Shown: positions 1-64,000 of the stretch, in pieces
Layout of the letters: each line of letters begins with the position of its first letter
Numbering within the stretch: the first letter of the stretch is position 1
NCBI GenBank assembly: GCA_010093605.1
Contig: MU004198.1
Span: 932,726 to 996,725, forward strand
DNA length: 64,000 nt
Reading direction: 5' to 3'
Origin: Lophium mytilinum
Taxonomy: Eukaryota
Notes under the pieces: model-generated
Told to the model about the DNA's origin: nothing
The model's input: only the letters and a program-made list of their open reading frames with translations
Databases searched by the model: none
Made by a program: the position numbers and the translations under genes

Positions 1-1023
1 TGAAGGATATTAGCACACAGTCCGCAATTCTTGCCAGCGAGACTGGTACGATCCGTTGCGTGTTATTCCCAAACCCCACGACCATCATATCGGGCGCATC
101 TGACGGAAGTGTGATCGTGTGGGACGTCCCGTCTGGCAGACGCCGACATACTCTGAAAGAAGGCCATAGTAACACTCATACCGTGGCAGCTGCCGAGACA
201 GACGAGGGACATCCTTCGGCAGTCACCAGTCTCAAATCACAGGCCAATCTTCTTGTTTCTGCGACTCGTGGGGGCACAGCACAAATCTGGGATCTGAACA
301 GCGGCCAGTGTATACAAACACTGACAGGTCACGTTGACTATTTCTCAAAAGTGGAACTCAACGCCAATCGCTCTCTGCTCGCGACAGGGCAAGCAAAGGG
401 CGAAATAAGAATCTGGGATCTCAAGTCTGGGTAAAGAACTTCCGCGCCATTAATTCCGCTTCGAGACACAGCTAACATGTCTGTACGATACGGATAGCGC
501 ATGCATCGCGACATGCCGTGACCATACATGGGTCGTGACGCAGTTCTCGACCGACCCCGACGACACAGGGCTCCTCGTCTCAGCCTCAGCAGACGGCTGG
601 ATCCGTACCTGGGAGTGGAGCACCGGCGCCCCCGTGCGCGCGCTCTGGACCGGCGACCACTCGGCGGGTAGAAACGCTATTCGTGGAGTCTTCTGGACGA
701 AGGAGCTGATGGTCACGGCGAACGTGAATGGGCTGCTGAGGGCGTATGACCGCCAAACTCACCAGCCTCGCTTCGACCTACGAGTGCGTCAAGGTGACAT
801 TTTCCACGTTGCGAGGCGAGGCGATTTGCTGGCTGTTGTGGTGAGGGTTGAGAGCGGGAAGCATGCGGTTGAGCTGTATGACGTTTCGGGACTTGATATG
901 GAACAGAGTAGGTTTGTGAACAAGGATGTAGATTTGGCGGGGTTGAGTCTGGTGATGAATCTTACTCTTGGATGCCTGGTGGCGGGACAGAGGAATACTG
1001 GAGGCGGATTTGATGGAGATTGA
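1..1023 (+). CDS. WD40-repeat protein, 5' end outside the window (possibly F-box/WD40 type)
   Basis: Repeated WD40 motifs (SGASDGSVIVWD, GTAQIWD, TLTGH, EIRIWD, SASADGWIRTWE). Intron 431-497 (GTAAAG..GCTAAC..TAG) joins ORFs 60..434 and 535..1023 in frame (KSG/ACIATCRDHTWVV). The frame is open back to the window edge. Confidence 0.85.
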
Positions 1024-1759
1024 GGTTATGGAATGCAAGTGTGCCCCCGTACTCATTCCATGAATTAATGGCTTTGTGTCTTCTCTTCGACATACAAACT
1101 TCTTACACAGCACCATAAACGTTTACCCCCCTGCGTCCGCATTGGACAGGATTTCAGTCATCACCCTCAATCTTTGCACTGTAATTGTATATCAAGGTAA
1201 ATGAACTCCGAGCACAACATCGCTTGAACAGTACTACGCTATTAGTCTAACCATTACTGCTCGCCTTCAATCCTGTTCATTTGACACCACCGAGAGGGGC
1301 GGCCCGGCTTGGTGATAGGCAATGAGTTAGGGAATAGTCTGATTTGCAATGCGTGGAATTTGTCATTCCACCTAGATGCGTAAGACCTCATGGGGTATCC
1401 GCAAGCAGTGGTAAGTGAGCGTGTACACATTTCTAGCCTGTCGCTGTAGATCTCTTGATATCGAGATCGAAACAACCAGGGAGGCCTCGATTGACTACAA
1501 CGGAGGATCTTAGTGCAGCGACATGGTGCTCAATATAGAAGTCCTAGCCAGCCATACTGTTTGTCCAAAAAGCCGAAGCCGTGGTAGTCGATATCGGGGT
1601 CAAGATTGAAAGTCTAAAACGCGAACTAAAAATCTAGTTTTCATTAAACATGCCGCGAACTCGAAACGCATAGGGGAGTGCAGGACATCAGAACTTAGAG
1701 CACTCACTTCCCCCGGCTAGGTTTTCGTCAATGTCCGCGGAGGCCCCTAGGAGGGATGC

Positions 1760-3634
1760 TCAGCCCGTCCACCCATCCCACTCCCGATACATCACCCTCA
1801 ACCTCTCCTTCTCGGCCTCGCTACCGAAAATCGTCTCCACTGCACCCTCACAAAGTTTTCTCACATCGTCCTTTGTGAGTTCGAAATGCTCCGCTGCGAG
1901 TCTATACTCCTCGCTCAATGGACTTTCAAACACGCCCACATCATCCGTCTGCACCGCCATTAGCGACTACTCCCTATCCCCAATATCATAGCATATCAAG
2001 GGCACCTAGCAGGAAAATTCAACTCACACTTAACGCCACCCCAACCCCAGCGCCCCTCCACCACCCAAAATGATGCCCCTCATACCCCCCGTCCCCGTGC
2101 ATCTTCAGCTGTACATTACAGCTCAAGCACAGCTCCACTCCAACGCCTTGTTTCACAATTTCATCCTTGATCTCCTCTTTCACATGGATAACATGCCCGA
2201 TCCGCCCTGGCTGCCACCGTAGTAACTCCCGCAGTTCCTCGTCTGTTGCTGAGGCGGTAGCTTCCGCAAAATGCAGCGTAATCCCCAGCCCTGCCTCTTT
2301 TGCACGCTGGAAAGCGGGGGCGAACTTGGCAATCCCACTGACGGCGGGGTCGCCGCAGAGGTCGACGCCAACGACGCCGAAGGGGCGGTGTTTGAGGGCG
2401 AGGTCGACTGTGTCGTGGGCTTCGGGGAGGGAGTTCCGGCGGTCGATGGAGAGGATGAGGGTGGCGTGGAGGGTGTTTGCCGGGTCGGCGTTGTGCGAGC
2501 GCAGGATGGAGAGGACGGTGGAGACGTAGAGGTCTTTTGAGATGTTGTGAGCTGGGCTAGCGCGAGGGGTGGTGCGGAGTTCGAGGTAGACGACGCCGTC
2601 GGCTTGGAAGTCGGAGAGGACTCTTTTGGTGGAGAATCTGGGGCGAGTGGTGAGTTGTTGGGTTGAGGGAGGTCGGATGGTTGTTGCGAGGGGCGAAAGT
2701 GGATGGAAAATAAGCAGAGATGAAGCACGAAGGCACGTAATGAGCGCAGAAGCGAGAGAGCAGAATAAGATATTGATAGCTATGGAACGGAACTAGAACA
2801 TACTCGATGCTTGGAAGATCACTACATAGTTGGTAGATGTAAGATGAGAAAAGCGGAAAGAATCTGAGACGACTTGGTTAGCTACCTAGACGTCCATGCC
2901 AAACGTCGCTCAAGCTGGAAAGTTCGCCCGCGACCGATCGTACAACATGGTTGACCGTCTCACAGACGCCTGATGAACAGCTGACGTGAAACAGGCTGCA
3001 GACCGTGGTTGAAACGGAGGATTCTTTGGCACCCTCCCAATATGCTCTTGCGTAAGGTCATTTACAGCGAACTTATAGATATAAGTTGAAACGAGTAGAC
3101 GGCCGCGCATAACGTTGGCCTAGAGAGCTGCGGACTCCTGCAGGTCTCGAGGCAGTGTGACGTTGGCAGCATGCTAAGACGCGCCTAAAAGCTTCAATCC
3201 AGCGTCTGCCTCAGATCTCAGGCATCTACGCGTCCTGCTGGAGGTGATATCAAGTATCATTCACCGATCAGGCCCGTTCGGAGGGTGGGTTTTTGCCCAA
3301 CCAATCTCGGACCGTCACCTGCGGTTCACATAATGAGAGTGGCCTACGTGTTGAGGTCTATCACTACGCCCGGCGGTATCGCAACGAGCGGGTCTGGGAG
3401 CGCAAGGCTGGGATCCTCGTCCTTCTTGATGCGCCAGATGTCGTGCAGCGTGCCCCGACTGATGCTGCCGGTGAGATGGGCGTGAAGCTGCCGAGTCATG
3501 GATTAGCAATCCAAGGTTTGGCGGGCTCCCACGCCGGCCGCCGTCGTATCGCAGCGAGGGCTAAGGGGCAGAAGCAGTGCAGGCGGTACCTCAATCTTGG
3601 GCAGCCTCTGGGCGAAGGCGGCGTCGACGGCCAT
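1760..3634 (-). CDS. Adenosine deaminase-like protein (ADAL/MAPDA, N6-methyl-AMP deaminase family)
   Basis: Five exons (3634-3590, 3487-3348, 2863-2804, 2637-2028, 1948-1760) with GT-AG introns. They give MAVDAAFAQRLPKIE-LHAHLTGSIS, DGVVYLELRTTPR, LHFAE, RIGHV, ELCLSCN and LSTDDVGVF, the amidohydrolase metal motifs typical of ADAL. Confidence 0.9.
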
Positions 3635-4079
3635 GGTGTTGTGAAGTGAATGGAACAATGCAGCTGCAGTTGCGGCCCCGTATGCAGAGTGCTGAGGGAA
3701 TGTCTGCCGTCTGGGGGCGGAGGAGTTCGACTCGCAGCGGGAATGTCGCCTGCAGTGGTGGCCCCCAGGCCGGAGAGTGGGCGGAGCTTGGCCCGGAGCG
3801 GACAAGCGCGGCCTGGGCGTCCCCTTCTCCAATGTGCCTGCCGCGAACCTCAACCTCCAGCCATCGCAGCGCACCTCACCAACCCACCGCACCGCCAACT
3901 CCTCCGTGTCCGGCCATTGTCCTCTCGCCGCGCCCAGTCGCCCTTCTCTGCGACCGCCGGACCTCCTCAGCGCTTGCAACGTCCATCTCCAGTCCGCCGC
4001 CGCGAGAGGAGCCCCCTGATCCGCCTGCCCTGCCCGTCCGCGCGACGACGTCGTCCTCGCCGCCCCAAAGTTGCCAATC

Positions 4080-5397
4080 ATGGCCGACATGAGTGCCGAG
4101 TCGATCCAGCAGAAGATCCAGATTGCCCGACGTGATGCGGAGGCTCTCAAGGACCGCATCAAGCGCAAGAAGGATGAGCTCGCCGACACCACCCGTACGT
4201 GCTCCCGGCCGGTACTCGGCCATACATATGAATCTATACTCCCCCAATTGCTTAGAGTCCCCATGCTGACCTGCTCGCCATAGTCCGCGACGTCGCACGA
4301 CAGCGCGTCGATGCGCTGCCCCGCCTCACCATGAAGACCAAGCGCACCCTCAAGGGCCATCTGGCCAAGATCTATGCCATGCACTGGTCGACCGACCGCC
4401 GACATCTCGTCTCCGCCTCCCAGGACGGCAAGCTGATCATCTGGGATGCCTACACAACCAACAAGGTCCACGCCATTCCGCTCCGTTCGTCGTGGGTCAT
4501 GACCTGCGCCTACTCGCCCAGCGGCAACTACGTAGCTTGCGGAGGACTCGATAACATCTGCTCCATATACAACCTGTCTGCTCGTGAAGGCCCCACTCGC
4601 GTTGCCCGCGAACTCTCCGGCCACTCTGGCTATCTCAGCTGCTGTCGTTTCATCAGCGACCGCCGCATCCTCACCTCCTCTGGCGACATGACCTGCGTTC
4701 TCTGGGATCTAGAAACCGGCTCCAAGGTTCACGAGTTCGCGGACCATCTTGGTGATGTGATGAGCTTGAGCATCAACCCTCTGGACGCCAATCAGTTCGT
4801 GTCCGGTGCCTGCGACGCCTTTGCGAAGCTGTGGGATATCCGCCAGCAAAAGTGCGTGCAGACGTTCGCTGCCCACGACTCGGACATCAATGCCATCCAG
4901 TTCTTCCCCAATGGAAACGCGTTTGGTACTGGATCCGATGACGCGTCTTGCCGTCTGTTTGACATCCGCGCCGACCGCGAGCTCCAGAGCTACACCGTGA
5001 GTCCCTCTCCAAATCATGGCCAGTTTCAAGCTACAAATACTGACTACTTCTGTTTCGTAGATTGGCGAGCCCGTCTGTGGCATTACTTCGGTTGCTTTCT
5101 CTGTGTCGGGACGACTACTGTTTGCCGGCTACGACGACTTCGAGTGCAAGGTAAGACTGGGGAAACATCGGACAAGGCAGAGACGACGCTAACGGTTCCA
5201 GGTCTGGGATGTTCTTCGTGGAGAGCGAGTCGGGACGCTTCAAGGTCACGACAACCGTGTCAGCTGTCTCGGCGTGAGCATGGATGCGATGAGCCTGTGC
5301 ACGGGATCGTGGGACTCAATGGTACGTTTCGCTGCGCCACCATGTTTCGAGGGGATGGAAGTGGCTAATAGTGATGTAGTTGCGTATCTGGGCATGA
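4080..5397 (+). CDS. GPB1: Heterotrimeric G-protein beta subunit (SfaD/GNB-1/Ste4 orthologue)
   Basis: Exons 4080-4194, 4284-4996, 5061-5150, 5202-5321, 5380-5397. N-terminal coiled coil, then [13 protein letters not shown]...[12 protein letters not shown]...[10 protein letters not shown]...TGSWDSMLRIWA. Confidence 0.98.
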
Positions 5398-7314
5398 TTG
5401 TGGCTGCTCTGCGCTGCAAGATGTACGACGTTAATGGTGTGGGCTAGCTTCCAGCTGCAGCTGGTCCAGACACTCTAATCCTCAAGCTGTATGCTTATTA
5501 CCCTCGACCAAGCAACAGCCACAGCCACAACAAAATTCTCACATTTATCTGCACCGCAACGTCTTTGTGGGCAGTCAATAACACAAGAGCAAGATGGATC
5601 TTGGAGGGGTGCGGAGTAATATGCCGTTTGCGCGACAGCTTCCGGGGCGCTCCGGATGGGTTGCAAGTTTTCTCTTGTGCTGTTTTAAACTTCTTCTTTC
5701 CTTCGGACATGTTTTGCTATGTTGGGTTGGCTTTTCTGTGGCTGTGTCGTACATGCGTCTCTCCCCCGTGTATTCCCCGAGTTCTCTCTAGCACCCGTAT
5801 TCCCCGTTGGTTGAAAAAGCACGGCACCATTTGGTTTCTTCGGTCGGGTGCTCGGCCGGTTTTCGTGTAAGTTTTTTGAGTGTTGTGTGTGTATCAGCAA
5901 GCAAGAGGATGGATGGAGGTCGGCACTGGCTTTTTCTTGACTCCCCTAGCATGCATTTATGGAACCTTGATCTTAACCTCATGGGCTTTGCGGCGTGATC
6001 TCTGTGCTACTGTACCTTTTCTCACCCTCGAACCCGGATGTCGTCGGACATTTCTGCCACTGGATGCTCCCTCTGCATTCGTCTCCTTGCCTACGAGACT
6101 GCGATTGTCGGATGAGATGATGGCTATAACTGCATCGGGCAGGGCCTGGCTGGTGTAGTTGGCACAACGACGGTCATTTCCACAGACACGAAATGAACAA
6201 TCTCTGCACTTTGTCCTTGCCAGACACCACCACGTAAGGAGAGCGGCTCGAGCTCCGAGTGCACGTGTGAAGATAGCCATACAGCGGCCGGATTGAGCCC
6301 GATGAGTCAAATTCTCGTCCAGGTCATGGCATGACCAGGGCGGCAGATGCCACGATGCGTCCCTTTTCTAACAGCGTCCTCGTCACCCTGGCCTCCTCTC
6401 TAACCTCATGCTGGCACGCTCTAACTGCAATCTGGTGAGCCCTTGGAGGGCGAATATGCCGCTTGCGGGGATCAGGGGTTGGAGTGACGCAGGGGGCTAG
6501 GGTACGGGCTTTCTAGAAGCCTTCCGCTTGCGTGTTAAGGGCGATGCTGGCCTTAGCATTGCGGCGCCCAGCAGCGTGGGAATTGGCGGAGCGGCGCAGG
6601 CGTCTGATGATTGACGATGCTGTTGAATGGTAGGGACGCGGACTTCAGTTCCGGCGTGCGAGGCTGTTTCAGGCCGGAGCATGTCCGCAGGGAGGCCCCC
6701 CCGGACTTTTGCAGTTGGGTTTGGAGAGGATGGGATGGGATGGCCGTGTGGCGCGGTTTGAGTGCTGCAGGCGTCCAACAGCGGCTGTGTGGGAGACGAT
6801 CAGCCTGATGTTTCATGAGGCCCTGAGGCCGTTGGTTTGCACCGACGCAGCGTGTTTCACCGTGAGATTCGAATTGCCCGCAAGCGCGTGGCAGCAGCGC
6901 ACAGAGGCACAGAGGGGCCCCCCAGGACCTCCTGGCGATCGCATTGTGGCCACCTGTTGTTGCATTATTCTTGTCATCAATATCTGCAGCCCTCACCTCA
7001 GCCCTAGCACTGCTCACTAGGCCAACGCGCTCACAGGCACCAGGGGTACAAGCCAGCGGGGACGCCCCAGTAGTCCACTGCCCGATCCACTCGCCCTCGT
7101 CACCGCGTGCTTGTGCTTCCTTTTCCTCCCACACCCCCCCTCGTCCCTCTGACCCCCTTCACCCAATCACGCGCCTGAAACCTCCCCCTTCTCACCGACG
7201 TCCTGGCCGCTGCTCGCTCCAACCGCTGCGCATCGTCCCATCTCCTCAGGCCCTCCCGGCAGTCGCAGCTCACCAGCCATATATTACTTCCTCCCCCACA
7301 CGCATTCCGAAAAA

Positions 7315-8254
7315 ATGCCCTCCCAAGCCGCCCAAGACGAATTCGACGCGCTCTTTGCGGACAAAGACTACCACTCCCTCCCGCACCCCGAAGACCGCGA
7401 CGCCCGTTCTGACCACGACGACTCCGACCACGACGCCCTCCCCGAGCACTACTACGAGAAGGACTCTGAGGACGACGAGCCCGAGGCTTCCAATTCCGAC
7501 ATGCGCGCCAACTACTACCTCCCCCAGCGCCGCGGCGAGATGAACACGGGGCCCAAGGGCGTCATTGCCGACGCCCATGCCTTTGAGCAGGCGAAGCGGG
7601 CCCGTCGCTTCTCGCTGTTTAGAGGGAAGGAGAACGCCCAGATGGGGTACTCGGTGGCCGTGTATACGGACGAGAAGGACAAGAGTAGTGAGGACGACGC
7701 TGAAGAGGGTTTCATGCAGCGATGGCGGCAGGCACGGTTACGAGAGCTGCAAGGAGCTGGCAGGCGGATTCGCAGCAGGACGAGCAGCCCTGGGAAGCGA
7801 GTGTATGGGAGCTTGGTTAATGTGGATGGGGATGGGTTTTTGGATGCCATTGAGAAGTCGTCGTCGGATACGGTGGTTGTGGTGTTCATTTACGATGATA
7901 TGGTATGTTTCAACCCTCATTCAAACCATGTCAACGCTAACAGGTGTCCAGTCTGATATTAGTGGCATGGTCGAAGACTGCGTGAGGAGACTCGCGAAGC
8001 AGCACTCGTCAACACGCTTCGTGAAGCTGCACTTCGAGGACGCCGAGATGGAGAGGGCCGGTGTGCCCGCCCTACTCGCCTATAGGGGCGGTGACAAGTT
8101 CGCTGGACTCGTCCCCGTCATGGACGAGATCCCAGATGACGCCGAGTTGAGCGCGATGAGTTTGGAGGTGGCGTTGAAGAAGTGGGTTCCTCTTATCTTC
8201 ACACGATACACGTTTCACATGCTGATCATCTGTAGACATCAAGTCCTTTTCTAG
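7315..8254 (+). CDS. phnA: Phosducin-like protein (PhLP1 class; PhnA/BDM-1 orthologue)
   Basis: NTGPKGVIADA G-beta-gamma-binding motif and a thioredoxin-like C-terminal domain (VVVVFIYDD, TRFVKL, VPALLAYRGG). Introns 7903-7951 and 8182-8235. Confidence 0.93.
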
Positions 8255-9332
8255 TGCTAGAACGGCCCGCTCCTCCATCGATCTGCCCCGCACGCCCGAA
8301 TGACTCGACCGTTGTGGATTCCAATCCTGGCTCACTACCATATGCGCACCGCTCTGCCTCCTGCTCCTTCGGACCATTTCCGAAACGCCAACGCCTATAA
8401 CAACACTCTAATCCGGCGACCTCCGTGAATCCTCTCTCCAGCACTCAACTCTCCATACCATTTCGACTCTAACCCAACGCGGACAAGCCACGCACGACAC
8501 CCTGGCATTTGCCAACCAACATTGATACCACGCTAGCCGACACACCTCGACAGCTCTCCCAACAAAGCCTAAAAATTTCCTTTTGTTCCAGCCGCGGCGT
8601 TTTCTACCATAGATGAGGGATTCTCGTTTGGATATCCACTACGTTACGTTTGTTGGCTCTCATACCCTTTTTGTATTTCTTCAGCTCCCAGAATTTTTGG
8701 ATGATTTCTGGTTTATCGGGCTTGGATAGCGATGCTCGGGTTGGGACGGATTGGCGTATGGACGAAATGGAGGTATCTGGATAGCTTATTTGAGGTTAGG
8801 GGTATGAAGGCTCGGCGTCTAGCTGGGTTTATGAGATGATTTTTTACTACTTCCTCATCCTTCATCGTGTTGCAGTGTCACAGTGTCACATTGTTTCGTC
8901 ATTAAGATTCGTGCATTCTCTTGACATCGTTTGGGGGCTTCCAACCTACTAACAGAAACCAGAGGCAGCAGATACACTTCCAGTCTGCGTACACCCTGTG
9001 AACGTCGTCTAGGGTGGCTTCGCGAGTTCACCAGTTGTGCCAAAACGCGGCCTCGTCTCTTATTTAGAGGGCTAAAAATACTAATACGAGGCACCTCACG
9101 CAGCAGGGTAAACAAGTATACGAATATCCATAACTCGTTGCCCCGTACGCCTTAACTACATTAGTAAAGTTAACGGTCGTATACATCCAATTACACCCTC
9201 TCCTCTCCCAACCCCCCGCATTCCCAACCCACCACAAAAGAACTGTACAAATCGGAATCGTAAAATCCCCCAACTACATCCCATCCCCTCCCTGCCCCCA
9301 CCGATGCCTCAGCTTCGTTTTAGAGGGGAGAG

Positions 9333-9766
9333 CTAAACCCGCTCCACCCTCTCCGCCTCCGCTTCCGCCTCCCCACCAACCCCCTTTTCTCGCAGCAACC
9401 CGGATGCGCGGAGAGCGTCGATGCGTGAGGCTTCCTTGCGTTGGCTGATGGCGTTGCCGTGGTTCCACGCGAAGCCGTAGAGGATCATGCAGAGGAGCAT
9501 GAAGGCTGTGGGGTTGTTAGTGGGGGGGAGATTGGGGAATTGGATAGGGGGAGGGGAGGGAAGAGGGGGAGAGGTGGGGGATGGGGATGGGGATGGGGAT
9601 GGGTAGGGTAGAGGTAGTGTAGAGGATTGAGGGTGGAGGGTTAGAGGGTAGCGGATATTGGGTAGAAGGGGAGAGTAGGCGTACCGATAAACCCAAACAT
9701 CACCCCAATCTCATGCCCAACGCTGGGAGGCGCGACGTAAGGTTTCGTCGGTTCTTTAGCGGACAT
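9333..9766 (-). CDS. Small (~84 aa) single-pass membrane protein, not in the ORF track
   Basis: ATG 9766 and intron 9684-9506 (GTACGC..CTAAC..CAG) give MSAKEPTKPYVAPPSVGHEIGVMFGFIAFMLLCMILYGFAWNHGNAISQRKEASRIDALRASG...RVERV*. A probable 5'-UTR intron has its acceptor near 9818. Confidence 0.75.
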
Positions 9767-10991
9767 TTTCGAATTGTAATTGTGGGTGATTAAGAATGTC
9801 TTATAATACACGGATAACTACGATCGGTCGTCAGCACCGTACGTACTGCTCCCCGGCATTCAGACCTCATCTCTCAAATCTCTCCGATTTAGAAATACTT
9901 ACGATATTCTCTACACTACGATACCAGCTGGCCTCTCTTCTAATTCAGCAGGTCCAGGTGCTTCACTCGACGTTTATATGTTGAACGTTCAATAGTACCT
10001 TTGTGCAGTAGCGAACAAGCAGCCCAGCTTCCGCAATCTGGGGTGCCGGGCTGCTTTTGGAGTTCGATGCGGGCGGGGGAGCTTCGAAGGAACGCCGATG
10101 ACGTCCGCCCAATGTTAGTGGGGTCAGCCATTGGGTGGGAGCAGTTGCGGGAAGCGGGAAGCGATCGGCGCGGCCTTTCGCGAGGTGGAGATGGTGGGGC
10201 AGGGAGTTTTGAGCGGATATGTCATGTGATGTGTGATGGAATGGGGAGGTGAGATGAGATATAAAAGGGACGAAGGGATCGAGAGCTTGATTACTTGAAA
10301 TGAGATGGAAATTCGGAGAATTAAAGACCAGCTCCCGGCAATAATCACCACTATTGAGAGCTTACTGAAGAAGTTGAGTTTGAGGCTATTGAAGCTACAG
10401 GGCCAGTGGCGCCGGTGGGGAGCTCTGGGAAGAAGGAGCTAGAGGGGTGTTTCCCTGCTGGTTTTCTGACCATTGAAGGACGAAGGGAAGGTCGAATAGA
10501 ACCTTAGACTTTTGTAATGAGGGAGAACTCATATGTAACCATCCTTAGCTAGAAATGATAGCACGACCAATGCTTTCGAGGTGTCCTTAGTAAACCCTAA
10601 CGATTCGGGATGTTTATGAAGATGAACACTAGTAGCGCCGTTAGGTAACCCGTTAACCACACGGCTGGGGTTGAACATTTGTCCTTTATCCCGGTGGTGG
10701 TGACTTTATTTATGGCTTCACGGCATTGAGGAAGAGAAGACCAGCGAGAACATGTTTGTGGGGACTACTTTAGGTCTGAAATACCGTTTTAGAATGACGT
10801 TGCTAGGACATAGGCAGGTCTCGAGGACTTAAATCAATACATAGGCTCACTGCTTGGGTAATACCACTTCGTATCCAAGTTTGTTCAGGTTATTGAAGCA
10901 CTCCAAACAGTGGTAGGCAACCCCTCGTATATGTTTGGTAGGAACGTTCGAATTCCTCGCCCTCTAACGAAGAGAAACGCTTTACAAGCTG

Positions 10992-12209
10992 CTACTTCGT
11001 CTCATGCCCCGGCAACTCCTGCAAGACTTGTGTATTATCCAGCTCAGCTGCCGGCGTCAGACCCCCGGCCTCTCTCTCGTTTATCAGCCTACCCAGATTC
11101 TCCTCCTGCTCATCAAGCTGTTGTAGTTGCTTCAGCCGATTCTTCTGCTCCTGTATCCTTGCGTGTTCCTGCTTCAACTGCTGCAAATGCCCGTCTTCTG
11201 GTATTGCGCCTGATGGAGGCCGGGAGTCCGACACAAGAGGAGATAGCCCTCCGCTGAGAACAGCGTGACTCGAGACTGGTGATTGCGGGTCCAGCTCGCT
11301 GATCAGAGGACTTTGGGTCATTTGGGGCGAATACGGTGATATTGGAGCAGAGGAGCCATGCAGCTCGCTCATCTTTTGGTCGAGCGCATTCGACGTCGCT
11401 TTCGTAGTCTCTATAGCTTTTGGAGCAACGTCTTGGTTGCCATGGCTGTCGTGGTTACTGTCGTCTGCGATGCTCTGTTTGTGTCTTCGGAAGAGCAGAA
11501 AGGCACATGCGAGGGCGAGAACGGCGATTGCAGCTGATCCGACGCCAATGCCAGCCTTTGTGCCAGGAGAAAGAGAATTTGACGCAGGTGGAACGGACGA
11601 GATAGACATCACCGATGTGAGCGATGATGTGGATGAGTCCAATGCAGAAACTTGAGACGTTGTCGAAGTGATAAGTCCAGTGACCAGCGAGTTTATGTCA
11701 GAAGAAGGTTCCATCGTTGTAGCTGAAGTTCTTCGAGGTATAACACCAGGACTCAATGGATCAGTTTCCAGTATGGATAAGTCGGAGGGTTTCCATCGAA
11801 TTTGTAAGCCCCAGGTAGAGGTATTAGTGTTCATTGCTGTGTTGAAGCTCGTGCAATACGAGCCACTCTCGCCGCAAGAGTAGGAGCTAATGCAATTAGT
11901 GATTTTGGAAAGTGCTTGTCAATCGCGAATCATTCTCACTAACCTTGGGCAACACCGCCATGCGAATTCCCCTTGCGTTTGAGTTGGCCCTTCAACACCA
12001 TTGCAGAGATCGCTAGGCCTCGAGCAGTCGACCGTATAAGACAACGGACAGATTGCCGGGGAATAGTATCCGACGTTAGTTAACCAGTAGTCGGTGAAAC
12101 CAGGAGGCATACAGTCGTAGCTCTCACAGGGGTAGGGTGGGGTAAACACGGTAGTAAGCGGACCCGCGGGTGCCGTCACATCGTAGGAGGTGGGACATGA
12201 AGTAGACAT
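10992..12209 (-). CDS. Single-pass membrane protein with Cys-rich N-terminus, Ser/Thr-rich stalk and coiled-coil tail (Mid2/Wsc-like architecture)
   Basis: Intron 11943-11887 (GTTAGT..CTAAT..TAG) joins ORFs 11919..12212 and 10992..11834 in frame. Contains GPLTTVFTPP, YYSPAICP, AWRCCP, TM segment AGIGVGSAAIAVLALACAFLLFRR and SEL/AEL motifs in the tail. Confidence 0.8.
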
Positions 12210-13229
12210 CAAGATTGAATTCCAGTTAGCAGGATGGTCGAAAGAGGAAGAAGTAGATGAGAAACACGGAAGAAAGATGGCTCCCTAACGACGACATATA
12301 ATGAGAAAGCACCAGATGTAGTGGCACTGCATGCGAGGGGTCCGTTTCACAGAAAGCTAGCTAGCTCTCATTTTTCGCTCTGGTCCTCAAGTTGTGTAAG
12401 ATCGCAAGTAGACCTTTGATAGGATATATTGAATGTTGTGCTTCTTTTCATGCCTGTTGGCCTGTCTCTCCATGAAAGACGTGCGCAGATTGGCTTTGTG
12501 ATACCTTGACAGCGTTACCACTCTGCGCATACCCGATGATTAGAATGAAACCAGGGGCGAGAATACTAAGACACTGTATTGGGTGCCCCGGTTCGGCGTC
12601 GTGTTCTGCGTTTCTAGTAATGTGCTGATGCACTCCCAATAGCGGCGATGCCGTCAACCAGAAGTGTTGAGGACCACTCCAGATCAAGCTGTAGAGGTCT
12701 TTACATCGCCCTGAATTTTTTATGATGCGCTGAAGCAAGCCTGACAGTGGCAAACGAGTGTAACAGCGCATAGCAAAGCACTCTAGGAAAGAGCAACAAG
12801 TTGAGAATGATCGCAAGAGTACGCATATAGGCAAAAGAAAGGGGTTGTGGTATGCATGTAGCCCGTGAAGCACGACAGTACAGTCTCGCGTAATGTCGCA
12901 AATTGGGGACGTGGCTCTTATTATCTGCGGGTTCTCGCACGATACCATGACGCTGGGTCACTGAAGTGAAATTCCGGTGAGTTTCGAGTTTCTAGGCTGT
13001 AATCAAGGATGACAGGAACACAAGTTGTTCGTCCAACCTTGAAGGGACTTCCAATAGGTTGATAACGCGAAGAGTCGTGGCAAAGCACACCGAGGGCGTG
13101 CCTCTTGTCCTTTGTGGGTCTATCAGCTTGCGCTAGCACCTTTGGACCCTACCAATGAATGCATCTAGCGATGTTAAGCCTTAGAGACTTTAATCCAGGG
13201 CTGTAGAGACAACACTAAGTACCGGTGTT

Positions 13230-14150
13230 TAGATAACGAACCTTTACTACACCGTCTGCGTGCTTACAAAATGTATCATGGCGCCCCTGGGTTAATCAAA
13301 GAATCTTACTCTGTCATGTTAAGGTTTTGACCCTGCAGATCGGGACGCTAGAAAATCGAACTATGCAGTAATGCTATTTTGAACACAGTCGATTTCAGAT
13401 GCCAAGATGTTATATTTTGCACAGGTGATAAACCTACCAGGGCGCTCCTGGCCGTTTCAAGAAAACTAGCCTATAATGTTAATGTCTCCACCCTAGATAT
13501 TAGTATAGCTTCTTGAGAGAGCCTGTAGATTACGTGTTGGGGCGTTGTTGCTTGCGGGGGCGGATAGTATGTGATGGCGCCCGTGGGCCATTCAAATATA
13601 CGTGCCCGGTGATGTCAAAACTTGACCTTGTAAATCTTCAATGGCTGGACGCATCGGAGTGTGAGTGGGTGTGGCTACTTGGCAAAGTAGATCAGAAAGT
13701 CTAGGCTTCCTCTTGGAAGGATCTCAACCATCTTCTGGTATATCAAGGATATTTCCCTCCAGGGTTCATGAAATACTGGGATCAATGGATCAACAAAATG
13801 GTCTGCGGAGGGCATCTCGCTCACGTACGCGAGTAGTACACCCAAGAGAAGAAAAACAGAGCAAACTTGATTCCCATTTTTCAGCAACGTCCGTACTCCG
13901 TCCTGGACTTTGGATGGACAAGGCTTGTCGGAGGAGAAGAGCGCTCAGTTGCCTGAGTTCAGTATTGGAGTGTTGGCAAATCTCAAGCTATAAGGGTGTT
14001 GATGCGGAGACACCCTAATTCAGATGCTAAAGCTTTGTCTTTTGCGGAGGTTAAAAGTGTCTCATGGCGCCCCTGGACTTTTCAAGTGAACGTACCTCAT
14101 GATGTCAAAGTCTCGAGCTTCTAATTCAGCCGGCTAGAGATCACCAGGAC
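13230..14150. repeat. Four degenerate ~130-160 bp direct repeats in the intergenic region upstream of HEM3
   Basis: Core CATGGCGCCCCTGG at 13277 and 14063, with variants CAGGGCGCTCCTGG at 13438 and GATGGCGCCCGTGG at 13573. Each is followed by TCAA..ATGTYAA and preceded by related sequence. Confidence 0.6.
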
Positions 14151-14327
14151 GTATCGTCCTGATTCAGCGACACGTTCAGCAAGCCATAAGCCCTTCACAT
14201 GCAAATTGGAGTGAGGTGGTTGAGAAAGTGAGGTCCCTCAGCCCCACCTGTAGTCAGCCGGAACCTGCCGTCTCCGTCAACTCCGCCGACGTCAAGCAAA
14301 GTTCCCCTCCACGCCAAAACAACCACC

Positions 14328-15630
14328 ATGGCGCAGAACACAGCATTGCTGGAGACTCACTCCGTGTCCGCCCCTCCTTCTACAGCCACAACTCTTCCTA
14401 CTATAAAGATTGGCACGCGGCGTTCTGCCCTTGCCCAGATCCAGGCACGCGCCGTGGAAAAACAACTAAAAGATGCCTTTCCCGACAGAACATACGCCGT
14501 ACACGCCGTCCTAGCACAGGGCGATTTGGACAAAGTTACTCCACTTCAGCAGCTATCGCAAGGCGAGAATGCGAAGAGTCTGTGGACTGGGGAGCTGGAG
14601 GCCATGCTGGAGCTAGGCGAGCTGGATATGATTGTTCATTGTTTAAAAGGTATGTGGCCCCACTGCGTGTCTAATTGCCTACACATTGCCTGTTTGCACC
14701 CGCAAATATAGTAGCTTTGTTGCATCAATTGGCGTTGGGGCGACCCTGAAGCTAACACATGTTGCAGATATGCCTACACAACTACCTCCGAACCTGACGC
14801 TCGGTTGCATATGTCCACGAGAAGACCCCCGCGACGTCCTCTGCGTGAGCCCAAAGCTAGCCTCTACGTGCAAAGATCTCGCTTCTCTCCCCGAAGGCTC
14901 CGTCATAGGCACATCCTCCGTACGACGAGCAGCACAGTTACGGCGGCTATACCCGGGTCTCAAGTTCGCCGACCTCCGTGGCAACGTCCCTACACGGCTT
15001 GCGAAACTCGATGCCGAAGACTCGCAATACGCAGGCATTATACTTGCAGCGGCCGGCCTGATCCGACTAGGCATTCAAGCGAGGATCACACAGTTCTTGA
15101 GCAAGGACAGCGGAGGAATGCTACACGCCGTTGGCCAGGGAACGCTCGCGATCGAAGTACGGTCAAATGACACCACTGTGAAGGAACTTCTGGCAAAAGT
15201 TGGTTCGGAGAGGAACGCGAGGGCGTCTCTGGCCCAGCGTGCCCTGCTGAGGACCCTCGAAGGCGGATGCAGTGTCCCAATCGGTGTGGAAACAGAGTGG
15301 AAGAAGCCCAAGAAAGGTGTCGCAACGGGCGTGGAGCCTGCGCGAGAGTACGGGCTGGACGGGAAGGCCGTTGAAGAAGAAGAAGATGACGATGAGGTCG
15401 GCGACGACGAAGAACTGCTCCTTCGAGCCATAGTGGTGAGCGTTGACGGCAAGGAGTTCGTAGAGACGGAAATGGTACGAAAGGTGGCATCAGTGGCAGA
15501 AGCGGAGGCGTTCGGTCAAGACATTGCGAAGATATTGGTTGCGAAGGGTGCCGACAAGATCCTGGAAAAGATCAGCAAGGACAAGCAGTGGGATGCTAAA
15601 AAGCGACTGGAGGCAGAGGCCTCCAAGTGA
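14328..15630 (+). CDS. HEM3: Porphobilinogen deaminase (hydroxymethylbilane synthase)
   Basis: IGTRRSALAQIQ, VHCLK/DMPT across intron 14650-14767, REDPRD, IGTSSVRRAAQL, LRGNVPTRLAKLD and LEGGCSVP (cofactor Cys). Confidence 0.98.
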
Positions 15631-16216
15631 GTGATTCGACTGCAAGTTGCGACTGCACGATGCGAATCTGTGGGGTTGTGGGATTGATTTGACTACGGTC
15701 TAGATACCTTCAGGAACCACAGAACATACACAAAAAACATCTCCCAACTCTGACTTCCAGGTGCGTATTTACCATGTCACATGTGCTATCGCGGAATATG
15801 CTGCAGACTTAGCCGACTATGAGATTAGCATGTCTACAGAGATGCGCCACTGTCTGAGGTACTCCAACCCACCGCTAAAATTCTGGGCGGATATAAAATT
15901 TTAGCAGGCATAACCGAGACTGATGTCTCAAACCACATGACGGACCTGACACTAAGTAATCGATCCACCACAGGTCCAATATCGGCTTAATAGAAATCAC
16001 ATCCAGTTGCAATTTTAAAAGTACGATGAAGGACCTCCGACGGTGGCGAGCACTCCCCATTTCAACCTATAAGCCCCGAGTCCGAATCGCGAGTTCAGAA
16101 ACTTTACATCCCACCCTCAGTTTTTATAGTACCCTGAAGCACCCCAAACACCGTCGTACAGCTAGAAAGCATCACCGAGACTGTCGAAGTCGAGTATGGC
16201 AGCTGTACACACCTAA

Positions 16217-16762
16217 TCACGGACACCGCCCATCTAAAACTCCCTCGTCAACATCCTCACTCCCACCGCTTCTCACCTCCCCATCCCCTATTTCTAACAA
16301 AGCTCCTTGAACCAAATCCCTCAGCTTGCCCAACACCCCCTCCAGCCTCTGCAAACTCGCTATCCTTTTCCCCCTCCCCCTCCACCTCTCCTGCTCAAAA
16401 AGCACCCATAAACGCTCCACCACCAACAGTATCAACCTCACTGTATCGACGAGCGGCCGCACCGCTCTCGCCTCTACTTTCCTCCTCCGCGCTGTTTCAT
16501 CAGAAATAGCGTCGATGATGCGCGAGAGGTCTTCGCAGTAGAGGATGAAGCGATTGATCTCGGCATCGTCGGGGAGGTTGAGGAGGAGGGAGAAGGGGAG
16601 GTGGGCGGTACGTTCTGTGTGGAGGAAGGAGCGGTTTATGGTGAGGAGGACTGTGAGGGCGGTGTTGAGGGAGGCTAATTGAGATATGGTAAGGTGGTGA
16701 AGGGCCAGCTTCAGAGAGGCGATGGGCGTGGGGAGAGGGTGGAGGGTGGCTTGTTGGGTCAT
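16217..16762 (-). CDS. Hypothetical helical protein (181 aa)
   Basis: ATG-started ORF with coding-like composition. A canonical intron just upstream (16893-16784; GTACGT..CTGAC..CAG) suggests a spliced 5' UTR. Confidence 0.55.
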   Translation of the reverse strand: MTQQATLHPLPTPIASLKLALHHLTISQLASLNTALTVLLTINRSFLHTERTAHLPFSLLLNLPDDAEINRFILYCEDLSRIIDAISDETARRRKVEARAVRPLVDTVRLILLVVERLWVLFEQERWRGRGKRIASLQRLEGVLGKLRDLVQGALLEIGDGEVRSGGSEDVDEGVLDGRCP

Positions 16763-17169
16763 GAGGACGAAGGAGGCTACGGCCTGGAGGCGCCGGCGAG
16801 GTCAGTGAAGATTTTGGGTTTAGGGGAAGGAGGGCTTTCTATAGGTCTGTTAATATGGGGATCGCTGGAGTTCTGAGCGAGTTTGGTACGTACCTGATGC
16901 TCCTAGCGAATGGGCTTAGATTAGATTTTTAAGCCGGCTCTCGGTTGAGGCTCTAAAGAGATACCCTTGCTGGATGTAGGAGGATATGAGAAGTGTTCTG
17001 TTCTTTGACCTGCATGCAAGAGATTCGCGCGAATTTCTAGGTAGCAAGGAAGACAACAAAGAAACCGGCCCAACTTCGACAACCACCAATTCTACTCTTT
17101 CAACACGCTCTGAAATGACGCAGGCTTTAGTAGGATAGCGACTTCATTACAAGGGGTACTGCGATCAGG

Positions 17170-18820
17170 CTAGTAATTATCCAGCGTATTCCTCCGACTC
17201 TGAACAGCAGCCCTTGGGTCCCTTCTCCCCATCGTGACCTCCAGCGCCTGCACCAACGCCTTCTCATCGTACCTCTGAAAGCCTTCACCCTCCACTCGCC
17301 TCCCATATACCCTGATAGTCTCGATCCCTAGTGCTGCTAGCTCTTCCTTGTACACAGCCGGCGTACCAGGCCCTTGAAGGTGGATCACGTGCGTCACGTA
17401 GGACCTGTAGTCGTATTGAGGTATCGGACCCACAATACCGCGACTCTCATAGCCCGCCCTGGCAATCGCGGCGATGAAGTCGGTGGCGCTGTAAGGCTCG
17501 GTTGAGGGTCCCGTCTCGCGATCGATGGTGCTGTTGAGAATGAGGATCTTGTGGCGAATGATGGGAGATGCGATTAGTTCGCCGACGCCTTTCAGAACAA
17601 TCGAAGGGATAATTGAAGTCCAGAGTGAGCCGATGCTGTAGATGATGCACTGGCATTCGCGAATCGCATCCAGTACCTTGGAGTTTGCGGCCAACCGGAT
17701 TTCTTGGCCATATGGGTTGATGTACCAGAGGCGCTGAATGCGGGCAGGTAGATCATCTTCATCAGCCTTGGAGAACGTGATGTACTGTTTGCGCAGAGTC
17801 GGGAGGGAGCCGGGGAGGTTGGCATCCTCGATGCGGTCGTGTTCCTCGGTTTCCTCGTGCTCACTGGGTGGAGCGGCTTGATTCTGCAGAGCAGTTGGTG
17901 CCGAAGGATGGGAGATTGAGTTCTGACCTGTGATCTTAGTGCCGTTGGCCAGCCCTACAGTAATGTGGTGGGTGAAGTTGGTATTGATCGCTGGAAGCAC
18001 GGACACGGACGAGGGGACGGAGCAGATGCTACTGAGAAGGTAGATGGCGCTTTCGAAGCTCCCAGTGAAGAGACGTGCCCTTTTTCGACACCTTAGCAAA
18101 AATGTGGATATGAACGCAAAAGTGACGTGATATAGAAGCGTGATGCCAAGACTCAAATACACTTACCCAGTCAGAAAGAGATTGCCAATACTGGCAGAGG
18201 AGAAATCAAAGGTAGAAGAGGGACGAAGTCGTTTTACAATTTCAAGGTTGATAGTGTTGAGAAAGGAGCGGATGAGCTCCTTCTTCGCTGAAGAGATGTG
18301 TGCCCATAACGGATGGTCTGCCTCGACGATCTTCAGCCACTCCTGCTTGGCTTCGATTCGGTCTTTCGGCAGTCGATGGTTGAAGAAAGCTTTCATGGCA
18401 GCCTTTTCGCTGTCATCGTGATCCGGGTCGTCAGGAATCATACGGACAAGACGGCCTGAATTCAGATACTGGTGAGTAAAAAGATGTATCGGAAGACAAC
18501 CTGTGAAGTGTGACTGTGAGCAGCTTACTTCTAACATCGCCAATGCCTTTGATTATATTAGAACATATATTTGTATATAGTTGCATGTTCTTATACGAAC
18601 CTGGACCGCCAAAGACGCGTATCAACTCTGAAGAGCTTCCGCCATTGTCGGAGATTGGAATGACATAGCTCAGCGTGCATCTCTTATTCTCTCGAATGGT
18701 CTTGAATACGTCGACTAGATTGTTGGCAGCGCTTCCGCCGGAGAACACGACGATGCCTTTGACTTTGCTGCCATTCGGATTCATTGTGCTTGGAGCGATC
18801 GAGGAAGGATGGAGCTGCAT
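17170..18820 (-). CDS. CofD/UPF0052 (YvcK-like) family protein, yeast YNL011C-like
   Basis: Exons 18820-18601, 18546-18529, 18455-18167, 18079-17170. Motifs IVVFSGGSAAN, PISDNGGSSSE, GGPGIGDVRSRL, SIGNLFLTGARLF, IIYSIGSLWTSIIP, DRET. The start could be the second ATG at 18784. Confidence 0.9.
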
Positions 18821-19522
18821 GGCGAATTGAGAAGGGTGACGCTCGGCCGAGGGCGCCTCAAGGGCTTCTATTATTTGATCATTATTGAGGACACGGTAAC
18901 ATCTTCCGATGAGGTGATGGACGATATTAGCTAATGGTACGAATGTGGTCGTGTGGGGAGTCAGAGGCAGAAGAAGGAGGCAGTGAGAGCTAGCTTTAAG
19001 GTTAGCCCGCATCGGGAGGAGCACCCGGTAGCTTCAAGTGACGACGGTCCTAACTGGCATGCTCGTTGCTTTTAAATAGCTAGATCTAGAGGATGTTTTT
19101 GATGCCTGGGGATTCCTTCAGTCTGCTGGACGTAAATCGGTGCGATGTCTGTAGAAGCCTTGAATTCATAAACCATGGGAACAGCCCTTATCAGCCTCAA
19201 AGCTGTAAACGAGAGTCCTCTTCGATTTAAGAAGGGATAGCTGCGAGAACTATCAGAGTTTCCCACGAGTTCACAAGCTATACAATGGCAAGGTTATGGT
19301 TGAGGAGTTTATACATTTGTGTGAGTCCCCGGCCCAGAAGGAGTCGTGAGAAGTACATCATCTCCGCCCCTCCTCTGCATCCGTGTGTATCAAGCTTCCG
19401 AATCAAAGCACCGTATGCTCCCAAGCCCTATGTAGAGCGTCTTCGAAGAAACCCTGTCTGTATCCCTAGCGATTGCAATGCATCTGTCCCACGGTCGTCT
19501 GATCTACGCCGTCGCATCCGAT

Positions 19523-19847
19523 CTATGCCGCTGCATCCTCAAGGCCTTCCTGTTCTTTGCTTCGCCTCCGTTTCTCGAGCAGTCTGTCCCGTCGGTCCGC
19601 TAGCACTTTGAATTGTCGTCCCTCCACGCCGGTCAACCAGTACCCGAAGCTTCCTCCGACGGTGGCATAGATCGGGTAGACCCAGAGCGATTCCCTGTTG
19701 AACATGGGGCGCATCTCAATCCCGAGCTGCCATAGTCGTATGGCGACGCCTGCACAGTGAATCCATCGGTCAGAGGCTGTAATGTGCAATGTTTACGATC
19801 GGGTGATTCTTACCGAAGCCGCTCCAGAAGAGGATTTTGTGAACCAT
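19523..19847 (-). CDS. NADH:ubiquinone oxidoreductase 14 kDa accessory subunit (B14.5b/NDUFC2-like)
   Basis: MVHKILFWSGFG, intron 19813-19750, then VAIRLWQLGIEMRPMFNRESLWVYPIYATVGGSFGYWL...RRDRLLEKRRR. This matches the fungal complex I 14-kDa subunit as recalled. Confidence 0.88.
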
Positions 19848-20142
19848 TGTGAGGGGAGATTTCGATGCTGCGAGATTCGGTGGGCGAAGATGTGACCGGA
19901 AGCTGCAATTGGGGCACTCCCGGGTATTTATGAGGGCGGCTAAAGAGGGTCGGTGGGTTGACGTCGCGTCTTCCTGGCGGTGAGGAGTGGCACAGTGGAG
20001 CTTCCCAGGTGTGCCGTCCTTGAAGATTTGCCAAGCCGCGCTAAGAGACACCCTTGCGTCTCCTCGGTGTCTCTCCACGAATGTTACAGCTCACTTTCTT
20101 CACTCTCCACGTCGTCATTGCGCGACCGACGTTCTTTTCAAC

Positions 20143-22218
20143 ATGGCCGCCCTGGATCACAAGCGGTCACTTGACGGCGACATAGTCATGCAAGATGGCC
20201 CCCCTCCCCGCAAGAAGCTTCGGATCTCAGACCTGCCCATCGAAGCCAATAAACGCTCCGTTATCGACACGCTTCTGCACACTTTTAAGAAGAAGGGCGA
20301 GTTCGATGCGCTTCGCAAGCTGATCTACGCTCAGTTTGACTCGGGGGTATGCCCACTCCATTCTAGCAACTACGCGATTTGTCTAACAAGATATGTGCAG
20401 GAAGCTAAAGCAAACCTCCTCTCTTCGCTCGAGCAACTAGTCGATCGCGAAACCGATCGCAACCCCTCATTACTATCGAAAGAGCGCCGCATTGCCGCGC
20501 CCTTGGTGGAAGGCGCCGCTGAACGAAGCGATATCTACAAAGATGTTTTCGCCAGCATTGACAACCTGATGGATCAACTGATCGCGTCGCAAGGTATCCA
20601 GAAGATGCGTGAGGTCAGGGCTAAAGATGTTGGTGCCGAACAGGCCGCCGCAGAGGAGCGCGTTGGCAGCAAGACGGATGAGGATTACGCTAGAGATGCT
20701 GAGGTACGGCGGGAAGCAAGGGCGGAGATCAGAGAGAGAGAGCTGGAGGAGAAGAGAAAACTCGATCGAGAGAGGAAGGAGTTAGAAGCAGAAAAGGCGC
20801 GGCGGCGGGAAGAGGAGAGAGAAGCTCGGGAGAAGGAGCGCCGTGATCGGGAGAAGGAGCGAGAGAAAGAACGCGAAAAGGAGCGAGAACGGGAGCGGGA
20901 ACGGCGGGAGAGGGAAGAGCTGGAGCGCGAGGAGCGAGAGGAGCGACGGCGAAAGGAGGTACGGCGTGAACGTGATGAACGTGAGCGGAGAGAATACGAG
21001 TATCAGAAAGAAAGGCGGGATCGAAAAGAACGCGAGCGCCGACGGATTAGAGAACCTTCGTATGATCGAGACAGGGACTATCGGAGACCCACGGTCGATG
21101 AAGACAAACCACTCAAACCAGAGGACATCAACGTAGACGATGATATCGCGCTCCAAGCTCTTTTGAAGGAGGGAGAGGAGGTCAAGAGAGAGCGAGAACG
21201 GCCCGTGTTGGAGAGGTCAGAATCTCTGGAACCGCCGATTCGAAGACCCATGGCTCCGAAGTCAATTGTCCCTCGCGATCCAGTTGCGGCTCGACTTGCC
21301 AAACTAGACACCAAACCTCTCACCAAGTCTTCCCCCGCCAAGCTTGAAATCAAGATGGCTACGCCTACTACGCCGGCTGCGAAACCTGAGGATAGTCTCG
21401 CTGAGGCTGATGGTGTGGATGTCAAGGTGGAGAAAGACATTAAGGAGGAGAACGATGAAAAGGAAGATGTTGACCGTGCAAGGTCACGATCACAGAGTGC
21501 CGATAGAAGATCAAGTCACCGGAGGCGGTCTTCACCTTCACGAGAACGAGAACGGTCGAGTCGATATGACTACGATCGTCGGTCCGGCCGGTATGACGAC
21601 AAGTACCGGTCTCGCGATGATGACTACAGGAGATCCTCGCGATACTACGATGAAGACGATCGCCAAGCCCTAAAGGACAAACAACGCATTGAACGAGAGC
21701 GCGATGCCCGTGAATACAAGCGGTCGCATCGTGACGAGTCGCGGCACAGCCGCAGCGAATCTAAAGGAAGCGCCACGCACAAAAGCTCTCGATACCGCTC
21801 TCCGAGTCTATCCCGTACTCGTGATCGGTCGAAGACCCCACCTAGGCGCGGCTACAGGGACGCTTCTCCTCGATCCCGTCGCCATCGCTCACGATCACGA
21901 AGTCCTAAAGACATCGATAGATACGTCCCAAGCACGTCTGCACGAGCGAAAACATCCTTCGCTAGAGATGATTATCGTGATCGGGATCGTGATCGAGATT
22001 ATCGGTCTAGGGGATCTTATGGTAGAGACGCCCGCGACCGAGACGATGATGAGGAAAGACGCCGGCACACGGACATTGATCGCTACATGCCGGGACGGAG
22101 TCGTGCAGCGCCTGACGACAGGGATAGAGAACGTGACCGAGATCGAAGTCGAGATCGAGACCGACGGAGGCGCGAACGCAGCCGTACGAGAAGTAGGAGC
22201 AGGGGCTCCAGGCGTTAA
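20143..22218 (+). CDS. BOD1/SHG1 (COMPASS component) domain protein with long RE/RD/RS-rich tail
   Basis: N-terminal LLHTFKKKGEFDALRK...LVEGAAERSDIY motif. Probable 54-nt in-frame intron 20347-20400 (GTATGC..CTAAC..CAG). Divergent from the complex I gene. Confidence 0.85.
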   Translation: MAALDHKRSLDGDIVMQDGPPPRKKLRISDLPIEANKRSVIDTLLHTFKKKGEFDALRKLIYAQFDSGVCPLHSSNYAICLTRYVQEAKANLLSSLEQLVDRETDRNPSLLSKERRIAAPLVEGAAERSDIYKDVFASIDNLMDQLIASQGIQKMREVRAKDVGAEQAAAEERVGSKTDEDYARDAEVRREARAEIRERELEEKRKLDRERKELEAEKARRREEEREAREKERRDREKEREKEREKERERERERREREELEREEREERRRKEVRRERDERERREYEYQKERRDRKERERRRIREPSYDRDRDYRRPTVDEDKPLKPEDINVDDDIALQALLKEGEEVKRERERPVLERSESLEPPIRRPMAPKSIVPRDPVAARLAKLDTKPLTKSSPAKLEIKMATPTTPAAKPEDSLAEADGVDVKVEKDIKEENDEKEDVDRARSRSQSADRRSSHRRRSSPSRERERSSRYDYDRRSGRYDDKYRSRDDDYRRSSRYYDEDDRQALKDKQRIERERDAREYKRSHRDESRHSRSESKGSATHKSSRYRSPSLSRTRDRSKTPPRRGYRDASPRSRRHRSRSRSPKDIDRYVPSTSARAKTSFARDDYRDRDRDRDYRSRGSYGRDARDRDDDEERRRHTDIDRYMPGRSRAAPDDRDRERDRDRSRDRDRRRRERSRTRSRSRGSRR

Positions 22219-22607
22219 GTCTCGGATATCAAACAGGCAACCGGCAATCCGTGAGCCATCAGCAATGGACCTGTTCGCCTAACTTGAGAGCATGTGTAGT
22301 TCTCCGGCCCTTGTTGGCCTTGTTCATTAGCAATTTGCCGTGTTTTGTATGATACTATAGTTGGCTCTGAGCAACAATGCGATACCCCTTGCAAACTTCA
22401 ATACTATGACTGCCCAAAGCTGATGATCATCAACGAGGGTACGTATTCCCATATGGCTTGACGCGAATTCATTGAAGGCGCTACTTTAGTCTTGTCTATT
22501 TTTATATGTCTTGGCAGGTACGCCACTGAAAGGAGGCTCGCGATTGACCACCACTCCCTCACGAACGCCTGCCAGAAGCCACACTCAAGGTGTGATCAAA
22601 TTGTACC

Positions 22608-23885
22608 ATGATATCCTTTCAGTTACTTCTGCTAGCGTTCAGCGTCCTCTCCTCCACCGCCGCCTCAGACCTCTTCCAAGCCGAGAAACGCACCTCCGAA
22701 AGTCAACGACTGCTTGACGACATAACATGGATCGAACCGCACCGCAGCTTCGTGGTGAAGCTCGACACGCCGGGCTACCCTCGATGGCTTCTCAACAAGA
22801 CGACTACACTGGCACCAGAACGCACGAGGTCTAAGGACTGGTATTACGCAGCATACGACCAGCCAAGCGCCGTCCTCCTCAATTTCACCCTCTCCTCCGA
22901 CAACAAGACCCTTTACCTCAACAGCCAGGCCATATTACCCTTGCCAGACACAATGATCCCCCCAAAGCTAGCGGCATATCAGGTGCCAGCGAACATCAGC
23001 AGGGATGAGTTTAGTCTACTCAAACAACACCATATACTCAGTTGGGCATTTTACGGGACAACGATCGCATACCAACGCCTCACTATTGACTACGATCGCC
23101 TCGTCTGGGCGGATCCGTCCTCTGGCCCATATCAAAACCACGTACCAACTCTCAGGTTCCGCCTGATGGGCTTCGGGTCATACAAGCAGGACGACGTCTT
23201 AGATGACAGGCTCCAGAGGGTCGTTCACGTCACTCTAGCGGACCAGAAGCACGGATCTTCCGACGCTTCCGATCGTTCCTATCTGATTACCGAGGTCGCG
23301 CTTAAAGAATCTCGAAGGTCGTACGCTTACGCAGGCGTGTTGCCCAACAATGTCTCGAGGATCGATGATTGTTCGGCTCGCTCATGGCGGTGCGAGGATC
23401 ACGGACTGTACGCTGAGGGGGAGCCGTGGTATAGGTATATGTGGAGGCACAAGTTCGACCAACAATTCGGACGCATTGGATCTCAGCGACATGAGATAAT
23501 GAGCACCTGGGACGCGGTCGCCGAGTTCTTCAGAGACACATGGCCAATTTGGGTCTTCACTTTCGTAGGCTTTCTCGGAACGGTTTTGGTCACATATGTG
23601 GTCTATGGGATGATTAGGTACATGCGGTGGATTCGTCTCCGGCGTATTCAGTTGCTGGCTGAAGAGGATGGCCTGTTAGGCGCCCCTAAAGATGAAGAGG
23701 AGGACGCAGACTTTGGCTATGATGATGAGCCCCCGAGCTATGAGGATTCTGTGAAGCCTCTTCCACCGCCGCCTTCTCCTCCTCCACTACCGCCTAGGCC
23801 ATTTACCCCCTCCTTAGCTGTCGCAGTAGAGCAGGACCTCATCGTTCTCAACGATGCCGAGCTTGATGTTGAGCGAGGTGCTTGA
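22608..23885 (+). CDS. Hypothetical type I membrane protein (signal peptide, one TM, Pro-rich tail)
   Basis: Intronless 425-aa ORF. Signal peptide MISFQLLLLAFSVLSSTAA, LLNFTLSSDNKTLYLN segment, TM IWVFTFVGFLGTVLVTYVVYGMI, and a PPSY motif. Confidence 0.8.
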   Translation: MISFQLLLLAFSVLSSTAASDLFQAEKRTSESQRLLDDITWIEPHRSFVVKLDTPGYPRWLLNKTTTLAPERTRSKDWYYAAYDQPSAVLLNFTLSSDNKTLYLNSQAILPLPDTMIPPKLAAYQVPANISRDEFSLLKQHHILSWAFYGTTIAYQRLTIDYDRLVWADPSSGPYQNHVPTLRFRLMGFGSYKQDDVLDDRLQRVVHVTLADQKHGSSDASDRSYLITEVALKESRRSYAYAGVLPNNVSRIDDCSARSWRCEDHGLYAEGEPWYRYMWRHKFDQQFGRIGSQRHEIMSTWDAVAEFFRDTWPIWVFTFVGFLGTVLVTYVVYGMIRYMRWIRLRRIQLLAEEDGLLGAPKDEEEDADFGYDDEPPSYEDSVKPLPPPPSPPPLPPRPFTPSLAVAVEQDLIVLNDAELDVERGA

Positions 23886-24655
23886 GTTGTACTTCTGTTT
23901 TTCTTATCAGTTTAGCGACATCATACATGGAGCATTATTCAGTAGCATGTATCTGTATCTAATTTTCGTATATTTGCAACACTGACATCAAGAGGAAGCA
24001 ATGTGACCATTTGAACATTATCCATATCACTGTACTTTGTCTCGCGTCTCTTGCCATGAGCCTGGAGGCGGTGGTCTTGATTTTCTTACAGGACAAGATC
24101 TTTGAAGGTGTGAGCATCGACCAGCCCCTCCTGCGATTGGCTAACTATCCCATCGCCCTCGGCCTCATGCAAACCGCCCACTTTGCCAAGGCTCTAACCG
24201 TATTCGGCAAGCTTCCATGTCTAGCGTCCCCCGTAAGTGTTGACTTCGCTCACCGTTCCATTGCAACTCCTTTTCTCTGCACATCCTTGACAGCATTACC
24301 TGTTATCACGAGCCATCCTCTTCTTCTATGCTCTAGCCATCATACCCTTGAGGTCACCCCTATCTCTAAGTATTGCAGTTCATTGCCGACAAAGAAGTAC
24401 GCTATCCACTACAATTTCATTAACAACCTCGTTGCCACCTGCTAGGCCTAGATGAGGGACGGCTGAATAATACCAAGCATCTTCCCCGCATATCAGACGC
24501 CCCATGGGGTCGTGCTCGTTTTCCCCTCCAGGCCTAGGACTTCGGATCTACGTAGCATTTACCGGGTCTTCTGTATGGAACTTGCTGTATCATGACAATC
24601 GCTATATGAACTATTCTCCTGACATTCCACTTATTTCCATTTGTCGACCTTGGAC

Positions 24656-27365
24656 ATGACGACGGACAGCTCTCAACAAGTCCAGGCTATTACTGTGAAG
24701 CCCGTGTACCAGTGCCGCTGGTGTGAGACGACCTTTTCGAGACGTGACCATCGCCAACGTCATGAGCGAGCGCATACCAAGGAGAGGCCTTTCCTGTGCC
24801 ATATCTGCAATGCTTCGTTTGGTCGCCGGGACATCCTCCAGCGCCATTGTATCCACGTTCATGGTGCCTTAGCTAGCGACGTGAAGGATGGCCTCGGCCA
24901 TGGAGAGCAATTTAAGGCGCAGGCCGCACGACCTTCGAAGAAACGGCGAATGTCCAATGCAGTTGACACTCCCCCGAAGTCTTCTTTTTCTGCTGAGGAG
25001 CCTGTTCCGGACGATCCGACAAGCACCCGCACCCAGTCGGACCAGCTTGTCAGACGGTCTGTTTTGCCAGATAATCTAGATAAGCTGGAGAAGCTCGAAA
25101 AGCTCTGTCAAAACTCCCCCGGACTTCCGTACATGGACACGAATATCTGGTCGGTGCTTTGTGAGCATTTCGATTTGCCAAAGTCCACGCCAACGTCGAT
25201 TGCTTCACAATGCAATGAAGTTATCACAGAGCGTCCGCCGACGGAAACCCATTTACAGTGTATTGAAAGGGTCCCTGGGCTGGCGCCGCCCCCTCTTAGT
25301 TTCATGAAACATGACAGACCTCGAAGTATTGTTCCTCCTCGTTACCTGAGTGTGCCTCACTCTATCGGAGGCGGAATCGACTTTGTCCTCCAACAGATTG
25401 ATACTGGGCGCATCTTGACGAATTACACCTCACACATCGCGCCAGGCCTGCCAATGCTGCATCTTCCTACTATCGACTTGATTCCCTGGGTCAAACATGG
25501 TCATTCAAAGTGTGATGGGTGCTGCCTCCACAACGGATCTCCCGTTCCCGCTCGCCGTCGTATCAACCGTTGTCTCATGATCAGTCTCCTCACTCTAGGT
25601 GCAATCTGTGACAAGCAGCATGCTCTTGCCGAAAGGTTATTCCGAGAGTCCGGACCCGCAATTCGAGAATACCTCAAAGAGATCCGGCTAAACAAGTCCG
25701 ATGAGCCACCGCCACTGGATCTTATTCAGGCCCTGGCTTGCTACATTGCTTATGGATTATGCTCAGGAAGCAAGCAGGTCGAGGAGAGCATGTTGGGGCA
25801 TATGAGCTGCCTTGGCAGCCTTGTTCACGATGCTCAACTGTCAAAGCCTATGCCAAAATTCATTTACGGTCGTATGAAGCCAGGCCCCGATGACGATTGG
25901 TTTTTATGGGCAGCAGAAGAGGAACGGAAGCGCACATATTTTGCCGTGCTTGTATGTCAGAGTTCAGCGGTGAATTATCTCAACATTCAGCCGTACTTGA
26001 ATCCGAAAGGAATTGAATGGACATTGCCAGTTGAGGAAGATCTCTGGGAAGCTAGAACAGCAGCTTCCTGGCGCGAAATAAGACGACGCACGCCAGAGAC
26101 TCCATTATTCAAAGATGAGCTAGCCCTGCTCTTCGCTAATCCAGGCACATCTTTTCAGGCAGAGGCAGAATTTCCTACTTCGACTATCGGCGAGCATGCA
26201 GAGCTTAATTCCAACCAAAGATCCTTTCCAATCCATCAAACGGATACCTTCATTACTGAAAACCGTATGTTGCCTAGTCAATTTGGCTGCCTCGTTCTGA
26301 TAGGAGCTTTGAATGTCATGGTATGGGAGCACGCTCATGGCCGGATTTTCACGTTCGGGCTCGCGGCTGGCGGACTGGTACCCGGTAAAGGTGCCTTGAT
26401 AAACAAAAGCAGCCTCGCCAATGCCTTGAGACAGTGGCAACATATGTGGGAGTCTTACCCAAAGCACTTTTCCCACGAAGACGCGCGATACCGTCTTCTG
26501 GCGACTTGCGTTCCACTAGTTGATCACGCGGAGTTGCTTCTACATGTTGATATCACACAAGCAAAGGACGCACTTTTCTCAAGGGACTACGAGAAAACAT
26601 CTTTGGCGTATTCAACCCTTCCTGTAGTGATTGATGTGGATGACGACGCATCTTTCGATTCCGATGCCGATTCGCCGCGCTATGAAGAGGTACACAACGA
26701 CGAGGGACGGCACTATGGACTCCGCGGAGCAGCCATCTACGCCGTGAAAGCGCTCGAACTGGCCTATCGCATAGGCCCATGGTTTTCTTCAGAAGACGCA
26801 TGTTATGACGCCCCTATTCAAACATGCGTCGCCATGTTCATTTGCACGCAGGTCGTATCAAGTTGGTTGCTTGCTTACTCCACTAAGCGTCATCCAAATC
26901 CGGATCGCACGTCCAGTCCTGGGATGGAACATCTGAAGGACAGAATGCTCCTCAATGCAATCAAACAACTCATCACCCATCGCAACCAGGTGTCTCTGCC
27001 GGTGGAACAAAATGCGACAAGCGATGTTGCGGTGGAGCTCTCTGACGAGACGGCGATTTTACAACTCGCCATCAGCCTCATCGCTGCGCACGTGCAGCTC
27101 CTGAAACGCGTCAGCTTCTGGCCTCGTAAGTACCGTAGAACCTCGTACAGCTTCAAGGCATACTGACCCATATGTAGCTGCTGCTCATCTTATCGAAGCC
27201 TTACAAGTCCGAGCGGATGCTATACAAGAAGTGTCGAAGCTTGTTCAGCATTGCAAAGCGGATCATCAGCCACCATCGCCTCTGCCTTTTCTCCATCCTG
27301 GCGAGAGCAACTCGCGTACCGATGGTTGGCCGCTTCAGACGGCAATGTTTCCGTGTGCGGGCTGA
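24656..27365 (+). CDS. C2H2 zinc-finger transcription factor with fungal-specific TF middle-homology domain
   Basis: Two C2H2 fingers (CRWCETTFSRRDHRQRHERAH-TKERPF-LCHICNASFGRRDILQRHCIHVH), LPMLHLPT, WAAEEERKRT and LPVEEDLWEA. Terminal intron 27126-27177 extends the frame to TGA 27363-27365. Confidence 0.9.
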
Positions 27366-29025
27366 AAAGCCATCTTATTGTTCAGCATTATGGTTGTGGT
27401 CCTAGGCCACAAGTCTAGGCACACGGACTTGGCTCTAACTTGGCTCCAACTTGGCCACTCAACACCACTGTTGGGGGTAGCCTGACTGCTGAACAGGCAA
27501 CCAGTCAAGATGCAGTCTAATCTGCACTGCTCGAAGATTGACATCGCCCTTGAGTCTTCGAAACCCTGTGAGGTACCCCAAGCAGTCGCGTACTAGTGTA
27601 CCCAGACTTATGGCTTGTTACTATAACAGCCCAGGTAAGTCTACTATAAGGAGAACTAGATGAGGAGGTCATACCTACACTTTTGGCTAGAACGCTGGCG
27701 GCGAGCGGAGCCACTCCTAACAGTTGTGTCGCGCGAGCTAGCATCAAGGCTGTGGAGTGCGGATTCAAGAGTGGTGAATATCAGCTGACTTGATTTTGAA
27801 CGGTTTGCTTTACCATATGCGTACATGTTTGGTACTGTGTGGGGTGCCCTGAGAGAGTTTCGGAATGCTGGATGTGAGGGAGATGTTAGAGTAGTAGACA
27901 TCGGGCAAGCTGTTGGCGGCTGGGGGAGTTGGTGGTTAAGGTCCTCCAAGCGGTGTTATGAGGTAAGTTAGAGTAGCACCGGTGCAGTGCATATTCACGA
28001 GCGGCGAATGTTACTTAACTTGATTCTTAGCATTTTGCTCGACTGTATGCGCACTCGTTTGGCCACCGCATGGGGTGCCCCGAGAGGCTTTTGGAATCAT
28101 GGGCGTGATGGACATGTAGGAGCAATGGGAATTGGGCCAGCCGTTGGCGATTAGGGAAGTTAGAGGTTGACGTCCTCTAAGCAGTGGTATGAAGTGCGCA
28201 GGAGGAGCGCTCGGGTAGTGGGATATATGGGTACTTGAGAAATGATTGTGATGGAGATACTGTCGCGGTGGGAGTCTGGCTATCTATTGGCCGCTGGAGA
28301 AGTTGGCGGTTGAGGGCCTCCTTACAGTGGTATCAAGTGAGCAAGAGTAACGCCCTATTAGTGGATCCGTGCGGCACTCTCTAGCAGTTCAACACCGTCT
28401 GAGGTGGCCTGGAGAGCTATTGAGCTTGCCAAAGCTGGTTTTTCATGAATAGTAATAGCATACTGGAGGACCTTTAACGGTGCTAAACAAGTGTATAAAT
28501 AGTGGGTATATCTTACAGATTCGTGGAGTGCCATTTCTACGTAGAGGAGCTGCGAGGGGAGGCGGGCGCGATGAGAGGAAGGGTGTGTAGGATGTCGATG
28601 CTGAAAACCGACCCGCTTGAGCAGGACGACCGTGAAGGGAGATATGCGCATGAAACACGCTAAACCTCTACTGTGTTCGTCCGAAATACGCTCCAAGGGA
28701 CGGAAGGGTAGCGATTAACCGATGAAACGAGCCATAAGCTCCACTTTATGTCCTGACGGCGCTAATTCCCGGGACCTCCCCCGTACACTCCCCGGGTAGG
28801 TATATACCTAGCTTCCCTAAGCTATTACCATGTACTTCGAAAATCTTTCCTCTACGCGCGCACGAGCTCAGTCTCGCCCGTATCTGTCGTTTCGGCCTTA
28901 TACATTCTTTTGGTTTGGACTTCGTGTCCTATGTCCTGTCTTTTTCACCATTGATTTCAATTACATCACTGACTCAATTCACACTTTCGCTTCCACTATC
29001 GTCAGCAGAGCAGGCTATCTTCAAC

Positions 29026-30899
29026 ATGACTATTTTCACACTTCTACTTCGATTCTCATTCCTTCTTTCCGCGGTCTCGTCAGCCTTCGTGCACCCTGGT
29101 CTCATGATCACAAGCACCGACATAAGCCGAATCAAAACAAAGCTCTCCGAGAAGAAGGAACCGTGGACTAGCTCCTATGCCGGTCTAACGGGCACTTATG
29201 CTTCTCAACTCACATACACGAATAACGCTACTAGTAATTTAACCCGCTCGGTAAACGGAGCCCTCCTCTGGCACGACACTGCTGCCGCATTTTCTCTCGC
29301 ACTTCGTTGGACACTAGAGGGGGGCGACCAGTACGCGGATGCTGCTGTCAAAATCTTGACTGCTTGGGCAGACACCCTCGAAAGCCTGGGAACCGACCCC
29401 GACGCTTATCTGAATTCTGGCTTCCAGGGCTTCGAATTGGCAAATGCTGGGGAGCTCCTACGCGATTATGCACCATTCGTCGCCAACGGCCAGAAGGCTT
29501 TCACCAAGATGATGGTGGACATCTTTTTGCATGATGCCGTTTACTTTATCGAACACAAGGACCCGTCCGAGCACGTGCATAATCACTTCTTCGCCAGCTG
29601 GGAACTATGCAATATGGCCTCTGCGATGGCTATTGCTATCTTAACCGATGATCAAGACACTTACGATTTCGTGCTAAACTACTGGCACACCGGAGATGGC
29701 AATGGTGCCATCGCCCTCGCAATCTCGGACATCGTCGAAGAACCAGGCACTGGCAAGCCACTTGGTCAAGGCCAGGAAGTGGGCCGTGATCAAGGTCACG
29801 CGTCATTGGATCAAGATCAGCAAGCCAATATAGCGCAGATGGCGTGGAATCAAGGTACCGATCTCTACGCTGATAGCGAGTATCGCATGCTTCGAGGGTG
29901 TGTTTTCCGAGAATATAGCCTTCCATTGGGCGAGCACCTTAGCTAATTGAATCCGATAACAGCGCCGAATATTTCGCCCGCTTCAATCTAGGGTATGACG
30001 TTCCATTTGTGCGATACACAAACGTTATCGCGGACTACACCGAGGCCAGCACCGACGGCCGAGGTGCTGTCCGTCCAGGATGGGAGTTGCTGTACAAGCA
30101 TTATGCGCAGGTCAAGGGCATGGATGTACCGTGGATCAAGAAGTACCTCAACTACACCCTGGCGTCGTCTAAGGGCGGATATGAGGGTGGTATCGGATCT
30201 TTGGGTGGGAACGAGGATTCGCTAGGCTGGGGTTCTTTGCTTCACCATTTGGATGACGAAGATGTGGCTGCACTTACTACTCAAAGCGCCGTCTCTACGT
30301 CGACAAGCTCTGGCATCGCACTCTCTACTAAGAACCACGTTTCTACATCAGCAAGCTCGAGTCTTGCAGTTGCTACTAAGAGCTCCGTTATTACATCGAC
30401 AAGCTCTAGCCTCACACTTCCCAGCACGTCTTCCACCTCGAGCGCTTTTGCGATTGCATATACTTCCCTCACCTCGAGTGCTTCCAACAAGGCAGCTGCG
30501 TCAGCCTCCTTATCAGCTTCTTCTCAAGCAGTTTCTCAAGCAGCTTCTCCAGTAGCTTTTCAATCATCTTCGCCACCAGCCTCTCAATCAACCTCTCAAC
30601 CAGCCTCTCGATCAGCTTCTCAATATGGCGAAGAGCATCCTTCTACCTCCACTACCGTATCCTCTCTACCAAGCATAGCAAACCAACAAACCCCGACCGC
30701 CAGTGTCAGTGCCGCACCCTCCAAGCTTCCTACCTCTCATCCCACACTCATTTCGACGACACTACGAACGATTTTCGCACGTCCCACTCGGAAACCAACG
30801 GCATCTGATATCCCCGTCCACGTGATTCCTAAACCTCATCACAATCATGGTATTCACAAGAACCTGGAGCACGATGGAAAACATGATTTCTGTACATAG
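29026..30899 (+). CDS. Secreted alginate-lyase-domain protein (chondroitin AC/alginate lyase fold) with Ser/Thr-rich tail
   Basis: Signal peptide, then AFVHPGL, LANAGELLR, FASWELCN and GQGQEVGRDQGHA. Intron 29898-29962 joins to GAEYFARFNLGYDVPF...RGAVRPGWELL. Confidence 0.85.
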
Positions 30900-31604
30900 A
30901 CGCCGTAGATTACGGTCGCTTTAGTGTGAAGGGGAGAGATGGCATAACGATGTGGCGGATTCGCAGAGCGAAGAGTTTATTATATTCTATTCTAGTGTGC
31001 CTCTACTGTGTTGGAGGCAAGTTAGGGCGGGTTTTGTAATCTTACTTTATTTTCTATGGGCTATTTCAGAAAGATGCTAGTTTCATGTAGTCTATTACCA
31101 CCCGCAATCTGTTGAACCGGTCGAACCTAAGAGAGGCTAGCCTTCTCCTGGGCCGCGGCGGTGCGGTTGAACACGAGGAGTTCAAATCTCCTGTAGATAG
31201 CTAGCCGGAATGAAATAGGCTAGCGAGACTGAAAGAAGTCAGCCAGAGTCTACGTCGCTAGCCGAGCTCCAAACCTACATCTTCCAGCCTCTCTCGCAAA
31301 AGCCACGCAGCTAACTGTCTTAAGAAAGCAATCGCTTCGCCTAAGCGCTATTGAGGAGGAGTTAAGAAGGTTACGTAGAAAGATGCACCTTTTGAGTTCT
31401 GACAGGCACATCTCGCATGGAACAAGGCGTTTATGGAGGACGGACGGTGCTCGACGTCGCTTTTGAACAAAGGCGGCCGGCTTGCGGTGGTTGGCGGGTG
31501 CGTTTCTGAAATTCCACAGATCGTTCGGCACAGCTGTTACTGTATGATGGGCGTCGGGGAGGAGGGGAGTGTATATACAGCACGTTGGCTGTATTATACA
31601 TCTC

Positions 31605-32996
31605 TCAGGAAGGGTTAGAGCTGTACTGTGTACCGTATCGCTCCTTCTGGTCGTTATATCCATGAAGGTATTCTCGGCGGCGGTATTTGGAGGTTCGGCT
31701 TTGAGCGGGCGAGGGGTTCGCAGCAGCTGCTGCGTTGCTCCTAGGCGGCGGTGGTGTCGCGGCTGCGTTACTCCGAGGCGGAGAGGCGTTTGCAGCTCTG
31801 GCGTTGCTTCCAGAGGCTGGCGTGTTTACAGACGCGTTACTTCCTGGTGGGGAGGGCTTTGCCGCTATATTACTCCTAGGCGGCGAGTGATGAAAAGCTG
31901 CATTACTTCTCAAAATCGAGGCACCAAGAGCGGCATTACTAGCAGCAGCTCCAGAGACATTGCTCCTAGGTGGTGTAGCATTTGCGGGCGCATTGCTCCT
32001 CGGCGGTGATAGATGTTGAAGCTCTATTTCATTGTTTTCTTGTTGTTGCAACCTGGAAAATCCGGAGAGGCGCCTTCTAGCATGGGATAAAACGCTAGCA
32101 AGCACACTTCTCTTGAAGAATATGATGGTGACAACTGTTCCTAGCAGTGGCCCAAGTTGATCCAAATCTGTGAACTTCGCACCCGTTCTGGGGAAGACAG
32201 GGCGATGCGAAGCAGCTAAGACGATAAGGTAGGTGACGTACGAAAGACTGAAGACTGCAACACGTTCGAACCGTGGACGGAATTTCTCCGTATAGTACGG
32301 GTATCGATCTTGATAGATGCCCACACAAAATTCCGAGTAGAGCGTAATGATCAGCAAGAGGGTGTACACAGTAAGGACCAAGACTATATCGTTGTATGGT
32401 TCTCCGATGGTCGCTAATATCAGAGAATGGGCAAGAGCTTGAAAGCAGCTCCAAAACCACTCTCGAGTTTTCGCTGGAAAAATAGAGTCAGAAAGGCCTT
32501 CCCCATCGACTTGCCAGGAAAGTCGCCGTGCTAAGCCGAAGATCGACGTTGCGGAGATGACAACGAAGAAGGCAGCGTGGATTCCGGGATCCAGTCTGCA
32601 TCGGATCAGCCGGTACAGAATGTCGCATATCGCAATGAAAGGGTAGAGAAGCGCCGCCAGCATATCGCCGTCAATGAGGTTCGTCTCTTCGTAACGCTGC
32701 GAGAGTCTGGAATGCCAAATTGAGGATGACGATGCGACCCATGCGGTGAGCAGCCATGCGAGATAAGTACCCGGGCCGTAAAAACTAGAGACATTGGTGA
32801 TGGGGCTAGACACAGCATCTTTCTTTTCGCTAAACGTATGGCATTGACCGGTATGCATTTCACTAACGATTGGGTCCACGTCTATCCAAGTTGGGGATTC
32901 GGAGAAGAGGACCACGCTCTGCCACCAGTAAATCCAGTTTTGTGGAGCCCATAAAACCGGGGTTAAGAACAGGAACAGGGTGATTATGTTATACAT
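31605..32996 (-). CDS. Hypothetical multi-pass membrane protein with C-terminal PPRSNA repeats
   Basis: 463-aa intronless ORF with FYGPGTYLAWLLT and FPRTGAKFTDLDQ motifs and several hydrophobic helices. Confidence 0.8.
   Translation of the reverse strand: MYNIITLFLFLTPVLWAPQNWIYWWQSVVLFSESPTWIDVDPIVSEMHTGQCHTFSEKKDAVSSPITNVSSFYGPGTYLAWLLTAWVASSSSIWHSRLSQRYEETNLIDGDMLAALLYPFIAICDILYRLIRCRLDPGIHAAFFVVISATSIFGLARRLSWQVDGEGLSDSIFPAKTREWFWSCFQALAHSLILATIGEPYNDIVLVLTVYTLLLIITLYSEFCVGIYQDRYPYYTEKFRPRFERVAVFSLSYVTYLIVLAASHRPVFPRTGAKFTDLDQLGPLLGTVVTIIFFKRSVLASVLSHARRRLSGFSRLQQQENNEIELQHLSPPRSNAPANATPPRSNVSGAAASNAALGASILRSNAAFHHSPPRSNIAAKPSPPGSNASVNTPASGSNARAANASPPRSNAAATPPPPRSNAAAAANPSPAQSRTSKYRRREYLHGYNDQKERYGTQYSSNPS
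31733..32006 (-). repeat. Coding minisatellite, ~33-36 bp unit (about 8 copies, PPRSNA...)
   Basis: Plus-strand units cattgctcctcggcgg, cattgctcctaggtgg, tattactcctaggcgg, cgttactccgaggcgg, cgttgctcctaggcgg. Confidence 0.8.
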
Positions 32997-33716
32997 CCCC
33001 CATTTGTAGAATGCGAGGTATCTAGATGCAGTGTTGGACTATGATGCGGTAGTGATCTAGGGACTCTTAGACGCACAGCTGCAATAGAAAACGCGAAAGT
33101 AAAAGGTCCCACTGGACCTTTACTTTCTTGGGTTTATCGTCTGCCATTGGTGCTAAGAGTTTCGGTTGTACATTTAAGGTGAGAGTGAAGAAATGGCAGC
33201 TTATGTAACGAGATTGGTGATTGATGTAGGCGCAATATCAGCACCTTCAACTCATATGGGATTAAGGACAAAGATGGCGGGTTCCATAGACTCACGCACT
33301 GTCATCTCCTTTTATACAATTCTCATTTTCAGGTCCTCCTTGGCAAATGGGGCTGAGGTCGGGTACGGTGCTCAGCCACAAGCCACAATATTGTGTCACG
33401 AGAACGCCAACAGATACACCTCCCTCCCATGTTGCAAGGAAATCTCGGGCTAGACGCTGCATGCCACCGGAAATGGCGGTTCAAGCGACATCGCTGACCC
33501 AATTGCAGTCACCCTTTTCACACCCCTCGCCCAGTTATAAGATTTGATTCTCGGCATCGCTTCAGCCTTGGAGCGCAGATACGGATTCGAGTTGCTTTGC
33601 ATGAGGCAGAAGATGACTGCGTATTTATTGATCGCGACAGTCCGTCCTATTGTTGGCCTTTTCCCCCGCAATTGCGCGACGACTTCATCTTCTTCACTTT
33701 TCACTACTTCTCTGGC

Positions 33717-33851
33717 ACTAGGTTGACGAAAGCCAGATTGACGAGTGCCAGCCTCGCCAAAGTCCGCCTGACAAGAACTTCTCTCAAAAGATTCAGCCTC
33801 ACAAGAACCAGACCCACGAAAGCCAGCCTCACAGGTATCAACCTAGGAAAT
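33717..33851 (+). repeat. Nine 15-bp units translating as a pentapeptide-like repeat
   Basis: TRLTK ARLTS ASLAK VRLTR TSLKR FSLTR TRPTK ASLTG INLGN. Leu sits at position 3 in 8 of 9 units. Confidence 0.6.
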
Positions 33852-33969
33852 ATACCTTGGCAGCGGTGATAAATAGCGTATATCCTTAGTTTCACACAGG
33901 CCACCTCATTAGCCGGTCCATCTTTTTCCCTCTTGTCCTGTTACCACTTGTCTTAACTCAACTGTCACA

Positions 33970-34665
33970 ATGGCATCGGATGTCGCAAGTGCAGGCCAAT
34001 CGACTCAGCCCAACGGAATCATTCGCGTATACATTGACGATTCGAATGTGTTCCTCGGGGGACAGTCTCACCGTAATCAACCCAATTGGAGAGCCCATAG
34101 ATCCACATGGCGCTACGATCCCGAAAAGCTAACGACCGCGCTCGTGAAAGAAACCGATATGGTCTCTAATCCGCCATATGATCTCAAAGTCAATGTATAT
34201 CGGTCTGTACAAGATGACCTTTGGACCGCATTCCAAAACCACGGCGGCGTAGAGGTGGAAACTTTCGAACGAGGCTATCATTCAGGAACGGAGAAGCAAG
34301 TGGACACAGCTATCGTCGCTGCTTCTGTAGAGGATGCATGCGAGGACAACCACTCGGGAAGGAAAAGTGAGTTCATAATCGTCTCTGGCGATTTGGACAT
34401 GCTACCTGGGATAGAAAAGATTATTAAGAAGAAACGCACCGTTCATGTTTGGTCTTGGAACGAATGCCTTGCCCGCGGCCTTGAACGAACAGATCTTCCG
34501 ATTCAAATTCATTCTCTAGATACCACAGCCACAGAATTTGGTTATCACGAAGATCCCGATCCCTGCAGGTGGGGGATAAACTGTAGATACGGATTCTCTT
34601 GCCAATACGGACACTCTAAAGAAGATATGGAACATTTTAGACAAAAGACCTTTGCAAGAAATTAG
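33970..34665 (+). CDS. NYN (LabA/DUF88, PIN-like) domain nuclease with C-terminal CCCH-type zinc finger
   Basis: VYIDDSNV, EKQVDTAIV, IIVSGDLDMLP and VHVWSW NYN motifs. C-terminal CRWGINCRYGFSCQYGH (C-x5-C-x5-C-x3-H). Confidence 0.88.
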   Translation: MASDVASAGQSTQPNGIIRVYIDDSNVFLGGQSHRNQPNWRAHRSTWRYDPEKLTTALVKETDMVSNPPYDLKVNVYRSVQDDLWTAFQNHGGVEVETFERGYHSGTEKQVDTAIVAASVEDACEDNHSGRKSEFIIVSGDLDMLPGIEKIIKKKRTVHVWSWNECLARGLERTDLPIQIHSLDTTATEFGYHEDPDPCRWGINCRYGFSCQYGHSKEDMEHFRQKTFARN

Positions 34666-36445
34666 TCCCTTTTTGCACGCATGAGGGTAGTAACGGTAAG
34701 ACTTGCTGCTCATAATAGTATAGATGTAATCACACTGACGCGTAATCTTAGGCCATTAGTTCTAAACTTTTGCATAATTACGCTGTTTTCCGTACGTGCG
34801 GCCTTAGCACATCAGCCTATTATTTGTCACCTCCATAAGCAAACCTTAAGAGGGTGGAAGGATATCCTTTCTGCTTTGTTTCATAAGACATCTTAGTATA
34901 TTTTCTAGGCATCTAACGAGCGAACGGAGCTCTAAAGTTTTATCACGGTCTTTACTATGAGACGTTTCAGAAGCGAGATCCGGTTTGGGTCCCGTTAGTT
35001 TTCTTTCCGTGGCGATTGCGAATCTTCTCGTTATCTTAGTAGTTCCAATCGTACCGAATTCTCATCTACTGTTTATTCTCTGATTCCTCTGCTCACCTGC
35101 TGCATCGGTTCTACTCACGATTCCTTTGTCGATGATCATTTTCCCTTGCCTATCCACAATTTAGCCTTTCGCTAACCAGACCAAATTTTCATCCTCTTCC
35201 CTGGGTCGTCATGAAAGAACAGTGCCTCGGTATGGATACTAACATGTTTAAGCCCTTGCATGCGTCAAATAAGGATAACAAGCCAAATTCCTTCTTCAAG
35301 TTAAATGATCTTCATTTAATTTGAAAGCATTCCGCATTCTGGTTATTTCTTGAGCCTAGTGCCGTAAGTTAGGTAATCCTTTGTTGATAGATTGGAGAAC
35401 CACGGATCGTGATATAGTATGTATAGCCACAAAATTATCAGAATTCATCAAGCCAGCAACTTACATTTCCTTACCACCAATATCGCACGCCTTCCTGCCA
35501 CTATGCCTAGGACTAAAAGAAACTAGCAGAAACCGACGACAGTGTGCAGTGGTCACTCCCAATCTACAGTCACCCTGTTGAACCTGTCTAGGATAGCTTC
35601 GAGAGTTTCTCAGTCGTCTAGAATGCCGAACTTCTCTCTCATACAAACTGCTAAAAATATTTGGAGGCCCCTCATGCACCAGCAAACAAGCGTATGGACC
35701 CACCTCAACTTCAAGAACACGCTCGAGCACTTGCGAGCTTTACTAGCAGATGCATGGCTTATACTCCGATTTCGCTTCACGACGCCGATAGCATATCAAA
35801 AACAACAAGCTGCAGCAAGTTACGATGCCACTGAGGCCTGAACGCAAAGGTCTTGGTGGGGGGCGTCTCCAACGGACAAGAGCTGGCTTTCTTCTATTGA
35901 CTACGCGCGGCCTGGAACGGTCAGAGGTCAATTAGTCGTATCGGAGATCTCACCTTTTCTTTTTATCTGCGTCTCGTCGAGGCCGTATGAGCTGCGTGAC
36001 TGAAGGGGACGGATTAGGATATTTGAGATCTGGTGGGGTGAGGTAGTAATAAAGTAGCAGTCTACTTTGACATTAACAGAGGTGGCCCGAAGAGTCATCA
36101 CGGTGTTAAAAACATGGTCTTCCAATTCGCAAAAGGGTACCAGGGTCCTCAACTGGTGCCACAAAAAGGTACATAAACCCAGAGTGGGAGAGTTTCAGGT
36201 ATGGAAAGGTCCAGAATGTCATCACAGATTTGTAGAACTGCGTTGTATCCCAAAGATTATGACCTATTTGGCATGGCAACGCTAACACGCTAATTGCCTA
36301 AGAAGGTGAAAAGAACAGCTATTCTTCAAATTAGTGAGTGCTTTCTCTCTATTAGGATCACACTAACCTGCAATAGATCCCGTAGTCCAAATGGAGACGA
36401 TTTCTGGAATGACCTGATCTGGAGGGCAGTATCTGAAATGCAAAT

Positions 36446-38155
36446 TTAGCGTTTACGGAAAGAGTATACGCAGCAGCGAAGCTCTAGCTCAAGGTTTTGA
36501 CGAAAACCCAAGATGCTACAGAACGAGACGCAGAAAGTTTGCGAATTCATGTCGACGTTCGGCCATGAAAAGGGCAAGTGAAGATGCTGTACTGACCTAA
36601 TGCCCTCCGCCTTCACGAAACCGTCCCAAAATAGAATCTGGGCAATGTAATCTGCTAGACCTAGCAGTAATGCAAACACCATCGCAATTGGCACTCTCGC
36701 ATACCACTCGCGCATCCGAGCCTGGGGGTCTCGTGGCCTCGCAGGATGTCTAGCCCGCCATGCTGCGTAGAGCGCTGCTACACGCCTGGAGGGTCTGCCT
36801 AAAGGAGCGAAACCCCGGCGAAGGCGTTGGTTGACTCTAGCAGCAAAAGCGTCGTAGCGTCGTCTCAGCCTCTGTCTTGTTGCTGCGGGTACAATACGCG
36901 AAGGGGTGGTCCAGAGAACCACAACTAAGAAGGCCCATAGTCTTGTCCGAGTCCGCCGACCGGCGTTTCCAAGCGTTGCGATGATCCTTCGAAGCTGAAC
37001 AATGAAGGCCAAAACAAATAGCCACGTAGGAATTATGACCAAGCAGCCCATGACCCACAGGAGCGAACCAATATACATTTGATGTGCGTTCGTACCGTGC
37101 CAGAATTGACGGAGCGTGTTGCGAAGATAGAAATGGCGCTTTACACCTAGATGGGTTGCATTCCAGAAGGTGAACGTCCCAAAACCTTGCATAAGTAGCT
37201 CAGATATTGCGGCTGTTGAGGCAATATCGAGCCACGTGTCACGCGCATGAATGTTCTGGAAAAGCCCTGAGAAAGGAAGACCAAGAACAACCGGTAGCCA
37301 GTTCAAGGTTGGACGTGAACAAAAGAGCAACCAGAGGCGGACGAGTGGTACGTGGTGGTAACCGGAGTAGTGATGAATTTTGTAGGCGTTTGCAAAGTTC
37401 ATCACTACATTGATACCGGCTGTCACAAATCCCATGAGTATGGATTGCGTTACCGGCCCAGGCTTTGAGGCCAAGAAGCGCCAAACCAGATTCCGGCGGT
37501 CTTGGGCGCTTCGTGATATAGCAAGCGATTTGAAAAGCCCCAGTAATATGATACCCAATACAGCCGCAAAATTATCCACAAAGAGGAGACCGATATACCG
37601 TGAAGGGTGCTGGCATTTGACTGCCTTCGAAGCTTTCTGAACGTCCGACGTTGAGTTTCGGGCTTGCACTGTCCAGTTCCAAGGTTGTATCCACTCCGCC
37701 CAGTCGTCCTTCGCCATGTCGTTGTAATGGGCGAATGGCGAGCGCCATTCCGACTGATTACAGAGTGTGCCTATCCAGTCGGCAAGTTCGAATGGTTCAT
37801 TACCAGAAGTGCAGCAGCCACCATTTCCAAAGAATAGCGAAGCATGAGGAATCACCTCGCACATTTGTGTCGCATTTAATACTGGCCACCCAGAAATTCT
37901 GCATGCGACATCGCTGTGACATGAAGAGCACCAGTTCTGGTGGAACTGATCCGTAAAGAGCTTCCAAACATTGAAGCAGCTAGCTTCGGGTAGACATTGA
38001 TCTGAGATCGAGGTAACTTCAGAATTTGAATTACAGCCATGTTTGAAGCATGAAGGCGCGCTATTAAGAAGGGTAGAATACTGCCGATAGGTGACAAGAG
38101 ATCCACAGGAGCTGGCGAGCGTGTGGTGGATAAGTAAAAGGAAGAGTAAGAGCAT
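36446..38155 (-). CDS. Hypothetical membrane protein: signal peptide, Cys-rich ectodomain, multi-TM C-terminal half
   Basis: ATG 38155 MLLLFLLLIHHTLASSC, many Cys, WIQPWNWTV, LWLLFCSRP and AQILFWDGFV. The 3' end is uncertain because of a possible donor GTCAGT at 36596. Confidence 0.75.
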   Translation of the reverse strand: MLLLFLLLIHHTLASSCGSLVTYRQYSTLLNSAPSCFKHGCNSNSEVTSISDQCLPEASCFNVWKLFTDQFHQNWCSSCHSDVACRISGWPVLNATQMCEVIPHASLFFGNGGCCTSGNEPFELADWIGTLCNQSEWRSPFAHYNDMAKDDWAEWIQPWNWTVQARNSTSDVQKASKAVKCQHPSRYIGLLFVDNFAAVLGIILLGLFKSLAISRSAQDRRNLVWRFLASKPGPVTQSILMGFVTAGINVVMNFANAYKIHHYSGYHHVPLVRLWLLFCSRPTLNWLPVVLGLPFSGLFQNIHARDTWLDIASTAAISELLMQGFGTFTFWNATHLGVKRHFYLRNTLRQFWHGTNAHQMYIGSLLWVMGCLVIIPTWLFVLAFIVQLRRIIATLGNAGRRTRTRLWAFLVVVLWTTPSRIVPAATRQRLRRRYDAFAARVNQRLRRGFAPLGRPSRRVAALYAAWRARHPARPRDPQARMREWYARVPIAMVFALLLGLADYIAQILFWDGFVKAEGIRSVQHLHLPFSWPNVDMNSQTFCVSFCSILGFRQNLELELRCCVYSFRKR

Positions 38156-38869
38156 TTTGCTTGTTTTGCGGAGGATCTGACTTAAGAACACTCACAAGCT
38201 CGACCAAAAGATTATTATTAACTACGATGGGGACTTGAGGGTCATCGCCGGTAGATAGCCCTTCGCTTGAAGGATGTTCGATTGCGGCCTGACCGTTCTC
38301 GTTCCCTTCGATCACACACCGGTCGAGGATCTAGAGTATTTTGGGATCAGGCTCTGGCTGCAACTATAGAGCTGAGTCTGAAAGACAATTGTGGCTGGCT
38401 GCGGTGGTGTGGTCAGAAAGGCGAATCGCTGCAAGGCTGAGGATGTGATATTGCTCCTCTGTCCTCGGCATTCTTGGCATCCCCGTCGGGATATGCGAGG
38501 CGAGCAACTAGCGAATGAGATCAAGCTTCAGGCACACTCTTTTCTAAACGAGGTAAAATGGTGGCTGTGCCGCGTGCTGATCAGCCTCAGATTGCGAACA
38601 GAAGTGGCAGCCCGCATGGAGATATTAAGGGCATGTGACTGCCAAGTTCAGCCTCGCGATGATTTAGGATACTATGAGCGCGTGGCGCCGTTTGGCGTGA
38701 AGGCAGCAGCATTTTAGTTGAATCGTAGTATAGGTAGGGGAACTTTGCGGTTTTATCGGAGGCAATACCCATGCCCTGAAGTGTGGCAACTGAAGAGGGG
38801 ATAATATGAATATTATTCCCATGACCTTGACCTACGCATAGAGCTGCCTACCATTGATATTGGTAAAAC

Positions 38870-39728
38870 ATGCTCATCCTCTTTGTAATTCTCCTGGCCG
38901 TCAACGTACTAGCGATTCAAGGGATTGTAGATCCGGTCTCTGCAATCGGTGAACTTCCAATCTGCGCGGTAGGCTGTGTCAGTTCCCGCAAAGTCGAATG
39001 ACGGAGAAAGCTAATGTAATCCAGCAAGCATGCATCACACAGTCTTTCAGCGCCTGCAAATGCAAGCTCACGGACTTCAGCTGTACGCAATCTTCGCTTG
39101 CACATAGTCGTTCTCCGGACGGATGTCGCTAATTATGACAGGCGGATGTCACTGTAGCTCTCTCGTTCCTTTCACAAGGTTGTGCGTGAGTACATCATGC
39201 GCCGCGGCCGATTTGAAACCGGTTCTGGATATTCTGTCCGGATCGTGTCTGCAATATACAAGCATTAGCACAAGTGCCACAAGTTCGAATCCTAGCACCA
39301 AGAGCACACTTGATAGGACAACTACTGGGACTGGAGACTTATCAGCGTCTACTACGACTGCTGTGTCCTTGAGCATACTTCAGGTCACGCAGATCTCCGA
39401 TGGCCAGCTCCAGGTTCCTACCGCGGCCACCGAGTTCGGAACCGCCATCTCTTCCCTTAATCCGATTATAACAAGCGTCTATTCCACACCAACACCATCG
39501 TACTGCTTCTACCCATCCCTATCTCTCTCGAATGGTACGAACACAACCTGGGTAGGGCCTAGCGGGTATAGAACGAATGGAACGGGAGCAACGACGTACC
39601 CGTGCTTGCCTACGGTATCAACGAGTGGAGCTGGAGGAGTTGCTACGAGTGCAGTGTTCGCAATTCTTACGTGGGCAGTGGTCAGTTTGACGGAGACTGG
39701 TGGCATGTTGAAGCTGTGGAGAAGATAG
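38870..39728 (+). CDS. Secreted/GPI-type CFEM-domain protein with a PIR repeat
   Basis: Exons 38870-38968, 39025-39082, 39142-39728. They give a signal peptide, CFEM LPICAQACITQSFSACKCKLTDFSCGCHCSSLVPFTRLCVSTSC...GSC, the PIR motif VTQISDGQLQV, an S/T-rich region and a hydrophobic C-terminus. Confidence 0.85.
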
Positions 39729-40525
39729 AATGAGGTTCGGAGTTTGTATTTAGCGGATTGGGTCATTGTGCCGCAGGGCAAGATCAAATGTTTTATCCTG
39801 GTCGGCAGAGGCTTGACCATTAGACAAGCTTAGTCTTGTGGCGTATCCGGAGTTCAATACTCCGTACGCCTCAAGCAGATGACTAAGCATACTTAATAAG
39901 CTGCCGAGCAGGGGAAGGTGATACTGTATGAAGTGTAGAGCCGACTGGAGAAGCTGGGGCTGACGTTAGGGATGGTCTTGGGCAGGATTGATTGGATTCA
40001 ACGAAGGTAGGCTTTAGGGTATAACATCATCCTTCCAGCGAGGTAAATGGAGTCTGGACACTCAGACCTGCGATGTATTTATGAATGTTATTCCGGGGAT
40101 AATGAACCTTAAAACGATGAACGGGTGTTCAAAATGTGTATGGCATGGTCATAGATATACAGCGCAGTTTACTCTCCGGCGATGCTTTTATATTCGAGAC
40201 TGCTCTCTTGTGTTTGTATGTTGCTAGTGATCCATAATCACGTGACTAAATGCGGCGCTGATATCGGGCCAAAACCGAGACCTCACTTCCGCATCACGAC
40301 CACCTTCTTACGTACCCTTAGTCTACGACAACAATCATCTGGCTTCTGTAACCTCTTACTTGTAGTTGTTACTCAGCGATACGGTGACAAAGATCAACTA
40401 CGCCACAAGTTATAGCCGCCCCAGCCGCTCTGCAGCTGTGCCGCAATCTAATATTAGCAGACTTTCCTGCTTCCTCAACCTCTTCTTTCTCAACAAGTCC
40501 TCTTACATCCTCGTCAACAATCATT

Positions 40526-41552
40526 ATGTGCTACTGCTGGCCCTTGTGTCCAAGACCCCGATTTAAACCTTACACGTATCCATGGACCACATGGGAAGCA
40601 CCGCCGCGGAAGCGCAAAACTTCGAAGTCCCTAGTGCCGCTCTATCCAAGACGTTCGCAGACCCAGTCACCGCTCTTTGGCAAACTCTCTACAGAGCTGC
40701 GAATCATCATATATGAGGCCGTGCTAGGGGATCCTGTTCGACTAATGCATATCCTCCCGTACGAAGACGGATCATATCAAGTAGGCCGTCGCCGCTGTGA
40801 GGACATGGCATCTCCGTATCCAACTTGGCAGCACAAATGTTTTGGAGCGTGGTTGGAAGTCCAGAACAACGTGGAAAACAAAAGAATACAGGTTAAGCAT
40901 CCCTCGAAAGACAACCTTCTTGCTTGCCTTTTGAGCTGTCGTCTTGTGTAAGTATATGTACTCTAATCTCTTATTTCTATGCCGCCTCTCGAAATTAGAG
41001 CTTGAGGCTTGTATCTGTTCTCTCTAGTTGCGTTACTAATCCCAATTCCGGTGTAGGTATGCTGAAGCAATCGACATTTTATACACGGCAAATCAATTCA
41101 GCTTGAAAGGTTCAACAGGAATAGTCGCGATGCTCTCAGTTGTACCAAATCCGCAGTGGCACATGATACGTCATCTGCACATCTCGACCATGTTCTTCAC
41201 CCCAAAAAGATATTACTCAAGAGACGCCGGGCAGCGATGGGACTTCCCTCCAGATGATTTCAACAGGTGGTCCGTTGGCTGCATGGTTTTGCAAGATTTA
41301 CGTGGCCTCTACTCTCTACACGTTGACATCATTGTCCGAGACTCAACGCCGCCCGAGGACCCTGATGCAGTGGTCTTTGAGACCCTGGTGTCAGTTCTAG
41401 GACCGCTCAAAGATATCAAAGCCCCAGTGTTTGAGGTCGAGATTAATTTGCCCATTCCGAACACCGTTCAAACTGCACTTGGTATAACCAATTTCACGCT
41501 TTTGGTTCACGAAAGACCGTACAATTGGGATCTTAACGGGGAGACTTCATAG
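40526..41552 (+). CDS. DUF7730-like hypothetical protein (F-box-like QSPLF..LS.ELR..IY start)
   Basis: QTQSPLFGKLSTELRIIIYEAVLG, and LLACLLSCRLV/YAEAIDILYTANQFS across intron 40948-41056. Confidence 0.8.
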
Positions 41553-41589
41553 GCTAAACGCCATTACTCTGAATGCATTTTGTTCAGAC

Positions 41590-42619
41590 CTAGCCTAGTC
41601 GTACAATGCTCCCATCTTCGTTCACGGTCCTAGGATTGGCTGGATCGTCCATCAATAGGGCCACTATTAAGGCTGGGTCAGCACATGCACATCATCCTGG
41701 GAGCTTGCATGGACCACATACCACTATCGAAGAGTGCAATAGAGTCTGCGTTGTTATCCGCGGCCTTCTTTTTGGGGTTGGTACGACCGTTGACATCTTC
41801 TCCCAGCCTTGCAAGTTGGCCAGCCCACTTCCAACCATATGCAGGCAAGGCTATGACCGGCCTCAAGAAAAAGTCCCGTGGAGTGCTGACCTAGCAGAGA
41901 AGTCAGAACGATAACTGTTAAGCACATGGAGACATAGGAAGGTAAAGTGGGAGAAATCTTACATCGTTCAGGCCCCATTGTCTCTCTCCGTTGATCATCG
42001 CGCTATAGGCGTCTCTACCATGTGTCATTTCGTGTAGAAGGACTTTGTCAAGAAGCGAGAAGGCGTCTGCAATCTCGCTTGTTAGTTTCATCCCATTTAT
42101 TAAGCCGTAATTTCTGTCAGAGCTTGCAGTGGACGTACCGATTTGTCTAAAGTAGCTGTTCTTGCTCTCCACCTTATTGATGAAAGACCTTGCCCACTTC
42201 GTTCTCCTGACAGAATCATTCGTTTTGTATTTCTTATTCTTTATCCAGTCGATGAACCAAGGGCAGAGGTGTATCTTAGTGGGGGAGAAAGCGTCTTTTC
42301 CGTTGATGGTTACGGCTAACGAAAAAATGTTGTCCCAACCCTTGCATGCCCGATCGTTGTAGCGGATCACTTCTTGAGTCGCTAATTGATTAAGGTTATC
42401 GGCATGCTACAAATGGGGAGCTCCGTAGCTCGGGATAGGGCATGGGACCTACTCGGATCTTACTAATAATTCTTAACTGCGTCCACCACTAACAATCTAG
42501 GAGGATTATAAAGTATTATCTACTAGTAGCCATGTAAGCTTTAACTAAATACTTAAGGAATAAAAGGCAATAGGTTTTATAAGCTCTTAAACGTACTATA
42601 TCTTTATACTTAGAATAAG
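41590..42619 (-). pseudogene. 3' part of a secreted zincin metalloprotease gene (HEXXH...NADS, M35/aspzincin-like), cut by a retrotransposon
   Basis: IHLCPWF, DAFSLLDKVLLHEMTH, AYGWKWA, DNNADSIALF. Canonical introns 42138-42067, 41962-41891 and 41721-41664; stop 41590-41592. The sequence becomes RIP-like from ~42450 up to the LTR edge. Confidence 0.85.
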
Positions 42620-43092
42620 TATTATAACCTATAATACTAAGAACTTAATTACTAAGGTATTTAAGAAAGTAAGTAAGTAGATTAGATTAGTTACGCATAA
42701 TCTATATACAGGACCTAGGGGTATAAAAATCTAACGCCTTAGCGTGCTAGATTCCCCTACCTAGCTATAAGATTATAGAATAGAAGGTTATATAATAGAT
42801 TAGGGGGATTATAATAATCTAAGAGAATCTAGATTAAGAAAATTAGAATAATCTATATAATCTATAGATTTCTTAGAAGTTATTTTTCTTATTTAAGTAT
42901 ACTTATTCTTATAGATAGAAATCTTATATTTAACTTAATATTAGTAACTTATACCTACTAATAAGTAACCCTATTTTATACCTAAGATTAATTTACCTTC
43001 TATTCTAAATAATATTGCACCCCTATAAAGACTTAAACTATACTTAGCCTTATATAAGTACTTAAAGAGTATAAAAGAAATAACCTATTATA
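42620..43092 (+). repeat. 5' LTR of copy A
   Basis: TATTATAACC...AACCTATTATA (RIP-altered TG..CA), repeated at 49403-49875. Confidence 0.92.
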
Positions 43093-46000
43093 CTTTAAAT
43101 ACTACTATATTAGAGGATTATATATAAATACCTAATTAAGATAGTACTACTATAGACCTCTTAGAGAAGTACTATCTAAGGCCCTATACTAATAATAGCT
43201 AATATAGCGGGATAAATATAGACGCTACTTAACTAAGTCTAATAGCTAGAACTCTAGAATAAGACTAAGAATAAGAAAATCCTAGCCCTTTAGGGCTACC
43301 TCTAGGCCGTTTAAGGGGAGGTTATAACTAGTAAGGCAACTAGTAGCTATAGAGAATATAAGATAAAGAAACCTAAGAAGTTTTTAGATAATAGAGAAAT
43401 ACTATAAGCCTTCTTAATATAGATAAAGCTATACCTGCTTAATAATAGTAATAACCTTATATTTAAGTTAGATAAGGTCTATATAGTAGTAACCTTCCTT
43501 AAGAAAGAAGCGTTTAACTAGTTTAACCTAGTACTTATAGACTAGCTCTATACTACTAACCTAGTAGAAAGAGTAATAGAGACTAATAATATATTTAGTA
43601 ACTATTAAAATTTTAAAATAGCGCTCTAAACTACCTTTAGAGATATTAATAAAATCTAAACTATAGAATAATAAATTAAAAATCTAAAATAGTATAGCTT
43701 AGCTAGCTACTATACTTTAGAATTTATATAGATATTATTAAAGCTAGACTAGAGAAATAAAGCTCTAGTAGTATAATACTATAGAGGCCTTAAAGAGAAT
43801 ATTAAGAATAAAATCTCTAGAAGTAATAGACTAGTAATAGTCTATAGACTCTAGAAAATAGCTATCTATATTAATAATTAATAATATAAGAGATATATAG
43901 AAAAGATAGACTATAAGGGTCTATAACCCTATATACCTATATATAAAAGAGAAATAATTACTTACTACTCTAGAAAACCTATAAAACTAGACTATAGTAA
44001 ATAATATAAGAAACGCAGGTACTAACTACTATTAGATAAAGAAAAATAGGAATAATATAAGAAGGGCGCGTGCCTATAATATAGAGAGTTAGAATACTTT
44101 ATAAATAAGTGCCCTAAGGGTAATAATAACTAAATAGTAGTAGTTATAATAAAGATACCTAAAGTTAGTTATAGAGCTATATTATAGACTATATACTATA
44201 ATAATAACTACTTTATATACTAATCTAATAAATAGGAATTAGGCTACTATCTACGTGCACCTAAGGGAATGTATATAATAGCTATAATAACTAATAAGAA
44301 GTATATTAATAAGAATAACTCTAGTAATAACTACTACGCTAATATAGAATATAAAGAAATAGAAGTTAACTACCTATTAGAGATAGAAGAATTATTCTAG
44401 ATAATTAGTATACTACTTAAATAGGGGCTAAAGGCTAATAGAAAACTTCTAAGCTTAAAAGTAGATAATAATACTAAACTAGAGTCTCTAAATATATAGT
44501 AAGAGATTAATAAAGTTATATAAATATATTCCCTACTATACTAAACTAATAGAGAATAAGCTCTACTTAGAATAGTTATAAGTAACTATTATATACCTAG
44601 AACCTTTAACCTAGAGTAAGAACCCTCTAGTAAGAAGAAATAAGAAAATTTAGAATAGACTAGCGATAGAGAATTTAGCCTAGCACCTGCTAGAGAACTA
44701 CTAGAACTATATAAACGCAGTACTAGTATTTAAATCTATAGAAGTATATAACCTATAAGAAAAAAAGAAATATATAAATAGAAAGACTCTAGACTAGACT
44801 ATAACTACCTACTTTATAGATAGATATTCTAGCTATCTTATATAGAGGACTAGTATTAAGAGCACCTATTCTATAAGAAGAGCTATAAGTAGTACCTATA
44901 CTAAATAAGATTCTATATTATTATCTACCTAGTATTAGTAAGAGAGGCTAAATACTATATTATAGAAAATAAAAATAAAGAAATAGAAATAGTAATATTT
45001 ATACTAGACCTATAGTACCCTATAGACTATAGAAAAGAATAAGACTAGAGAATCTACTACTAGAACTCTTACCTTATATATTATAAAAAGAAATATGTAA
45101 ACTATTAGCCTTATAAATAGTTAAAAAATAAGTAGGCGCTTAAGCTAAAGAATAGCTAGAGTAGCTAAATAACTAGTTCTTAGAAATAATCTATAGAGAG
45201 TTATTAGCGACTATTACTACTATAGTAGAAATAGAACTAAAGTAAGTAAAGAGAAAAAAGAACCCGGTAATAAAGCCTAACTTCTTACTTATTTCTAATA
45301 ACTAACATATAATTATTAGAGTAATAATTAGTAGAAGACCTATAAGGGCACTACTAAATAGTAGCGCTTAAGAGAACTATATATTCTATACCTTTATTAA
45401 AGAAAACTAGATTCTATAGTAATTAAAAGATAAACCCTATAGATTATAATTAGTAGATGGAAGCCTAGTAAAGTATAGTAGCGGACGCGTAACTATAGAA
45501 ACTTAACTAGGAATTATATAGATTAAAGAATATAAGAAAACTATTAGTATAGATATTATAAGTATAGTAAGATATAATATAATCTTAGAAATATCTTAGC
45601 TAAGATAGTATAACCCCTAAGTTAATTAGAAATCTAGTAAAATATAATTTTAACTAGAAAGCGGACTAAAAGGCACCCTGCGCTAGAATAAGCCTAAGTA
45701 AAAACTAGAGATTAATATAATATCTTTAAGAGGCGTATAGAGAGCCTAAAGAAAAGAATAAATAATAGGCTAATTCTAGTACTAACCTATAAATTCTAAT
45801 AACTAGTAGCTAGCTAAAATAGCTAGAGTACTAGACGTGCTAAGAGTATATAAAGAATTTAGAGGAATCTTCTAGAAAAAGGTTTAGAATGCGTTATTAA
45901 AGCACTAACCTTAGAATTACTAGATACTCTTAGAACTAGGTAAATAACCTAAGTTTAGACTAATCTATTTATTATTCTAGAATAAGCTAGCAATACTTAA

Positions 46001-48739
46001 GGAATACCTAGATAAGAACCTAAAGCGAGGATTTATTTAACTATCTAAATTACCCGCAGGTTACCTAGTAATATTTATTCTAAAGAAAGATAGTAAAATA
46101 CGCCTCTATATAGATTATAGATAGCTTAATAGTATTACTATTAAGAACTATTATCTCTTACTCTTAATCTTAGAGCTAAAGAATTATTTATATAAGGTAA
46201 AATACTTTATAAAGCTAGACCTCTAAGAGGGTTACTACCTTATAAGAATAAAGGAAGAAGAAGAATAGAAAATAGCCTTTAGAACCTAATATAGATACTT
46301 TAAATATATAGTTATACTATTTAGTCTTATAAACGCGCTAGCTATATTTTAAGTAGTAGTAAATACGGCTCTATAGAGTTACCTAGACTAGTTTATAGTA
46401 GTATATCTTAATAATATTCTAATCTATTTAAAGAATAAAGAAGAGTATAAAAAGTATATTAAGAAAGTACTAGAGAAACTTAAGAAATATAATTTTATAG
46501 TTAAGCTAGAGAAATGCAAGTTCTATATATAAAGAGTTAGATTTCTAGAATATATTATTAGTCTAGGTAAGATTAAGATAGAAGAAGCTAAAGTTATATC
46601 TATTATAGAATGGCCGGAACCTAAGAACTTAAAGAAGTTATAGTTCTTTCTAGGTTTAGTAAACTACTATTAATAGTTTATTAAGGGCTACTTAAAGATT
46701 ATAGAACTACTTACTAAACTTATAAGAAAGAATATAGAGTACTAATAGGACCTAGGCGCCTAGGTTATATTTAATAACTTAAAAGTATAGTTTACTTTAA
46801 GACTAGTATTAGTAATCTTTAATCTATAAAAACTAATAACTATTAAAAGTAATATATTAGATAAAGTATTAAAAGCTATACTTAACTAGCTAGATAAATA
46901 AGGGAAGATGCACCCTATAGCGTTCTATTCTAGAAAGCTAAGCCTAGCTAAGCTAAACTATAACATCTATAATAAGAAACTGCTAGCTATAGTAGAAGCA
47001 TTTAAATAATAGAGAGTTTACCTTAAAGAAGCCTTATATATAGTATAGGTGTATATAGATTATAAGAACCTAATCTACTTTATAATAACTAAGAAGTTAA
47101 ACTAATAATAGATTAAATAGTTAGAGAAACTAGAATCTTTTAACTTTAAGATTATATATTAAAAAGGATCTAAGAATACCTATATAGATGCACTAAGTAG
47201 AAGGCCGGACTATATAGTAAAAGACTGTAGTTAAGTACTAATAATACTATAGGAAATTAGTTCTAGAACTCTTAAATTTAACTATATATAGCTAGCGGTA
47301 GCGTACTAAGCTAAAGATAAGAAATAGAAAAAAAGAATTAAGGAAGAGTAAGCTAAGGACCTAGCAAGTTAATAATTGCAAGAAACTTAAGATACTTAAA
47401 AATAGATAGGGCTACTACTATTCTAAGGATAAGTACTTATACCTATAACTCTATAAGATAAGCTTATAAGAAACTTCTATAGCGTACTAGTATATAGGTA
47501 CTAAGAAATTAATAAAATAGTTAAATAACTATCTAGAACCTTCTACTTCCTAGGCATATACTAAGTAGTAGAAAGAATTATTATAGAATATAAATGCGTA
47601 AAAAATAAGTTAGTATAATACGCACTATATAGAGTACTAAGAAGTCTACTAATACCTAAGAAAGTATAGAAATCTATAGTATAGAACTTTATAGTTAAGT
47701 TACTATAGTCTATAGAACCTATAATAGATATAAAGTATAATACTATACTAGTAATTATAGATAGATTAACTAAATATATATACTTTATACCCTACTAGAA
47801 ATTATTAATAGTAGAGAATCTAGCCTATATATTTCTATAAGTAGTTGTTAGCAATTATAGGCTACCTATAGAAATTATTTTAGACTAAGATAAGCTCTTT
47901 ATATTAAAATTCTAGTAGACCCTTATTATATAACTAGGAATAAAGTATAAGCTCTCTATAGCATTCCACCCATAAATAGATAGATAGATAGAAAGGCTTA
48001 ATTAGACTTTAAAATAATACCTATAATACTATATTAATTATAAATAGAATAATTAGGTATTACTATTACTAATAGCCTAGTTTACTTATAATAGCGCATC
48101 TATAGAGATAATAAAGGTATTACTCTTCTATATAAACTATAGTTTTAAGCTAGAGGTATATTAAGAACTATAAACTAGTAATATAAGGGCCTAGAGGGTA
48201 TTACTTTCTTTTAAAAATATTAGAGAACTATAGAAATAGCTATTAATAGATATCTAATTTCTAGTATAAAGGTTAGTATAGTATTATAACTAATATAGGC
48301 GTATTACTTCTACTTTTAAGAGGGGGGATAGAGTATACCTACTCTAAAAAAATATTAAAATAAAATAACTAAGCGGGAAACTTAACTATATTAAGATTAG
48401 ACTATTTAAAATCTAAGATATTATTAGCCTAGTAAACTATAAGCTTAGGCTACTACCTAAAATAAAGATATACCTAGTATTTTATATCTTATTATTAGAA
48501 CTAGCACTCTAGAACGCTAAGCTAGAGAATAATATTAAGGTTAATAATAATAATAAATATAAGGTTAATAAGATTCTAGACTTAAGAATATAGGGTTAGT
48601 AAATAGAGTACCTAATTAAGTAGAAAGAATATAATACCTTAGAAAATATATAGAAACTAGAAAGCTACCTTAGAAAGTACTACTAGATAGTAATATAGTT
48701 TTATTACTAGAATCTAAAATAACCTAGAATAATAGCAAT

Positions 48740-49285
48740 ATTATATTAGCTAACTAGGTAGAATCTATTAAACTAGGCAACTTAATAGAGATAGACGCAC
48801 TAATAGAAGGTAGAGCTTCCCTCTTAATATACTCTTATTCTCTCTACTTAGCCTCTTTATAATCCTCCTCTTCTAACTTCTTAAGAGTACAGAAGCCGCA
48901 TTAAAGCATATCTACTTTATAATACTTAAGTAAATCCTCTTACTTCTCTAGATACTCTACCTTTATAATTACCACTCTTATAGCTTTATAAGTAGTAGAC
49001 TTCTTAGTATAAAGCTTTGCGCAAGTCTAATTAATATAGGCAACTAGAAGAAGTAAGCTAAAAGATAATTAAAAAGAAAAGCTACCTATAATCTACTATA
49101 GTAACTCTACTAGCATTATATTTTATACACCTATAATAGATATACTCCCTATAGTAACCTAAGGCTAAAAAAAGCACCTTATAGTCTAAGAACTACTCCC
49201 AGTAGAAGAAATAAAAAACTATAGAAATACTAGAGAGAGTAATATAGGCACTAAATATAGAGTATTATTTAACCTTATTAGATAT
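48740..49285 (-). pseudogene. Antisense Zn(II)2Cys6-like/coiled-coil ORF inside copy A, RIP-inactivated
   Basis: Mirror image of 51157-~51700 in copy B. The 3' end is approximate. Confidence 0.6.
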
Positions 49286-49402
49286 AGTAGAAGAAATAGA
49301 AGGGTATAATAATACCTAAGTAGTTAGGAAATTACTAGCTATTTATCTAAGACCCTACTATAAAGTAACTTTTAGGCTAAAAGCCTTAAAAAAAGAAGTA
49401 AG

Positions 49403-49875
49403 TATTATAACCTATAATACTAAGAACTTAATTACTAAGATATTTAAGAAAGTAAGTAAGTAGATTAAATTAGTTACGCATAATCTATATACAGGACCTA
49501 GAGGTATAAGAATCTAACACCTTAGCGTGCTAGATTCCCCTACCTAGCTATAAGGTTATAGAATAGAAGGTTATATAATAGATTAGGGGGATTATAATAA
49601 TCTAAGAGAATCTAGATTAAGGGGATTAGAATAATCTATATAATCTATAGATTTCTTAGAAGTTATCTTTCTTATTTAAGTATACTTATTCTTATAGATA
49701 GAAACCTTATATTTAACTTAATATTAGTAACTTATACCTACTAATAAGTAACCCTATCTTATATCTAAGATTAATTTACCTTCTATTCTAAATAATATTA
49801 CACCCCTATAAAGACTTAAACTATACTTAGCCTTATATAAGCACTTAAAGAGTATAGAAGAGATAACCTATTATA
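49403..49875 (+). repeat. 3' LTR of copy A
   Basis: Direct repeat of 42620-43092 of the same length, preceded by a purine-rich tract. Confidence 0.92.
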
Positions 49876-50245
49876 TATAACTATACTACCGCAACCTAAA
49901 TAGATAATACCTATTTTAAAATATAGTATTACCGGCAACTTCTTAGTAAGTATACTAAGTAAATTAAAGACCTCTATATCTAAGATCTATTCTTAATCTA
50001 AGTATACCTTAAGCTAAATATAACTATTCTAGTAGGGTTATATTACAGCGTTAGGCTATAAAGCCTATATACGCTTTTCTTAGAATTCTATAAGAATAAT
50101 ATACTACGCCTTATAGGCGGAGTTAATAGATAACTATTTAGGGATATATCTCTACGCAAGATTAAAGCATATATTATTTATTACGCAAGTCTTTTCTATT
50201 ATTATTAACCCGGCCTCTAATCTTTTATAATTAGTAATCTCTACT

Positions 50246-50566
50246 ATAGTTCTATATAGTCTCTTTCTTATCTTATTACTTCTACCTATATCTATTTCTA
50301 CGTACTAAATTAATACATTATGCGTTCTAAAAGGGATTAATAAAGATATTAAAACTGTAATAATAAATGCTTTTATAATAGTAGATGCGGCTATTAGATA
50401 TCTAGATACTATTACCTATACCCTAGAGACTATAGACTTAATTAAATAGCTATTTATTATAAAGAGAGGTTAAAATCCCCGCAATAAAAATAGAATATAG
50501 AAGGTCTAAGATATACTTTAGAGTATTAGAAATAATTATAGAAATAAAGTTAATATAAGTACTTAT
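50246..50566 (+). pseudogene. Inverted, RIP-mutated first exon of the metalloprotease gene
   Basis: ATA (from ATG) at 50246 opens (M)VLYSLFLILLLLPISISTY*INTLC...NAFIIVDAAI...TIDLIK*LF. This reads as a signal peptide plus N-terminus whose stops are all TAA/TAG, as expected from C>T. ATAAGT (possible GTAAGT donor) lies at 50555, just before the TSD. Confidence 0.7.
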
Positions 50567-51039
50567 TATAATAGGTTATCTCTTCTATACTCTTTAAGTG
50601 CTTATATAAGGCTAAGTATAGTTTAAGTCTTTATAGGGGTGCAATATTATTTAGAATAGAAGGTAAATTAATCTTAGGCATAAGATAGGGTTACTTATTA
50701 GTAGATATAAGTTACTAATATTAAGTTAAATATAAGGTTTCTATCTATAAGAATAAGTATACTTAAATAAGAAAGATAACTTCTAAGAAATCTATAGATT
50801 ATATAGATTATTCTAATTCCCTTAATCTAGATTCTCTTAGATTATTATAATCCCCCTAATCTATTATATAACCTTCTATTCTATAACCTTATAGCTAGGT
50901 AGAGAAATCTAGCACGCTAAGGCGTTAGATTCTTATACCTCTAGGTCCTGTATATAGATTATGCGTAACTAATTTAATCTACTTACTTACTTTCTTAAAT
51001 ATCTTAGTAATTAAATCCTTAGTATTATAGGTTATAATA
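50567..51039 (-). repeat. 3' LTR of copy B
   Basis: Reverse complement of the 473-bp LTR. Confidence 0.92.
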
Positions 51040-51156
51040 CTTACTTCTCTCTTTAAGGCTTTTAGCCTAAAAGTTACTCTATAGTAGGGTCTTAGATAAA
51101 TAGCTAGTAATTCTCTAACTACTTAGATATTATTATACCCTTCTATTTCTTCTACT

Positions 51157-51700
51157 ATATCTAATAAGGTTAAATAACACTTTATACTTAGTGCCTATAT
51201 TACTCTCTCTAGTATCCCTATAGTTTTTTATTTCTTCTACCGGGAGTAGTTCTTAGACTATAAGGTGCTTTTCTTAGCCTTAGATTACTATAAGAAGTAT
51301 ATCTATTATAGGTATATAAAATATAACGCTAGTAGAGTTACTATAGTAGATTATAGGTAGCTTTCCTTTTTAATTATCTTTTAGCTTACTTCTTCTAGTT
51401 GCCTATATTAATTAGACTTGCGCAAAGCTTTATACTAAGAAGTCCGCTACTTATAAAGCTATAAGAGTAGTAATTATAAAGATAGAGTATCTAGAGAAGT
51501 AAAAGGATTTACTTAAGTATTATAAAGTAGATATACTTTAACGCGGCTTCTATACTCTTAAGAAGTTAGAAGAGAAGAATTATAAAGAGGCTAAGTAGAG
51601 AGAATAAGAGTATATTAAAAGGGAAGCCCTATCTTTTATTAGTGCGTCTATCTCTATTAAGTTGCCTAGTTTAATAGATTCTACCTAGTTAGCTAATATA
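51157..51700 (+). pseudogene. Antisense Zn(II)2Cys6-like/coiled-coil ORF inside copy B, RIP-inactivated
   Basis: TAY codons (from TGY) spaced x2-x6-x9-x2-x7 at 51229-51324. Intron-like 51353-51398, then a coiled-coil segment reconstructing to MLRRGFCTLEELEEE. The 3' end is approximate. Confidence 0.65.
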
Positions 51701-54700
51701 ATATTACTATTATTCTAGGTTATTCTAGATTCTAGTAATAGAACTATATTACTATCTAGTAGTACTTTTTAAGGTAGCTTTCTAGTTTCTATATATTTTC
51801 TAAGGTATTATATTCTTTCTACTTAATTAGGTACTCTATTTACTAACCCTATATTCTTAAGTCTAGAATCTTATTAACCTTATATTTATTATTATTATTA
51901 ACCTTAATATTATTCTCTAGCTTAGTATTCTAGGGTGCTAGTTCTAATAATAAGACGTAAAATACTAGATATATCTTTATTTTAGGTAGTAGCCTAAGCT
52001 TATAGTTTACTAGGCTAATAATATCTTAGATTTTAAATGGTCTAATCTTAATATAGTTAAGTTTCCCGCTTAGTTATTTTATTTTAATATTTTTTTAGAG
52101 TAGGTATACTCTATCCCCTCTCTTAAAAGTAGGAGTAATATACCTATATTAGTTATAATACTATACTAACCTTTATACTAGAAATTAGATATCTATTAAT
52201 AGCTATTTCTATAGTTCTCTAATATTTTTAATAGAAAGTAATACCCTCTAGGCCCTTATATTACTAGTTTATAGTTCTTAATATGCCTCTAGCTTAAAAC
52301 TATAGTTTATATAGAAGGGTAATACCTTTATTATCTCTATAGATGCGCTATTATAAGTAAACTAGGCTATTAGTAATAGTAATACCTAATTATTCTATTT
52401 ATAATTAATATAGTATTATAGGTATTATTCTAAAGTCTAATTAAGTCTTTCTATCTATCTATCTATTTACGGGTAGAATACTATAGAGAGCTTATACTTT
52501 ATTCCTAGTTATATAATAAGGGTCTACTAGAATTTTAATATAAAGAGCTTATCTTAGTCTAAAATAACTTCTATAGATAGCCTATAATTACTAACAACTA
52601 CTTATAGAAATATATAGGCTAGATCCTCTACTATTAATAATTTCTAATAAGGTATAAAGTATATATATTTAGTTAATCTATCTATAATTACTAGTATAGT
52701 ATTATACTTTATACCTATTATAGGTTCTATAGACTATAGTAACTTAACTATAAAGTTCTATACTATAGATTTCTATACTTTCTTAGATATTAGTAGACTT
52801 TTTAGTAGTCTATATAGTATATATTATACTAACTTATTTTTTATATATTTATATTCTGCGATAATTCTTTCTACTACTTAGTATATGCCTAGAAAGTAGA
52901 AGGTTCTAGATAGTTATTTAACTATTTTATTAATTTCTTAGTACCTATATACTAGTGCGCTATAGAAGTCTCTTATAAGCTTATCTTATAGAGTTATAGG
53001 TATAAGTACTTATTCTTAGAATAGTAGTAGCCCTATCTATTTTTAAGTATCTTAGGTTTCTTATAATTATTAACTCGCTGGGTCCTTAGCTTACTCTTCC
53101 TTAATTTTTTTTTCCTATTTCTTATCTTTAGCTTAGTATACTACCGCTAGCTATATATAGTTAAATTTAAGAGTTCTAGAACTAATTTCCTATAGTATTA
53201 TTAGTACTTAACTGCGGTTTTTTACTATATAGTCTAGCCTTCTACTTAGTGCGTCTATATAGATATTCTTAGATTCTTTTTAATATATAATCTTAAAGTT
53301 AAAAGATTCTAGTTTCTCTAACTATCTAACCTATTATTAGTTTAACTTCTTAGTTATTATAAAGTAGATTAAATTCTTATAATCTATATATACCTATACT
53401 ATATATAAGGCTTCTTTAAGGTAAACTCTCTATTATTTAAATGCTTCTACTATAGCTAGCAGTTCCTTATTATAGATATTATAGTTTAGCTTAGCTAGGC
53501 TTAGCTTTCTAGAATAGAACGCTATAGGGTGTATCTTCCCTTATTTATCTAGCTAGTTAAGTATAGCTTCTAATACTTTATCTAATATATTACTTTTAAT
53601 AGTTATTAGTTTTTATAGATTAAAGATTACTAATACTAGTCTTAAAGTAAACTATACTTTTAAGTTATTAAATATAATCTAGGCGCCTAGGTCCTATTAG
53701 TACTCTATATTCTTTCTTATAAGTTTAGTAAGTAGTTCCGCAATCTTTAAGTAGCCCTTAATAAACTATTAATAGTAGTTTACTAAACCTAGAAAGAACT
53801 ATAACTTCTTTAAGTTCTTAGGTTCTAGCTATTCTATAATAGATATAACTTTAGCTTCTTCTATCTTAATCTTACCTAGACTAATAATATATTCTAGAAA
53901 TCTAACTCTTTATATATAGAACTTGCATTTCTCTAGCTTAACTATAAGATTATATTTCTTAAGTTTCTCTAGTACTTTCTTAACATACTCTTTATACTCT
54001 TCTTTATTCTCTAAATAGATTAGAATATTATTAAGATATGCTACTATAAACTAGTCTAGGTAACTCTATAAAGCTATATTTACTACTACTTAGAATATAG
54101 CTAGCGCGTTTATAAGACTAAATAGTATAACTATATACTTAAAGTGTCTATATTAGGTTCTAAAGGCTATTTTCTATTCTTCTTCTTTCTTTATTCTTAT
54201 AAGGTAGTAACCCTTTTAAAGGTCTAGCTTTATAAAGTATTTTACCTTATATAAATAATTCTTTAGCTTTAAGATTAAGGGTAAGAGATAATAGTTTTTA
54301 ATAGTAATACTATTAAGCTATCTATAATCTATATAGAGGCATATTTTACTATCTTTCTTTAAAATAAATATTACTAGGTAACCTATAGATAATTTAGATA
54401 GTTAAATAAATTCTTACTTTAGGTTCTTATCTAGGTATTTCTTAAGTGTCGCTAGCTTATTCTAGGATAATAAATAGATTAGTCTAAACTTAGGTTATTT
54501 ACCTAGTTCTAAGGGTATCTAGTAATTCTAAGGTTAGTACTTTAGTAATATATTCTAAACCTTTTTCTAGAAGATTCCTCTAAATTCTTTATATACTCTT
54601 AGCATGTCTAGTACTCTAGCTATTTTAGCTAGCTACTAGTTATTAGAATTTATAGGTTAGTACTAGAATTAGCCTATTATTTATTCTTTTCTTTAGGCTC

Positions 54701-57349
54701 TCTATACGCCTCTTAAAGATATTATATTAATCTCTAGTTTTTACTTAGGCTTATTCTAGCGCAGGGTGCCTTTTAGTCCGCTTTCTAGTTAAAATTATAT
54801 TTTACTAGATTTCTAATTAACTTAGGGGTTATACTATCTTAGCTAAGGTATTTCTAAGATTATATTATATCTTACTATACTTATAATATCTATACTAATA
54901 GTTTTCTTATATTCTTTAATCTATATAATTTTTAGTTAAGTTTCTATAGTTACGCGTTTACTACTATACTTTACTAGGCTTCTATCTACTAATTATAATC
55001 TATAGGGTTTATCTTTTAATTACTATAAAATCTAGTTTTCTTTAATAAAGGTATAGAATATATAGTTCTCTTAAGCGCTACTATTTAGTAGTACCCTTAT
55101 AGGTCTTCTACTAATTATTACTCTAATAATTATATGTTAGTTATTAGAAATAAGTAAGAAGTTAGACTTTATTACCGGGTTCTTCTTTCTCTTTACTTAC
55201 TTTAGTTCTATTTCTACTATAGCAGTAATAGTTGCTAATAACTCTCTATAGGTTATTTCTAAGAACTAGTTATTTAGCTACTCTAGCTATTCTTTAGCTT
55301 AAGCGCCTACTTATTTTTTAACTATTTATAAGGCTAATAGTTTATATATTTCTTTTTATAATATATAAGGTAAGAGTTCTAGTAGTAGATTCTCTAGTCT
55401 TATTCTTTTCTATAGTCTATAGGGTACTATAGGTCTAGTATAAATATTACTATTTTTATTTCTTTATCCTTATTTTCTATAATATAGTGTTTAGCCTCTC
55501 TTACTAATACTAGGTAGGTAATAATATAGAATCTTATTTAGTATAGATACTACTTATAGCTCTTCTTATAGAATAGGTACTTTTAATACTAGTTCTCTAT
55601 ATAAGATAGCTAGAATATCTATTTATAAAGTAGATAGTTATAGTCTAGTCTAGAGTCTTTCTATTTATATATTTCTTTTTCCTTTATAGGTTATATACTT
55701 CTATAGATTTAGATACTAGTACTATATCTATATAGTTCTAGTAGTTCTCTAGCAGGTGCTAGGCTAAATTCTCTATTGCTAGTCTATTCTAAATTTTCTT
55801 ATTTCTCCTTACTAGAGGGTTCTTACTCTAGATTAAAGGTTCTAGGTATATAATAGTTGCTTATAACTATTCTAAGTAGAGCTTATTCTCTATTAGTTTA
55901 GTATAGTAGAAAATATATCTATATAACTTTATTAATCTCTTACTATATATTTAGAGACTCTAGTTTAGTATTATTATCTACTTTTAAGCTTAGAAGTTCC
56001 CTATTAGCCTTTAGCCCCTATTTAAGTAGTATACTAATTATCTAGAATAATTCTTCTATCTTTAATAGGTAGTTAACTTCTATTTCTTTATATTCTATAT
56101 TAGCGTAGTAGTTATTACTAGGGTTATTCTTATTAATATACTCCTTATTAGTTATTATAGCTATTATATATATTCTCTTAGGTGCACGCAGGTAGTAGCC
56201 TAATTTCTATTTATTAGATTAGTATATAAAGTAGTTATTATTATAGTACGCGGTCTATAATATAGCTCTATAACTAACTTTAGGCGTCTTTATTATAACT
56301 ACTACTATTTAGTTATTATTATTCTTAGGGCACTTATTTATAAAGTATTCTAACTCTCCGCATTATAGGCACGCGCCCTTCTTGCATTATTTCTATTTTT
56401 CTTTATCTAATAGCGGTTAGTACCTATATTTCTTATATTATTTACTATAGTCTAGTTCTATAGGTTCTCTAGAGTAGTAAGTAATTATTTCTCTCTTATA
56501 TATAGATATATAGAGTTATAGGCTCTTATAGTCTATCTTTTCTATATATCTCTTATATTATTAATTATTAATATAGATAGCTATTTCCTAGAGTCTATAG
56601 ACTATTACTAGTCTATTACTTCTAGAGATTTTATTCTTAATATTCTCTTTAAGGCCTCTATAGTATTATACTACTAGAGCTTTATTTCCCTAGTCTAGCT
56701 TTAATAATATCTATATAAATTCTAAAGTATAGTAGCTAGCTAAGCTATACTATTTTAGGTTTTTAATTTATTATTCTATAGTTTAGATTTTATTAATGTC
56801 TCTAAAGATAGTTTAGAGCGCTATTTTAAAATTTTAATAGTTACTAAATATATTATTAGTTTCTATTACCCTTTCTACTAGGTTAGTAGTATAGAGCTAG
56901 TCTATAAGTACTAGATTAAACTAGTTAAATACTTCTTTCTTAAGAAAGATTACTACTATATAGACCTTATCTAACTTAAATATAAGATTATTACTATTAT
57001 TAAGTAGGTATAGCTTTATCTATATTAAGAAGGCTTATAGTATTCCTCTATTACTTAAGAACTTCTTAAGTTTCTTTATCTTATATTCTCTATAGCTACT
57101 AGTTATCTTACTAGTTATAACCTCTTCTTAAATGGCCTAGAGGTAGCCCTAGAGAGCTAGAATTTTCTTATCCTTAGTCTTATTCTAGAGTTCTAGCTAT
57201 TAGACTTAGTTAAGTAGCATCTATATTTATTCTACTATATTAGCTATTATTAGTATAGAGCCTTAGATAGTACTTTTCTAAGAGGTCTATAGTAGTACTA
57301 TCTTAATTAGGTATTTATATATAATCCTCTAATATAGTAGTATTTAAAG

Positions 57350-57822
57350 TATAATAGGTTATTTCTTCTATACTCTTTAAGTACTTATATAAGGCTAAGT
57401 ATAGTTTAAGTCTTTATAGGGGTGCAATATTATTTAGAATAGAAGGTAAATTAATCTTAGGTATAAAATAGAGTTACTTATTAGTAGGTATAAGTTACTA
57501 ATATTAAGTTAAATATAAGGTTTCTATCTATAAGAATAAGTATACTTAAATAAGAAAGATAACTTCTAAGAAATCTATAGATTATATAGATTATTCTAAT
57601 CCCCTTAATCTAGATTCTTTTAAATTATTATAATCCCTCTAATCTATTATATAACCTTCTATTCTATAACCTTATAGCTAGGTAGGGGAATCTAGTATAC
57701 TAAGGCGTTAAATTCTTATACCCCTAGGTCCTGTATATAGATTATGCGTAACTAATCTAATCTACTTACTTACTTTCTTAAATACCTTAGTAATTAAGTC
57801 CTTAGTGTTATAGGTTGTAACA
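57350..57822 (-). repeat. 5' LTR of copy B
   Basis: Reverse complement of the 473-bp LTR. Ends TGTAACA on the plus strand at 57822. Confidence 0.92.
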
Positions 57823-58563
57823 TTACAGCGTGTATGCCTTAGTGTAGCGCCCTCTAAGTCCAACAACGTTTCATTAACTTCTTGGAAATGGGGCGAATTT
57901 GCGGCGAGGATGCGGTGCTCAATCCTTTCGAACAAATGCTACGTAGAAATAGCGGCGTGGTTACCGCGCGGTTGCAGCGTGCAGCTAACTTGCGAGCTAT
58001 GACAGGGCCAAATCTAAGTCACGAGGGCATCATAGGGACTTCCACGAGTACCCCAAGTGGCGCGATTGCCTTGAATTCGAACGATCTATGTAGAACGTCT
58101 TCAGCCTCGTAGATATATACACTGTTAGTGTCCAGAAAGGTAGCCGCTTCGGATAAGAAAGGGAATAGATGCGGGCGATGGACCAGATCAGAGAATGTGA
58201 TCGAGTGCACGTGAGAGATCTGTAGTTCCCGCCCCATACGTCCGAGCCGAAGCCCCCTGGAGTCGGCGGCTCTATAAGGAGCGTACTGCGCGCGAATCGA
58301 GATGCTATCTTGTTTGAAACAATGGCACAGTCGGTCAGGGCTGTGAACTCGGCAACATTCAACATAGCCACAAGTACTCGCGGGAATCATCCTAAGGCAT
58401 TGAAGTTTGTTTCAGGTTACGCCGCCCCCTGAGGAAATCCTCGATCGTCGTGCCGTGGGCCTGCAGCTGGAAGACTTTCATTGAAGAACCCCGCAAGGTA
58501 TCTAGTCATGTTATCGCCCGGCCATCTATTCCAACATCTTCAAAGTACACTTTTGTATGCACA

Positions 58564-60695
58564 ATGATTCAATCAAGTACATTATCTCTTCTATCTCTTC
58601 TCGGGGGAATCTCTGCCCTGATTGTTCATTCTGAATCTATCACTACAACTCCTACGGATCCCACTCTTGAACGACGACAAGACCCTCCACCAACCGATGT
58701 CGCCGGTGCTCCCAATGCCGCGTCCATTCCTACACTTACTCTTGGTCCTGAGGATCAGTACGCTGCAAAAACAGTAGATAGCCTGCCATTACCTCGTTAT
58801 ACGGTCGCTAATGGTATTAGGTAGATTATCCTGAGCCCACAGGCGACAAGCTCCAGATCTATCCTACCGGCTTATATGATGACTTCCCCAAAGACGGTAT
58901 CACCATATCGTTCGGGCCAGAGCTTCATGTAAAAATCAAGGATACAATGGACAATAAGTGCAAAGGAAGTTTCCAAGATTGCCAAAGTGCTCTGATCCCC
59001 CTTCTTTACAATACGGATGTTGGGACGGTCGTCAAGCGGTTTGCTCCAGCAACGTATTATGCAAGTGTATTGGTCGCATCGATCAGTTGGGTGATTCAAC
59101 GTCTATGGAACAAGGAACAGCCTCAGCATGTCAAGTTCCCGTACACCGATTTGCACCAGATGCAGGACCTCGGACCAGTAGAGACGATTGCTATCCAGCA
59201 GGAGGATGCAGATCCCACCACTATCGCAATGCCGGCATCCCCAACACCAACGCCGACTAAGACGTAAGTGAGAAGCTGTCTCTACCATTCAGTTCCATCG
59301 TAGAACGTCTTTCGTTTCAGCTGACGAGTGTTAACGTGCATGAATAGCGAGTTCATAACCATCGAAACATTGACCGCGGATTCCGGCGAACGCAAAGCTG
59401 GAGACATCGTGTACCATGTCCCGGTAGACACCGCCAATCGAATGAAAGACCTTTTGGGTATACTAGGTCTCGATATCGTCCAGAAAAGCTGTAAAGACCA
59501 GGACCTGAATAAGCCAGTGAAGAGTCGCATTCGGGCCGATGTATTGGAGGAATGTGTGCGAAATATAGAACGGTTAGTGGATGCAGTTGCAGAAGCCGCT
59601 CCTCGGGAGCTTGTTCGCGTGGCGGCCGAGAACATCCCCGCGCAGCCTGCACCAGATCAGCTGGTTGGACTGCCAATTCGTCATCTCGTACTTAACAATA
59701 GGCTTGTCATAGTTCGCATAGCGCATGTCGACCAAGTTGCTGAGTGGGCTCGTCTCGTAGCTCTTGTAGCTGTTCTCAATATCGTGGCTGAATGGGCGTT
59801 TCAACCGCAAGCCCACATGGAAAATGACATTTGGATCCCTGATTCGGCGCTCGAGAAAAGTTTGAAGTGGAAAGACGTGCTGTGTCCCAAGGACATACTT
59901 TGTGTCGATGACGAATGCAAGGGCCAAAAAGAGGAACAGGACATGATAGAGTGGAGCCCCATCTGTCAATCGGTGAGTAACTAAGCATTCATACGTGTGG
60001 TCTTTGATATCCGCACAATTACCTCAACGATCCACCAGCGGTTCTGTCAGACTAAGCTAAAGCCAATTGGGAAGACTCCAATAGTCGACAATGGTTGCTA
60101 ACGCGAGTGAAAAGGATGAGAATAGAGGTTGCAGGTGTGAGCCAATAACTTGGATTTACCAGACCGAAGTCGCGCGGGATTACATGGACACGCAGTATGC
60201 GTGGTTAGAAGAGCTCCTCGCACGGGCCGATACGCCGGAATTCAAGCCAAAGTGCGACGGCGACTTTCAGGAATCCCAAGTGGGCGTAGATCTATTTTCG
60301 ACGTAGGTTTCCCATGCTTTTTTCTTGTCTTGGCCATTCGCTGACTTGTTTTAGTGAGATCAAGCAGCTATGCAAGGACCACACAAAGCTCCAAGACGGA
60401 CTTAATGTCAAAGGCCCAAATGACGAAAATTATTGGACCGCGGATGATTCTGCTCAAGGTTTCACGTGGTCAATAACATGGGAGAACACTAAAGACACAT
60501 GCGAATTCGAATGCGAGGAAGTGTTCCTTGCGTTCAAGAATGACAAAGATTGTACGTACTCGTAGTGTTCTAACAGAGTCAGTGTCTTTACTAATGTTGG
60601 CTCTCTCAGGTGTCAAAGATAACGGCCTCATGAAGAATGGAAAGATTGAGACTGACTGTGGGACTGCTTCGTACAGTGCGTACAAGCTAAGCTAG
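58564..60695 (+). CDS. Secreted Cys-rich multi-exon hypothetical protein
   Basis: Signal peptide and LERRQ Kex2-like site. In-phase canonical introns at 59264-59347, 59973-60114, 60303-60354 and 60552-60609. Ends GKIETDCGTASYSAYKLS*. The first intron (acceptor 58820) has an ambiguous donor. Confidence 0.75.
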
Positions 60696-60861
60696 TGGAT
60701 TAGATGGTGTTTGTACTCGATGATGAGCATCAGTTTCATGAATTCTGAGAGAGAAGGATCTATTATATAAATATAGAGCTAGCAATGTATTAGAAAACGG
60801 TATTCGCTTCCTTGTGCGTGGGATCGTAAACGATCTTCTTGAACGCCCACTATATGTGATC

Positions 60862-61157
60862 GAGCGAGGCAAGGACTTAGTGGTGTTGTATTCTTTACAG
60901 CGTTTGATTGTGGTATAGATGGTGCGCGCGTTGCGGCCAAATTCCGCCGCCCATTCCTTATTGGAAACACAGGCCTGGTGATTTACAATAATGGATGTGC
61001 GCTGTTGAGATAAAAGCTCGCCATTCCCTCTTGCATTCCCATTAACTAGATAACCAAAAGAGCGTGTCATTGTAGTGCAGTGCCAAGGTGAATAGGGCGC
61101 GTTCCTACGCGGTGGGGTGCGCACGGTTCATCGGATCAGACTTAAAATTAAGTACTG
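60862..61157 (-). mobile_element. Truncated Tc1/mariner transposon 5' end (transposase N-terminal HTH fragment)
   Basis: ATG 61070 MTRSFGYLVNGNARGNGELLSQQRTSII...EWAAEFGRNARTIYTTIKR...KSLPRS resembles fungal Tc1 transposase N-termini. A TA|CAGT terminus lies at 61159-61154. No DDE domain or second TIR seen. Confidence 0.65.
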
Positions 61158-61627
61158 TACAACCATTGACGCCAGATATATATGTACAGAACGCTTTCAA
61201 TTACGTAGGGGAATATAATCACTGGATAAAAATCTCGCTTGTGGTCAGCCCGATGTCTCACGGAACAAGGAGCAGCAAGTAGCAGGCAATAACTAATCGA
61301 AAGAGAGGGCAACTAAAATTGATGCAGCGAGCGTGTCCACAAGCAAAGGCTAGTATGAGGCAAACTAAGAAGAAAGTTGACCCGGTTCACGCTATTGAGT
61401 ATATGTCCCATCTGGCCGGGTTCTAGGGCGAGAACAACCGCATGAATTGATGATCCGAGGCCAATACCTCGAACATATGCCGCGATGTAAAGGAGGGCCA
61501 GAGTCGCGCTGCTGCCAGAAGAGGTAAGACGTATAGACTCCCGAGCATGAGTGTTATGTCGAGTGTAAAGCTTGCATTCGACAGAACGTTGCGGCGTTGC
61601 CCAGCGTGGAGCTTAGGTACCTGCCTG

Positions 61628-62146
61628 CAGCGTGGTTACTAAACCGGCGGCCGGCTCAACTAGGTAGTAGTTTAATTGGGTTGTTATATATAGAATAAAG
61701 ATTAATAGATTAGATTAATTAGATTTTTAGATTAAACTGTTTAAACTATATTATTACGACAGCGCTTAGCCTATATAAGTAAGATGTAACATTAGCGGGT
61801 TAGCGCGCCCTAATAATAGGTACCCAGCCTTATTTACCACGGCCCTGGCCCCCCTTTAGTACAACACTATAACAAGATAGGCTAAAATAGATAATAAGAG
61901 TTAACTACTAGAGGTTAAATTACATCTAACGCAAATTTTTAGGTCTTCTACGCCTCTAGATTCTTACTACTATGGTACTCTTACGTTGCACCCACTAATT
62001 TATCAACTACTAATTAAACCAATCGGATTAATCTACGCTTGAAATTTCATTAGCTATAAGATTGATCCAATTGGACTAAGTATAAGTGATATTGATAAAC
62101 CGTCTGTCAATCCGATTAAGGATTGGCCGGTTTACTAACCACGCTG
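61628..62146. mobile_element. Non-autonomous hAT-type element (MITE), 519 bp, RIP-like AT-rich interior
   Basis: 21-bp TIR CAGCGTGGTTA(C/G)TAAACCGGC at 61628-61648 and 62126-62146 (20/21 match). Perfect 8-bp TSD CCTGCCTG at 61620-61627 and 62147-62154. Confidence 0.9.
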
Positions 62147-62354
62147 CCTGCCTGGCAGCGCGGTGTCATAAGAAAACTCAAGATGAAGAGTCCTTTGAGA
62201 TGTGATACATCTTCGCTAGATGGTGCAGCGATTGAGTTGTTTTGGGGGTCGGGCTGAGGCGTAGAGCTTAACTCTCGAGGGTCATGTTTCTCACGGCCAG
62301 TCATCTCTTTTCGATCCACCACCTTTCCGAATCTTTCTCATCCTAGGATCTCAT

Positions 62355-63001
62355 TCAAACCCGATCATCTTTCTTGGTACTAGGCCACGGTTTTCCTCCA
62401 TCTTTCTCGGCATTAGGCCGCGGAGTTCCTCCATATTTCTCGGCATCAGGCCACGGCGTTCCTCCAGATGCATGACTAGCCCGCCCTCGTGCAACGCGGC
62501 GATACGCCTGGAGCGCTAGGTAACTCCCGAAAAAGACCCCAGCGACCAAACCAATCAATATCGACAACGTAAGTGCACTCACGAAGAGAGGCTGAAACCA
62601 CGCGGACCAAGAAGCGAAGACATATTCCTGGGATTCGTACATAACGAGTATGACATAGATGCAGAGTAGCGCAAATCCTGTGAGAAAGGCGCCGACATCG
62701 TGATGCTCTTCTATCAGCCGGCCGAATTGGTGCACGGCCACAACACCAAAAAATGCAGGCAAAGAAAAGCGAGGAAGAAGGTAATGAAGTAAGGAATGAC
62801 CGCTGCAAGGATAAACCAGCAGAGTTGGATGATGGCGCGGACACCCGAAAAGGCTTTCTCGATCGTGGAACCAATCAGGTTTTTGGAGGGCAGGTCGCTG
62901 GAAAGAGTCTGACTGGAAAGAGCAGGCTGATTAACAAGATCTGGAGGAGGCTGTAGAGCTGGAGGAGGCCGTAGAGCTGGAGGAGGCTGTGGCGGCGGCA
63001 T
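62355..63001 (-). pseudogene. Small multi-TM membrane protein gene with an apparent single-base frameshift near 62765
   Basis: ATG 63001 MPPPQPPPALR...FITFFLAF continues hydrophobically in another frame as LPAFFGVVAVHQFG... with no intron signals. C-terminal 33-bp repeats (PWPDAEKYGGT/PRPNAEKDGGK). Confidence 0.55.
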
Positions 63002-63147
63002 CTTATGTGGTAGAGACCTTGATAAATAAAATTGATGTTTGGTGATTGGTAATGCGGGGTCTGAGGAATATATGTAGACGAGATCTTCCCCGACCGTAAC
63101 CAGTTTCTCCTCCCGAGGCCGGCAACCCTGCTTCCTGCATGGTGCCG

Positions 63148-63522
63148 TCACTGCTTGGCCCTGCGAACCCAAGAAAACCCCTTTGCTATCGTTGAGGCTG
63201 TTGCGAAAAGTAGTCCTTCGGTCATCGTTATAACGAGGGAGCTATACAGGGAGCTTTTGATGAATGACATAGGCGAGAGAGGCTTATCGGTTTCCAGACA
63301 GACTATGGTGCCAATGAGTTGCAGAGAAAAGGCGAAAATAGCAGCTGCACCATGCGGAACTACTTGTCCGTCGTCTGCTAGCCCGAATTTCTTTGCGATA
63401 TTCTGCGTGCATTTGAAAGCGACATATGTAACGGGAGCGGCGCTGAAGATGAAAACAGTCAGGGTGATGGTTGCTGCGAGGGCTGTAAGAAACGTAGATT
63501 GGAGAAATTCGAGGGCACCCAT
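63148..63522 (-). CDS. Small 3-TM hypothetical membrane protein (124 aa)
   Basis: ATG 63522 and three hydrophobic helices. A clear paralog lies immediately upstream. Confidence 0.7.
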   Translation of the reverse strand: MGALEFLQSTFLTALAATITLTVFIFSAAPVTYVAFKCTQNIAKKFGLADDGQVVPHGAAAIFAFSLQLIGTIVCLETDKPLSPMSFIKSSLYSSLVITMTEGLLFATASTIAKGFSWVRRAKQ

Positions 63523-63716
63523 TCTGATTGAAGGCAGGGCAGGTATTCGATTATGTTGTGAGTTGCAGCACAAAATTCAAATGCTGGAGGTGAGATATAT
63601 ATTAGCGGGGTTAATGTTGCTCTAGCACAAAATCCAGCCCGTGCCGGTGAGCCTGTTCGAACATCGTTGTCTTTGCTATCCCTGCTCTCAACTACCTAAC
63701 TTCCTACACAGTGCCG

Positions 63717-64000
63717 TCACAGAATGCCCCGGTTGCGAGCCCAACCCAGCCCCTTCGCAATCCCCAAAACCGTAGCAGTAAGAATCCCTTCTGTTAAAGA
63801 TATCACCATGCCGCTCTGGAGTGAGCCTTTGACCCATCCCATAGCGAAGCCAGCCTTGTAGCCATCCGCGTAGCATAATGTAGTTATAAAGTGTACAACG
63901 ATGGCGGATATTCCTAATCCGATCCCACACGCTACTGCTGCGTCGTCTGCCTTCCGCTTATCTTCAGCCTTCGGTTCGGCGCTTGTTTTGAAGACACTTT
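63717..64000 (-). CDS. Paralog of the 63148-63522 membrane protein, 5' end outside the window
   Basis: Open frame from 63998 to TGA 63719-63717: ...MGWVKGSLQSGMVISLTEGILTATVLGIAKGLGWARNRGIL*. It aligns with MSFIKSSLYSSLVITMTEGLLFATASTIAKGFSWVRRAKQ*. Confidence 0.7.
   Translation of the reverse strand, partial: SVFKTSAEPKAEDKRKADDAAVACGIGLGISAIVVHFITTLCYADGYKAGFAMGWVKGSLQSGMVISLTEGILTATVLGIAKGLGWARNRGIL

Follow-up and report, generated by a model that had tools for sequence, protein, structure and literature searches.

Exchanged target-site duplications and a split gene around two inverted Ty3/Gypsy copies in Lophium mytilinum, suggesting inversion of the DNA between them

Introduction

In the 64,000 nucleotides of Lophium mytilinum contig MU004198.1 that were analysed here (the window), two copies of a long terminal repeat (LTR) retrotransposon face each other across a short spacer, and the locus raises the question of whether recombination between the copies has inverted the DNA trapped between them. 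The question is taken up through the borders of the elements, the short duplications at these borders, a gene that is split by the structure, and the mutations that the copies carry.

Organization of the locus

A repeat search of the window gives inverted arms at 42622–49875 and 50567–57820, which are 96% complementary and separated by a gap of 691 nt, and LTRs of 473 bp with a start-to-start distance of 6783. The element ends were set by the homology between copies A and B together with the homology between LTRs, and the following features are used below.

42620–49875, plus strand: copy A, a predicted Ty3/Gypsy chromovirus degraded by RIP, 7256 bp
42620–43092, 43093–49402 and 49403–49875: 5' LTR, internal region and 3' LTR of copy A
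about 45348–48896: PR-RT-RNaseH-integrase-chromodomain region of copy A in a single frame (frame from 42621), by alignment to the relative P0001
49876–50566: spacer, 691 bp, fully RIP-like, GC 0.26, inverted in the assembly relative to the ancestral gene order
50567–57822, minus strand: copy B, of the same family as copy A, 7256 bp
50567–51039, 51040–57349 and 57350–57822: 3' LTR, internal region and 5' LTR of copy B

The copies are arranged tail to tail around the spacer and the total structure, 42620–57822, covers 15,203 bp. They differ at 290 positions, 288 of them transitions, with no indels. The spacer is single-copy within the window, which contains no other copy of the element and no solo LTR. 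On each of the four sides the homology between A and B ends precisely where the LTR does, and the flanks have no homology to each other, which favours two integrations over a segmental inverted duplication. A misplaced LTR boundary was considered at copy A, where the 8 nt to the left resemble the end of a polypurine tract, but it is ruled out by the absence of these 8 nt from the 5' flank of B and by the similarity ending after 8 nt.

From their sequence, the two copies are assigned to one Ty3/Gypsy family of the chromovirus type. The best protein relative of the element is P0001, an intact element product with which the copies are 45–47% identical and colinear from protease to chromodomain in the protein alignment. 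Pfam matches follow the order RVT_1, RT_RNaseH and SH3_Tf2-1 in one frame in both copies; the chromodomain, integrase core and protease gave no Pfam call in degraded A or B, though a stretch aligning to P0001 residues 1126–1175, which is the Chromo domain of P0001, is present. A purine run (polypurine tract) directly abuts both 3' LTRs, the outer end of the 5' LTR of copy B still starts with TGTTAC (minus strand), and all four LTRs end in TTATA at their 3' end, which is compatible with an ending in CA before RIP. No tRNA-complementary primer-binding site was recognised after the 5' LTR on inspection of the sequence by itself. There are about 300 stop codons in the element frame, and both copies are dead. 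A metagenome scan with P0001 for an unmutated sister copy returned 80 loci, none with more than 56% amino-acid identity. The contigs of the public runs show that the genome has further copies of this family, with a likeness of 90–99%.

Flanking duplications

Each copy carries at its two ends 5-bp sequences that find their partners at the other copy.

42615–42619: ATAAG, outer copy of the duplication of element 1
50562–50566: CTTAT, inner copy of the duplication of element 1, the reverse complement of ATAAG
49876–49880: TATAA, inner copy of the duplication of element 2, derived from TGTAA by one TpG to TpA change
57823–57827: TTACA, outer copy of the duplication of element 2, the reverse complement of TGTAA, outside RIP-like DNA

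The exchanged pairing matches at five of five positions in one pair and at four of five in the other, and the sole mismatch, TGTAA to TATAA, is a TpG to TpA change of the RIP type located on the heavily mutated inner side. A 5-bp duplication belonging to a single copy is excluded even if all transitions are allowed as RIP, since copy A then fails at position 1 and copy B at position 3. The chance of such a pattern was estimated by drawing 5-mers from the RIP-like and the normal DNA of the window and counting trials with one exact exchanged pair and a second pair that was exact or one transition off; 60 of 2,000,000 trials (3e-5) gave this result. Only two public runs, both of the same sample, contain the locus, and their short-read contigs reproduce all four junctions with 0 differences.

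These measurements bear out the preliminary description of the locus, in which a near-palindrome of about 15.2 kb with arms of 7256 bp had been reported. The same 5-mers had been placed at the same coordinates (ATAAG and TATAA beside A, CTTAT and TTACA beside B), and neither element had been found to have matching flanks of its own, a statement that holds also when RIP transitions are allowed. The reading of CTTAT as the reverse complement of ATAAG, and of TATAA as TGTAA with one change, likewise stands.

The split gene

The left flank and the spacer each contain one part of a gene that codes for an HExxH protein.

41684–42614, minus strand: downstream part of the gene, HExxH motif in the form HEMTH
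41918–42406 and 41678–41890: open frames in the downstream part, with a probable short intron between them
50246–50566, plus strand: 5' part of the gene, with a signal-peptide-like start, about 105 codons and 6 stop codons

The 5' part reads rightward into CTTAT and the downstream part reads away from ATAAG. The downstream part has 48 relatives at E<=1e-3, the best at 3e-20. Residues ~93–241 of the relative P0066 align to the minus strand of the left flank with an E value of 4e-31, as do the equivalent regions of other relatives, and the plus strand of the spacer carries the first 55–105 residues of these proteins (P0066 residues 1–58 with 43.1 bits, P0083 residues 6–103 and P0106 residues 6–102). 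The nine of the 48 relatives that were scored in the control table (P0066, P0068, P0071, P0074, P0075, P0077, P0078, P0083 and P0106) all match the plus strand of the spacer with their N-terminal residues, with E values from 6e-10 to 5e-4, and match the left flank, on its minus strand, with their later residues. Among the matches listed, none on the opposite strand of the spacer was better than an E value of about 0.1. As controls, all 48 queries were run against element DNA that is just as AT-rich (14.5 kb) and against 100 shuffled spacers, where the maximum was 23.5 and 24.3 bits, respectively, compared with the 43.1 bits observed. Pfam gave no matches on the six frames of the spacer, and no significant ones on the split-gene fragment and seven of its relatives.

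An empty-site comparison had been proposed in the preliminary description and its protein-level equivalent was run here. In the spacer as assembled, the gene matches lie on opposite strands and end at the edge of the spacer; with the inversion undone in silico, both parts of the gene become colinear on the same strand and the reading frame continues through the ATAAG junction. The N-terminal matches gain 8–31 codons across the restored junction, a short extension of modest similarity, and the scores rise from 43.1 to 45.1 bits for P0066 and from 35.0 to 41.2 for P0106. In the assembly, the spacer runs opposite to the ancestral gene order.

Its orientation comes from the assembly only and is probably also the orientation in the genome. 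An assembler that crossed the spacer the wrong way between the near-identical inverted LTR ends would have generated the same exchanged duplications and the same split-gene picture from a genome in which each element has matching duplications and the 5' exon is colinear, being merely interrupted by element 1. The spacer-side LTR ends are indeed identical for 75 nt, the nearest difference between the two 3' LTRs being at LTR position 398, which corresponds to 49800 in A and 50642 in B, and the k-mer contigs from the public runs do break at these ends, 30–46 nt inside the LTRs, leaving the spacer unlinked to either flank in both runs of the one sample. Such an error is nevertheless improbable, as the window is gap-free across the 7.3-kb copies where the short-read contigs are shattered to ~230–500 bp, indicating that the assembly probably used long-range data that would orient the spacer too. 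The arms moreover differ at 290 sites with no identical run longer than 242 bp, and ordinary read pairs should therefore be able to phase them.

Mutation pattern and LTR comparisons

The GC content is 0.26 in A, the spacer and B and changes sharply at the borders to about 0.5 in the flanks. The TpA/ApT ratio is 1.75–1.77 in the copies and about 0.8 in the flanks, and the (CpA+TpG)/(ApC+GpT) ratio is 0.11–0.12 in the copies compared with about 1.2 in the flanks; the last ~120 bp of the left flank toward 42614 are also RIP-like. RIP, which is a premeiotic process that needs the RID/DIM-2 machinery, has acted on the copies, the linker and ~120 bp of the left flank, nearly to saturation of the CpA sites. 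It is this near-saturation that leaves the arms 96% alike, with differences of the transition type and no indels.

Copies A and B are presumably hybrids, but RIP has overwritten the markers by which this could be demonstrated. The predicted original LTR pairs, A5' with B3' and B5' with A3', have 19 and 21 differences, which is no fewer than the present pairs with 17 and 23, and no switch point was seen in the differences between A and B, where four classes of mutation are intermixed along the full element. The longest identical run between A and B, of 242 bp, is only marginally above expectation. Among LTR sites with a 2:2 pattern, six of eight group A with B in register (P ~0.02–0.06, a weak signal), a grouping foreseen neither under independent insertion nor under a single crossover; gene conversion, or RIP whose action is correlated by region, may account for it. 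The inner LTR pair is the most alike, with 10 differences compared with 17–23 in other LTR pairs, owing to its position beside the linker, which fits the RIP pattern described in the accessible part of bioRxiv 10.1101/344036.

History of the locus

If recombination between the arms recurs, the locus would be polymorphic or mosaic and the assembly would show just one of its isomers. Arms of 7.3 kb with 96% identity suit recombination, and the six in-register LTR sites or the 242-bp identical stretch could be a trace of conversion from arm to arm, but the in-register signal is weak, DNA mutated by RIP is commonly heterochromatic, and a divergence of 4% reduces homologous recombination, so that we hold such a flip-flop to be very unlikely. 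Least credible of all is that the elements never recombined, and that either the 5-mers match by chance and breakage with end joining made the inversion, or the pair arose when a single element that had been mutated beforehand was duplicated in inverted form. In favour of this are the 96% identity of the heavily mutated arms, some differences between 5' and 3' LTRs that are common to both copies, as expected for copies of a pre-mutated element, and the AT-rich flanks, which make chance matches likelier; but the exchanged pattern came up in only 60 of 2,000,000 chance draws, the homology stops exactly at the LTR termini, the elements precisely bound the inverted segment, and near-saturation of CpA (index 0.12) yields high identity without mutations shared by descent.

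The reading that we prefer, with a probability of roughly 80%, is that two inverted Gypsy copies recombined and thereby flipped the DNA between them. This is also what the preliminary description had proposed, namely two independent insertions followed by recombination and inversion of the spacer, and the exchanged duplications and the split gene both agree with it. Two copies of one Ty3/Gypsy retrotransposon, presumably bearing a chromodomain, would have inserted independently of each other, 0.69 kb apart and facing tail to tail. Element 1, with the duplication ATAAG, would have entered the first coding exon of the gene for the secreted-looking HExxH protein, and element 2, with the duplication TGTAA, a site ~0.37 kb upstream of the gene start in what appears to be a divergent promoter region. 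Crossing-over between the inverted copies, presumably by homologous recombination, would then have flipped the inner parts of the elements together with the 691-bp segment that holds the promoter and the 5' exon, so that each present copy would be a hybrid carrying one duplication from each original insertion. RIP would have brought both copies, the linker and ~120 bp of the left flank close to saturation of their CpA sites.

It is rather unlikely that the inversion was made in the premeiotic stage in which RIP operates, or that it is still recurring between the mutated, presumably heterochromatic arms. If it were so, the locus would be a natural reporter of recombination between inverted repeats silenced by RIP, both isomers should be present among nuclei or isolates, and conversion would have left its marks in the excess of LTR mutations shared in register and in the 242-bp tract of identity.

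The locus is a compact and readable case of transposons reshaping a fungal genome, in which one short interval would preserve the traces of two insertions, of an exchange between the elements and of RIP that spread into the adjacent gene. The HExxH gene, with a secreted-looking product from a family that has no Pfam model, would have been destroyed in three ways, by an insertion in exon 1, by inversion of the promoter and the 5' exon, and by stop codons of the RIP type. As a method, comparison of a flanking gene with its protein relatives can recover the original arrangement of DNA enclosed by repeats where a second genome is lacking.

Comparison with known systems

Fungal chromoviruses, for example MAGGY, are Ty3/Gypsy elements with a chromodomain after the integrase. 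The copies described here share with them the LTRs, the polypurine tract, one long frame, 5-bp duplications and, by alignment to P0001, the order PR-RT-RNaseH-integrase (H2C2, core, SH3_Tf2-1)-chromodomain, but differ in that both are dead with ~300 in-frame stops.

For closely spaced repeats in Neurospora crassa, the accessible text of bioRxiv 10.1101/344036 describes RIP that spreads into a linker of ~700 bp and is strongest in the adjoining parts of the repeats. Only C to T and G to A changes occur there, a property shared with our locus, and RIP recognises inverted repeats as readily as direct ones. The N. crassa repeats were engineered, 0.3–0.8 kb long and scored after one cross (bioRxiv 10.1101/344036), whereas in L. 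mytilinum natural repeats of 7.3 kb have been mutated close to saturation.

Ectopic recombination in which duplications are exchanged is a well-known mechanism, and the locus would be a clean but ordinary example of it with nothing mechanistically new. In the literature searched, as far as its accessible text goes, we found no description of an inverted retrotransposon pair that is mutated by RIP and has exchanged duplications. According to the available part of PMC2775673, exchanged duplications are an accepted sign that inverted transposon copies have recombined ectopically. In the Galileo inversions 2j, 2q7 and 2z3 of Drosophila buzzatii, the inverted segment lies between two homologous copies that face in opposite directions, every copy combines duplications of both original insertions, one of each, and the short flanks are mutually reverse-complementary (PMC2775673), all as in our locus. 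Different from Galileo, the element here is an LTR retrotransposon with 5-bp duplications, the inverted segment is 691 bp of unique DNA between 7.3-kb arms, the ancestral order comes from protein relatives and not from an uninverted allele, and chimerism is masked by RIP. The chimeric CR elements of maize centromere 10 are full-length LTR retrotransposons with mismatched duplications, and in them, as here, non-matching 5-bp flanks are taken as the product of recombination between elements (PMC4806543, accessible part). The partner and the reciprocal product are not displayed as a pair in that part of the maize study, whereas in L. mytilinum the two apparent reciprocal products lie next to each other.

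Anatomy and surroundings of the element pair

The pair consists of one LTR retrotransposon present in inverted orientation, with 691 bp between the two copies and their 3' ends facing each other, tail to tail.

Features of the element pair
42620–49875, + strand, copy A, 7256 bp with 473-bp LTRs
50567–57822, - strand, copy B, 7256 bp with 473-bp LTRs

Translated in one frame with X for each stop, the two copies show the Pfam order RVT_1, RT_RNaseH and Tf2-1-type integrase SH3, and the frame is colinear, with 45–47% identity, to P0001, an intact relative of 1469 residues with protease, RT, RNase H, integrase zinc finger, integrase core, SH3 and chromodomain. These domains and the colinearity bear out the "Gypsy" label of the preliminary description, and the family appears to be of chromovirus type. 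A polypurine tract is located immediately 5' of each 3' LTR, the 5' LTR of B retains TGTTAC at its start, and the 5' flank of B ends with GTAA. Beyond the LTR termini the arms share no homology on any of the four sides, which argues for two insertions made by an integrase and against a segmental inverted duplication. The 8 nt to the left of A (42612–42619, AGAATAAG) are similar to the end of the polypurine tract preceding the 3' LTRs (49395–49402, AGAAGTAAG), probably by chance or through a purine-rich target preference.

The window has a GC content of about 0.5 throughout, except at 42500–57822 where it is 0.25–0.31, and the pair is a lone AT-rich island within a gene-rich stretch. The DNA is fungal in character, with flanking frames that carry a fungal-specific transcription factor domain, DUF7730 and COMPASS Shg1.

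Neighbouring frames that look like ordinary fungal genes
40388–41552, + strand
24623–27166, + strand
19984–22218, + strand
33913–34665, + strand

The Pfam domains found in these four are DUF7730 (in two frames, probably a single gene with an intron), the fungal-specific transcription factor domain, COMPASS Shg1 and NYN.

Swapped target-site duplications

The order ATAAG / A / TATAA ... CTTAT / B / TTACA is exactly as in the preliminary description, and neither copy can ever have had a matching duplication of its own, even if every transition is forgiven. With the pairs swapped, ATAAG and CTTAT match exactly, and TATAA differs from TGTAA, the reverse complement of TTACA, by one TpG>TpA change, located on the inner side that is mutated by repeat-induced point mutation (RIP), the outer copy of the TGTAA duplication being in unmutated DNA. 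The combined pattern arose by chance in 60 of 2,000,000 trials using 5-mers sampled from the RIP-like and the normal DNA of the window itself. The swapped arrangement is confirmed as an observation.

A gene split between the left flank and the spacer

Parts of the split gene
41684–42614, - strand, part in the left flank
50246–50566, + strand, part in the spacer

An open frame of 162 codons at 41918–42406 (-) contains the motif HEMTH, and 48 relatives were found for it at E<=1e-3 (best 3e-20). It matches full-length relatives from about residue 90 onward, and 60–140 N-terminal residues are therefore absent to its right, toward the insertion. All 48 relatives were compared by tblastn with the left flank, the spacer and the right flank as separate pieces. 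The later residues are found on the minus strand of the left flank (e.g. residues 93–241 of P0066, E 4e-31) and the N-terminal residues on the plus strand of the spacer, at 50234–50551. The spacer matches include residues 1–58 of P0066 (E 7e-10) and 1–55 of P0074 (6e-10), with 43.1 bits each, residues 6–103 of P0083 (3e-8), P0071 (5e-8) and P0106 (5e-7), and, at 1e-5 to 5e-4, P0068, P0075, P0077 and P0078; on the spacer minus strand none of the matches listed for the 48 relatives is better than E of about 0.1. Over all 48 queries the control scores reached at most 23.5 bits in element DNA of equal AT-richness (14.5 kb) and 24.3 bits among 100 shuffles of the spacer. The alignments comprise a signal-peptide-like start and conserved blocks with six stop codons within, and the likely start codon, now ATA at 50246, would derive from ATG by a TpG>TpA change.

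The reading direction of the 5' part is rightward, into CTTAT (50562–50566), and that of the remainder leftward, away from ATAAG (42615–42619), as predicted by an inversion and not by a colinear spacer. In a scripted rebuild of the site with the spacer re-inverted, the two matches came to lie on the same strand and in the correct order, and the N-terminal matches crossed the junction in frame by 8–31 codons with a gain in score (P0066 from 43.1 to 45.1, P0106 from 35.0 to 41.2), whereas in a control that kept the assembled spacer orientation they were on opposite strands and ended at the end of the spacer. The inversion proposed in the preliminary description from the flanking 5-mers thus has further, independent support from the split gene.

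The gene family is secreted-looking, with an HExxH motif and conserved blocks around LCPWFVDWI and LLDKVLLHEMTHG. Pfam gave nothing significant for seven relatives or for the fragment in the window, and a zincin-like metalloprotease would be our guess from the motif. In the left flank the gene's downstream exons retain open reading frames, suggesting that the disruption is not ancient.

RIP signature

A and B differ by no indels, and 288 of their 290 differences are transitions. The TpA/ApT index rises from about 0.8 in the flanks to 1.77 in the copies, and (CpA+TpG)/(ApC+GpT) falls from about 1.2 to 0.12; the single-copy spacer has the same signature (1.49 and 0.22). By these sequence indices both copies are RIP relics. 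The remaining differences are mostly outside CpA (CpC 99, CpT 68, CpG 67, CpA 54), which fits near-saturation of the preferred CpA sites, and this saturation accounts for the 96% likeness of two copies mutated independently. RIP-like mutation extends about 120 bp into the left flank (42500–42619), with almost none in the right flank (57823–57900), and the least mutated part of either copy is the outer end of the B 5' LTR, beside the right flank. The inner LTR pair is the most alike, with 10 differences against 17–23 in the other pairs. This agrees with Neurospora experiments in which RIP enters a linker of about 700 bp and is strongest in the adjoining parts of the repeats (bioRxiv 10.1101/344036). 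Contigs assembled from k-mers of public runs include sequences 90–99% like A and B with differing flanks (loose ends at 42620 and elsewhere), which shows that the family has other RIP-mutated members in the same genome.

The recombination model predicts that the copies are hybrids, but RIP has erased any markers: the LTRs that the model would pair originally resemble each other no more closely than those paired at present, and the differences between A and B show no switch point along the element. Of the eight LTR sites at which the four LTRs split 2:2, six pair A with B in register (P about 0.02–0.06, weak), and the longest run of identity shared by the arms, 242 bp at 45595–45836 (A) and 54606–54847 (B), is only marginally significant (P about 0.02) with a mean difference spacing of 25 bp. 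Gene conversion between the arms or regionally correlated RIP may have left both signals, the evidence being weak for either, and the 242-bp stretch may mark a conversion tract or the point of exchange.

Orientation of the spacer in the assembly

The swapped duplications and the order of the split gene describe the assembly as it stands, and an assembly flip, in which the spacer was walked in the wrong direction between the LTR ends, would give both. The LTR ends beside the spacer are identical for 75 nt, and the only public runs containing the locus are two short-read data sets from one sample, in the form of k-mer contigs, which match all four junctions with 0 differences and end 30–46 nt inside the LTRs. 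The window is gap-free, whereas in these contigs the elements are fragmented to about 230–500 bp, from which we infer that the assembly used long-range data. We consider such a flip improbable.

Proposed history and comparison with known inversions

The locus is best explained by ectopic homologous recombination between two copies that had inserted independently and in opposite orientation. Element 1 (ATAAG) landed in exon 1 of the split gene and element 2 (TGTAA) about 0.37 kb before the likely start of that gene. An exchange between the opposed copies would then invert the DNA between the exchange points and leave reciprocal hybrid copies with swapped duplications. Open frames at 58396–59267 (+), to the right of B, include a signal-peptide-like stretch and suggest a divergently oriented neighbour of the split gene, in which case element 2 would lie in a shared promoter region. 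Two insertions of the same family within 0.7 kb are plausible since integrases can have target preference; chromodomain integrases reportedly target heterochromatin, and Tf1-type elements prefer promoters.

The geometry is unusual, with a 691-bp inverted segment between 7.3-kb arms in a near-palindrome of 15.2 kb, and the result is a neat triple inactivation of a gene from a family without a Pfam model. The inversion is a further instance of a known phenomenon and its mechanism is not new. Exchanged duplications of the same kind are the textbook signature of the Galileo inversions of Drosophila buzzatii (PMC2775673), and in maize centromere 10 complete LTR elements with mismatched duplications, as in A and B, are likewise read as recombination products (PMC4806543).

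Follow-up and report, generated by a model that had tools for sequence, protein, structure and literature searches.

Two RIP-mutated copies of a Ty3/gypsy chromovirus carry remnants of an antisense brtn-like gene with a predicted zinc cluster

The window, which is the whole stretch of 64,000 nucleotides of Lophium mytilinum DNA analysed here, contains two inverted copies of the same retrotransposon. Copy A (7.25 kb, + strand, 42616..49875) is bounded by LTRs at 42616-43092 and 49399-49875, and copy B (- strand, 50567..57820) has its 3' LTR at 50567-51043 and its 5' LTR at ~57344-57820, the LTR pairs being of ~477 nt. They are arranged tail to tail with 691 nt between them, and a repeat search of the window recovered them as a 7254-nt inverted repeat, 96% complementary. 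The LTRs, the order reverse transcriptase-RNase H-integrase and the C-terminal chromodomain identify the host element as a Ty3/gypsy chromovirus. In copy A the Pfam domains RVT_1, RT_RNaseH and SH3_Tf2-1 were all found in one frame (that of 43095), the proteins nearest to the pol of the element carry PF00078, PF17917/17919, PF00665, PF17921, PF24626 and PF00385, and a chromodomain motif is legible in its translation. A pol tree places the element as sister to the proteins P0004/P0005 and not to the Monilinia group. The polypurine tract region of copy B, located from the sequence, adjoins the 3' LTR (51044..51061, - strand), and its position matches that of the tract in the related metagenome locus L013, where ...GAAAGGAGGGA... 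precedes the LTR start TGTCAC. No clear target-site duplications of either window copy were found in the RIPed flanks.

Both copies bear the signature of RIP, with flanks free of it. Their GC content is 25% (0.259 in copy A), the TpA/ApT ratio is 1.75-1.77 in the copies versus 0.82-0.83 in the flanks, and (CpA+TpG)/(ApC+GpT) is 0.11-0.12 versus 1.18-1.20. Furthermore, 287 of the 289 differences between copy A and copy B are transitions.

Between the end of the chromodomain (~51677 in copy B) and the 3' LTR, antisense to gag-pol, both copies contain what is left of a small gene, in the location given by the first-pass annotation of this DNA, which had proposed here a spliced zinc-cluster regulator. 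In copy B, exon 1 (51157..51352, + strand) starts with ATA and comprises a basic N-terminal part and the six-Cys cluster, now written as TAY codons (51229-51324), with 2 in-frame stops. It is followed by a predicted phase-1 intron of 46 nt (51353..51398, + strand), whose offset, phase and profile position are as in the relatives described below, and by exon 2 (51399..51688, + strand), in which the remains of a long helix (RLRKQK...RGL..LDELE) and an acidic tail can be recognised; the 3' end of this exon is uncertain, the first possible terminal TAG being at 51686-51688. The mirror gene of copy A (48754..49285, - strand) has exon 1 at 49285-49090, the intron at 49089-49044 and exon 2 at 49043-48754, and the gene region is 98% identical in the alignment of the two copies. 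At several sites copy A has the less-mutated codon, for example TGT versus TAT (51313-51315) or GGT versus GAT. In translation both copies begin with ATA where ATG is expected and are broken by 8 in-frame stops over 166 codons, and therefore nothing is made from either of them. Both are brtn-family pseudogenes.

The pattern by which this stretch had first been noticed is present as claimed. A single + frame contains six TAY codons at 51229-51324, spaced Y-x2-Y-x6-Y-x9-Y-x2-Y-x7-Y and mirrored in copy A at 49213-49118, and we also found the intron-like 46-nt segment (51353-51398), which the two copies share and which causes a +1 frame shift, and the charged stretch downstream, KIEYLEK*KDLLKYYKVDIL*RGFYTLKKLEEK, in the frame of 51044. 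Taken alone, the Tyr pattern is weak evidence, because at least one match was obtained in 28% of 300 dinucleotide-preserving shuffles of the element (at least two in 4.7%, mean 0.33) and because the same regular expression matches a second, unrelated site in each copy (52653-52751 and 47691-47789). Tyr accounts for ~10% of the codons in all six frames of the RIPed element DNA. Pfam found 0 families in the three + frames translated as they stand, RIP mutations included, and a plain HMM of the family described below, run on the six-frame window, had its best match at 51461-51610, which is the right place with a weak score (i-E 0.035, 2.4 bits).

Un-mutated relatives from metagenomes possess an intact ORF of ~190 aa in the same place, strand and register as the window stretch, with the cluster spacing C-x2-C-x6-C-x8-10-C-x2-C-x6-7-C. 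Tyr or His instead of Cys, or a closed frame, in such relatives had been named beforehand as telling against a gene; what they have is Cys and an open frame. Of 80 related metagenome loci, which do not include the contig of P0004 with the closest intact element, 11 have antisense six-Cys matches (12 in total), and 15 have matches to the family HMM, all of these antisense and just 3' of pol. The gene is present in 13 of the 33 loci that include the pol C-terminus and extend 700 nt or more beyond it; the other 20 are without a detectable copy, some being low-GC loci where the plain HMM would miss one, and the gene is therefore not essential to all chromoviruses of the group. The P0004 scan of viral contigs gave no relative. 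A profile search collected 1782 clusters at E<=1e-3, of which 852 remain at E<=1e-10 and 109 at E<=1e-30, with named members from Leotiomycetes and Sordariomycetes, and in 150 family sequences the six Cys and a D, R and G are each at least 90% conserved. The intact protein is made up of a basic N-terminus, the six-Cys cluster, a ~60-residue helix with RLRKQK...RGL..LDELE and an acidic tail in which a D-W is conserved. The dN/dS values, proposed at the outset as a check on the gene, speak in its favour: pN is lower than pS in 15 of 15 pairs and dN/dS is 0.22-0.42 in the 6 pairs with unsaturated dS. Judging from these comparisons, the brtn family is under purifying selection.

The window was placed on this family by RIP-aware profile alignment, in which the family profile A4 is aligned with the window and reversal of C->T and G->A is allowed. 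Exon 1 scored 105.5, its alignment ending at 51351 (profile position 77), compared with 50.8 +/- 4.6 for shuffles and 62.2 for the best other tile. Exon 2 scored 86.5 over 51404-51595, against 45.5 +/- 3.4 for shuffles and at most 65.9 anywhere else, giving a z of about 12 for each exon, scored independently. The order and frames of the exons are as expected, and the break between them coincides with the intron position of the family. All six Cys columns fall on TAY in the window, each one G->A reversal away from TGY. We consider it highly probable that the stretch is a RIP-inactivated remnant of a brtn-family gene, brtn being an accessory gene found in one clade of fungal Ty3/gypsy chromoviruses, and this interpretation is right despite the chance level of the Tyr pattern, because intact relatives carry a conserved six-Cys ORF at the same place and in the same orientation.

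The intron of the window reads ATAGGT...TTAAT...CTAG in both copies; ATAGGT probably represents a RIPed GTAGGT (TpG to TpA), and CTAG is the predicted intron end. It begins 196 nt into the gene, counted from the start codon, an offset shared with the intron of locus L046, as is the phase, and its profile position (77/79) is that of the introns in L002, L007, L013 and L046, for which the best splice models are phase 1 and 48-56 nt long. In the relatives an intron is often present, in phase 1 and ~10 residues after the last Cys, splitting 8 of the 11 full copies found in the loci; L023 is intron-less, and the models for L001, L003 and L008 are ambiguous (longer candidates, mixed phase). DNA alignment of intron-less and intron-bearing relatives was tried for the intron boundaries and abandoned, the sequences being too divergent (62-65% identity), and HMM-scored splice models were used instead. 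Furthermore, a metatranscriptome contig (run X1) skips exactly the 56-nt intron predicted for L013 (3870-3925), with GT..AG on the antisense strand, so that the splicing anticipated in the first-pass annotation is observed in a relative. Since the place and phase of the window intron coincide with those of the family intron, the intron proposed for the window is supported. Being antisense to the genomic RNA, such an intron is not lost in retrotransposition. The RNA contigs in L013 leave the last 36 nt before the LTR uncovered, the gaps in contig cover and the contig ends at 4221/4222 being uninformative on transcript ends.

The assignment to the Zn(II)2Cys6 class stands as far as spacing is concerned, the six Cys fitting the consensus C-x2-C-x6-C-x5-12-C-x2-C-x6-8-C with variable loops of x8-10 and x6-7, but it fails by HMM score, as Zn_clus (PF00172) always stays below its gathering score of 21 bits. 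Zn_clus matches were found in 6 of 9 locus ORFs (E 0.015-0.42, best 15.8 bits), in BRTN (13.7 bits) and, at E<=0.01, in 15 of 150 family members (best 5.3e-4). UniProt names some cluster mates 'Zn(2)-C6 fungal-type domain-containing protein', presumably from another signature than that of Pfam. A profile search against PDB sequences gave nothing significant, with coiled-coil noise and LAC9 at E 3.5. The AF2 model of the L006 ORF (pLDDT 87.4) has a short helix after each of the two C-x2-C pairs and a further one spanning 76-134, and a model of the domain only was obtained with a pLDDT of 77.7. With the latter, Foldseek found Zn2Cys6 domains in every listed match of 27, at TM 0.5-0.6, rmsd 0.9-3.8 Å on most and probability up to 0.96, the E-values being weak (0.26-3.3) because the domain is tiny. 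Ppr1 superposes on this domain at rmsd 0.9 Å over 31 columns. With the whole model VIA-align gave no Z above 3.6, the long helix dominating the result. These models predict that the six-Cys cluster folds like a Gal4-type Zn2Cys6 domain.

The gene has already been described as brtn, and the window copies are a further, defunct member. According to passages of PMC8365987, PMC4227169 and PMC7264820, which cite Zhao et al. 2011 (Virology 417:248), brtn is the antisense gene of Boty-like elements. The protein P0299, 'putative BRTN [Botrytis cinerea]', matches the L023 ORF at E 6.7e-33 with 55% identity, and hhalign of the family profile A3 with P0299 gave a probability of 99.8% and an E of 5.8e-28; by this sequence comparison the window gene is homologous to BRTN, linked through the family profile. 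As in Boty-like elements, the host is a Ty3/gypsy element with chromodomain, and the gene lies between pol and the 3' LTR, in antisense orientation, and codes for a homologous protein. In contrast to Boty brtn, the window copies are RIP-dead and belong to another element lineage. They are intron-split, whereas L023, the closest locus to BRTN, whose pol groups with that of Monilinia fructigena, is intron-less. Our literature search found no account of brtn as zinc-cluster or spliced; Zhao et al. 2011 may give one. Plant Ty3/gypsy elements such as RIRE2, Grande, Retand and PvRetro13 have aORFs that are also antisense, situated between pol and 3' LTR and conserved within families (passages of PMC7264820). 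They share the position and orientation of brtn, while a zinc cluster is absent from their descriptions in those passages, where neither brtn nor any other aORF of this position and orientation is credited with a known function (PMC7264820).

With Gal4-type factors (Gal4, Ppr1, Put3, Hap1, Leu3, Pho7) the protein of the intact relatives shares the six-Cys spacing and, in the models, the helices at the C-x2-C pairs, the linker and the long helix, and the predicted domain lies on Ppr1, Pho7, Gal4 and Leu3 at 0.9-2.2 Å over 31-36 columns. It differs from them in its size of ~190 aa, in having no fungal-TF middle homology region, in being encoded by a retrotransposon and in its score below the Pfam gathering threshold. 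Besides, between Cys2 and Cys3 the brtn family has other residues (consensus e-r-r-G-l-s) in place of the basic ones. Another known system is HBZ of HTLV-1, a spliced antisense gene that is transcribed from the 3' LTR and encodes a dimerising bZIP factor, which modulates viral transcription. It is the most plausible model for the way in which brtn would work. Both HBZ and brtn are small, spliced minus-strand retroelement genes situated by the 3' LTR, with a DNA-binding-type domain and a dimerisation helix, predicted in the case of brtn. However, they have no relation in sequence or fold (bZIP versus zinc cluster), one belongs to an animal deltaretrovirus and the other to a fungal chromovirus, and LTR-driven transcription and a regulatory role are demonstrated for HBZ and proposed for brtn.

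By analogy with HBZ, the antisense mRNA of brtn would have its start at the inner boundary of the 3' LTR or close to it, and its protein may dimerise through the long helix, as the lone 59-residue helix of the model suggests. The zinc cluster, if it does bind zinc, would then bind DNA. Candidate targets would be short inverted repeats clustered in U3, which are GGATCAC-type in L002, L007 and L013 and other words in other lineages, and which appear RIPed to GGATTAT/TAATCTA in the window. For CGG-N(0-15)-CCG, the arrangement usual in Gal4-type sites, and for CCG-N-CGG no recurrent occurrence was found in the LTR-proximal DNA of 8 relatives, a result that weighs neither for nor against binding to CGG-type half sites. 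That an antisense-transcribed brtn dimer binds DNA and modulates the transcription of its own element, as HBZ does, is in our opinion an evenly balanced proposition. A broader version is unlikely as a whole, namely that brtn is a widespread minimal Gal4-like dimer acting on its own U3 repeats and setting the balance of sense and antisense transcription, with intron loss via spliced mRNA.

The Tyr spacing and the 'coiled coil' might be accidents of AT-/TA-rich RIPed DNA that was never coding, as could be argued from the 28% of shuffled elements with a match, the second, unrelated one at 52653-52751, the raw translations without Pfam match and the weak plain HMM (i-E 0.035). Nevertheless, both exons are ~12 SD above shuffles, in the right order and frames and with their break at the family intron, and intact homologues are found at the same place in related elements. 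A chance origin of the pattern is refuted by these intact relatives and by the RIP-aware scores, and we give it practically no credence. Alternatively, the conserved strand could be the sense one, coding for a C-terminal extension of pol, with the antisense ORF being only its open mirror. Actually, the sense frame of L013 is open at 3690-4412, after the pol stop, spanning the entire antisense gene, and P0004 extends ~290 aa past the chromodomain. But it is in the antisense frame that the six Cys and several motifs reach a conservation of 90% or more and that pN is lower than pS in all 15 pairs, and the splice junctions of the RNA contigs have GT..AG on the antisense strand. The pol of L013 stops at 3686, ahead of the gene, and the sense-strand tails are poorly conserved in the pol alignment consensus. 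This explanation seems to us very improbable.

A less remote alternative, although we doubt it, accepts a real brtn protein that is not an autoregulator and that would act on host genes, in integration tethering or in RNA or protein binding (particle assembly, anti-silencing). The absence of a known function for brtn or similar aORFs in the passages of PMC7264820 leaves room for it, and so do the region between Cys2 and Cys3 (consensus CsrCerrGlsC), which does not show the Lys/Arg pattern seen in Gal4-type domains, and the Pfam Zn_clus score below threshold. Against it, all the matches listed for the predicted fold are DNA-binding Zn2Cys6 domains, the order of cluster, linker and long helix is that of Gal4, Ppr1, Put3 and Hap1, and the acidic tail with its conserved Trp may resemble an activation region.

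Many LTR retrotransposons of plants and fungi have accessory genes in antisense between pol and the 3' LTR, as passages of PMC7264820 indicate. For the window itself the result is modest, RIP-killed relics that are useful mainly for annotation, although RIP-aware profile alignment recovers genes missed by ordinary searches. The brtn gene is now tied to a predicted Gal4-like fold and helix, a large family, a spliced antisense intron and candidate U3 repeats, and the combined results amount to a testable hypothesis, that of an element-encoded dimeric DNA-binding regulator. On the broader reading given above, the exact presence or absence of the intron between sisters would imply that spliced antisense mRNA is occasionally reverse-transcribed or recombined into the element. 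If an antisense-transcribed brtn dimer does regulate its own element, brtn would be a fungal counterpart of HTLV-1 HBZ, balancing sense (genomic) versus antisense transcription.

The GC content of the window is about 0.5 throughout except at 42.6-57.8 kb, where the composition scan gave values of 0.25-0.27. By repeat comparison this low-GC block is one 7254-nt element present twice, inverted and tail-to-tail, as copy A (42616-49875, plus strand) and copy B (50567-57820, minus strand), with 691 nt between them and 96% complementarity. In each copy the LTRs are ~477 nt long and 97% alike (42616-43092 and 49399-49875 in copy A; 50567-51043, the 3' LTR, and ~57344-57820 in copy B). One frame of copy A, read through its stops, matched the Pfam families RVT_1 (E 4e-16), RT_RNaseH (1.4e-16) and also RT_RNaseH_2; SH3_Tf2-1 was found below threshold in the same pol frame, followed by a readable chromodomain. 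The closest matches in the database are chromodomain-bearing Ty3/gypsy polyproteins of fungi. The block bears the signature of RIP, with a TpA/ApT ratio of 1.75-1.77 in the copies vs 0.82-0.83 in the flanks, a (CpA+TpG)/(ApC+GpT) ratio of 0.11-0.12 vs 1.18-1.20, and transitions at 287 of the 289 positions at which the copies differ. The spacer between them (49876-50566, 691 nt) is also RIP-like (GC 0.259, TpA/ApT 1.49) and had no match elsewhere in the block in the repeat comparison.

The first-pass annotation had proposed an antisense, spliced Zn(II)2Cys6-like gene in this element from six TAY codons spaced x2, x6, x9, x2 and x7. These codons are indeed found at 51229-51324, mirrored at 49213-49118 in copy A, on the strand opposite to pol, in the stretch that separates the pol end (~51677 in copy B) from the 3' LTR. 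Taken alone, this spacing is not significant: Tyr makes up ~10% of the codons in every frame of the element, and at least one match appeared in 28% of 300 trials with the dinucleotide-shuffled element. Raw translations of the RIPed stretch gave no Pfam match. A second match to the same Tyr pattern, antisense inside pol at 52653-52751 (+) and mirrored at 47691-47789 (-), contains stops, and it was rejected as a zinc cluster and attributed to chance since its RIP-aware profile score falls inside the null range, illustrating that RIPed DNA readily produces such patterns.

The mutated pol still retrieves close natural relatives among the database proteins, P0004 and P0005 (46% identity to the mutated query, E 1e-263 or better), and with P0004 as query 80 related loci were collected from metagenome contigs. 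A six-frame scan of these for the real Cys pattern gave 13 matches, 12 of them antisense to pol in 11 of the 80 loci and located directly 3' of pol or at the equivalent place on circularly assembled contigs. The 13th, a canonical Gal4-type cluster in a 145-codon ORF (L058:1199-1282, plus strand, CEECRRRKARCDRARPKCGYCLETDAVC), lies in a flank far from the retroelement and belongs to an ordinary fungal gene for a transcription factor, one with no relation to brtn. The ORF is uninterrupted in three loci (196 aa in L006, 192 aa in L005 and 198 aa in L023); in the remaining ones it is divided between two frames, the Cys cluster being separate from everything else. The family HMM detected the gene in 15 of the 80 loci, always antisense and adjoining pol; among the 33 in which the pol C-terminus is present and followed by 700 nt or more of sequence, 13 have the gene. 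On the pol tree, a quick one from a short search in which several rows scored as lacking the gene are truncated contigs, the gene-bearing elements cluster (2 changes vs a shuffled mean of 7.5, with 0 of 500 shuffles as low) and the window copy is sister to P0004/P0005 (SH-aLRT 100).

To score the RIPed copies against this family, each codon was allowed to count as any codon convertible to it by C->T or G->A, and the controls were all scored by the identical rule. The profile's N-terminal half scored 105.5 in the frame of 51157, ending at 51351 at profile position 77, and the C-terminal half 86.5 in the frame of 51044, spanning 51404-51595. Other frames of the same stretch gave 39-50. When both strands of copy B were scanned in 114 tiles, the next best independent scores were 62.2 and 65.9, and 100 dinucleotide shuffles gave 50.8 +/- 4.6 (N-terminal half) and 45.5 +/- 3.4 (C-terminal half). 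At all six Cys columns, at the Asp that follows the sixth Cys and over most of the motifs vRRGR.K, RL.KQK and RGF..L..LEE, the RIPed sequence either keeps the family residue or is one or two reversals away from it. Where the copies differ, the less mutated codon is nearer to the family consensus: copy B retains CGG and CGC (both Arg) at sites that read TGG and TGC in copy A, which in turn retains ATG (Met) where copy B has ATA. At 51313-51315, TGT in copy A and TAT in copy B, the path was likely CGT -> TGT -> TAT, because the family column is Arg. The gene, like the whole element, is dead in both copies; its start codon is ATA in both, and the 166 codons of the two-exon model include 8 in-frame stops. 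The family HMM also gave weak coiled-coil-type matches in normal-GC DNA at 11082-11440 (minus strand; ...L.RLRKRRRM..., i-E 0.089), most likely a chance similarity to the charged helix of a host gene.

The change of frame in the relatives points to an intron. The HMM match splits at profile positions 68-79 vs 76-86 in 8 loci (7 distinct elements), and when splice models were ranked by family score the best ones were short phase-1 GT..AG introns in L013 (3870-3925, 56 nt, donor GTTTGT), L007 (6178-6232, 55 nt, GTCTGT), L002 (317-365, 49 nt, GTGAGT) and L046 (2914-2961, 48 nt, GTGAGT), with a branch-like CTGAC noted in the first two; L001, L003 and L008 gave ambiguous models. The 46-nt intron that the first-pass annotation had placed at 51353-51398 fits this picture, being in phase 1, 196 nt from the start codon as in L046, and at the same profile position as the introns of the relatives. 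Its first base is an A after a T, which fits a GT donor mutated from TpG to TpA. Antisense-intron indicator genes exploit the fact that an intron in this orientation can pass through retrotransposition. Five soil metatranscriptome runs contained parts of the L013 stretch, and four of these were aligned to L013. A 423-nt contig from run X1 omits exactly L013:3870-3925, with 193 and 230 matching letters on either side, and its junction is CT..AC on the plus strand, that is GT..AG on the antisense strand. The antisense transcript therefore exists in this natural relative and is spliced at the predicted site. These data are contigs, from which neither expression level nor transcript ends can be read.

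A second, tentative antisense intron of 70 nt (L013:4122-4191, GT..AG, donor GTGAGT, CTGAC near the 3' end) is spliced out in contigs of runs X3 and X4, from different studies, the short side of the joint being just 30-31 letters. Splicing here deletes the annotated start codon along with the first 6 codons, and no in-frame ATG was found in the upstream exon as far as it was read; a conserved Met-Pro directly before the first Cys could be the start of a shorter isoform. On the pol tree the intron-less L005 and L006 are the nearest relatives of the intron-bearing L007 and L002, respectively, and therefore the antisense intron has been lost, or gained, more than once in a small clade. Exact loss, if true, would suggest reverse transcription of the spliced antisense RNA.

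The six Cys, the Asp after them, RLRK and other residues are invariant in nine aligned sequences; across 150 family sequences, conservation is 90% or higher for all six Cys, for this Asp, and for one Arg and one Gly. Zn_clus, the domain expected from the first reading, is the recurrent Pfam match of the family but never reaches the gathering score of 21 bits: six of the nine locus ORFs matched it (E 0.015-0.42, no more than 15.8 bits), as did 15 of the 150 members at E<=0.01 and, with 13.7 bits, BRTN of Botrytis cinerea. A profile search of PDB sequences was empty save for coiled-coil noise. The AlphaFold2 model of the L006 ORF (pLDDT 87.4) has helices at 19-33, two short ones that immediately follow the C-x2-C pairs (41-46 and 60-65), a 59-residue one at 76-134 and another at 139-158, before a less confident tail, and Foldseek ranked Ppr1, Gal4, Pho7, Put3, Hap1 and Leu3 first (E 0.4-5). 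The 45-residue cluster modelled alone (pLDDT 77.7) matched 27 PDB chains at E<=10; among the matches listed (Pho7, Gal4, Hap1, Put3, Lac9, Leu3, AlcR, Cep3 and Ppr1) all were Zn2Cys6 domains, with probability up to 0.96 and E 0.26-3.3, and Ppr1 superposed at 0.9 A over 31 columns. These models are suggestive of a diverged Gal4-type cluster, and the dimeric Gal4 family has the same order of cluster, linker and long helix as is predicted here. Purifying selection acts on the gene, with pN < pS in all 15 pairs of six relatives and dN/dS of 0.22-0.42 in the 6 pairs with unsaturated dS. The sense strand of L013 is also open across the whole antisense gene (3690-4412, plus strand), where one stop separates it from pol in the same frame, and some database 'pol' proteins extend ~290 aa past the chromodomain over it (P0004 residues ~1180-1469). 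It is probably the shadow frame of the GC-rich, Glu/Arg-rich antisense gene and less likely a read-through extension of pol.

These results show a spliced antisense mRNA in L013 and a small, conserved protein that combines a zinc-cluster-like domain with a long helix. Such a protein would dimerise, would bind DNA and might act on the LTR of its own element. The closest known functional analogue would be HBZ of HTLV-1. The start codon is 119 nt from the LTR in L013 (114 nt in the window) and the L013 RNA contigs extend to within 36 nt of it, which would put the putative promoter within U3 or at the border of the LTR. The U3 of the relatives contains clustered short, partly inverted repeats immediately before the TATA box: GGATCAC 8 times at L013:4340-4450, 7 times at L002:800-930 and 3 times at L007:6660-6740; in L023, L046, L008 and L003 the words are different. 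TAATCTA/TAGATTA occurs 7-8 times in the window LTRs, which also contain GGGATTAT, the product that RIP would be expected to make of GGATCAC/GTGATCC. Repeated enhancer words are common in LTRs, and these are candidate sites for the element's own factor or a host factor; no CGG-type pattern was recurrent in the LTR-proximal DNA of the relatives.

When 1.84 billion representatives were searched with the family profile, 1782 clusters matched at E<=1e-3, of which 852 reached E<=1e-10 and 109 E<=1e-30; most are 130-310 aa long. Named members are 'hypothetical' or 'uncharacterized' proteins of Leotiomycetes (Botrytis, Sclerotinia, Monilinia, Stromatinia, Hymenoscyphus, Pseudogymnoascus, Mollisiaceae) and Sordariomycetes (Thyridium, Annulohypoxylon, Gaeumannomyces). 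One member, P0299, is annotated 'putative BRTN [Botrytis cinerea]', and hhalign matched the family alignment to BRTN with a probability of 99.8% (E 5.8e-28); by annotation and profile similarity the gene is therefore identified as brtn. Zhao et al. reportedly described it in 2011 as the 'additional antisense gene' of Boty-like retrotransposons. PMC8365987 gives brtn as the additional ORF of BcGypsy1, missing from the latest B05.10 annotation. PMC7264820 counts it, for Botrytis and Sclerotinia, as one of the antisense aORFs that lie between pol and the 3' LTR, and states that such ORFs have no known function. The gene has thus been known since 2011, and database names already say Zn(2)-C6, UniProt calling the 90% cluster mates of P0299 and their Sclerotinia relatives 'Zn(2)-C6 fungal-type domain-containing protein'. 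As far as the literature searched goes, the family size, the conserved antisense intron with its RNA confirmation, the presence or absence of this intron in sister elements and the predicted architecture may be new, although the 2011 description may cover some of them. To this family the window contributes a dead brtn member from another element lineage.
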